Source: an uncultured virus (IMG/VR IMGVR_UViG_3300024346_000052)
Lineage: Duplodnaviria > Heunggongvirae > Uroviricota > Caudoviricetes > Crassvirales
Length of the DNA stretch: 20,000 nucleotides
Reading direction: 5' to 3' (one strand)
IMG/VR virus record: IMGVR_UViG_3300024346_000052
In this document: positions 1 through 20,000 of the stretch, piece after piece
Layout: every line of letters begins with the position of its first letter
Numbering within the stretch: the stretch's first letter is position 1
Notes under the pieces: model-generated
Database searches by the model: none
Told to the model about the DNA's origin: nothing
Seen by the model: the letters and a program-made list of their open reading frames with translations, nothing else
Translations under genes and position numbers: made by a program

Positions 1-2255
1 GTGTTTGTAGGTATTGTAGTATTACCTGCTAAAGCATCAGATGCTGAAGATCCAATAGCTAAGTTAGATGTTCCAGCGCCTATCGCTACTCTAACTTCGG
101 CTGCAGTAATACCTACACCTAACTCTACATCTCCCGATTCATTTAATAAAGCAGGAACACCCGTATCAGAAACTTTTAATGTATTAGCACTTATTTGATT
201 TGCTTGGCTATTAGTTATACCTTCCTTCGCTGTGTTGGCTGCAACAGCTGTGTTGGCAGTAACTCTTGCTTCTGTATAATATAAATTAGTACCTTCAGTT
301 ATATCACTAGTGGTTAAAACCACAACACCTGTTTCACCATTAACACTGTCAACTGGAGCAGCTGGTGGAATAACTGTATCGCCTTTTAAAGCCGTAGTAC
401 TAGTTGTGCCAAATCCAGGAAATGACGTTTTTGCTGTATTAGCTGATATTTCACCTGCTTGGGTACCAGTTATTGTTACTGTATTCCCCGCCAAAGCATC
501 ACTTGAGGTTGTACCTACTTGTAAGAATCCACTGGCTGTAACGTTAGCTAAACTACCATTTCTAGTAAGTGTTAAAGTGCCAGCTGTATAAGAAGCCCCA
601 GTAACGTAGAAGTTGTCGCTATCGCCTGTGGTTATAGACACACTTGAATCTCCAGATTGATTTGCAGAAAAAGTTGTATCTGTGCCGTTTAATGATATAG
701 TAAGTGTGCCATCATTAACCGTAGGTATTACTGTATCACCTTCTAAAGCTTTTCCAGAAACTGTACCAAATCCAGGGAATGATGTTTTTAATGTGTTATC
801 TGATATTGCAGTTGCTTGTGCTGTTGTAATACCAGTTTTAGCAGTGTTGGTGGTTATTTCTCCTGCCTGTTGAGTGGTTATCGTAGTGGTATTGCCAGCT
901 AAAGCATCACTTGAGGTTGCACCTATTTGCAAGAATCCTGAAGCTGTTACTGTTCCACTATCATTTCTAGTTAAAGTAAGTGTTCCGCCAGAAAGAGCAG
1001 CTCCAGTAACAAAAGTATTATCACCAGCACTTGTAATATAACCAGCGTCATTATTCCATTGACTTATATCACCTGATTTATTGGTGAAAGTTATAGTATT
1101 GTTAGCTGTAACGGTTCCAACATTATTAGTATAGTTTGCGTCATTAGTCCATTGAGAAATTGCACCAGATTTATTGGTAAAAGCAGTAGTACTGTCCGCT
1201 GTGACGTCTCCATCACCAGTTCCAGCGCCTATAAGTGTTCTTATTTCAGCGCCAGTTACATTTGTCGCTAAAGTTGGTGTTCCACCGCCAGAAAAAATAC
1301 CAGGTTCTGCAAAACTAGTTTTATTATTAAAAGTAGTCCAATCTGTAGACGTTAAATATCCATCTGTATTAGTATCTGCTTTTGTTATACTTAATGATCC
1401 AGTTGAAGTTACTGAACCTGATAAAGGTGCAGTTGTTGTTACTTGAGTTACCGTACCAGTGTTGCTTGTAAAACCAGAGGGGTTTGTATTATTATAAGGC
1501 GTGAATCCTAAGCCAGTTGTTACATCTGAACTTGTTAAAGATAGCGTTCCTCCAAGAGTCAAGCTTCCTGAAGTATCAACCGTGCCACTTAAAGTTATGC
1601 CACTTACTGTACCTGTACCGCTAACAGAAGTTACAGTTCCAGTAGAACTTGTTTTACTATCAAAAGTATTCCAATCGCTTTGAGTTAAATAACCATCACT
1701 ATTGGTGCTAGCCGCGGTAATTCCTACTGTACCTGAATTAACTATGGTTCCACCAGTTAATGGAGAACTAAAAACTAAGTTAGTTACAGTTCCAGTGTTA
1801 GAAGTAAAGTTAGATGGATTTGTATTATTATATGGTGTATAGCCTAAAAAACTTATAATATCTACAGACGGTATAGTTAAAGTTCCACCTAGCGTTAGAC
1901 TACCACTGGTTGTGACAGTTCCAGAAAGAGTTATACCACTGACTGTACCAGTTCCACCAACAGACTTAACAGTTCCGTCAGCATCGCTAAACGCTGTAAA
2001 ATTACTAGAGCTTAAATAACCATCTTGAGTTGTACTAACTTCGAGTATAGATAATACTGTGTCATTCCCTGTAGTTCTTTCTAAAGGAGATGTTGCTGCT
2101 ATAGTTTGTATGGCACCAGATAACACACTAGCTTTTAATTGAGTTCCAGATATTTTAACATTACCGCTATTGTCATAACCAGCTAACCCTACTACATCTG
2201 TTATATTTGTTTTTGGAACAAATATACTGTTATCACTTATTTTTGCATTAGCCAT
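1..2255 (-). CDS. Large repeat-rich tail fibre / virion adhesin protein (3' end runs off the window, >750 aa)
   Basis: Not in the ORF track because there is no stop in the window. ATG at 2255 gives MANAKISDNSIFVPKTNITDVVGLAGYDNSGNVKISGTQLKAS; the same frame reads ...AIGSSASDALAGNTTIPTN at the left edge. G/T/S-rich with fibre-type repeats (GTVTSVSGTGTVSGITLSG, LGFTPYNNTNPSGFTSN, DWTTFNNK, SDITEGTNLYYTEARV). Frame spot-checked, not every codon. Confidence 0.8.
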   Translation of the reverse strand, partial: MANAKISDNSIFVPKTNITDVVGLAGYDNSGNVKISGTQLKASVLSGAIQTIAATSPLERTTGNDTVLSILEVSTTQDGYLSSSNFTAFSDADGTVKSVGGTGTVSGITLSGTVTTSGSLTLGGTLTIPSVDIISFLGYTPYNNTNPSNFTSNTGTVTNLVFSSPLTGGTIVNSGTVGITAASTNSDGYLTQSDWNTFDSKTSSTGTVTSVSGTGTVSGITLSGTVDTSGSLTLGGTLSLTSSDVTTGLGFTPYNNTNPSGFTSNTGTVTQVTTTAPLSGSVTSTGSLSITKADTNTDGYLTSTDWTTFNNKTSFAEPGIFSGGGTPTLATNVTGAEIRTLIGAGTGDGDVTADSTTAFTNKSGAISQWTNDANYTNNVGTVTANNTITFTNKSGDISQWNNDAGYITSAGDNTFVTGAALSGGTLTLTRNDSGTVTASGFLQIGATSSDALAGNTTTITTQQAGEITTNTAKTGITTAQATAISDNTLKTSFPGFGTVSGKALEGDTVIPTVNDGTLTISLNGTDTTFSANQSGDSSVSITTGDSDNFYVTGASYTAGTLTLTRNGSLANVTASGFLQVGTTSSDALAGNTVTITGTQAGEISANTAKTSFPGFGTTSTTALKGDTVIPPAAPVDSVNGETGVVVLTTSDITEGTNLYYTEARVTANTAVAANTAKEGITNSQANQISANTLKVSDTGVPALLNESGDVELGVGITAAEVRVAIGAGTSNLAIGSSASDALAGNTTIPTN

Positions 2256-2260
2256 ATTAT

Positions 2261-2437
2261 TTAATTTTCTAAACCTATAACGAAAGAGCTATTTTCTAGT
2301 TGAGCTAAAAAAGCAGTCAACTGAAGCTCTATAAAATTAGTTGGCGCCGTTGGATCCGTTGGCGTGTCGCCACCAGGCCTTGAAGGTCCAGGTAAATTAG
2401 ATATGTCGGGGAGTGGAAACCCCATACCCATTTTCAT
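2261..2437 (-). CDS. Small hypothetical protein, 58 aa (MKMGMGFPLPDISNLPGPSRPGG...VIGLEN)
   Basis: Translated by hand; fills the gap between the 2441-2995 gene and the fibre gene on the same strand. Confidence 0.65.
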   Translation of the reverse strand: MKMGMGFPLPDISNLPGPSRPGGDTPTDPTAPTNFIELQLTAFLAQLENSSFVIGLEN

Positions 2438-2440
2438 ATA

Positions 2441-2995
2441 TTAATATAGTGCTATTACGTCTGTAACGTCTGTTGCAGTAGCAGTTCCAGTAGCGTCCGT
2501 TGCAGTTCTAAGAACATCAACTGCTAATATAGGCAAAAAGCTTCCAGCTGTTACACCTTTAAAAGTTACCACATCACCGCTTTCCATTTTTACACATATA
2601 GTACCAGTAGTTCCAGCGCCTCCCACAAAAAGACAAGCTCCTCTTTGGTCTGTACCAGGTAAACCTAGTTCTCTTACAATAATACTTGTAGTTCCAGTTC
2701 CAGAAGATGGAGTAAAAGATATTACCGAACCAACCTGACACCCAGTGCCTGGATTTACTATTCTAATAGCTCCAATTTTACCACTTGGTTTTAAACTAAT
2801 TATTTGTATTTTTACTTTTAGTGATGAGTCTTGAACTACTTCATTTAAAGTGTAACCAGTAGCGTTGTCACTGCTTATTTCTAATTTTTTAGCAAAACCA
2901 AAAGTAGATCCAGTACTAACTGACATATTTAATGGTACAGCATCGTGAGCAAATACTCTTGGTTGAGCCGCTTCATTTCCGTTTAATCCGTTCAT
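2441..2995 (-). CDS. Hypothetical virion/tail-associated protein, 184 aa
   Basis: ORF track. G/T-rich beta-type composition; C-terminus (LFVGGAG...VTFKGVTAGSFLPI...DVIALY) resembles small phage structural proteins; tightly packed in the operon. Confidence 0.6.
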   Translation of the reverse strand: MNGLNGNEAAQPRVFAHDAVPLNMSVSTGSTFGFAKKLEISSDNATGYTLNEVVQDSSLKVKIQIISLKPSGKIGAIRIVNPGTGCQVGSVISFTPSSGTGTTSIIVRELGLPGTDQRGACLFVGGAGTTGTICVKMESGDVVTFKGVTAGSFLPILAVDVLRTATDATGTATATDVTDVIALY

Positions 2996-2996
2996 T

Positions 2997-3443
2997 TTAT
3001 TTATTTATTTTTGTTATTTTTTCAGCACCACGACTACCGAAGTATGCTACGTAAACTGTTATTAATAATGTTTTTAAAAGCTCTATCCAAGCTTCATCAA
3101 CATCAAATTGTAAGTGAAAAGAATCTACAGCCATCATAAATACTGCAGAAGCTGTTAAAAATATAAGAGCTAGCGGCCTTGTATTTTTAGAAAGCCAAGA
3201 ATCGCTTTTCATATCGCTTTTCCACCTGCTAGAAACTTCTTTCATTTCAGCCACATCTTGTTCTATTAACTTCATTGCCATTTCTTTATCAGCGGCTTTA
3301 ATCTTATTATCACTTGATATAAGATTTTTTACTACTCCAAGCGTTCCTTGGTTGGGTAGAACGTCTCCTAAAGCCTGCAGTACCTTAGGCGCTTTGTTGG
3401 CTAAAAAAGCCCCTATTTTAGTTTCGTTAAATTTTTTTTTCAT
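2997..3443 (-). CDS. Putative holin (GTA_holin_3TM-like), 148 aa
   Basis: RWKSDMKSDSWLSKNTRP followed by two hydrophobic helices and YFGSRGAEK, a pattern recalled from the 3TM holin family; near the endolysin. Confidence 0.7.
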   Translation of the reverse strand: MKKKFNETKIGAFLANKAPKVLQALGDVLPNQGTLGVVKNLISSDNKIKAADKEMAMKLIEQDVAEMKEVSSRWKSDMKSDSWLSKNTRPLALIFLTASAVFMMAVDSFHLQFDVDEAWIELLKTLLITVYVAYFGSRGAEKITKINK

Positions 3444-3458
3444 AATACATTAAATAAA

Positions 3459-4877
3459 TTAACCAACCCTATCTGAGTTAGATCTATAAGCCTTGTTGCC
3501 CACCCTAAATGTACTTGAACCATCTGTTGGAGCATCGTTTTGATAAAAACGACCACGAAAATTATTCATTGCGTTGCTGCCTTTACCATACCAGCTTTCC
3601 ATATTTGGATCATAACCTATACCAGTTCCTTCTGATGAAGGAGTACTATTTCTAGAGCCACCCCATTTATTATTAAAATCATTATTCTCCTGACTATTTT
3701 TCCATTGATCTTCAAACATCCTGTTTCTAGTGTTTGTTATTTCTGACCTACTTTTACTACTAAATTGAGCATCGCTAGGATTAAAAAACTTAGAAAATTC
3801 TCCAGTTGTAGGGTCTACTTGAGAGTATTGATAGCCTGCTACAGGGTTTTTATCGTCTTGGCTTTGCCATTGAACTTGGTATTGCGATCCTGAATCAGTA
3901 GTGAACTGTCTCATATTAGGATTACCTGGCACTTGTGCTAAGTCATTAAAATAATCATAAGAAGTAGCAGCAACATCTCTTTGTTCTTGGTAATTAGCTA
4001 CGTCTTTATTTAAATCTCTTTTAAAATCAAAAATATTTTTATAACCACCTACATTAGGACCATAGTCTTTTTCATATTGTTTCCATAGTGCATCACCAAC
4101 TTGCGATAAATTAGTTTGGCCTTGAATATTTCTTGTTTTATTATTATTTAAATAATTTTCTGTTTGCACATTGCCACCCCTAAGTTGTCCCGATATTATA
4201 TTACCAGTACTAGCAACATTGTAAGTTCTTTTGCCCGTAGTATTATCATAAGTAAAATCAGAAGATGACATGCTACGTCTTGGCGGCGGAGTTACTGTAG
4301 CTGTTGGAAGTACAGTGCTTGCTTTTGAAGCATTTTTATTTACTGTAGCTTGTATCTTTGGCACTTGAGTTTCTTGCTTTTCTAATTCTGGTTTATTTGA
4401 TGGAAGAGTTGACGATGGTTTTTTGCTTGTTGTTTTTTTAGATTTTGTAGGAGTTATATTTTTTATTTTATCTATTAAATTAGGTCCTTTTGTATATTTT
4501 CTTTTAGAAAAGCTTTTATTTTTATTTTTTTTCGATTTTGGTTTTTTACCATAGTCTGTTTTATTCAATGGACTATCACCTGCTTTTTTATAAGCTTCTT
4601 TTTCCCATGGTAAGTTTTTAGCTCCCTCGTTCATTTTGGCTCTGGAATATTCTTTTCCTTTCCAAATAACTTTATTGTCATTATAATCTAAATCACCTCT
4701 TTGCATTTGATCAATATGCACAGACTCATGTTTAACTATGTCTTTAATTTGCTTTGGATCAACAACGTCTTTATTTATATGTATAGTACCATCTTTATTG
4801 GCTTTACCTAAAACACCATCTTCCATATCGACTTTAACAATCGGAGAATTAAAAGGATTTCTTTTTTGTTTATACAT
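3459..4877 (-). CDS. Hypothetical protein, 472 aa, with N-terminal zincin-like HExxH domain and K-rich linker
   Basis: ORF track. IHINKD...IVKHESVHIDQ...PWEKEAY fits a metallopeptidase-like HExxH plus downstream Glu; the rest is low complexity. Confidence 0.6.
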   Translation of the reverse strand: MYKQKRNPFNSPIVKVDMEDGVLGKANKDGTIHINKDVVDPKQIKDIVKHESVHIDQMQRGDLDYNDNKVIWKGKEYSRAKMNEGAKNLPWEKEAYKKAGDSPLNKTDYGKKPKSKKNKNKSFSKRKYTKGPNLIDKIKNITPTKSKKTTSKKPSSTLPSNKPELEKQETQVPKIQATVNKNASKASTVLPTATVTPPPRRSMSSSDFTYDNTTGKRTYNVASTGNIISGQLRGGNVQTENYLNNNKTRNIQGQTNLSQVGDALWKQYEKDYGPNVGGYKNIFDFKRDLNKDVANYQEQRDVAATSYDYFNDLAQVPGNPNMRQFTTDSGSQYQVQWQSQDDKNPVAGYQYSQVDPTTGEFSKFFNPSDAQFSSKSRSEITNTRNRMFEDQWKNSQENNDFNNKWGGSRNSTPSSEGTGIGYDPNMESWYGKGSNAMNNFRGRFYQNDAPTDGSSTFRVGNKAYRSNSDRVG

Positions 4878-5046
4878 TTTTATAAGGAAATTTTTTATTT
4901 AATTTTTCTCGTCTACCCGCACAGCCACAGTCCTTGCCTGTAACTTCACTAACTTTATCAACAACAGCTTTTATTCCAGTTGAAGTTGTAAAATTATGGA
5001 TACTATCTCCAAGACCTTTAGATTTTATATTAAAATTAAAACTCAT
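4870..5046 (-). CDS. Small hypothetical phage protein, 58 aa (SKGLGDSI...TGIK...DCGC..RREKLN)
   Basis: Hand translation: MSFNFNIKSKGLGDSIHNFTTSTGIKAVVDKVSEVTGKDCGCAGRREKLNKKFPYKNV. Start overlaps the upstream stop (TAATG) and its end overlaps the next start. Confidence 0.75.
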   Translation of the reverse strand: MSFNFNIKSKGLGDSIHNFTTSTGIKAVVDKVSEVTGKDCGCAGRREKLNKKFPYKNV

Positions 5047-5402
5047 TATTTACGTTTTTTTGATTTTAGCGCTAAAACTTGTTTAGCTAATTCATCTAGT
5101 TTACCGTCGGTCTTTGTGCCATCTTTTACAAGTGTAGAAAGCACTTTAATTTCTTCAGATAATATATCATTCATTTGCTCCATCATATCAACTCTTTCTT
5201 TTAGATCTTCTATATTAGCATGATTCCATTTCTCTTTTAAGTCATACTCTAATCTCTTAACCTCTGTAGGTGGCATTCTTTTAGCTAAATCAATATCTTC
5301 TTGTAATGTATAGTACATACCAACTAAAGTTGTTGTTAACATTATTATACCTATTACTGTTTTTATATCAATTTTGAATTCTGTGTTTTCAGATATTTTC
5401 AT
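5046..5402 (-). CDS. Single-TM coiled-coil membrane protein, 118 aa (possible spanin/lysis accessory)
   Basis: Start moved from 5567 to MKISENTEF (5402), which overlaps only the amidase end. TM segment TVIGIIMLTTTLVGMYY is followed by a heptad-rich region. Confidence 0.6.
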   Translation of the reverse strand: MKISENTEFKIDIKTVIGIIMLTTTLVGMYYTLQEDIDLAKRMPPTEVKRLEYDLKEKWNHANIEDLKERVDMMEQMNDILSEEIKVLSTLVKDGTKTDGKLDELAKQVLALKSKKRK

Positions 5403-5802
5403 ACTCTCCTGTTGCATCAAATGACGGGCATGCCTTGTTAGCAAACTCGTTGTGTGAATAAATAACTGCCTCTGGGTACATTGCTTTAAGTGTTTTAAGC
5501 ACATGTAAGAGACTATCTTTCTGTTTTTGTGTTCTAGTATCCTTCGGAGTCTTACCATCTGCTTCAACGCCTCCGCAATAACATAATCCTATGCTATTTC
5601 TATTATGTGATTTGCAATGAGCTCCGATTCGGTCTATATCTCTACCTTTTTTAATAGTTCCATCTAACTCGATGTAGAAATGATAGCCAATGTCGCTCCA
5701 ACCCCTAGAATTTATATGCCAGTCTTTAATTGTTTCAACTGGTATATCTTGTCCTTCTCTAGTAGCAGAGCAATGTATTATAATTTCTTTTACTAATCTC
5801 AT
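5389..5802 (-). CDS. Endolysin, N-acetylmuramoyl-L-alanine amidase (Amidase_2, T7 gp3.5-like), 137 aa
   Basis: Motifs IIIHCSAT, GWSDIGYHF, GAHCKSHN..SIGLCYCGG, HNEF..KACPSF carry the His/His/Cys zinc ligands of T7 lysozyme-type amidases. Confidence 0.95.
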   Translation of the reverse strand: MRLVKEIIIHCSATREGQDIPVETIKDWHINSRGWSDIGYHFYIELDGTIKKGRDIDRIGAHCKSHNRNSIGLCYCGGVEADGKTPKDTRTQKQKDSLLHVLKTLKAMYPEAVIYSHNEFANKACPSFDATGEYENI

Positions 5803-5954
5803 TTTTTCTTATGTAATAGTAACCACTTGTGTACAGTGTACCCTATGGTTAAAGTTAACAATAAAATCTCTAACATTGGCTCCACCCAGTTTAATGTGGC
5901 TAAAGCAAATGAAGATGCATTTAATAAATACAACTTCAAATCTTCCATATCCAT
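5799..5954 (-). CDS. Small membrane protein, 51 aa, possible holin
   Basis: Hand translation: MDMEDLKLYLLNASSFALATLNWVEPMLEILLLTLTIGYTVHKWLLLHKKK. Hydrophobic with a basic C-tail, two possible starts (M1/M3) and an ATGA overlap with the endolysin. Confidence 0.6.
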   Translation of the reverse strand: MDMEDLKLYLLNASSFALATLNWVEPMLEILLLTLTIGYTVHKWLLLHKKK

Positions 5955-6124
5955 TATCTATTTGCGTTTAACACTGCGTTTCCTTTATAAGGTATGTTAT
6001 CTATTCTTCTTAACGTTGGCGTTATCATAGCGTTATTTGATTTCATAACTCTAGTTCCTAAATGACCACATCCACATTCTAATTTTACTCCTGCAGGTTT
6101 TTGTGTTTCTCCGTAACTTGGCAT
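5954..6124 (-). CDS. Small hypothetical protein, 56 aa
   Basis: Hand translation MPSYGETQKPAGVKLECGCGHLG...NAVLNANR; TAATG coupling to the next gene. Confidence 0.6.
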   Translation of the reverse strand: MPSYGETQKPAGVKLECGCGHLGTRVMKSNNAMITPTLRRIDNIPYKGNAVLNANR

Positions 6125-6129
6125 AATTT

Positions 6130-7506
6130 TTATTTTTTAAATTTACTTAAAGTTTTAGCTAAATTAGCTCTTTGTTGTGTTTTTTTACCGTACTCTCCAT
6201 CAGCAGCGGCATTTAATTTACTTTTTGGTATTTTCTCTCCTTCTGCAACACCTAAATCTTTTCTAAGTTGACCTGGTTTTTTAATAGCTCCCTTTATCCA
6301 GTTTTTTTTTAATGGAGTTTTAGCTCTATCTACTCTATCACCCATCCTATTAGCATAATCTTTATTAGAAATTCTATTTTTATTGTAGGTTGTGCTAGGA
6401 ACCATATTAGGAGTTCCATCGGCTTTAGTTCCAATATTTTCCATAGTAGTTTTGCCAGGTCTCATTTCGTAACTAACAGTATCTTTTTTATCAAGACTTA
6501 TAGACTGAGCTAGTGGGTATGCAGATTTTGCTGGCCTATATTTTTCCCCTGATTTTTGTTTTTTAGGTGGATCTATATGCATATTATTAAATGGTGATTT
6601 CTCAGCTCCACCCATAGCATCCATATTAGGATTCATCGGGTCTGATGGAGGATTAGGTTGCCCCATAGAGCTTGCTATATTAGAGAACATTTGCTCATTT
6701 TGAGATTGTGAAGCTGGCACTTTAGACGGATCCTGGTAATTGTTAGGATCATTTATAAGTACATTGGAATTAACAGGTCTTCCCGCTCTGTTTGGCTGAG
6801 CTGGAGTTTGCATAGGATCTTGCATGCCATCCGCATTGCCCTGAACGCCTGTAGTGTTTGGATTTAAATAATTCATAGGTGATTTTTCTTTACGATATTG
6901 TTTTCTTGCTTTTTTTGTTTCTAAATTAGCTTGTTTTTGTGAAATTCCTTTTTCTTTTGTAAAGCTAAAAGTTGGAATATTACTTTCTTTTTTCGGGAAC
7001 CATCCGCCATCTGGTGCACCTTTGTTATCAAAATAATCACGTGAGTTAGTTTTATTTACTGCACCTGGCTTATTAATTGTTAGTTTTTCAGGACCATCTT
7101 GTCTTGATCTTCTTATATTGTCTTTTTTCTCATTAAACTTTTCTTTAGCACCCGACTTCATTGCTTTTCTTTCTTTTTTGGCTTGCCTAAACTGATCAAT
7201 AGGATTTTTGCCAAAGTCTTGTTCAAAAGAATTACCCACGTTAATAGGCTTTCTAGTATTCATAGGTTTAATACCACCACCTTTATTTGTGACAGTTCCA
7301 TCTAAGTCATTAATGTTTGAAGGTATATTTCCAGGTATTGATCCAGTTGGATCTTGCTGTGAAGTATTTGGCTGTATATTGTTGTTAGAGGTTATTTGCT
7401 GCTGACTACCATCTGGTAATATATTAACCCTGGTATTTAAGTTAGCGAATACATCTTGAGTTCTTGACTTTATTTTTTTAGGGCTTTCGTAATCATTTTC
7501 TGCCAT
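6130..7506 (-). CDS. Hypothetical low-complexity protein, 458 aa, basic C-terminal domain (possible internal virion protein)
   Basis: ORF track. N/P/Q/K-rich; ends in NWIKGAIKKPGQLRKDLGV..GEKIPKSKL..AA...QRANLAKTL, a motif type recalled from small basic phage proteins. Confidence 0.7.
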   Translation of the reverse strand: MAENDYESPKKIKSRTQDVFANLNTRVNILPDGSQQQITSNNNIQPNTSQQDPTGSIPGNIPSNINDLDGTVTNKGGGIKPMNTRKPINVGNSFEQDFGKNPIDQFRQAKKERKAMKSGAKEKFNEKKDNIRRSRQDGPEKLTINKPGAVNKTNSRDYFDNKGAPDGGWFPKKESNIPTFSFTKEKGISQKQANLETKKARKQYRKEKSPMNYLNPNTTGVQGNADGMQDPMQTPAQPNRAGRPVNSNVLINDPNNYQDPSKVPASQSQNEQMFSNIASSMGQPNPPSDPMNPNMDAMGGAEKSPFNNMHIDPPKKQKSGEKYRPAKSAYPLAQSISLDKKDTVSYEMRPGKTTMENIGTKADGTPNMVPSTTYNKNRISNKDYANRMGDRVDRAKTPLKKNWIKGAIKKPGQLRKDLGVAEGEKIPKSKLNAAADGEYGKKTQQRANLAKTLSKFKK

Positions 7507-7943
7507 TACTTGTCTTTTTTAAAATTAATTATTGCTTTTTTTAATACTTTATCAGAATAACAACCACCTTTCATTATTTTGTTTGAAATTGGTGACAAAG
7601 GTATTTCATCCTCACCCATCATTATTCTATATATTTTAGCAATGAGTTGTTTGCATTTAAAAGAAGCTTTATATAAATGGTATTTTTGAGTTGTATGATT
7701 TCTTTTTCTCCAAACAATTATCCAGTTTTCTTTTAACAGTCTGTTCCATCTTCTGTTGTCCCAGCTGTAATAATAAGAGCCCTGTTTAAAATCTTGCTTA
7801 CTAAACATACCGATACTATCTAAGTATATCAACAACTCTAAGTCAGCATCGGTTATATTATTGTTTTTACAAGCCCATTTTCTTATTACCCTGTAATGCT
7901 TTAATATATTTAACTCTCTTATCTCTTTAGAAGTTATTCTCAT
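7506..7943 (-). CDS. Hypothetical basic protein, 145 aa (possibly winged-helix DNA-binding)
   Basis: ORF track; coupled to groES (ATGA) and to the downstream gene. ITDADLELLIYL...RLLKENWI...LYKAS is loosely MarR/wHTH-like (inference). Confidence 0.6.
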   Translation of the reverse strand: MRITSKEIRELNILKHYRVIRKWACKNNNITDADLELLIYLDSIGMFSKQDFKQGSYYYSWDNRRWNRLLKENWIIVWRKRNHTTQKYHLYKASFKCKQLIAKIYRIMMGEDEIPLSPISNKIMKGGCYSDKVLKKAIINFKKDK

Positions 7944-8200
7944 AAAACTATAACAACATCTTGCTCTTTTATTATTTTAAAAGAATCTCCGTCTATGTCA
8001 ACAGAAAAACCAGCATGCCTATCGTAAAATATAATATCTTTATTTTTAATAAAATTAACTTCTTCTCCTTTTATTAAAACTTCAGCTTTTTTATATCTTA
8101 TATCTTCTCTAGATTTATCAGACAATATTAAACCACCTTTTGTTTCAGTGGTTTTGTTTTTTGTTTCTTTTATTACTATATATTTACCTACTGCTTTCAT
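7940..8200 (-). CDS. groES: Co-chaperonin GroES (Cpn10), phage-encoded, 86 aa
   Basis: MKAVGKYIVIK...TKGGLILS mobile-loop motif...IIKEQDVVIVL; adjacent to groEL. Confidence 0.92.
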   Translation of the reverse strand: MKAVGKYIVIKETKNKTTETKGGLILSDKSREDIRYKKAEVLIKGEEVNFIKNKDIIFYDRHAGFSVDIDGDSFKIIKEQDVVIVL

Positions 8201-9735
8201 GCTCTTAAGTTATTAATTACACAATCAGTTGATAATATAGTAGATGCTACTGAAGCCGCATTTTTAAGAGCACTTTTAGTTACTAGTAAAGGATCTATTA
8301 TTCCGGACTTTACCATACTTACCGTTTTACCTGTAACCACATTTAATCCTTCACCTTCAACATTAGAGTTGGTATAATCAGTAATACCAGCGTTATTCAA
8401 TATAGTATTATATGGTGATTTAATAGCGTTAAACAATATTTCTTCTGACGAGTTGTCAGCATTAATATTAGTTGCAGCGTTAAGCAACGCTATGCCACCC
8501 CCTGGCACTATACCTTCTTTTATTGCGGCTTTTGTAGCACAAATAGCATCTTCTACTCTATCTTTTTTTTCTTTAAGTTCTATTTCAGAATTTGCTCCAA
8601 CTTTTATTACTGCAACTTTAGCTAATAACCTAGCAATTCTTCTTTCAATCTTTTCTTTAACCAAAGAGTTTTTTTCTTTAATTATTTTTTTTCTTAAAAA
8701 ATTAATTAAATCATTAACTTCGTTTGGCATTTCATCTACCTGTATTAAAGTTTCTGAAATACTACTTATTGTTTTTTTGCAAGAACCCAATAGGCTTAAA
8801 TCTATCAAATCCATATCATCGCCTAAGTCTTCATTTACAACAGTAGCTCCTGTTATTAAGGATAAGTCTTCAAGCATTTCTTTTCTATTAATACCGTAAA
8901 CTGGAGAATTTATTACGTTTACCTTTATATTGCCTTTAACTTTATTCATTGCTAAAGCGCTTGTAACTTGAGGATCTAATTCTCCTATTATTAATAAAGA
9001 TTTTTTTTCAGAAATAATATACTCTAATACGTTTTGTATTTTTCTTATATTATCTATTTTACTATCTAATATTAAAATTAATGGTTTGTGCAGCTCACAA
9101 GTTTTATCTTCTTTGTTTGTAATGAAATGATCTAAAACACAACCTTGTTCATATTGAACCCCCTCTATTCTTTCTACTTCCGTTATTGGACTTTCGTGTG
9201 TTTCCATTAATACAACCCCCGTATTATCTACACTTTTAAAAGCCTCACTTATTAATAGTCCTAAATCATTATCATTATTGGCTGAAATTGTAGCTACTTG
9301 TTTAATTTTATCTTCAACAACTGGTGTTGAGATTTTTTCAAGATATTGCACTACTTTTTCTACAGCCGTATTTATTCCTTCTTTTAGTTCCCTAGAGGTT
9401 ATATCCCTGCTTTTATTAGCTTCCATTAATATAGCATGTGCTATTACAGTAGCTGTTGTTGTTCCGTCTCCTGCTTCTTTAACTGTTTTTCTAGCCGCTT
9501 CTTTTATTAATTTAGCTCCCATGTTTTCAACGGGATCTAGTAGAACTATAGAATTAGCAACAGTAACACCATCTTTTGTTATTATAGGATTTCCACTGTT
9601 GTCTTCCATTATCACACACTTACCACTAGCTCCAAGAGTGGAGCTAACGGCTTGTGTTAATTTATTTATTCCATTGAATATTTTATTTCTAGCATCTTCA
9701 CCGAAGTTTAAATGCTTTACAATTGTATCACTCAT
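8197..9735 (-). CDS. groEL: Chaperonin GroEL (Cpn60), phage-encoded, 512 aa
   Basis: ITKDGVTVA, AGDGTTTATV, KDRVEDAICATKAAIKEGIVPGGG, GIIDP motifs; lacks the C-terminal GGM tail. Confidence 0.97.
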   Translation of the reverse strand: MSDTIVKHLNFGEDARNKIFNGINKLTQAVSSTLGASGKCVIMEDNSGNPIITKDGVTVANSIVLLDPVENMGAKLIKEAARKTVKEAGDGTTTATVIAHAILMEANKSRDITSRELKEGINTAVEKVVQYLEKISTPVVEDKIKQVATISANNDNDLGLLISEAFKSVDNTGVVLMETHESPITEVERIEGVQYEQGCVLDHFITNKEDKTCELHKPLILILDSKIDNIRKIQNVLEYIISEKKSLLIIGELDPQVTSALAMNKVKGNIKVNVINSPVYGINRKEMLEDLSLITGATVVNEDLGDDMDLIDLSLLGSCKKTISSISETLIQVDEMPNEVNDLINFLRKKIIKEKNSLVKEKIERRIARLLAKVAVIKVGANSEIELKEKKDRVEDAICATKAAIKEGIVPGGGIALLNAATNINADNSSEEILFNAIKSPYNTILNNAGITDYTNSNVEGEGLNVVTGKTVSMVKSGIIDPLLVTKSALKNAASVASTILSTDCVINNLRA

Positions 9736-9769
9736 TTTATTAAATTAAATATAATTTGTTTTTTGAATA

Positions 9770-10063
9770 TTACTCGAAGGTTTTAATTACTTTCGGTCCA
9801 TTGGTAAACTCTAGCTTTTTAGCATAATGTTCAATAGAACTATCTATTGCTTGCTCTGCTCCACCTATAGTTTCTCTTCTGGTAACATCAATCCATATTT
9901 CAGGATCATCGATATCTCTATATTCGGTCTGTAAGAATCCATTAGGTAATTGAACTATTCTCCAGTTTTTTTTCTGTGAAATGTGTTTCCATACTTTTAT
10001 GGTATCTTCTGTTGGTTGTGGTGCACTAGACCACGTATTAGTGCGGGTATATAAAAACGTCAT
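9770..10063 (-). CDS. Hypothetical protein, 97 aa
   Basis: ORF track; on the operon strand with normal composition and an A-rich upstream region. Confidence 0.7.
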   Translation of the reverse strand: MTFLYTRTNTWSSAPQPTEDTIKVWKHISQKKNWRIVQLPNGFLQTEYRDIDDPEIWIDVTRRETIGGAEQAIDSSIEHYAKKLEFTNGPKVIKTFE

Positions 10064-10128
10064 TGTATTTGGTTTTAAGTTAAACGTTGGTTATTTATAT
10101 TATCACTTGATAATTCGGTTAATTCTAT

Positions 10129-11214
10129 TTATGGTTCTACTGCAGGAGTTATATCCACCCAGGTATGTGTGTCTTCTCCAAGTATTACTCCTTGAAAGTT
10201 TTTTGACGAAGAGTTGTATCTAATCATACCTAAAGTTTCTGAATCTGCGGCTGGCCTTTGGCTTAAAGTTCCTCCAGGTATAATTATACCATTAGTAGAA
10301 TCTGTTGAAGATTTAAAAGCACTAGATGTTTGACTATCGTCTTGCATAAAAACACTGTACCTTGCTAGACTAGCATTACCACTTCCGCCCTTATTAACAT
10401 CCAAAACTCCTGTAATTGAACTTGCACCTACATCTACAGCTAATTCATTAGATGCGCCTGAATATATTATACCACCGTTAGCTAAGTTATCTGTTTGAAT
10501 AGTTCCTGATCCTATTTGAACACCACTACCAGCTATTAAAGAAGATGTAGAAGTTATAGTTATTTCGGCTGAGCTAGTTGCGGTTAGCGTAATCCCTGTT
10601 CCTCCTGTTAATTTCACCGAGGAGTCTGTCCCAGTCGATGCATCTAAGTTTAAAGGCACAGAGTCATCGATTTTAGATCCTGCTTGTATAGTATATGTGT
10701 CGCCAGGAGTTGGTGTGATCCACTCTACTTGTCCACCGCTTGCACTAGCTGACAACAGTTGGTTAGCGCTTCCAAATTCGCCATTTGAATCGTGAATCTT
10801 GTTAGAATAAAGTGCATCTACTTGTAAGTAAGCATTCTGAGTTATAATAACACTTGGTGCGTTTATGTCTTGTTTGACAAGAGACGATGATAAAACTCCA
10901 GAAGTGTTACTCCACAACGGTAAAAAATTTGATTCTGGACCATTAATTGTTGGTACTGCTATAGTATCGAAAGTTATCGAATTTGCTCCCGCATTAAAGT
11001 CTATATCTATTGTATTACTGCCACTTAGCTTTATGTCTCCAGTTTGTCCGTTTTGCCCGTTTATATCTGTTATTTTATCCACAACGTCTATAACTGTTTT
11101 TATACCACTTACTGATATAGATTTAGTCGGCTTACCATTAGCCGAAACATCTGAAACAACCATAACGTCTGACATGCTAGCTTCTGTTACTGGGTAAGAA
11201 TATATTATTGCCAT
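10129..11214 (-). CDS. Putative tail fibre/appendage protein, 361 aa (MAIIYSYP family)
   Basis: S/G/T-rich; C-terminal GIIIPGGTLSQRP...GMIRYN...FQG pattern typical of fibre proteins; N-terminus shared with the neighbouring gene. Confidence 0.65.
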   Translation of the reverse strand: MAIIYSYPVTEASMSDVMVVSDVSANGKPTKSISVSGIKTVIDVVDKITDINGQNGQTGDIKLSGSNTIDIDFNAGANSITFDTIAVPTINGPESNFLPLWSNTSGVLSSSLVKQDINAPSVIITQNAYLQVDALYSNKIHDSNGEFGSANQLLSASASGGQVEWITPTPGDTYTIQAGSKIDDSVPLNLDASTGTDSSVKLTGGTGITLTATSSAEITITSTSSLIAGSGVQIGSGTIQTDNLANGGIIYSGASNELAVDVGASSITGVLDVNKGGSGNASLARYSVFMQDDSQTSSAFKSSTDSTNGIIIPGGTLSQRPAADSETLGMIRYNSSSKNFQGVILGEDTHTWVDITPAVEP

Positions 11215-11230
11215 TTTGTTTTTTTTTAAA

Positions 11231-12253
11231 TTAAATTGCTTGTGATTTTAAACATACCCAATTATTTCCATCATAAATTAAAATACCTGAACAACCATTT
11301 CCAACTTCATCAACGTCAAATATCATCTCTCCTGCTGTTGGTGAGCTAATTTCAGAATTTCCTAAATTTGGCATTACTATACCATTTGTAACTTTACTAG
11401 AGTTAGAGTCATTTGCGCTAGAACCACCTCCAACACCAACTAAAACACCACCAGCGTTAAGTGAACTTCCGTTGTAAATACTAGGAGCTGCCCAATTAGC
11501 TCCTGTAGAAGAACTACTATTAGAAGTTAATACTAAACCGTTTTGGCCAGCAGTAGTTCCACCCATAAGAGCAGTAGTTAGCGATACAGCTATTTGGTTA
11601 CTAGCATCAAAACCTAATCCCACTCCTAAATCAGCGCTTATTGTATCAGGAACTGTTGCGGTGTTAAATTCAATACCATTACCAGCTTGATAAGAGCTAC
11701 CACCGCTGCCTGAAGAATTTATAGTTATAGTTCCAGCAGCATTGTTAGCGGTTAAAGATGTGCTACCGCTAGGTATTAAAGTTATTGTTTGCACCGTAGA
11801 ACTACTATCTGTTAAGTCTAAGTCTACGCTTGTAGACGTCGATGCATTTTGTTTTGTAGATATTGTATAAGTACTTCCACCGCCTGACGCAGTGCCAAAA
11901 TCATAGCCTGTTTTTGAAGCGTTAACCTTTAATATATCACCTACGTTAGCAGCGGCAAGATCAGTTGTGTCTTTTCCAGTTCCACCGCCAACTCCTGATA
12001 CAGTTCCACCTACTACTATAGTACCAATGCCAACAGAAGGATCAGCACTACCCGCTGTTTGGGTTGGTGTTAATCCTATGCTGTCATTAAATAGTATTCT
12101 ATCGACATTACCGCCAGGTGTAGACGCTTTTAAATTTGCAACTTGTTGTAATTTAATGGTTCTAACAGCAAAAGAATCGCCAGGCACTGTTACTAACAGT
12201 TCTTCTGCGCCTGTTATTACACCCTCGCTTGGATATGAATATATTATTGCCAT
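11231..12253 (-). CDS. Putative tail fibre/appendage protein, 340 aa (MAIIYSYP family)
   Basis: G/S/T-rich; C-terminal GIVMPNL...SPTAGEMIFD...LIYDGNNW; first 8 aa identical to those of 10129-11214. Confidence 0.65.
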   Translation of the reverse strand: MAIIYSYPSEGVITGAEELLVTVPGDSFAVRTIKLQQVANLKASTPGGNVDRILFNDSIGLTPTQTAGSADPSVGIGTIVVGGTVSGVGGGTGKDTTDLAAANVGDILKVNASKTGYDFGTASGGGSTYTISTKQNASTSTSVDLDLTDSSSTVQTITLIPSGSTSLTANNAAGTITINSSGSGGSSYQAGNGIEFNTATVPDTISADLGVGLGFDASNQIAVSLTTALMGGTTAGQNGLVLTSNSSSSTGANWAAPSIYNGSSLNAGGVLVGVGGGSSANDSNSSKVTNGIVMPNLGNSEISSPTAGEMIFDVDEVGNGCSGILIYDGNNWVCLKSQAI

Positions 12254-12264
12254 TTTTATTTAAT

Positions 12265-13512
12265 TTAGTCGTTTCTTTTAACTACGTATTTACCTTTTTT
12301 ATCTTCTTTAACTCTAGAATAATCTTGAACGCTAAGTTGTGGGTAATTTTTAGGATTATTACCTTTGTTTTTAAATTTAGCCTCAAAATCATCTTCACTA
12401 ACATAGTCTCCAGTGTTGTAATTGCTAAAACCTCTCACCGTATCGCTTTTCATAGCTTTTTCTTTAGGTTTTCCGTTCATGTTTAATGGTGAATGACTAC
12501 CACCTCTCATGTGTTTTAACACCTTACTTGCTCCCATGTGTGACAAAGCTTTAGGTTCTTGATCAATTACCGGTCCACCGTAAGATAAGTCTCTTGACAT
12601 ATTCATAGGAGAATCTTTTTTACCGTACATTTTAGCAGGAGAAGCCTCTATTTTAGCTTTTAATTCAGCTGGTAAATTATTTTGCTTACCAACTAGTTCT
12701 TTTTCAAGAGGTGATTTCTTACCATACATGTTCATAGGAGATTTATCATCAGCCCTTTCGTTTTCTAAATAATGTAATCTAGCCGATGCTGATAAATTCT
12801 TATTATAAGCTTCTTTGTTATCATAAGCTTTACCCGTCATCTGAACAGGAGATGCTTTTTTAGCTTTTTTTCTACTAGAATATCCTTGAGGGTTATTCAT
12901 TCTTATACTTCCATCATCTCTAAACTTACGATCACCAGTGCTCATTACTTTCTTTTTCTTTTGACCACTTGCTGTTTTAGTTTTCACTTTAACTGTAGCT
13001 TGTTTTTTACCTGATTTAGTTTTATATCTTTTGATTTTAACTTTAACCTTAGTACCACTATCAGTTGTATACCTGTCTTTTCTTTTTCCAGCTTTTTTCA
13101 TGTCCTTCATTTTAGCAGGTGATTTAGTCTTTTTGTCAACTTTTTCTAACTTCAACTGAATTTTAGCAGCTTTAGTAAATCCTTTATCCATTCTTTTATC
13201 AGCTTTTTCTTCTGATCCTTCACTTTTTCTAGGCTTTAAATTACCAGCTCTACCTTTAAAACTAGATAAGTTATTATTCTTATCTATTTTATTTATTAAC
13301 TTAGCTCTTTTTTTAGGAGATCCATCTGCTTTTTTTAAACCTTTAACAGCTTTCTTCTTATATTTTTTATTAAGCTTTGTTAATTGTTCTTTTTTCTTAG
13401 CTTCATTTTTAAAAGCTTTTTTTAAAGTCTTGTCTTGTTTTTTACCGGTTGTTGATTGAACTTTCTTTTCAAGCTTATCACCTTTCTTTCTAAGTCGATC
13501 TAATTTCTTCAT
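12265..13512 (-). CDS. Highly Lys-rich protein with repeated SPxx(M) motifs, 415 aa (histone H1-like composition; possible DNA-condensing/core protein)
   Basis: ORF track. Very K-rich N-half; SPKK, SPAKM x2, SPVQM, SPMNM x2, SPLEK, SPLNM. First gene of the leftward arm. Confidence 0.7.
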   Translation of the reverse strand: MKKLDRLRKKGDKLEKKVQSTTGKKQDKTLKKAFKNEAKKKEQLTKLNKKYKKKAVKGLKKADGSPKKRAKLINKIDKNNNLSSFKGRAGNLKPRKSEGSEEKADKRMDKGFTKAAKIQLKLEKVDKKTKSPAKMKDMKKAGKRKDRYTTDSGTKVKVKIKRYKTKSGKKQATVKVKTKTASGQKKKKVMSTGDRKFRDDGSIRMNNPQGYSSRKKAKKASPVQMTGKAYDNKEAYNKNLSASARLHYLENERADDKSPMNMYGKKSPLEKELVGKQNNLPAELKAKIEASPAKMYGKKDSPMNMSRDLSYGGPVIDQEPKALSHMGASKVLKHMRGGSHSPLNMNGKPKEKAMKSDTVRGFSNYNTGDYVSEDDFEAKFKNKGNNPKNYPQLSVQDYSRVKEDKKGKYVVKRND

Positions 13513-13858
13513 AATTTCTTTTAATACATGTATTATTATTTTTTGTTTAAGTACTTAAATATATAAGTTACATATTATATTTATTATTTACAATTGAACA
13601 ATAGTGACATTAGCCTGTTACTCTATACCTTATACTGCTATTGTCATACTTTTAAAAAAGTTGTAAAATATATAGAACCTAGGTGTTGCCCCCCTCCCTA
13701 TCCATTCCTTTAATCTAAGGAAAGTCAAATATACAAAGCGGGCCCCTCCTGTTTCATTTCTTATCTCGAATCTTTATATATTCTCATATGAGCTCTCGTC
13801 TGTATATGAATCGATGTCTCGTCTTCCCCCACATTCTTGACTTTTACTATTATAATAA
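13513..13858. promoter_or_regulatory. Divergent intergenic control region (possible origin or terminus/packaging region)
   Basis: Coding strand switches here. Contains inverted repeat TGACATTAGC/GCTATTGTCA (13605-13646), C-runs and a TCTCGTCT direct repeat (13794, 13817). Confidence 0.5.
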
Positions 13859-13890
13859 TACAATGTCAATACGATCTTCATTAGATAATA
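13859..13890 (+). promoter_or_regulatory. Repeated promoter-like motif copy 1
   Basis: TACAATGTCAATACGA-TCTTCATT-AGATAATA. Confidence 0.7.
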
Positions 13891-13919
13891 TAATCAACTA
13901 ACAAATAAATAATAACAAT

Positions 13920-14012
13920 ATGAATAACTTAAATAAAATCCTATCACTCGACATCGTACTACCTACATTCTTTATAACATATGAATTAATATTCTTACTA
14001 ATAATTTCTTAG
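13920..14012 (+). CDS. Hydrophobic microprotein, 30 aa
   Basis: MNNLNKILSLDIVLPTFFITYELIFLLIIS; directly downstream of motif copy 1 with an A-rich leader. Confidence 0.4.
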   Translation: MNNLNKILSLDIVLPTFFITYELIFLLIIS

Positions 14013-14075
14013 ATATGTTTACATGTCGCGCAGTACTTCTAGCTAATAAATAACATATAAACAAATATACACTTT

Positions 14076-14107
14076 TACAAACTAAATACGACAACAACAA
14101 GATAATA
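14076..14107 (+). promoter_or_regulatory. Repeated promoter-like motif copy 2
   Basis: TACAAACTAAATACGA-CAACAACA-AGATAATA. Confidence 0.8.
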
Positions 14108-14138
14108 ATAATAACTAAACTAAATAAATAATAAATAT

Positions 14139-14375
14139 ATGAAAACTAATAAACTAACAACTAAAAGATTTGTAATAAGAAAATCTTTACTCGGTACAAA
14201 TACAGTAATAACATTTACTAATAAGAAAGAAGTAACATTCACTTATGATCACGATGAAATTTACTCAACATTTCAACAAAAGTTTGAAGAAATGGCTTGT
14301 TTTCAACAGTACAAATCTTATACAAATTCTAATACTGTTCCAAAATTCTGTAGAGAATTAAGTACTCAGTCTTAA
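14139..14375 (+). CDS. Hypothetical early protein, 78 aa
   Basis: ORF track; follows motif copy 2. Confidence 0.75.
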   Translation: MKTNKLTTKRFVIRKSLLGTNTVITFTNKKEVTFTYDHDEIYSTFQQKFEEMACFQQYKSYTNSNTVPKFCRELSTQS

Positions 14376-14444
14376 AAACTAAAAGTCGACGTTGATAGTA
14401 ATACTTTAACGACTATAAATAACACGAACATATTACTCAACACA

Positions 14445-14488
14445 TAGCCGAAATGGTTGGAAGTGAGATTCGATTTCTCACTCGGTTA
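14445..14488 (+). ncRNA. tRNA-like mini-structure (acceptor-like stem + T-arm, no anticodon arm)
   Basis: TAGCCGA/TCGGTTA 7-bp stem, linker AATGGTTGGAA, GTGAGA/TCTCAC stem with T-loop TTCGATT. Confidence 0.5.
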
Positions 14489-14518
14489 CAAACTAATTAC
14501 GATAGTCGTAAGATAATA
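14487..14518 (+). promoter_or_regulatory. Repeated promoter-like motif copy 3
   Basis: TACAAACTAATTACGA-TAGTCGTA-AGATAATA. Confidence 0.8.
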
Positions 14519-14542
14519 ATAATAACTATAAAAATAAATAAT

Positions 14543-14743
14543 ATGTATCACTCTAATTCCCCTTCAAACTGGTCATGGAAAAAAGCTTTTGACGAAATGA
14601 ACAAGTATGTTCATCAAACAGAAATGACTCAACAATCTATAAATCACGTACTAAATTATCCTGGTGAAGCTAATGGTGTCTTTATGTCACTAAGTAAATC
14701 ACAACAAGATGATGTTTACGATATACTAAATCAAATAATATGA
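14543..14743 (+). CDS. Hypothetical early protein, 66 aa (MYHSNSPSNWSWKKAF...)
   Basis: Start moved from 14453 to the ATG downstream of motif copy 3 in an A-rich context. Confidence 0.7.
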   Translation: MYHSNSPSNWSWKKAFDEMNKYVHQTEMTQQSINHVLNYPGEANGVFMSLSKSQQDDVYDILNQII

Positions 14744-14820
14744 ATAAAGAACAAAAACTATTTGTAGCAATATTAATTTGCTCAATACTAATAATAATAA
14801 CAGATGTCGTTACAAACTAA
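14740..14820 (+). CDS. Hydrophobic microprotein, 26 aa
   Basis: MNKEQKLFVAILICSILIIITDVVTN; ATGA overlap with the upstream gene; stop lies inside motif copy 4. Confidence 0.45.
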   Translation: MNKEQKLFVAILICSILIIITDVVTN

Positions 14821-14842
14821 ACACGACAAATAATAGATAATA
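14811..14842 (+). promoter_or_regulatory. Repeated promoter-like motif copy 4
   Basis: TACAAACTAAACACGA-CAAATAAT-AGATAATA; ATG at 14848. Confidence 0.8.
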
Positions 14843-14847
14843 ATAAT

Positions 14848-15063
14848 ATGAATATAAAACAACATAAGCAAAAGCTTAACAAAAAATACAATCAAGCGAT
14901 TGTCGATAAAGTACTAAACTCAATGTGGTCAAAGCTCGGTAACGAGTTAGATGATGTTATGATGTCAGAAGGTTACTCTGAAACTAACAATGAAATGTTT
15001 GACGATCAAGATTGTTACTCAGGTATTATACTAAACATTATGAAGTTACAGTGTGATGAATAA
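14848..15063 (+). CDS. Hypothetical early protein, 71 aa
   Basis: ORF track; directly after motif copy 4. Confidence 0.7.
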   Translation: MNIKQHKQKLNKKYNQAIVDKVLNSMWSKLGNELDDVMMSEGYSETNNEMFDDQDCYSGIILNIMKLQCDE

Positions 15064-15113
15064 GTTTAACTGACGAGAGTTTAATACTCGAAACTACGCA
15101 AGTAGTCTTAAAC
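15064..15113 (+). ncRNA. Hammerhead ribozyme, type I
   Basis: Stem I GTTTAA/TTAAAC; core CTGACGA; stem II GAGT-TTAAT-ACTC; GAAA; stem III CTAC-GCAA-GTAG; GTC cleavage triplet, predicted cut after 15107. Confidence 0.92.
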
Positions 15114-15129
15114 AAATAATTAACTAAAT

Positions 15130-15387
15130 ATGAAAAAAATAATAATGACTATAGGTGCATTTGCACTAATGTCTTCGGCAAGTAATAAGAATTACCCTTC
15201 TGATCAACTATGTTATGCTATGTTGAACTTATCTCAAATGCAATTAGAAATGTGGGAAGATCTTGAAAACGGTAAACTTACTCAATCTCAAGCTGAAAAC
15301 TGGAATGAAATAATTGAAGAAACTTATATATTCATTGAAGATTATTACAAGCATTTACCTGATGGAACATTAGTAGATAACTTTTAA
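15130..15387 (+). CDS. Hypothetical protein with signal-peptide-like N-terminus, 85 aa
   Basis: MKKIIMTIGAFALMSSAS followed by an acidic domain. Confidence 0.7.
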   Translation: MKKIIMTIGAFALMSSASNKNYPSDQLCYAMLNLSQMQLEMWEDLENGKLTQSQAENWNEIIEETYIFIEDYYKHLPDGTLVDNF

Positions 15388-15419
15388 TACAAACTGAATA
15401 CGAATAACAATAGATAATA
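15388..15419 (+). promoter_or_regulatory. Repeated promoter-like motif copy 5
   Basis: TACAAACTGAATACGA-ATAACAAT-AGATAATA. Confidence 0.8.
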
Positions 15420-15442
15420 TAATTAAATAAAATAAAATAAAT

Positions 15443-15625
15443 ATGAATAAATCAGAAAAAACGGCAATTACGTCAATTACAGGAATACTAATGATAGTAT
15501 TAGTAGCAATAGCAACATCTTGCTCACCTACACAAACAGCTTATAAATCAGGAGTTAAAAAGAAATTTAACGGAAAACTAGTAAGTCACGCGCATAACTA
15601 CAACGCTTGTCCAGCTTATCAATAA
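15443..15625 (+). CDS. Putative small lipoprotein, 60 aa
   Basis: Hydrophobic stretch ILMIVLVAIA then TSC (lipobox-like Cys). Confidence 0.6.
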   Translation: MNKSEKTAITSITGILMIVLVAIATSCSPTQTAYKSGVKKKFNGKLVSHAHNYNACPAYQ

Positions 15626-15634
15626 AATATAACT

Positions 15635-15805
15635 ATGACAGAACAACAAGCAATTGAAGCAATCGCTAATGATATACAAGATGGTATCTACGGTTGGACA
15701 CAGAAATGTGGAACAGAGTGGCAAAAGTGGACATATTCACTAATGCAAGCTAAGAAAATATATAATGGTGATTTAATAATAAATTTAAGTATAGAAAATG
15801 AATAG
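15635..15805 (+). CDS. Hypothetical protein, 56 aa
   Basis: Hand translation MTEQQAIEAIANDIQDGIYGWTQKCGTEWQKW...SIENE; fills the gap. Confidence 0.65.
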   Translation: MTEQQAIEAIANDIQDGIYGWTQKCGTEWQKWTYSLMQAKKIYNGDLIINLSIENE

Positions 15806-15983
15806 AGATAGAGAATGGGATTTTATGGAAGAACATAGAGAGCTAATGGAAACAGAAGATGAAAGATCTTTACTAGCAACTTTTGCACTAGTAGTCAGAG
15901 AACTCGCTATAAAGTTTCCTAATGATCAAGAATTAGGTGCAGAAGTAAGAAAATTAATACAAGATTATAAACTAAATACATGA
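15798..15983 (+). CDS. Hypothetical protein, 61 aa
   Basis: ORF track; contains FPNDQELGAEVRKL; overlaps both neighbours. Confidence 0.7.
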   Translation: MNRDREWDFMEEHRELMETEDERSLLATFALVVRELAIKFPNDQELGAEVRKLIQDYKLNT

Positions 15984-16207
15984 AAAAAATAATAATAGCA
16001 GCAAGTTTTTTATGCTTATTAAGTTTTAACACTAAAACTGATACAGTAAAAAACAAAATATTTCAAGCAACGCAAGTACAAACAACACTAAGAGAAGAGT
16101 TGTATTGGATTTATATAGACAATCCTACACTAGAAAACAAAAGTAATCATGTAGATGCTTTATATGTAGAGACTTTATTAAAAGAAATTCTAAATGATAC
16201 AATTTAA
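15980..16207 (+). CDS. Hypothetical protein with signal-peptide-like N-terminus, 75 aa
   Basis: MKKIIIAASFLCLLSFN; ATGA coupling to the upstream gene. Confidence 0.65.
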   Translation: MKKIIIAASFLCLLSFNTKTDTVKNKIFQATQVQTTLREELYWIYIDNPTLENKSNHVDALYVETLLKEILNDTI

Positions 16208-16229
16208 AAACGAACACTAACAGATAATA
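16198..16229 (+). promoter_or_regulatory. Repeated promoter-like motif copy 6
   Basis: TACAATTTAAAAACGA-ACACTAAC-AGATAATA; ATG at 16235. Confidence 0.7.
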
Positions 16230-16234
16230 TATAT

Positions 16235-16378
16235 ATGAAAACAATTAAATTTTACCCAAGCAATAGGTCACTAATAAGATTAGATGACAAAATGATAAAA
16301 GGTTACACTATAGATAGTATACCAGACAACATAAACTCATGGTTTAACTATAAAGGTCTAACTTACGTAACAAGTTGA
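16235..16378 (+). CDS. Hypothetical protein, 47 aa
   Basis: Hand translation MKTIKFYPSNRSLIRLDDKMIKGYTIDSIPDNINSWFNYKGLTYVTS. Confidence 0.65.
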   Translation: MKTIKFYPSNRSLIRLDDKMIKGYTIDSIPDNINSWFNYKGLTYVTS

Positions 16379-16392
16379 TATAAACCCAACTG

Positions 16393-16437
16393 ACGAAACT
16401 AATAGCTCATACTTGATCAGTATGGGCTTTTCGTGGT
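16393..16437 (+). ncRNA. Conserved RNA hairpin element, copy A
   Basis: ACGAAA-CTAAT-AGCTCATACT-TGATC-AGTATGGGCT-TTTCGT-GGT, then ATG at 16438. Confidence 0.6.
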
Positions 16438-16878
16438 ATGAAATGTAACCACAATATTCCACAAGCAAGATTAAATCTTGGCTATAAAGTATGTGTCGAT
16501 TGTAGTACAGTAGAAAAACTCGGCTGTATTGACACTATAAATCATAAAACTGGCAATACTATTCAAGTAATGTCACGTGAAGATGCAGAAAAAGCCAATA
16601 AGTTAACAAAACGAGCAGGTTTTGGTATACTAAGATCTATGTCTAATGGTTCAAGTCAACGTAAAGCTAATATGATCACTGGATGCTCAACTACTTTTGT
16701 AGGTAACGACGTAATGTTCGAGCAAGTAGGTAAAACTTACATGGATTATTTAGAAGTTGATGAAGAAATTGCCCAGCGCTATCTCGATCGAGCGCTAAAC
16801 AACGTAGAAATATCTCAATTACAATATAATAAGATAAAATTACTTTGTTACAGTCTAAATACGATCAATAATAGATAA
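16438..16878 (+). CDS. Zinc-finger-like protein, 146 aa (DksA/TraR-type finger-like N-terminus)
   Basis: C...IPQARLNLGYKVCVDC resembles the IP.ARL...C..C part of DksA/TraR fingers. Confidence 0.6.
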   Translation: MKCNHNIPQARLNLGYKVCVDCSTVEKLGCIDTINHKTGNTIQVMSREDAEKANKLTKRAGFGILRSMSNGSSQRKANMITGCSTTFVGNDVMFEQVGKTYMDYLEVDEEIAQRYLDRALNNVEISQLQYNKIKLLCYSLNTINNR

Positions 16879-16880
16879 TA
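16849..16880 (+). promoter_or_regulatory. Repeated promoter-like motif copy 7
   Basis: TACAGTCTAAATACGA-TCAATAAT-AGATAATA. Confidence 0.75.
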
Positions 16881-16894
16881 TATTTAAATAATAT

Positions 16895-17041
16895 ATGAAT
16901 AAAATAACAAAAAAGCTCGAAAACTTGTACTCTTGGACAAAATTCTATCAAGATCGAGGTAATAAAGAAGCAATTAGAAAATGTCAAACTGAAATCGCAC
17001 AGTTAAAACAAGCGTTTAATCAATTAAAGTCTAAAAAATGA
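16895..17041 (+). CDS. Hypothetical protein, 48 aa
   Basis: Hand translation MNKITKKLENLYSWTKFYQDRGNKEAIRKCQTEIAQLKQAFNQLKSKK; ATGA coupling to the next gene. Confidence 0.65.
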   Translation: MNKITKKLENLYSWTKFYQDRGNKEAIRKCQTEIAQLKQAFNQLKSKK

Positions 17042-17328
17042 AAGATACTAACGCTATTGAAAAAGCACTAGAAAATAAGTGTAAACAAGAAATAAACCAA
17101 GTAGTCAACGTTTTTATGAACGAACTCGAAGTAAAAATCAGAGGTGAATATAGTTCAGCTAATTATTACGACTTTACACCACCAAACAACGATGGCAAGA
17201 AATCTTTTCACGTAATGGGTACTGAACAATTAAAAAATGTACTATTTAGAATGATTTCAAATGCTCATCTTGAGTCTATGGTTGCTTTAAAATCAAAAGA
17301 ATTAATTAAAAAACTTGAATTAGTATGA
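17038..17328 (+). CDS. Hypothetical protein, 96 aa
   Basis: ORF track; coupled to both neighbours. Confidence 0.7.
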   Translation: MKDTNAIEKALENKCKQEINQVVNVFMNELEVKIRGEYSSANYYDFTPPNNDGKKSFHVMGTEQLKNVLFRMISNAHLESMVALKSKELIKKLELV

Positions 17329-17630
17329 AAAATAGAACACTAAACGAAATTAGACAATCAAAAGAGTATCAACAAGCTGTTAAATCAGGAAATAATCTAG
17401 ATTTAAATGTTGATGTAGCTATAGACGAAATAGTAGATAATCTCAATACTCACTTGTTTGATATAATATTTCAAACAGTAAATGATGAAATGCATAAGTA
17501 TACTGTGTTTCAAGAACAAACTTATCTAACTCCTGAAGGCATGGATATGTTTGAAGAGCAATGGTTCGAGTTTTATCATGAGCATCACGGTGAAATTCTA
17601 GGTAGAATAATGAAAACTCTTACAAACTAA
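17325..17630 (+). CDS. Hypothetical acidic protein, 101 aa
   Basis: ORF track; stop lies inside motif copy 8. Confidence 0.7.
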   Translation: MKNRTLNEIRQSKEYQQAVKSGNNLDLNVDVAIDEIVDNLNTHLFDIIFQTVNDEMHKYTVFQEQTYLTPEGMDMFEEQWFEFYHEHHGEILGRIMKTLTN

Positions 17631-17652
17631 ATACGAACACTAAAAGATAATA
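17621..17652 (+). promoter_or_regulatory. Repeated promoter-like motif copy 8
   Basis: TACAAACTAAATACGA-ACACTAAA-AGATAATA; ATG at 17658. Confidence 0.8.
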
Positions 17653-17657
17653 TAAAC

Positions 17658-17879
17658 ATGTTATACGATAAATTAAAACCACATATCAAAGCCAAAATGA
17701 AAGAAAATGCTGAAGAGTATAAATCTGTCAATTGGATTATTGATGAACTAAAACAAAAAAACAATTATTCTGACTTAACTATTGAGCAAATAAGATCTAT
17801 CTGTACATTTGGCGATGTATGGTATTATGATCTTACGCAGAAAGAGTTAATATGGGGTGATTGGTTAACAAATAAATAA
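17658..17879 (+). CDS. Hypothetical protein, 73 aa
   Basis: ORF track. Confidence 0.7.
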   Translation: MLYDKLKPHIKAKMKENAEEYKSVNWIIDELKQKNNYSDLTIEQIRSICTFGDVWYYDLTQKELIWGDWLTNK

Positions 17880-17881
17880 AT

Positions 17882-18232
17882 ATGAACGAAGAAAAACTAG
17901 CTTTAGAAACATTAAAAGCACTAGGTGCTAAAGACACATCAAGTCCATCTCAAATAAAAAGAGGTACAACTTGCTTTACATTACCAACAGGTGACTGCGT
18001 GTCTGAACACAAAACAGGTTATATCAGAAAAAATCTACTAAATAAAAACGGTGGAATATATACTTGTTATCAACTAAATCCACAATATAAGACAATTGAA
18101 AAGTCTATAAGTTGGAATGGTAAAGAGCGTGTTGACGAAAGAAACAACAGGATGTTGATATGGAATAGAGCTGAAAGACTAAAAAGATTAGTCCTTTACA
18201 CAATAAAACAAATAAATAAACTAAATAAATAA
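17882..18232 (+). CDS. Hypothetical basic protein, 116 aa
   Basis: ORF track. Confidence 0.7.
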   Translation: MNEEKLALETLKALGAKDTSSPSQIKRGTTCFTLPTGDCVSEHKTGYIRKNLLNKNGGIYTCYQLNPQYKTIEKSISWNGKERVDERNNRMLIWNRAERLKRLVLYTIKQINKLNK

Positions 18233-18242
18233 ACTAAAAAAC

Positions 18243-18689
18243 ATGGAAGAATTAACCGAAGAAAGAATAATAGAATTAGTAAAAGATCACTTTGAATTAG
18301 AAATATCAACTGATATAATGAATTTTGAAAATCGTGATTTTATGATATACAGTGAAAGTACAGCAGATGGCTACGAAGTATTTATTGCTACACATGACCC
18401 AAGAAACCCATCAATATGTGAAGAAGTGCACTATTACGATAGTGATTTGTCTAAAATTTTTACAGATCAAATAAGCTATGGAGATAAAAGCTTTTACATT
18501 TGCGATGGTATTTACGAAGATTGTTATTTTGATGAAGCTTTAGTAGAATTGTTTGCTGATGTTGTTGAAGAAGTAATTCAAGAAGCAGAAGATGGCGAAG
18601 GAAATACTAATATTACAAAAAAAGAAATAGAGATTTTAAAAATAAATCATGGCTTAAATGCCGAAGAAATTGAAGAAACTGTTAGTTAG
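18243..18689 (+). CDS. Hypothetical highly acidic protein, 148 aa
   Basis: ORF track; very D/E-rich. Confidence 0.7.
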   Translation: MEELTEERIIELVKDHFELEISTDIMNFENRDFMIYSESTADGYEVFIATHDPRNPSICEEVHYYDSDLSKIFTDQISYGDKSFYICDGIYEDCYFDEALVELFADVVEEVIQEAEDGEGNTNITKKEIEILKINHGLNAEEIEETVS

Positions 18690-18743
18690 TTAATAGTAGT
18701 TTAGTTTCCACGATAGTTACTGAATAGGCCCGACCAGCAGGTA

Positions 18744-18791
18744 ACGAAAGTAACACTAGCTCGTACTCAAAAGGTACGGGCTTTTCGTGGT
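18744..18791 (+). ncRNA. Conserved RNA hairpin element, copy B
   Basis: ACGAAA-GTAACACT-AGCTCGTACT-CAAAA-GGTACGGGCT-TTTCGT-GGT, then ATG at 18792. Confidence 0.6.
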
Positions 18792-19007
18792 ATGGATAAT
18801 ATAGGAATGATGAAAGCGTTTATGTTACTAGGTGACTTACACGCTACAAGCACAGACAAGTTAAGCGACTCAAGAGTTGCTTACAAAGAAAGAATAGCTT
18901 TTGCTACAATGAGAGCTAGTATACCTGATTGGCAACCGCCAAGTGACTGGAATAGTTTAACTAATAAAGAAAAACTAAACAGACTTGATAAACTACAATC
19001 AGTATAA
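18792..19007 (+). CDS. Hypothetical protein, 71 aa
   Basis: ORF track; C-terminal PSDWNSLTNKEKLNRLDKL. Confidence 0.7.
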   Translation: MDNIGMMKAFMLLGDLHATSTDKLSDSRVAYKERIAFATMRASIPDWQPPSDWNSLTNKEKLNRLDKLQSV

Positions 19008-19008
19008 T

Positions 19009-19040
19009 TACAAACTAAATACGATAACTAACAGATAATA
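19009..19040 (+). promoter_or_regulatory. Repeated promoter-like motif copy 9
   Basis: TACAAACTAAATACGA-TAACTAAC-AGATAATA; ATG at 19046. Confidence 0.8.
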
Positions 19041-19045
19041 TTATT

Positions 19046-19354
19046 ATGATGAACGAAGATGAAATAGAAAGACTAGCTGATTTATTGTTTGATAAAATAA
19101 TGGAAAAGCAAGAAGAAGCAGACAGAGAGTATGCTGAACAAATAGTTAAATTAGCTAAAGATGGTTATGTAGTAAATGACATAACTGACAAACTAGAACT
19201 CAATGAAGAAGAAAAACTAGTAGGTGAATTAGCTAAAATGCAGACAATTATGATGATTCTCGAAGACAGAGAGGAATATGAAAAAGCTGCAGTAATACAA
19301 AAGAAAATTAAAAATATAAACAAGAAATTAAACAATGGATCAGGAAGATATTAA
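19046..19354 (+). CDS. Hypothetical coiled-coil protein, 102 aa (C-terminal UVR-domain-like EEYEKAAVIQKKI)
   Basis: ORF track; the motif resembles the UvrB/UvrC interaction helix-hairpin. Confidence 0.65.
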   Translation: MMNEDEIERLADLLFDKIMEKQEEADREYAEQIVKLAKDGYVVNDITDKLELNEEEKLVGELAKMQTIMMILEDREEYEKAAVIQKKIKNINKKLNNGSGRY

Positions 19355-20000
19355 AGCTATGCTAGCGCATAAGTACAATGAAGATAAAGCAGATTACCCT
19401 GCATTTATACAACCAAAACTAGATGGCGTACGCTGTTTATTTACTGCAAAAGGCGCTGTCTCTCGTGCTAATAACCAGTTTATGAATGTAGAGCATATAG
19501 AACAAGCTTTAAAGCCTTTCTTTGCAAAGAATCCTACAGCTATTCTTGACGGCGAATTATACAATCACGGTCTAAAAGATGACTTCGAAAAGATTATATC
19601 TCTTGTTAAAAAGAAAAAACCAACAGATGCTGATAGAGCTGAAGCTAAAGAACTAGTACAATATCACGTATATGATGTAGCTAGTATGACAATAGGCACT
19701 TATACAGACAGAAATTTGTTCTTACAAATGCTAACTTATACTCATCCTATTTGCAAAGTTGATACTAAATTAGCTCTAGATTTTGACGACGCTCAAAAGA
19801 TGCATGCTAAAAACCTTAAACTAGGTTACGAAGGTTCTATATATAGAACTACTTATGGCAAATACAAAGGTACTAGATCATGGGATCTTATGAAGTTTAA
19901 AGACTTTCACGATGCAGAAGCTACAATCGTTGGCTATGAAATAGGTAAAGGTAAACGTGAAGGTACACTAGGTAAATTCCTTATGCAAGATGATGACGGA
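19335..20000 (+). CDS. ATP-dependent DNA ligase (partial, runs off the window)
   Basis: Not in the ORF track. Hand translation MDQEDIKAMLAHKY...QPKLDGVRC (motif I, KxDG)...ILDGELY (III)...YHVYDV (IIIa)...GYEGSIYR (IV)...LMKFKDFHDAEA (V). Confidence 0.93.
   Translation, partial: MDQEDIKAMLAHKYNEDKADYPAFIQPKLDGVRCLFTAKGAVSRANNQFMNVEHIEQALKPFFAKNPTAILDGELYNHGLKDDFEKIISLVKKKKPTDADRAEAKELVQYHVYDVASMTIGTYTDRNLFLQMLTYTHPICKVDTKLALDFDDAQKMHAKNLKLGYEGSIYRTTYGKYKGTRSWDLMKFKDFHDAEATIVGYEIGKGKREGTLGKFLMQDDDG

Follow-up and report, generated by a model that had tools for sequence, protein, structure and literature searches.

Repeated promoter-like motifs, a hammerhead ribozyme and further conserved RNA structures probably set message starts together in the putative early-gene arm of an uncultured marine phage

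The early transcript of phage T7 is a polycistronic RNA; its RNase III sites lie between cistrons, in stem-loops that contain an internal loop, and its three promoters lie at the end of the arm. Mitochondrial transcripts are punctuated by tRNAs. In T4-type phages, PeSL cassettes were reportedly described by Arbiol et al. in 2010. As presented in Comeau et al. 2014 (PMC4122927), PeSL stands for promoter-early stem-loop and denotes repeated promoter cassettes of these phages. Production of early mRNA 5' ends by phage hammerheads that flank genes was already proposed by Perreault et al. in 2011 (PMC3088659); this work envisages long phage transcripts processed into gene-length mRNAs, and reports for HHphage of haloviruses HF1 and HF2 a mapped 5' end at most 3 nt from the cut and 13 nt upstream of an early gene. 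RNase P substrates, according to a review (PMC11143913), include pseudoknotted tRNA-like structures, the phage M3 RNA, the P1/P7 C4 RNA and operon mRNAs.

The locus described here is the right arm of a 20,000-nt stretch of DNA (the window) from an uncultured virus (IMG/VR IMGVR_UViG_3300024346_000052); the best explanation is that this virus is a marine phage of approximately 60–68 kb and that the arm carries its early genes. Its host probably belongs to the Bacteroidota, judging from GroEL relatives and the absence of Shine-Dalgarno sequences. We found that all right-arm gaps of 16 nt or more contain a motif copy, a hammerhead, a structure designated element H, or a tRNA-like element together with a motif copy (Table 1), which bears out the claim of an earlier note that most of the gaps hold either a motif or a structured RNA. 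At the remaining junctions, genes overlap or are separated by at most 10 nt. The ORF start that the earlier note had placed at 14453 is likely at 14543 instead, downstream of motif copy M3, where the relatives start. Small ORFs at 13921–14013 and 14740–14820 occupy parts of two gaps. Searches of Pfam and PHROG gave no family for any of the 18 small ORFs of the arm.

Table 1. Positions of promoter-like motif copies, RNA elements and the f9 gene in the window.
Feature	Position	Strand	Details
M1, motif copy	13860–13890	+	3 mismatches, the weakest copy; 30 nt upstream of the 30-aa ORF 13921–14013
M2, motif copy	14077–14107	+	0 mismatches; 31 nt to ATG 14139
H-type pseudoknot	14384–14441	+	S1 14384–14388/14410–14414; S2 14391–14403/14431–14441
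tRNA-like minihelix T	14446–14487	+	acceptor-like stem and T-arm; directly abuts M3
M3, motif copy	14488–14518	+	upstream of ATG 14543
M4, motif copy	14812–14842	+	5 nt to ATG 14848
Type I hammerhead ribozyme	15064–15113	+	RF00163 match over the whole model, core, covariation
M5, motif copy	15389–15419	+	23 nt to ATG 15443
M6, motif copy	16199–16229	+	3 mismatches; 5 nt to ATG 16235
Element H, copy 1	16389–16437	+	P1 16389–16398/16429–16437; P2 16404–16413/16419–16428; ATG 16438 directly 3'
146-aa orphan gene, family f9	16438–16878	+	ATG fused to H, motif at +5, or upstream stop codon across relatives
M7, motif copy	16850–16880	+	overlaps 3' end of gene 16438–16878; 14 nt to ATG 16895
M8, motif copy	17622–17652	+	5 nt to ATG 17658
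Element H, copy 2	18708–18791	+	P1 18708–18713/18785–18790; P2 18758–18767/18773–18782
M9, last motif copy	19010–19040	+	5 nt to ATG 19046

The motif was searched for as ACAAACTAAATACGA-N8-AGATAATA, a pattern of 31 bases in which up to 3 mismatches were allowed. This search gave nine copies, the number that the earlier note had counted, all nine on the + strand, versus a mean of 0.00 expected from 200 shuffles. Copy M3 carries the palindrome TTACGA-TAG-TCGTAA in its N8 spacer. Five complete or near-complete relatives contain 7–11 copies each on a single strand (0 control matches), most of which form one cluster of ~5–6 kb, with 0–3 outliers per genome; in complete relatives of 59–68 kb the motif is restricted to an early cluster of ~6 kb. 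The distance from the motif to the first ORF-opening ATG shows a sharp peak at 5 nt (127 of 439 distinct copies), the other distances being spread over 1–88 nt, and 34 of the 439 copies have no ORF-opening ATG. This +5 spacing suggests that the mRNAs may be leaderless. The AGATAATA block includes a −10-like GATAAT, which matches TATAAT at 5 of 6 positions. A TTGACA-like −35 hexamer is absent from the motif at 16–18 bp, the nearest (TTACAA) being 20 bp away, and the motif is thus not a sigma-70-type promoter as defined by a −10 plus a −35 at 16–18 bp. In one relative (G003), a phage sigma-factor gene is located downstream of the last motif copy, so reading of the motif must precede the appearance of that sigma factor. 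Taken as a DNA signal, the motif is probably a family-specific two-block promoter from which transcription would be started many times.

The feature that the earlier note had taken for a hammerhead is a genuine type I ribozyme. Its core, CUGACGAG..CGAAAC..GUC, is intact, with CUGACGA, GAAA and the cleavage triplet GUC aligned to RF00163, and three helices surround this core; loops close stems II and III, whereas stem I is open. The RF00163 score was 25.8 bits (E 8.5e-5 in a 96-nt search), below the gathering score of 34, and neither the Rfam search at gathering level nor an E-value search of 5.9 kb picked up the hammerhead. A single-sequence fold was no better than shuffles (z −0.78), and stem I has just 6 A/U-rich pairs. 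All 15 aligned phage sequences share the same core, with N7 (C or U) as the one variable position, and pairing in these sequences reached 96.9% of cells versus 82.0% in shuffles (0 of 500 reached this value). Six pairs are changed on both sides, across 37 cells, three each in stems II and III; here, as in the other alignments, the sequences are close relatives (mean column identity 72–85%), so that covariation counts in part reflect shared descent, and the covariation concerns stems II and III, since stem I was fixed by the search pattern and is invariant in the alignment. Among 91 distinct segments with the same 5' 16-mer, 17 show the complete hammerhead architecture. The position is also conserved: the stop codon of the upstream gene adjoins the first base of the hammerhead in the window and lies 0–5 nt ahead of it in 10 of 18 distinct contexts, and an ORF-opening ATG follows 10–38 nt downstream in 16 of 18. 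Self-cleavage, in vivo as well, is predicted; the predicted cut 3' of C15107 would leave a 22-nt A/U-rich leader upstream of ATG 15130. Like the hammerheads in PMC3088659, this ribozyme is of type I and intergenic in a phage polycistronic region, shortly upstream of a start codon. Unlike them, it is present in only 5 of 16 syntenic relatives as a single copy per genome with no cluster, has a minimal 6-bp A/U stem I and scores below the gathering value; promoters and two other RNA devices occupy the same arm.

The earlier note had marked a tRNA-like element at 14445. The identity of 14446–14487 as a tRNA gene was rejected, as it has no D or anticodon arm (11 nt instead) and no CCA; ARAGORN found 0 tRNA genes, the element was not detected as a tmRNA either, and Rfam gave no match at 14380–14500. 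What stands is a conserved structure at 14384–14487, a pseudoknot followed by an acceptor/T-arm minihelix. In the minihelix, the linker AAUGGUUGGAA lies between a 6-bp acceptor-like stem and a 6-bp T-arm, whose 7-nt loop is UUCGAUU; the two helices (6+6 bp) are stacked with no base between their 3' strands. In both of them 100% of cells are paired, with compensatory pairs present. The 16-sequence alignment also contains compensatory changes in both S1 and S2 of the pseudoknot, and a pseudoknot of identical topology and unrelated sequence was found at another locus (L329). For pseudoknot and minihelix together, 97.5% of cells are paired versus 91.0% in shuffles (0 of 500 reached this value), and seven pairs, at least one in each of the four helices, are changed on both sides (1 of 500 shuffles). 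With its acceptor stem stacked on a T-arm, its UUCGAUU loop and its location between two cistrons, the minihelix resembles the RNase P and RNase Z substrates covered in PMC11143913 and the tRNAs that punctuate mitochondrial transcripts; as a putative substrate, it differs in lacking a D arm, an anticodon arm and CCA.

The two hairpins listed in the earlier note are both real: 16403–16440 and 18757–18794 are 82% identical over 38 nt, and the fold energy is −18.1 kcal/mol (z −4.5) for the first hairpin and −29.4 kcal/mol (z −2.5) for the second. Their bounds are wider than the note gave, and both are copies of one conserved element, H. It consists of a closing helix P1 (5–9 bp) and a conserved 10-bp hairpin P2, fused one base upstream of an AUG. 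Copy 2 has an additional junction branch at 18716–18754, and its U18791 is followed by ATG 18792. Rfam gave no family for H, only a weak match to a Thr-leader terminator hairpin (12.9 bits). In related contigs we found 44 distinct copies; the 17-mer tail is present at 40 loci, and the canonical tail was found at each of the 16 loci picked solely by an 18-mer upstream of it. At P2 pair 6, 19 of 43 copies have A-U and the other 24 have G-C, none being mismatched, and pair 4 is retained as U.G in 42 of 43. P1 shows compensatory variants, such as CUACGAA/UUCGUAG in L032 and ACACGAAA/UUUUCGUGU in L024. Hypervariable inserts are confined to the junction (up to ~130 nt) and the P2 loop (~45 nt). The UG of an AUG immediately follows H in 38 of 44 copies, with at least eight gene families downstream, and within close relatives H keeps the same upstream genes. 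Five of 42 copies with sufficient flank are followed by no ATG, and some lead directly into a motif copy, which is consistent with a role at the 3' end. By analogy with T7 RNase III sites, cleavage here would leave the hairpin on the upstream message and create a new 5' end downstream; unlike in T7, the promoters are many, and H, one base upstream of AUG, combines a near-invariant sequence with a three-way junction and hypervariable inserts.

All four element types are conserved in relatives, each at a fixed distance from the start codon. The earlier note had proposed to see whether ribozyme, hairpin and promoter substitute for one another at the same junction, and in part they do. At 16 loci of the f9 gene, for which neither Pfam nor PHROG gave a family, the junction contains H in 10 cases and a motif with the ATG at +5 in 5, with direct coupling in 1. 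Among syntenic relatives the hammerhead was never replaced by a motif copy; where it is absent, the downstream gene is coupled to its neighbour.

These observations lead us to an explanation of the whole early arm to which we give somewhat better than even chances, namely repeated promoters combined with cis-acting RNA devices in the long gaps that lack a promoter. The motif copies would start transcription repeatedly along the arm, and messages from those copies that have an ATG at exactly 5 nt would start with the A of this AUG and be leaderless. The hammerhead would cut itself 22 nt upstream of the next AUG and separate two cistrons, the downstream one gaining a 5'-OH and an A/U-rich leader. 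A host or phage endoribonuclease may cut H at or near its 3' foot; H would then stay with the upstream message and cap its 3' end, and the gene downstream would receive a 5' end at or beside its AUG, of the same kind as that made by the +5 promoter. The pseudoknot and acceptor/T-arm mimic, which sit at the end of the first larger gene, are most likely a signal for RNase P/RNase Z-type processing or for 3' protection. This processing interpretation is a plausible proposal. A more specific version is suggested by the likeness of H and the minihelix, as in each an acceptor-like helix closes the structure, the 5' side holds a variable body, and a hairpin is stacked on the 3' strand, with one discriminator-like base after it: both could be tRNA-topology mimics excised by host RNase P/Z-type enzymes, so that the next cistron starts exactly at AUG. 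We consider this version unlikely. P1 and P2 of H together amount to ~17 bp, whereas the top half of a tRNA has 12 bp. If true, the version would bring the tRNA punctuation of mitochondria to a phage and yield leaderless mRNAs, with excision interchangeable with a promoter starting on AUG.

Other readings of H do not involve cleavage. It could be an intrinsic terminator or attenuator at which transcripts of the upstream block end, so that the single gene that follows, ahead of the next motif copy, is expressed only by read-through, late or at a low level. The G+C-rich 10-bp P2 followed by UUUU has this appearance, the sole weak Rfam match is itself a terminator hairpin, in the window a single gene separates each H copy from a new motif copy downstream, and the few H copies that run into a motif have the terminator-then-promoter order of PeSLs as described in PMC4122927. 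However, the run has just 4 U, and a simple terminator scan, which needs 5 T in 8, did not call it. The bases that follow belong to a conserved helix: P1 joins five of them (CGUGG) beyond the U-run to the upstream strand, with compensatory changes, and can thus form only in read-through RNA. Tolerance of the large junction and loop inserts is unexpected if fast folding matters, and the one-base distance from P1 to AUG, kept in most copies and in front of at least eight gene families, also argues against termination, which we regard as somewhat unlikely. It is distinctly less probable still that H and the pseudoknot/minihelix are protein-binding sites, such as a translational operator at the AUG, or stable trans-acting RNAs, for example a tRNA-mimicking decoy. 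The near-invariance of P2 beyond pairing, including the kept U.G, is what a specific ligand would lead one to expect; also, the bases just upstream of AUG are buried in P1, the invariant minihelix linker AAAUGGUU could mimic the D-loop GG, and the adjoining M3 palindrome looks operator-like. Against this, the family searches revealed no candidate binding protein among the small ORFs of the arm, the hypervariable inserts do not fit a compact, precisely shaped trans RNA, and the choice between H and a +5 promoter at f9 would be left unexplained.

A further alternative concerns the motif, which in the absence of a −35 and of sigma-70 enrichment in the arm (37 sites versus 37.4 in shuffles) could in principle be an RNA-level signal, that is, a cleavage or ribosome-entry site in a long early transcript from the divergent region 13513–13860. 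This layout would be closer to that of T7. Sigma-70-like sequences indeed occur at the head of the arm (TTGTCA-17-TAAAAT at 13641 and TTGACT-16-TACAAT at 13837), and a constant 5 nt to the ATG would suit a cleavage site as well, but such matches in the arm are no commoner than in shuffles. Besides, the motif combines two conserved blocks at a constant spacing of 8 free bases and shows no conserved RNA pairing, which is the pattern of protein-DNA recognition, and GATAAT at −12 to −7 from the A of ATG has promoter geometry. We regard an RNA-level motif as improbable.

Read as promoters, the motif copies invite comparison with PeSLs. As in PMC4122927, a short conserved regulatory repeat lies between small variable early genes, and gain, loss and replacement are bordered by the repeats: among our relatives, borders of gene content fall at motif repeats, as seen in synteny and in the joints of assembled contigs from RNA runs (four, from related strains). 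Unlike PeSLs, the motif belongs to a phage that is not T4-like, its sequence is unrelated, and it includes no stem-loop; H and the minihelix are separate units that are mostly fused to the start codon and not to the promoter. A stem-loop immediately upstream of the motif was found only at M3 (the minihelix) and in the few cases of H followed by a motif. At the other end of the arm, transcripts from M9 would continue into the DNA ligase gene at 19335.

We found that the gaps of the right arm hold copies of a 31-base promoter-like motif and several structured RNAs, confirming with small corrections what the earlier note had observed. The arm, on the plus strand, consists of about 20 small genes followed by a DNA ligase gene; 18 of the small genes had no Pfam or PHROG family, and neither megablast nor blastn against a phage collection detected DNA-level similarity to cultured phages. 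The left arm encodes tail-fibre-like proteins, an amidase, GroES and GroEL. This layout is common to five relatives of 59–68 kb, rated 94–100% complete, and the right arm is missing from the nearest record, G001, which ends at window position 13685. Because the small-gene arm of one relative (G003) continues into sigma factor, Erf, exonuclease, primase/helicase, thymidylate synthase and ribonucleotide reductase genes, with structural genes on the opposite strand, the right arm is, judged by position, the early-gene arm. It includes very small hydrophobic ORFs, one of which (26 aa) overlaps the preceding stop codon as ATGA and ends inside a motif copy.

Positions of the features in the window
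Feature	Position	Strand	Size or type
Left arm	1–13512	minus	
Tail-fibre-like ORF, 3'-open	1–2255	minus	
GroES and GroEL genes	7940–9735	minus	
End of G001 beside a C-rich stretch	about 13685–13760		
Right arm	from 13860	plus	
Hydrophobic ORF	13921–14013		30 aa
Pseudoknot	14384–14441		H-type
Minihelix	14446–14487		
Third motif copy	14488–14518	plus	
Hydrophobic ORF	14740–14820		26 aa
Hammerhead	15064–15113		
H, first copy	16389–16437		
Gene behind first H	16438 (start)		146 aa
H, second copy	18708–18791		
Insert in second H	18716–18754		

With up to 3 mismatches allowed, the motif, ACAAACTAAATACGA-N8-AGATAATA, matched the window nine times, always on the plus strand, versus 0.00 expected, and at least 149 viral-contig stretches carried its exact form. 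Each of the five relatives had 7–11 copies on a single strand (reversed control, 0), most of them within one cluster of ~5–6 kb with 0–3 outliers per genome. The retrieved loci contained 439 distinct copies; 127 of these had their first ORF-opening ATG exactly 5 nt downstream, the other distances ranged from 1 to 88 nt, and 34 copies had no ORF-opening ATG within reach. The same spacing was seen in 4 of the 9 window copies (ATG at 14848, 16235, 17658 and 19046). If GATAAT acts as a -10 element, this spacing would set +1 on the A of AUG. The motif lacks a TTGACA-like hexamer at 16–18 bp, and a sigma-70 scan showed no enrichment (37 found versus 37.4 expected). Given these missing sigma-70 features and the recurrent GATAAT-ATG spacing, we named the motif a family-specific promoter-like signal, whose polymerase would be available ahead of phage sigma-factor synthesis; it would act as a promoter and give leaderless mRNA starts. 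A search for T7-like RNA polymerase (PF00940) gave no match in the 5 relatives, with control genomes equally silent. A 3165-aa ORF of the 63-kb relative (G003:C1:10729-20226, minus strand, locus L358) had no PHROG family at E 1e-5 and no DFDxD motif in RNA-polymerase context; its sole DFD-containing stretch, FDFDD, looks HAD-like. The phi14:2 early transcripts offered no shared motif for comparison with that of the window.

The 8-base spacer of the third motif copy, unlike that of the others, holds a palindrome, TTACGA-TAG-TCGTAA. It is kept with compensatory changes in the syntenic copies of L191–L203 (CTACGA/TCGTAG, CAACGA/TCGTTG, CGACA-AAG-TGTCG and CTACA-AAG-TGTAG), which hints at an operator or at a hairpin within this particular promoter.

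The hammerhead aligned to the full RF00163 model with all core bases, at 25.8 bits, below the gathering value of 34. It was missed by an Rfam search of the window at gathering level, which gave no match, and by a 5.9-kb E-value search; an RF00163 search of G002–G006 found nothing though G003 has a hammerhead, the search being too insensitive here. Scanning with its 5' 16-mer gave 115 stretches, and the whole architecture was present in 17 of 91 distinct segments. In an alignment of 15 sequences, 96.9% of cells paired versus 82.0% in shuffles (0 of 500 reached this), the unpaired cells all belonging to row L242, shifted one base by the aligner. Both sides had changed at six pairs, a covariation result that excludes stem I (set by the search pattern), and sliding the partners cut pairing to 27–41%. 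An ORF started 10–38 nt behind the hammerhead in 16 of 18 distinct contexts, sometimes after a clear Shine-Dalgarno site, and an upstream ORF stopped 0–5 nt before it in 10 of 18. The subfamily with stem I GUUUAA/UUAAAC also precedes start codons in unrelated phage contigs, including clear Shine-Dalgarno ones, and this recurrence gives it the look of a portable intercistronic cassette. Phage hammerheads are the known counterpart; Perreault et al. (PMC3088659) proposed that they cut long transcripts into gene-length mRNAs, and a mapped early-gene 5' end described there adjoins a halovirus hammerhead.

The tRNA-like element is not a tRNA and had no Rfam match. It combines the pseudoknot with a minihelix, in which a linker of 11 nt that includes an invariant AAAUGGUU joins a 6-bp acceptor-like stem to a T-arm of 6 bp whose loop is UUCGAUU. 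Across 16 sequences, 97.5% of cells paired versus 91.0% in shuffles (0 of 500 reached this), with both-side changes at seven pairs, at least one per helix; in L329 the pseudoknot topology is kept with a different sequence. The element lies between the first larger gene and the third motif copy in 9 of 16 loci. Known substrates of RNase P include operon mRNAs and phage RNAs as well as structures that are tRNA-like or pseudoknotted (PMC11143913), and the minihelix would be a candidate site of cleavage.

Both window hairpins are copies of element H and have a 38-nt core in common; in the fold of each, P1 (CCACGAA/UUUUCGUGG type) is the closing helix and P2 (AGCUCRUACU/GGUAYGGGCU) a hairpin. Its 17-mer tail was found in 40 stretches of viral contigs, and in 16 of 16 loci of a sample picked solely by an upstream 18-mer. 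Among 44 distinct copies, the P2 loop was small in 33 and insert-bearing in 11, and the P1-P2 gap exceeded 20 nt in 24 by a nearest-complement heuristic able to pick spurious strands; total length varied from 38 to ~170 nt with the helices intact throughout. Of 43 copies, 19 had A-U and 24 had G-C at P2 pair 6, and the two copies with a differing tail had compensatory variants in P1. P2 pair 4 was kept as U.G in 42 of 43, which points to H acting as a plus-strand RNA. The UG of AUG directly followed H in 38 of 44 copies, and ATG stood behind it in 37 of 42 contexts with enough flank, before at least eight N-terminal families; the other 5 lacked it, a motif copy following in some of them. H corresponds to no Rfam family, and Rfam searches of one of its inserted modules and of H' gave no match.

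Hypervariable structured inserts of 0 to ~130 nt occur in H at the P1/P2 junction and the P2 loop only (L151–L190, L338–L353, and the window). One and the same module may sit at the junction in one genome and in the loop in another, as though these small RNA pieces could move about inside H. Besides, a module of ~50 nt lies just 5' of H (L191:5905-5960, also L152, L179, L184 and L186); it had no Rfam match and by eye is a three-way junction. Behind a 47-aa gene, H is replaced in two relatives (L202:5281-5490 and L204:8560-8710) by a different, G+C-rich structured element of 130–190 nt that ends at ATG and had no Rfam match.

The earlier note had asked whether the elements substitute for one another at one junction in relatives. 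This held for H and the promoter: H preceded the 146-aa gene in 10 of 16 loci; in 5 the ATG of the gene stood at exactly the 5-nt spacing from a motif copy (one copy being too diverged for the search pattern), and in 1 an upstream stop codon lay one base before it. In contrast, the hammerhead, present in 5 of 16 syntenic loci, was never exchanged for a motif copy; where it is absent, the gene family that would follow it is coupled to the neighbouring gene. Mainly because all three contexts of the 146-aa gene need no 5' leader, we think that H yields an RNA end at or beside the AUG; H itself would be cleaved. The swapping would also fit portable cassettes of another function. Four metatranscriptome runs, as assembled contigs of related strains, contained strain variants and gene-content joints at motif and H borders; for example, one contig joins the end of the second H to the ATG at 16895, which is motif-preceded in the window. 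H may also be a terminator or operator. In close relatives, H keeps to one pair of upstream genes, and it is the gene after it that varies.

Other identities were rejected. The CUGACGA of the first H copy recalls a second hammerhead, but no in-register stem II or GAAA accompanies it, and it is missing from the other H copies. Reading H as an N4-type DNA hairpin promoter conflicts with the kept U.G, which would be A.C on the template strand, and with the large inserts. The helix order of the pseudoknot fits an HDV-like ribozyme, but space for P3 is lacking. An attP origin of the minihelix, copied from the 3' half of a host tRNA, is contradicted by its 5' strand, which is present and covarying.

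The proposal that these elements form a mixed toolkit for mRNA 5' ends gains partial support: the devices proved real, conserved and placed at start codons, and H exchanges with the promoter, whereas cleavage at H and the minihelix, promoter activity and leaderless starts are what we infer. PeSL cassettes, T7 RNase III sites and RNase P substrates are known counterparts of the arm's other ingredients. A narrow literature search gave no description of the combination, which does not imply absence from print; new are the family-specific motif, two RNA motifs that Rfam does not cover, and the way all of these are used next to one another, in part interchangeably. If the reading is true, a single phage family would combine four routes to the message start: promoters positioned on the AUG, a ribozyme, a helix module fused to the start codon, and a tRNA mimic. 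No fewer than two of these replace each other at one gene. The link between how mRNA 5' ends form and leaderless translation would then be open to direct tests, in hosts that make no use of Shine-Dalgarno sequences. H and the pseudoknot-minihelix would also be two additional conserved RNA motifs unmatched by any Rfam family.

The C-rich stretch adjoins the end of G001, and in G005, another related genome, one motif copy recurs at the two contig ends (155 and 61774); the start of the early arm may be a physical genome end or a terminal repeat. In the left arm, the GroES and GroEL pair is phage-encoded, the closest GroEL relatives (~40% identical) being from Maribacter, Flavobacterium and Bacteroides phages, and the tail-fibre-like ORF contains internal direct repeats of ~93–116 nt with 70–76% identity (families D5–D7 and D11).

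What the first reader, a model, noticed from the sequence alone, without database searches (positions are those of the whole stretch)
15064..15113. Complete intergenic hammerhead ribozyme in the phage early-like region
Seen: all conserved hammerhead core bases (CUGACGA, GAAA, GUC) with three fully paired stems: I GTTTAA/TTAAAC, II GAGT/ACTC, III CTAC/GTAG closed by a GCAA GNRA loop. It starts on the base right after the stop of 14848-15063, and the predicted cut (15107/15108) is 22 nt upstream of the ATG at 15130. Known: hammerheads occur in phage and bacterial genomes but their role there is mostly unresolved. Inference: self-cleavage splits the polycistron, leaving a 2',3'-cyclic phosphate upstream mRNA and a 5'-OH short-leader mRNA for a putative exported protein.
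Basis: partly seen in the sequence, partly recalled or inferred. Interest (0 to 1): 0.85.

Follow-up and report, generated by a model that had tools for sequence, protein, structure and literature searches.

The report
Phage intergenic type I hammerhead ribozyme
The flagged 50 bases are a genuine self-cutting hammerhead RNA sitting between two small early genes of an uncultured marine phage; it is an ordinary new member of a ribozyme class already known to be common in phages.

Summary
Window 15064-15113 (+) carries a complete type I hammerhead: core CUGACGA / GAA / A15.1-U16.1 / C17 and three stems, with the cut predicted between 15107 and 15108.

- Chance: simulated windows gave 0 strict matches in 500.
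- Family: it belongs to a very large phage-borne family. A scan fixing only stem I's 5' strand and the core gave 121 complete ribozymes in 137 matches. An A flanks the 6-bp stem I on the 5' side in 119 of 121 and on the 3' side in 119 of 121. All three stems covary.
- Close relatives: where the upstream gene has drifted to 84.5-95.8% DNA identity, the ribozyme changes only at N7 and in loop III.
- Rfam: it misses it at curated thresholds. RF00163 scores 25.8 bits against a cut-off of 34, and only in an 81-base search.
- Context: across the family the ribozyme runs from stop codon to start codon. One relative has eight copies in 5.4 kb.

It most likely cuts a two-gene early transcript. Cleavage itself is untested, and RNA contigs were uninformative. 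This was described by Perreault et al. 2011, and this scan holds 119 notes matching 'hammerhead ribozyme intergenic' on other DNA. It is a new member of a known kind.

The parts
15063..15114 (+). Full conserved element: type I hammerhead plus the two flanking A residues (A15063 is the third base of the upstream TAA stop; A15114)
   Evidence: With the two A's included, the hammerhead fold is the ViennaRNA minimum-free-energy structure of the 52-mer at -9.3 kcal/mol. My own model R1 scores 70.2 bits; the window's copy was in its training alignment, so this is circular.
15064..15069 (+). Stem I, 5' strand (GUUUAA); pairs with 15108-15113
   Evidence: Stem I is exactly 6 bp in 56 of 56 unique family members, and its outermost pair is G-C in 55 of 56. 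All 6 stem I pairs show changes on both sides.
15070..15076 (+). Core C3 U4 G5 A6 N7 G8 A9 (CUGACGA; N7 = C)
   Evidence: N7 is U in relatives L139, L141 and L142, which is the one free core position.
15077..15089 (+). Stem-loop II: GAGU / UUAAU / ACUC
   Evidence: 3 of the 4 stem II pairs show changes on both sides. Where the loop was not fixed by the search, stem II has 4 bp in 101 of 121 and a 5-nt loop in 93 of 121; the commonest loops fit U-N-A-N-U.
15090..15092 (+). Core G12 A13 A14
15093..15106 (+). Stem-loop III: A15.1-CUAC / GCAA / GUAG-U16.1 (5 bp, GNRA loop)
   Evidence: Relatives carry CGGUC/GACCG, CGGGGA/UCCCCG and CCCAUC/GAUGGG in its place. The loop is GUAA or ACAA in close relatives.
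15107..15108 (+). C17 and N1.1: predicted scissile bond between 15107 and 15108
   Evidence: Position follows from the hammerhead consensus (passage on core numbering). H17 is C in 95 and A in 26 of 121 family members. Cleavage was not tested.
15108..15113 (+). Stem I, 3' strand (UUAAAC); would be the 5' end of the downstream RNA after cleavage
15108..15129 (+). Predicted 22-nt A/U-rich leader of the downstream mRNA, with no Shine-Dalgarno-like run
   Evidence: The first 46 nt of the 3' product are predicted unpaired.
14848..15063 (+). Upstream ORF, 71 aa, no family match; its stop codon abuts the ribozyme
   Evidence: Relatives found.
15130..15387 (+). Downstream ORF, 85 aa, no family match; hydrophobic N-terminus that looks like a signal peptide
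   Evidence: Relatives found.
14811..14842 (+). Promoter-like 32-nt repeat (TACAAACTAAACACGA-N9-AGATAATA) ahead of the two-gene unit
   Evidence: nine + strand copies in 13859-19040 and none on the - strand. Function untested.
15388..15419 (+). Next copy of the same repeat, right after the downstream ORF

Best explanation
Window 15063-15114 (+) encodes a genuine, full-format type I hammerhead self-cleaving ribozyme. It sits in the early, + strand small-gene region of an uncultured marine phage, whose host may be a member of the Flavobacteriia.

Proposed mechanism, all of it inferred:
1. The ribozyme is transcribed as part of a two-gene RNA, ORF 14848-15063 followed by ORF 15130-15387. This unit probably starts at the promoter-like repeat at 14811.
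2. Once the 3' strand of stem I has been made, the RNA folds and cuts itself between C15107 and U15108 by internal transesterification.
3. The upstream message then ends 44 nt past its stop codon. It carries hairpins II and III and a 2',3'-cyclic phosphate at its 3' end.
4. The downstream message starts with a 5'-OH and an unstructured 22-nt A/U-rich leader.
5. The two cistrons thereby gain separate stabilities and separate translation. This is a self-contained counterpart of the host RNase III cuts in T7 early mRNA (that comparison is recalled, not from a call).

Shown here: the motif, its family, covariation, purifying selection, and the stop-to-start placement across the family. The flanking A's and the UUAAU loop II are probably the stem I / loop II tertiary contact that makes natural hammerheads fast at low Mg2+.
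For: Motif and chance:
- Complete core and stems.
- 0 strict matches in 500 simulated windows.

Rfam:
- RF00163 aligns end to end over 15064-15113 (model positions 1-45 of 45, 25.8 bits, E 7e-5 in an 81-base search).

Family:
- An exact core-plus-stem II string occurs in 6 IMG/VR contigs, with different, complementary stems I and III and different neighbouring genes.
- A pattern fixing only the core and loop II gave 50 complete hammerheads in 123 matches, against 9 of 2460 in shuffled controls.
- A pattern leaving loop II, stem III, the 3' strand of stem I and both flanks free gave 121 of 137 complete. A is at -1 in 119 of 121 and at +1 in 119 of 121.
- 13 of 15 pairs show double changes in 50 sequences. 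The rows were preselected for pairing, so the 100% paired figure is circular; the changes on both sides are not.

Selection:
- The upstream gene is 95.8, 91.3 and 84.5% identical in L141, L142 and L143.
- Their ribozymes differ only at N7 and in loop III, or not at all: L143 is 50 of 50 identical.
- At 84.5% identity the chance of 50 unchanged bases is about 2e-4 (my arithmetic).

Placement (58 family members):
- The upstream stop lies within -6 to +6 nt of the start of stem I in 38 of the 45 with a called upstream ORF.
- The next ATG lies 3-32 nt past the ribozyme in 43 of the 51 with a called downstream ORF.
- Relative G005 has 8 copies in 5.4 kb, all on one strand and between ORFs.

Literature:
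- Perreault et al. 2011 (passages): hammerheads flank genes in prophages, and three tandem arrangements cleaved during in vitro transcription.
- In haloviruses HF1 and HF2 a hammerhead variant lies 13 nt before a start codon, and a mapped 5' end lies within 3 nt of its cut site (same passages).
Against: - No cleavage assay was run and no RNA end data exist for this sequence.
- Rfam does not report it at gathering thresholds, nor in a 301-base E-value search. 25.8 bits is below the cut-off of 34.
- Folding energy is unremarkable: z = -0.78 for the 50-mer and -0.68 for 121 nt. In the 121-nt context the minimum-energy fold replaces stem I with other pairings.
- Stem I has only one G-C pair.
- The ribozyme is dispensable at this junction. 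2 of 5 full-length relatives of the upstream gene (L144, L145) lack it and have the next ORF overlapping the stop. 1 of 2 relatives of the downstream gene (L140) has none within 600 nt upstream.
- The nearest held record, G001, lacks the whole region.
- The processing role and its benefit remain a hypothesis in the literature too.
Confidence: 0.8

Rival explanations
1. The ribozyme is real but mainly a passenger or module-boundary sequence. On this reading, a highly conserved ~50-bp element shared by many phages serves as a site of homologous recombination, or travels with gene cassettes. Any effect of RNA cleavage on expression is then secondary or neutral.
For: - The same ribozyme (identical stems I and II) sits between different gene pairs. 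The upstream gene matches the window's in L141-L143 and differs in L003 and L004. The downstream gene matches in L139 and L004 and differs in L003 and L005.
- The gene that follows the ribozyme in L003 follows the window's upstream-gene homologue directly, without a ribozyme, in L145.
- Contigs in a metatranscriptome library (X15) join 15059 to 15641 or 15656, skipping the ribozyme and two ORFs.
- Many copies within one genome share the stem I sequence GGTTAA/TTAACC.
Against: - Selection acts on RNA features, not on DNA identity. Stems covary, the core is fixed, and only N7 and the loops drift.
- Orientation always matches the flanking genes, and the stop-to-start placement is tight.
- A pure recombination site would need none of this.
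- The two roles do not exclude each other.
Confidence: 0.12
2. The cut is conditional rather than constitutive. Because the upstream stop codon lies at or inside stem I, a ribosome terminating there would unwind stem I and the core. Cleavage would then report whether the upstream ORF is being translated, or would respond to Mg2+ or temperature through the weak A/U-rich stem I.
For: - The stop codon lies at -6, -1 or 0 relative to the start of stem I in 25 of the 45 family members with a called upstream ORF and in the window.
- Stem I has 5 A-U pairs and 1 G-C pair.
- Competing folds are predicted in the longer context.
- Perreault et al. 2011 raise regulated cleavage for phage hammerheads (discussion passage).
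Against: - Nothing here measures kinetics.
- The stop-codon overlap is also explained by compact packing, and by the A-rich, TAA-containing consensus of the 5' end of the element.
- The conserved tertiary-contact features argue for a fast, constitutive ribozyme.
Confidence: 0.06
3. The match is a chance look-alike or a decayed, inactive copy.
For: It is below Rfam's gathering score, its folding z-score is unremarkable, and it is absent from some relatives.
Against: - 0 matches in 500 simulated windows.
- Every core position is intact.
- It is identical or changed only at free positions in relatives whose flanking gene has up to 15.5% DNA divergence.
- Hundreds of covarying relatives exist.
Confidence: 0.02

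Closest known systems
Type I hammerhead ribozymes of phages and environmental DNA (Rfam RF00163 Hammerhead_1; Perreault et al. 2011, PMC3088659)
   Same: Same core, same open-stem-I topology, 6-bp stem I and end-to-end alignment to RF00163. Perreault's Dataset S1 taxa list names type I examples in Pseudomonas phages LUZ24 and PaP3 and 860 environmental hits (taxa pages only).
   Different: It scores 25.8 bits, below the cut-off of 34, and is missed in whole-window scans. Relatives from 12 loci also stayed below every hammerhead family's cut-off. I could not see Dataset S1's alignments (only 300 of 1018 pages are held), so I cannot say whether this subfamily is already in them.
Clustered hammerheads flanking genes in prophages (Agrobacterium tumefaciens ardA region, Clostridium scindens, Azorhizobium caulinodans; Perreault et al. 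2011)
   Same: They sit between small, non-conserved genes of phage origin on the same strand. They are proposed to cut long phage transcripts into single-gene mRNAs (passages). Relative G005 shows the clustered form, with 8 copies in 5.4 kb.
   Different: The window has a single copy. Those examples were shown to cleave during in vitro transcription of ~2-kb constructs; this one was not tested.
HHphage of haloviruses HF1/HF2 (Perreault et al. 2011, discussion passage)
   Same: A hammerhead lying a few nucleotides (13) before the start codon of an early gene in a polycistronic unit. A mapped transcript 5' end lies within 3 nt of its cut site.
   Different: An archaeal virus, a core variant that needs high salt, and placement before the first ORF of the transcript rather than between two ORFs.
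RAGATH-1 hammerhead (Rfam RF03152)
   Same: A type I hammerhead with a short stem I. Several family members give weak full-length hits of 22-32 bits.
   Different: The window copy matches only model positions 26-77 (17.8 bits against 56.3) and lacks the extra 5' hairpin. It is not a member.
RNase III processing sites in phage T7 early mRNA (recalled knowledge, no call)
   Same: Works alike: cuts between cistrons of a long phage transcript that leave a hairpin at the 3' end of the upstream message.
   Different: Those are double-stranded RNA hairpins cut by a host protein enzyme. Here the RNA cuts itself and leaves 2',3'-cyclic phosphate and 5'-OH ends.

Membership tests
Hammerhead ribozyme (class) | Core C3 U4 G5 A6 N7 G8 A9, G12 A13 A14, A15.1-U16.1, H17 (not G) | tested here: met
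   CUGACGA at 15070-15076, GAA at 15090-15092, A15093 pairing with U15106, C15107. The consensus is as quoted in the Methods of Perreault et al. 2011.
Hammerhead ribozyme (class) | Three helices around the core, with no mispair directly next to the core (10.1-11.1, 1.1-2.1, 15.1-16.1) | tested here: met
   G15077-C15089, A15069-U15108 and A15093-U15106. Stems of 6, 4 and 5 bp with no mismatch.
Hammerhead ribozyme (class) | Helices supported by compensatory changes in related sequences | tested here: met
   13 of 15 pairs show changes on both sides in 50 sequences, and slid controls collapse to a covariation score of 0.10 or less against 0.857 (the rows were preselected for pairing). Selection-free support: 121 of 137 pattern matches have the unspecified 3' strand of stem I and a stem III.
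Hammerhead ribozyme (class) | Site-specific self-cleavage giving 2',3'-cyclic phosphate and 5'-OH ends | not testable with these tools
   No assay was possible. The RNA contigs laid cannot show RNA ends.
Type I topology | Stem I open; stems II and III closed by loops | tested here: met
   Loop II is UUAAU and loop III is GCAA. Stem I is formed by 15064-15069 with 15108-15113.
Extended ('full') natural hammerhead | Peripheral elements in stem I and loop II that form a tertiary contact | tested here: inconclusive
   Conservation fits such a contact. Stem I is always 6 bp (56 of 56). A is at -1 and at +1 in 119 of 121 each, stem II has 4 bp in 101 of 121, and loop II has 5 nt in 93 of 121. The contact itself is inferred; no structure or mutant data exist.
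Rfam RF00163 Hammerhead_1 | Score at or above the curated gathering cut-off (34 bits) | tested here: not met
   25.8 bits, E 7.2e-5 in an 81-base search, full model length. No hit in the whole-window gathering scan or the 301-base E-value scan.
Rfam RF03152 RAGATH-1 hammerhead | Extra 5' hairpin (model positions 1-25) and a score of at least 56.3 bits | tested here: not met
   17.8 bits, model positions 26-77 only.
Phage intercistronic hammerheads (Perreault et al. 2011) | Lies between co-oriented genes of a phage or prophage | tested here: met
   PHROGs matches to holin, amidase, tail fibre, GroEL/GroES and DNA ligase mark the window as phage. The ribozyme lies between + strand ORFs 14848-15063 and 15130-15387.

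The most novel reading that the evidence does not exclude
This type I subfamily is a portable 'stop codon - ribozyme - short leader' cassette.
- Its 5' end supplies stop codons: TAA inside stem I, or TAA/TAG using the invariant A at -1.
- Its 3' end supplies a minimal leader of about 10-30 nt.
- Phages use it interchangeably with a promoter repeat or with overlapping stop/start coupling at the same gene junctions.
- Its conserved 50 bp also mark the joints at which gene modules are exchanged.

A member in cultured Flavobacterium phages (Elemovirus; annotated there as a 35-aa minus-strand ORF) would let the long-open question of what phage hammerheads do be tested by making a catalytically dead ribozyme in the phage.
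Probability: 0.3. Interest if true: 0.55.

Novelty: new member of a known kind. Interest (0 to 1): 0.3.

Why it matters
On its own it matters little, since hammerheads between small phage genes have been known since 2010-2011 and this scan has met many.

Three things are useful:
- **Annotation gap:** this large marine and environmental type I subfamily falls below Rfam's curated cut-offs, so routine annotation misses it. In a cultured Flavobacterium phage the ribozyme is annotated instead as a tiny minus-strand protein.
- **Family regularities:** these constrain any model of function. They are a strictly 6-bp stem I flanked by A's, a U-N-A-N-U loop II, an upstream stop codon built into the element, and a start codon 3-32 nt behind it.
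- **Natural controls:** close relatives with and without the ribozyme at the same junction, together with a culturable phage-host pair, allow a test of the still unproven mRNA-processing role.

Tried and rejected
**Rfam**
- The whole-window gathering scan gave 0 hits.
- The E-value scan of 14950-15250 returned only snoRNA-type noise. The hammerhead surfaced only in the 81-base scan, so the earlier blanks reflect filters and thresholds, not absence.

**Similarity searches**
- blastn of 14400-15500 against 50,697 phage records found no match.
- The window's own assembly is not held (an error message). The nearest record, G001, has neither the region nor any R1 hit.

**RNA evidence**
- Three metatranscriptome runs (X15, X16, X17) and one DNA run (X2) were laid, all as contigs.
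- Among the listed pieces, no RNA-library contig lies across 15060-15137, and the RNA pieces end at 15002, 15044 and 15059 or start at 15138 and 15185. A DNA contig spans 14983-15685.
- Depth is low, the stops do not coincide with the cut site, and contigs cannot show RNA ends. I draw nothing from this.

**Other checks**
- T7-like RNA polymerase (PF00940) in G001-G005: no match, but the control genomes did not respond either, so this is uninformative.
- My first pattern for the promoter-like repeat had the wrong spacer and found nothing; it was corrected.
- Weak R1 hit at 17141-17239 (17.8 bits, E 0.049): it lies inside ORF 17038-17328, its core reads CUAAUUA, and stems II and III are not formed. 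Rejected as a ribozyme.
- Flanking proteins: no PHROGs or Pfam family.
- The sigma-70 promoter scan found no more sites than shuffles did, 21 against 21.0.

**Literature**
- Perreault's Dataset S1: only the first 300 of 1018 pages are held, and the alignments start at page 651. String searches there found nothing, so whether this subfamily is already listed stays open.
- One literature search failed on term syntax and was rerun.
- One search was an empty script.

Full report
**1. The observation**

- GTTTAA, 15064-15069
- CTGACGA, 15070-15076
- GAGT-TTAAT-ACTC, 15077-15089
- GAAA, 15090-15093
- CTAC-GCAA-GTAG, 15094-15105
- TC, 15106-15107
- TTAAAC, 15108-15113

In hammerhead numbering this is C3-A9 (N7 = C), a 4-bp stem II with a UUAAU loop, and G12 A13 A14. 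Stem III has 5 bp, running from A15.1 (15093) to U16.1 (15106), and is closed by GCAA. C17 is 15107, and stem I has 6 bp.

The stop codon of ORF 14848-15063 occupies 15061-15063 and the next ATG is at 15130. A cut after C17 would therefore leave a 22-nt leader.

**2. Is it more than chance?**

I wrote a descriptor requiring the core, stems of at least 5, 4 and 4 bp, the A15.1-U16.1 pair and H17.
- It finds one site in the window, on both strands.
- It finds none in 500 first-order Markov simulations of the window. A relaxed version finds one.
- Folding energy alone is unremarkable: z = -0.78 for the 50-mer and -0.68 for 121 nt.
- With the two flanking A's included, the hammerhead fold is the minimum-energy structure of the 52-mer at -9.3 kcal/mol.

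**3. Rfam**

The whole-window scan at gathering thresholds gave nothing, and so did an E-value scan of 301 bases. An 81-base scan, which uses laxer filters, gave RF00163 Hammerhead_1 over exactly 15064-15113. It covered the full model length at 25.8 bits against a cut-off of 34, with E 7.2e-5. It also gave a partial RF03152 RAGATH-1 match at 17.8 bits against 56.3, lacking that family's 5' hairpin.

Relatives in 12 loci likewise stayed below every hammerhead family's cut-off. This subfamily is therefore invisible to routine Rfam annotation.

**4. Relatives and covariation**

The exact core-plus-stem II string occurs in six IMG/VR contigs. These contigs show:
- stem I as GCUAUA/UAUAGC or GGUUAA/UUAACC;
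- stem III as CGGUC/GACCG, CGGGGA/UCCCCG or CCCAUC/GAUGGG;
- different flanking genes.

Two wider scans followed.
Of 123 usable matches, 50 are complete three-stem hammerheads, against 9 of 2460 flank-shuffled controls.
- A second pattern fixed the 5' strand of stem I and the core. It left loop II, stem III, the 3' strand of stem I and both flanks free. It gave 121 complete ribozymes among 137 unique matches.

In those 121 ribozymes:

| Feature | Count |
|---|---|
| Base before stem I is A | 119 |
| Base after stem I is A | 119 |
| Stem II has 4 bp | 101 |
| Loop II has 5 nt | 93 |

The commonest loops are UGAAU, UAAAU, UCAAU, UUAAU, UAAGU and UGAGU, which fit U-N-A-N-U.

In the first set, stem I is exactly 6 bp in 56 of 56 unique members. 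On an alignment of 50 members, 13 of 15 pairs show changes on both sides. The covariation score is 0.857, against 0.10 or less when partners are slid. Those rows were chosen for pairing, so the 100% paired figure is circular; the changes on both sides and the slid controls are not.

The fixed stem I length, the two A's and the conserved loop II fit the stem I / loop II tertiary contact that makes natural hammerheads fast at low Mg2+. This contact is described in review passages and in the introduction of Perreault et al. 2011. The contact itself is inferred here. On this reading the conserved element in the window is 15063-15114, and its first base is the last base of the upstream TAA.

**5. 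Close relatives: selection and mosaicism**

Searches with the two flanking proteins, a scan with my covariance model R1 and direct reading gave the following.

| Locus | Upstream gene DNA identity | Ribozyme after the stop |
|---|---|---|
| L141 | 95.8% | present; differs at N7 (C to U) and loop III (ACAA) |
| L142 | 91.3% | present; differs at N7 (C to U) and loop III (GUAA) |
| L143 | 84.5% | present; identical, 50 of 50 |
| L144 | 81.8% | absent; next ORF overlaps the stop (ATGAGTGA) |
| L145 | 79.9% | absent; next ORF overlaps the stop (ATGAGTGA) |

At 84.5% identity, 50 unchanged bases have a chance of about 2e-4 (my arithmetic).

For the downstream gene, L139 (99% protein identity) has the ribozyme, and L140 (64%) has none within 600 nt upstream. 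The same ribozyme also precedes or follows other genes in L003, L004 and L005. The gene that follows it in L003 follows the window's upstream-gene homologue directly in L145. Contigs in an RNA library join 15059 to 15641 or 15656, skipping the ribozyme and two ORFs.

The element is therefore under purifying selection as an RNA. It is nonetheless facultative at any given junction, and it sits at mosaic joints.

**6. Context in the window**

PHROGs matches mark a phage. On the minus strand there are matches to a virion structural protein, tail fibre, holin, amidase and GroEL/GroES. On the plus strand, from 14139 on, there are small ORFs without matches, followed by a DNA ligase.

The GroEL's best phage relatives, at about 40% identity, include Maribacter, Flavobacterium and Bacteroides phages. 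Runs holding the stretch are labelled marine, seawater, viral or ice metagenomes. A Flavobacteriia host is a reasonable guess, no more.

The plus-strand region carries nine copies of a 32-nt repeat, TACAAACTAAATACGA-N9-AGATAATA, with none on the other strand. Each copy ends 5-31 nt before an ATG. One lies at 14811-14842, before ORF 14848, and the next at 15388-15419, after ORF 15130-15387. No terminator-like site lies between them on the + strand.

The ribozyme thus sits inside what looks like a two-gene unit. It fills the 66-nt gap between those genes almost completely.

**7. Context in the family**

Among 58 members with enough flank:
- An upstream ORF of at least 35 codons was called in 45. 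Its stop lies within -6 to +6 nt of the start of stem I in 38 of them.
- The typical forms are TAA as the last three bases of the 5' strand of stem I, TAG spanning the invariant A and the first G, or TAA ending on the invariant A.
- A downstream ATG-led ORF was called in 51. It starts 3-32 nt after the ribozyme in 43.
- Several GC-richer members show GGAG a few bases after the ribozyme (alignment).

Record G005 (79 kb, terminal repeats) has eight copies between 22.67 and 28.05 kb. All are on one strand, all are flanked by A's, and their stems II and III differ. Four of the eight have the upstream TAA inside stem I, and six have an ATG 9-16 nt behind.

This is the clustered, gene-flanking arrangement described for prophages by Perreault et al. 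2011.

**8. Mechanism**

Shown: the motif, its family, covariation, selection and placement.

Inferred:
- Co-transcriptional self-cleavage between 15107 and 15108.
- An upstream mRNA ending 44 nt past its stop, with hairpins II and III and a 2',3'-cyclic phosphate.
- A downstream mRNA with a 5'-OH and a 22-nt leader predicted to be unpaired.
- Hence separate fates for the two cistrons.

It works like the RNase III cuts in T7 early mRNA (recalled) but needs no host enzyme.

Rivals:
- A mainly DNA-level role as a recombination joint. The mosaic contexts support this, but the RNA-specific conservation argues against it as the main role.
- Translation- or Mg2+-conditional cleavage. The stop codon inside stem I and the weak stem I suggest this, but it is untested.
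- Chance or decay, which is rejected.

**9. What is known**

- Perreault et al. 2011 (passages) report hundreds of bacterial hammerheads near prophage genes, often several flanking single genes. They propose processing of long phage transcripts and show in vitro cleavage of three tandem sets.
- The taxa list of their Dataset S1 names type I examples in Pseudomonas phages LUZ24 and PaP3 and 860 environmental hits. I could not see the alignments.
- Reviews from 2017 and 2019 (passages) state that the role of prokaryotic and phage hammerheads is still open.
- A 2026 paper reports ribozyme-dependent translation initiation in eukaryotic RNA viruses (PMC13725137; abstract and outline only). This is a distant parallel to the short-leader idea.
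- This scan's own index holds 119 earlier notes with the words 'hammerhead ribozyme intergenic' on other DNA, several of them judged ordinary phage hammerheads.

**10. A cultured example**

A short blastn query found a related sequence in Flavobacterium phages of the genus Elemovirus. In NC_055855.1, R1 scores 51.7 bits for a copy between gp33 and gp35. It has a 6-bp stem I flanked by A's, a UUAAU-type loop II, an imperfect stem II and one mismatch in stem III. The record annotates the spot as a 35-aa minus-strand ORF, gp34.

**11. Verdict**

The element is a new member of a known kind, and the family-level regularities and the annotation gap are the useful by-products. Interest 0.3.

Noticed in passing
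window 13859-13890, 14076-14107, 14487-14518, 14811-14842, 15388-15419, 16198-16229, 16849-16880, 17621-17652, 19009-19040 (+): Nine + strand copies (none on the - strand) of a 32-nt repeat, TACAAACTAAATACGA-N9-AGATAATA. Each ends 5-31 nt before an ATG. This is probably the early or middle promoter, or another control site, of this phage. The AATACGAC part recalls the T7 promoter (recalled), but no T7-like RNA polymerase gene was found in five related records, and that search's controls did not respond either.
   Followed up: partly
window 16403-16440 and 18757-18794 (+): A 38-nt repeat. It is a hairpin whose stem differs by a compensatory change (CATACT...AGTATG against CGTAC...GTACG), followed by GGGCTTTTCGTGGTATG, whose ATG starts ORFs 16438-16878 and 18792-19007. 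It may be a terminator or a translational operator shared by two genes (family D9).
   Followed up: no
window 17141-17239 (+): A weak match to my hammerhead model (17.8 bits, E 0.049). It has a 6-bp stem I (GUUCAG/CUGAAC) flanked by A's but a broken core (CUAAUUA), and it lies inside ORF 17038-17328. It is either chance or a decayed copy.
   Followed up: partly
L147 5985-6066 (NC_055855.1, about 14128-14209), Flavobacterium phage vB_FspP_elemoD_13-5B: A member of the same hammerhead subfamily (R1 51.7 bits) lies between gp33 and gp35 of a cultured phage. The record annotates a 35-aa minus-strand 'hypothetical protein' gp34 over it, which is probably spurious. Four further Elemovirus records gave the same blastn match.
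   Followed up: partly
G005:C1:22673-28050 (loci L129-L138): Eight type I hammerheads lie in 5.4 kb of a 79-kb phage record with terminal repeats. All are on one strand. Seven have stem I GGUUAA/UUAACC and one has GAUUAA/UUAAUC, and their stems II and III differ. Each lies between ORFs.
   Followed up: partly
window 15059 joined to 15641 or 15656 in run X15; L144 and L145 after position 816: Relatives lack the ribozyme and the two following ORFs. There the upstream gene's stop overlaps the next start (ATGAGTGA). The ribozyme-bearing stretch behaves as an exchangeable module.
   Followed up: partly
window 7940-9735 (-): The phage encodes its own GroES (86 aa) and GroEL (512 aa; PHROG 5725, E 9e-135). 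The best phage relatives are only about 40% identical.
   Followed up: no

Follow-up and report, generated by a model that had tools for sequence, protein, structure and literature searches.

The window analysed here is a 20,000-nucleotide stretch of DNA from an uncultured marine phage (IMGVR_UViG_3300024346_000052), whose minus-strand arm carries GroEL, amidase, holin and tail-like genes, and whose plus strand, from approximately position 13850 on, carries small genes without a known family up to an ATP-dependent DNA ligase. The protein encoded at 7506-7943 matched 77 records, all of which came from Flavobacterium, Cellulophaga and Maribacter phages (including phi38:1) together with one uncultured phage. 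Putative Flavobacteriaceae phages bearing GroEL constitute group 2 of PMC5332604 (excerpt), and the 7506-7943 matches place the window phage with this group. From this likeness we infer a phi38:1-related flavobacterial phage and, with it, a flavobacterial host. The nearest phage record (G001, 71% complete) overlaps only the first 186 bases of the interval 13500-20000, and no RNase III gene was found in this record.

In the early arm of the window a promoter-like repeat occurs about ten times. A type I hammerhead is located at 15064-15113, in the same early region as the element considered here, which we refer to as the scaffold. Two of the promoter-like repeats place an ATG 6 nt past a -10-like hexamer (ATGs at 16235 and 17658), so short leaders look normal for this phage. 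The scaffold is present in two copies (Table 1) and, as a preliminary description of this DNA had stated, the ATGs that abut them open ORFs, of 146 and 71 aa. The first encodes an N-terminal zinc finger with weak likeness to DksA/TraR (PHROG 54, E 0.008), and the position of the second is occupied in relatives by other genes or by none. The further remark that these are the only GC-containing start contexts in an A-rich set looks right by eye. With respect to transcripts, 24 RNA runs were considered, all as assembled contigs, and four were compared with the window. One contig (X1) spans copy 1 (16223-16467), and another begins inside copy 2 (18773-19408); contigs of this kind give no ends, strand or level, the libraries may contain DNA, and nothing is concluded from them.

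Table 1. Features at and around the two scaffold copies; nick positions are predicted from the register of T7 R1.1.
Feature	Position	Strand	Remark
Promoter-like early repeat before the 47-aa gene	about 16198-16230
Small gene, 47 aa	16235..16378	+	Upstream in the copy 1 unit; ATG 6 nt past the -10-like hexamer of the early repeat
Copy 1, P1 (lower stem) 5' arm	16389..16398	+	Pair probability 0.72-1.0
Copy 1, slot A, empty (5-nt one-sided bulge)	16399..16403	+	Inserts of 20-130 nt here in relatives
Copy 1, P2 (upper stem), 10 bp	16404..16428	+	Conserved U-G wobble at pair 4; loop is slot B
Copy 1, conserved 3' box and P1 3' arm	16429..16437	+	Predicted nick 16432/16433
ORF, 146 aa	16438..16878	+	Start 5 nt past predicted nick of copy 1
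Gene, 148 aa, acidic, no family	18243..18689	+	Upstream of copy 2
Copy 2, P1 true 5' arm	18708..18713	+	Pairs with 18785-18790, probability 0.87-0.99
Copy 2, structured insert in slot A, 39 nt	18716..18754	+	Separate domain in the fold
Copy 2, P2, loop is slot B	18758..18782	+
Copy 2, conserved 3' box	18783..18791	+	Predicted nick 18786/18787
ORF, 71 aa, no family	18792..19007	+	Start 5 nt past predicted nick of copy 2

Each copy consists of a lower stem (P1) and an upper stem (P2), with two slots at which further sequence can be accommodated, namely slot A, which lies between the stems on their 5' side, and slot B in the apical loop. The existence of both hairpins, as first reported, is confirmed. 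Specifically, the 17 bases up to and including the ATG are identical in the two copies (16424-16440 and 18778-18794), with 0.03 matches expected and two matches observed in 0 of 200 shuffles, and the folds give z-scores of -4.56 (copy 1) and -3.49 (copy 2). The 10-bp stems differ in the manner described: pair 6 is A-U in one copy and G-C in the other, pair 10 is U-A in one and U-G in the other, and the two 5-nt loops are different. A lower stem formed by ACGAAA and TTTCGT had been proposed for both copies; it is found in copy 1, where 16393-16398 pairs with 16429-16434 (probability 0.86-1.0), and not in copy 2. There, the hexamer at 18744-18749 that had been assigned as the 5' arm does not have that role, and a different arm, further upstream, does the pairing. 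The insert of copy 2 comprises a 6-bp outer stem, a conserved purine-rich 6x6 internal loop, a 3-bp inner stem and a 9-nt loop, and in relatives the same insert type is also found nested in another carrier insert. When 40 more upstream bases are included, the short fold of copy 2 gives way to a three-way arrangement. The original description had overlooked the main feature of the element, its swappable inserts, one of which is within copy 2 itself.

The homologue search suggested at the outset yielded further covarying members in IMG/VR. The 17-base pattern was located at 55 loci, 47 of them with the stem, and further scans for the window's phage group gave at least 235 matches in at least 168 contexts. 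In a set of 55 members, a start codon on the same strand lies within 80 nt in 50, and one on the opposite strand in 7. When 172 distinct contexts were compared, the ATG was fused to the scaffold in 126, preceded by a stop codon in 9 and replaced by something else in 37; abutment on a start codon is thus correct for both window copies and does not extend to the whole family. At exactly 5 nt past the predicted nick, an ATG opens an ORF of at least 40 codons in 117 of 158 contexts, and the ORFs at this offset represent 14 unrelated protein families. Pistol or hammerhead ribozymes were also observed near other scaffold members.

Many other AT-rich phage contigs, and a few genomes, contain a simpler form that shares the stem register and the 3' box. 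The latter include a Mucilaginibacter locus, with a tRNA and an integrase-like ORF as neighbours, and a Saprospiraceae contig on which the simpler form recurs several times, each time ahead of a gene. A model built from 23 simpler-form members, none of them of the window's stem type, recovered both window copies, at E 2e-4 and 3e-4, with no other noteworthy hit across 97 kb. Model searches of the cultured relatives phi38:1 and elemoF did not detect the motif, and short blastn queries against INPHARED gave only chance-level or partial matches, with no ready model phage among them.

To assess covariation, 57 distinct members were registered on the base of the stem, after six doubtful rows had been dropped by eye; at least seven pairs were required, and most members were found with a pattern that fixes the 3' strand. 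Under these rules pairs 2-8 are formed in 57 of 57 members. Pair 2 is G-C in 32 members and C-G in the other 25. At pair 4, 55 of 57 have a U-G wobble, even though the left strand could have supplied a C for a C-G pair. Because MAFFT shifted the left-arm register where loop lengths differ, counts were taken from the registered pairs and from a gap-free subset of 23 members, in which two-sided changes affect six of ten pairs (3 of 500 shuffles; slid controls, one or two). When the hairpin by itself was the query, 25 full contexts were obtained; their 3' box is conserved all the same (21-25 of 25 per column), and pair 2 covaries 18 to 7. The lower stem covaries as well, with the pair at +4 formed in 21 of 31 members against 11.9 expected (p 1e-4). 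Few independent lineages stand behind these covariation counts. Taken together with the strand and position bias of the homologues, they bear out the earlier proposal of a selected RNA structure: the scaffold is a selected two-stem RNA, encoded on the same strand as the genes that it closely precedes.

In terms of what the slots contain, we collected 116 distinct inserts with a minimum length of 20 nt; slot A, or the space between tandem copies, accounts for 88 of them and slot B for 28. Greedy clustering gave 46 clusters; some of these split one module, so we put the number of modules at 35-46. Of the clusters, 29 are represented by more than one insert and two are present in both slots, while 35 inserts are composite and 8 strictly nested; clusters 5, 27 and 32 are present at both of the window's genomic sites. 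Ten arrays were found in which two or three scaffolds lie 92-171 nt apart. In six of these the longest internal ORF is at most 19 codons, and in the remaining arrays it is 35-82. The predicted 5' ends of array fragments are paired (above 0.8) in 6 of 11 cases and those of single copies in 36 of 127, a difference too weak to use. Cluster 32 forms a three-way junction: every one of its 182 cells is paired, four pairs show two-sided changes and the loops are nearly fixed. Variants of the copy 2 insert show four two-sided pairs in six sequences, a pair count that alone is not significant (48 of 500). In the two inserts tested, unpaired bases are kept while the stems covary. Inspection by eye shows two-sided changes in clusters 5, 20, 27 and 28 as well, and an insert in L228 and L242 has, within a stem, a G-rich tract with the potential to fold into a G-quadruplex. 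Interchangeable structured inserts are thus carried in two fixed slots of the scaffold. They are probably cargo, because a plain stabilizing hairpin needs no dozens of folds with conserved unpaired bases, and because mRNA processing alone would hardly call for three sites within 250 nt that hold no gene. Our guess is that they are selected binding domains (decoys or ligands for host proteins, or binders of small ligands) rather than filler.

Comparison with known RNA families gave no identity for scaffold or inserts. Rfam covariance models (ribozymes, riboswitches, RAGATH and Flavo-1) had no match to either in window positions 13400-20000 and 80 loci, in a scan that also missed the window's hammerhead and is therefore not fully sensitive. 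This is in keeping with the earlier suggestion of a possibly unnamed motif. Among the Rfam entries, those for CRISPR repeats and ToxI likewise matched no insert. Inspection of the scaffold revealed no conserved core of hammerhead, twister, pistol or REP type, and ARAGORN reported 0 genes in the window and 30 loci, which sets aside a tRNA-like processing element. A decoy of 23S rRNA was also rejected, as judged by sequence likeness: no insert resembles flavobacterial 23S, and against Flavobacterium 23S and its flanks 0 of 46 clusters beat all 40 shuffles. The flavobacterial 23S flanks offered no usable processing stem for comparison.

Of the three functions originally offered for the hairpins, an RNase III-like site has positive sequence support, a leaky terminator is disfavoured and a protein-bound operator stays as a rival. 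For the first of these, the early intergenic regions of T7 were folded from NC_001604, a record without site labels, so that the names R0.3-R1.3 and R1.1 used here are those we take to apply. The T7 early RNase III hairpins resemble the scaffold in being sited between early genes, in being repeated with different loops and in having a 9-10 bp upper stem above an internal loop and a U-rich 3' strand at the proximal box. R1.1 additionally has A-U, G-C, U-G and C-G pairs in the same register. In contrast to the T7 hairpins, the scaffold has a one-sided internal loop that starts one pair earlier, a G-C rich lower stem, a conserved 3' box, an ATG 5 nt past the predicted nick and two slots with large swappable inserts; the T7 hairpins were not found by scaffold model R1.

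The register of R1.1 could be fixed because PMC1540722 (excerpt) gives its 11-bp helix, its proximal box (G-C, A-U, A-U, A-U) and its 28-nt excised stem-loop. In that register, copy 1 shares six of nine pairs with R1.1, itself picked out of five T7 hairpins, and copy 2 shares five of nine; among 277 other hairpins in AT-rich loci, none reaches six and five reach five, and 12 of the 57 members share three pairs or fewer. With two further positions, the 10-bp upper stem attains the 11-bp minimum between cut and loop. At the proximal box, both window copies have G-C at position 1 and A-U at position 2, and the family has G-C (32) or C-G (25) at position 1 and A-U (28), G-U (20) or no pair (9) at position 2. 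G-C or C-G at position 2, which blocks E. coli RNase III (PMC1540722, excerpt), does not occur. In a straight-helix reading, positions 3 and 4 are paired in only 10 and 26 of 57 members; pairing there requires the lower stem to stack on the upper one, with the bulge or insert pushed out of the helix. In copy 1 both become A-U once the 5-nt bulge is extruded. Our literature search found no test of an RNase III substrate with an extruded bulge or insert.

Other determinants agree less well. The distal box is A-U/U-A in the window copies and varies across the family, departing from the U-A/U-G rule, and its sequence may not be conserved across phyla (PMC1540722, excerpt). The pairs just past the predicted nick are G-C in the scaffold, and G-C at the equivalent position suppresses cutting by the E. 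coli enzyme (PMC1540722, excerpt), which makes one E. coli cutting determinant doubtful here; all determinants compared are those of the E. coli enzyme and may not be those of a Bacteroidota enzyme. Moreover, the sequence conservation of the 3' box goes beyond what RNase III rules explain. Natural E. coli sites themselves fit the consensus poorly (PMC5371410, excerpt), with a similarly loose fit in 10.1101/2023.03.12.532304 (excerpt), and the R1.1 match is therefore suggestive only. The enzyme itself is found in nearly all bacteria (PMC8782170, excerpt), and an RNase III gene match was obtained in four of four Bacteroidota genomes tested (three over the cut-off). On this likeness, the odds that the scaffold works like an RNase III site appear fair.

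We consider it a little better than an even bet that the scaffold is an RNase III processing site of early transcripts that carries shuffled RNA domains. Host RNase III would bind the 10-bp upper stem as it does in T7 R1.1 and would nick the 3' strand four bases past it. The nick would free the downstream start codon from the lower stem, giving a near-leaderless mRNA (5 nt of leader), and the upstream RNA would keep the hairpin and its inserts as a protected 3' end. Where scaffolds stand in tandem, one nick after another would set free RNAs of 90-170 nt made of inserts. The fixed scaffold may also supply the short homology through which inserts and downstream genes are exchanged in the phage population.

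The conserved 3' box and the poor fit just described can also be accommodated if the scaffold is bound and left uncut by RNase III, or by another host or phage protein that reads the 3' box, so that translation or stability of the downstream gene is controlled and the inserts tune binding or add sites. RNase III does control translation of lambda cIII and adhE (PMC5371410, excerpt), and such binding would suit the conservation of the box apart from its pairing, the ATG distance fixed at 5 nt, the bulge within the proximal box and the G-C pairs at the predicted cut. We nonetheless regard binding alone as unlikely, at roughly one chance in six, given that most members outside the window's phage group have the start 19-51 nt downstream and that inner array copies are followed by no gene.

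Somewhat less likely still is a leaky intrinsic terminator that doubles as a recombination cassette, in the manner of the PeSL stem-loops of T4-type phages. Here the scaffold does present a GC-rich hairpin followed by four U, genes are exchanged at its 3' edge among relatives, the early repeat sometimes comes directly after it and, in L506, near-identical copies flank one gene. Against this, a terminator scan (at least five U in eight bases) flagged neither window copy, in which the four U run into a G-rich box, and 7 of the 25 members from the hairpin-only search have a run of just three U. The lower stem covaries beyond the U run, so the U run must be transcribed through. The near-universal U-G wobble also argues against termination, as do the promoter-like repeats, neither window copy adjoining one and only a few of the 172 contexts having one directly after the scaffold.

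The sharp insert junctions seen in relatives, the nesting and the tandem arrays could be attributed to a single-stranded DNA signal (an end of attC, REP or HUH type) for a cassette-inserting recombinase, with the inserts as selfish or neutral passengers, and folding energy indeed gives the inserts no sense-strand advantage (25 of 46 clusters). We think this improbable in view of the strict sense orientation, the fixed distance to start codons, the conserved U-G pair, which becomes an A-C mismatch on the other strand, and the unpaired insert bases kept while stems covary. A self-cleaving ribozyme of undescribed class, in the scaffold or in some inserts, is slightly more improbable again. In its favour, a hammerhead occupies the same early region, pistol or hammerhead ribozymes lie near other members, and cluster 32 is a three-way junction whose loops are conserved. 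Against it, the scaffold in its minimal form is a bulged hairpin without a conserved multi-helix core, and no insert matches an Rfam ribozyme.

With processing by RNase III as the preferred reading of the scaffold, a more tentative proposal, which we would put at well under even chances, concerns the inserts. They may form a natural combinatorial library of RNA aptamers or decoys, made up of dozens of folds selected independently of one another, and nested, chained and swapped by way of the RNase III scaffold. Released from it as stable early RNAs, they would have host defence proteins, nucleases or signalling nucleotides as binding partners. Phage non-coding RNA decoys are exemplified by the Racr and pseudo-ToxI RNAs. 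A fixed processing stem around a variable inner sequence is also familiar from the intervening sequences that RNase III excises from rRNA; those lie in rRNA and are discarded, whereas the inner parts of the scaffold keep their own structure and are recombined. Viral single-guide RNAs (10.64898/2026.06.01.729453, excerpt) are small structured RNAs of accessory regions and suggest a possible role for the inserts, but such decoys mimic one known host RNA, whereas the inserts amount to dozens of unrelated folds. For the recombination side, the nearest case is the shuffling of PeSL cassettes in T4-type phages (PMC2839356, excerpt), in which repeated intergenic stem-loops occupy a hyperplastic early region with gene swaps at the edge. 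PeSLs join a sigma-70 promoter to a working terminator (PMC2839356, excerpt). In the window, by contrast, the promoter-like repeat stands apart, the evidence speaks against termination, and structured RNA domains form part of the cargo.

Our literature search found no description of the scaffold, which may be listed in the supplement of PMC5737381 or in the alignments of PMC10690425. We regard it as real and undescribed, with its assignment to the class of RNase III sites made by sequence likeness. If the preferred reading is true, this would be a widespread undescribed RNase III-type site of Bacteroidota phages with a precise predicted cut. It would also provide a simple route to near-leaderless mRNA in hosts that, as Bacteroidota, make little use of Shine-Dalgarno pairing. 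As a design for expressing small structured RNAs, the scaffold would be ready for use in Bacteroidota. More is to be gained from the inserts, which comprise 35-46 short natural RNA folds with conserved unpaired bases, each of a size that can be synthesised and tested, and which behave like accessory genes in an abundant marine phage group. The extent to which phages use non-coding RNA against their hosts would become directly testable by way of these inserts and, if they do form a library of the kind proposed, they would parallel, at the level of RNA, the neighbouring small genes for anti-defence proteins.

With respect to self-cleaving RNAs near the two-stem scaffold, the window itself contains a minimal type I hammerhead ribozyme, variants of which, with covarying stems, were found in three further loci (L126, L171 and L231). 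This ribozyme was missed by the Rfam scan of the window, which returned no match at its position. Close to motif members in other sequences, one pistol ribozyme was also observed, together with two hammerhead matches that were weak (table).

Features in the window and in other loci (L-numbers; own coordinates)
Feature	Sequence	Coordinates	Strand	Context
Minimal type I hammerhead ribozyme	Window	15064-15113	+	Directly upstream of ORF 15130
Pistol ribozyme	L360	1003-1067	-	~1 kb or less from another motif member
Two weak hammerhead matches	L352	2000-2088; 2536-2583	-	≤ ~1 kb from motif members
Two near-identical 40-nt motif copies	L506	1540-1500; 1925-1885	-	Mucilaginibacter prophage-like region
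Free-standing two-stem hairpin with internal loop	Window	14446-14487	+	Immediately 5' of promoter-like repeat
Weaker candidate module	Window	14380-14430
Possible pairing past copy 1 nick	Window	16433-16452	+
Promoter-like early repeat, ~10 copies	Window	13854-19040	+
Pyrimidine-rich non-coding stretch, several hairpins	Window	13680-13830
Longer element ending 3' in the scaffold's 3' box	L416	1461-1521		~14 similar gut Firmicutes loci

Of the inserts carried in slot A, the site between the stems on the 5' side, cluster 2 was present in circularly permuted form in L248, which hints at a tandem duplication or a circular intermediate. The paired motif copies of L506 sit on either side of a single 83-aa gene in a cassette-like arrangement, and the free-standing hairpin in the window may be a further module located outside the scaffold. 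In scaffold copy 1, the five bases past the predicted nick are able to base-pair with the downstream gene at its codons 4-5; this pairing, a possible alternative fold once the predicted cut has been made, would place the ATG of that gene inside a loop.

The early repeat is by appearance unlike the promoter consensus of the presumed host. The ATGs at 16235 and 17658 begin 6 nt past its -10-like hexamer, a spacing that suggests leaderless transcripts would arise from these copies. The pyrimidine-rich stretch coincides with the switches in coding strand and GC skew and is likely a genome end or origin region.

The longer element typified by L416 is flanked by an amidoligase-like gene on one side and a gamma-glutamylcyclotransferase-like gene on the other, labels assigned by reading the ORFs rather than by family search. 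It had no match in Rfam, and may be distantly related to the scaffold, though from a different phylum.
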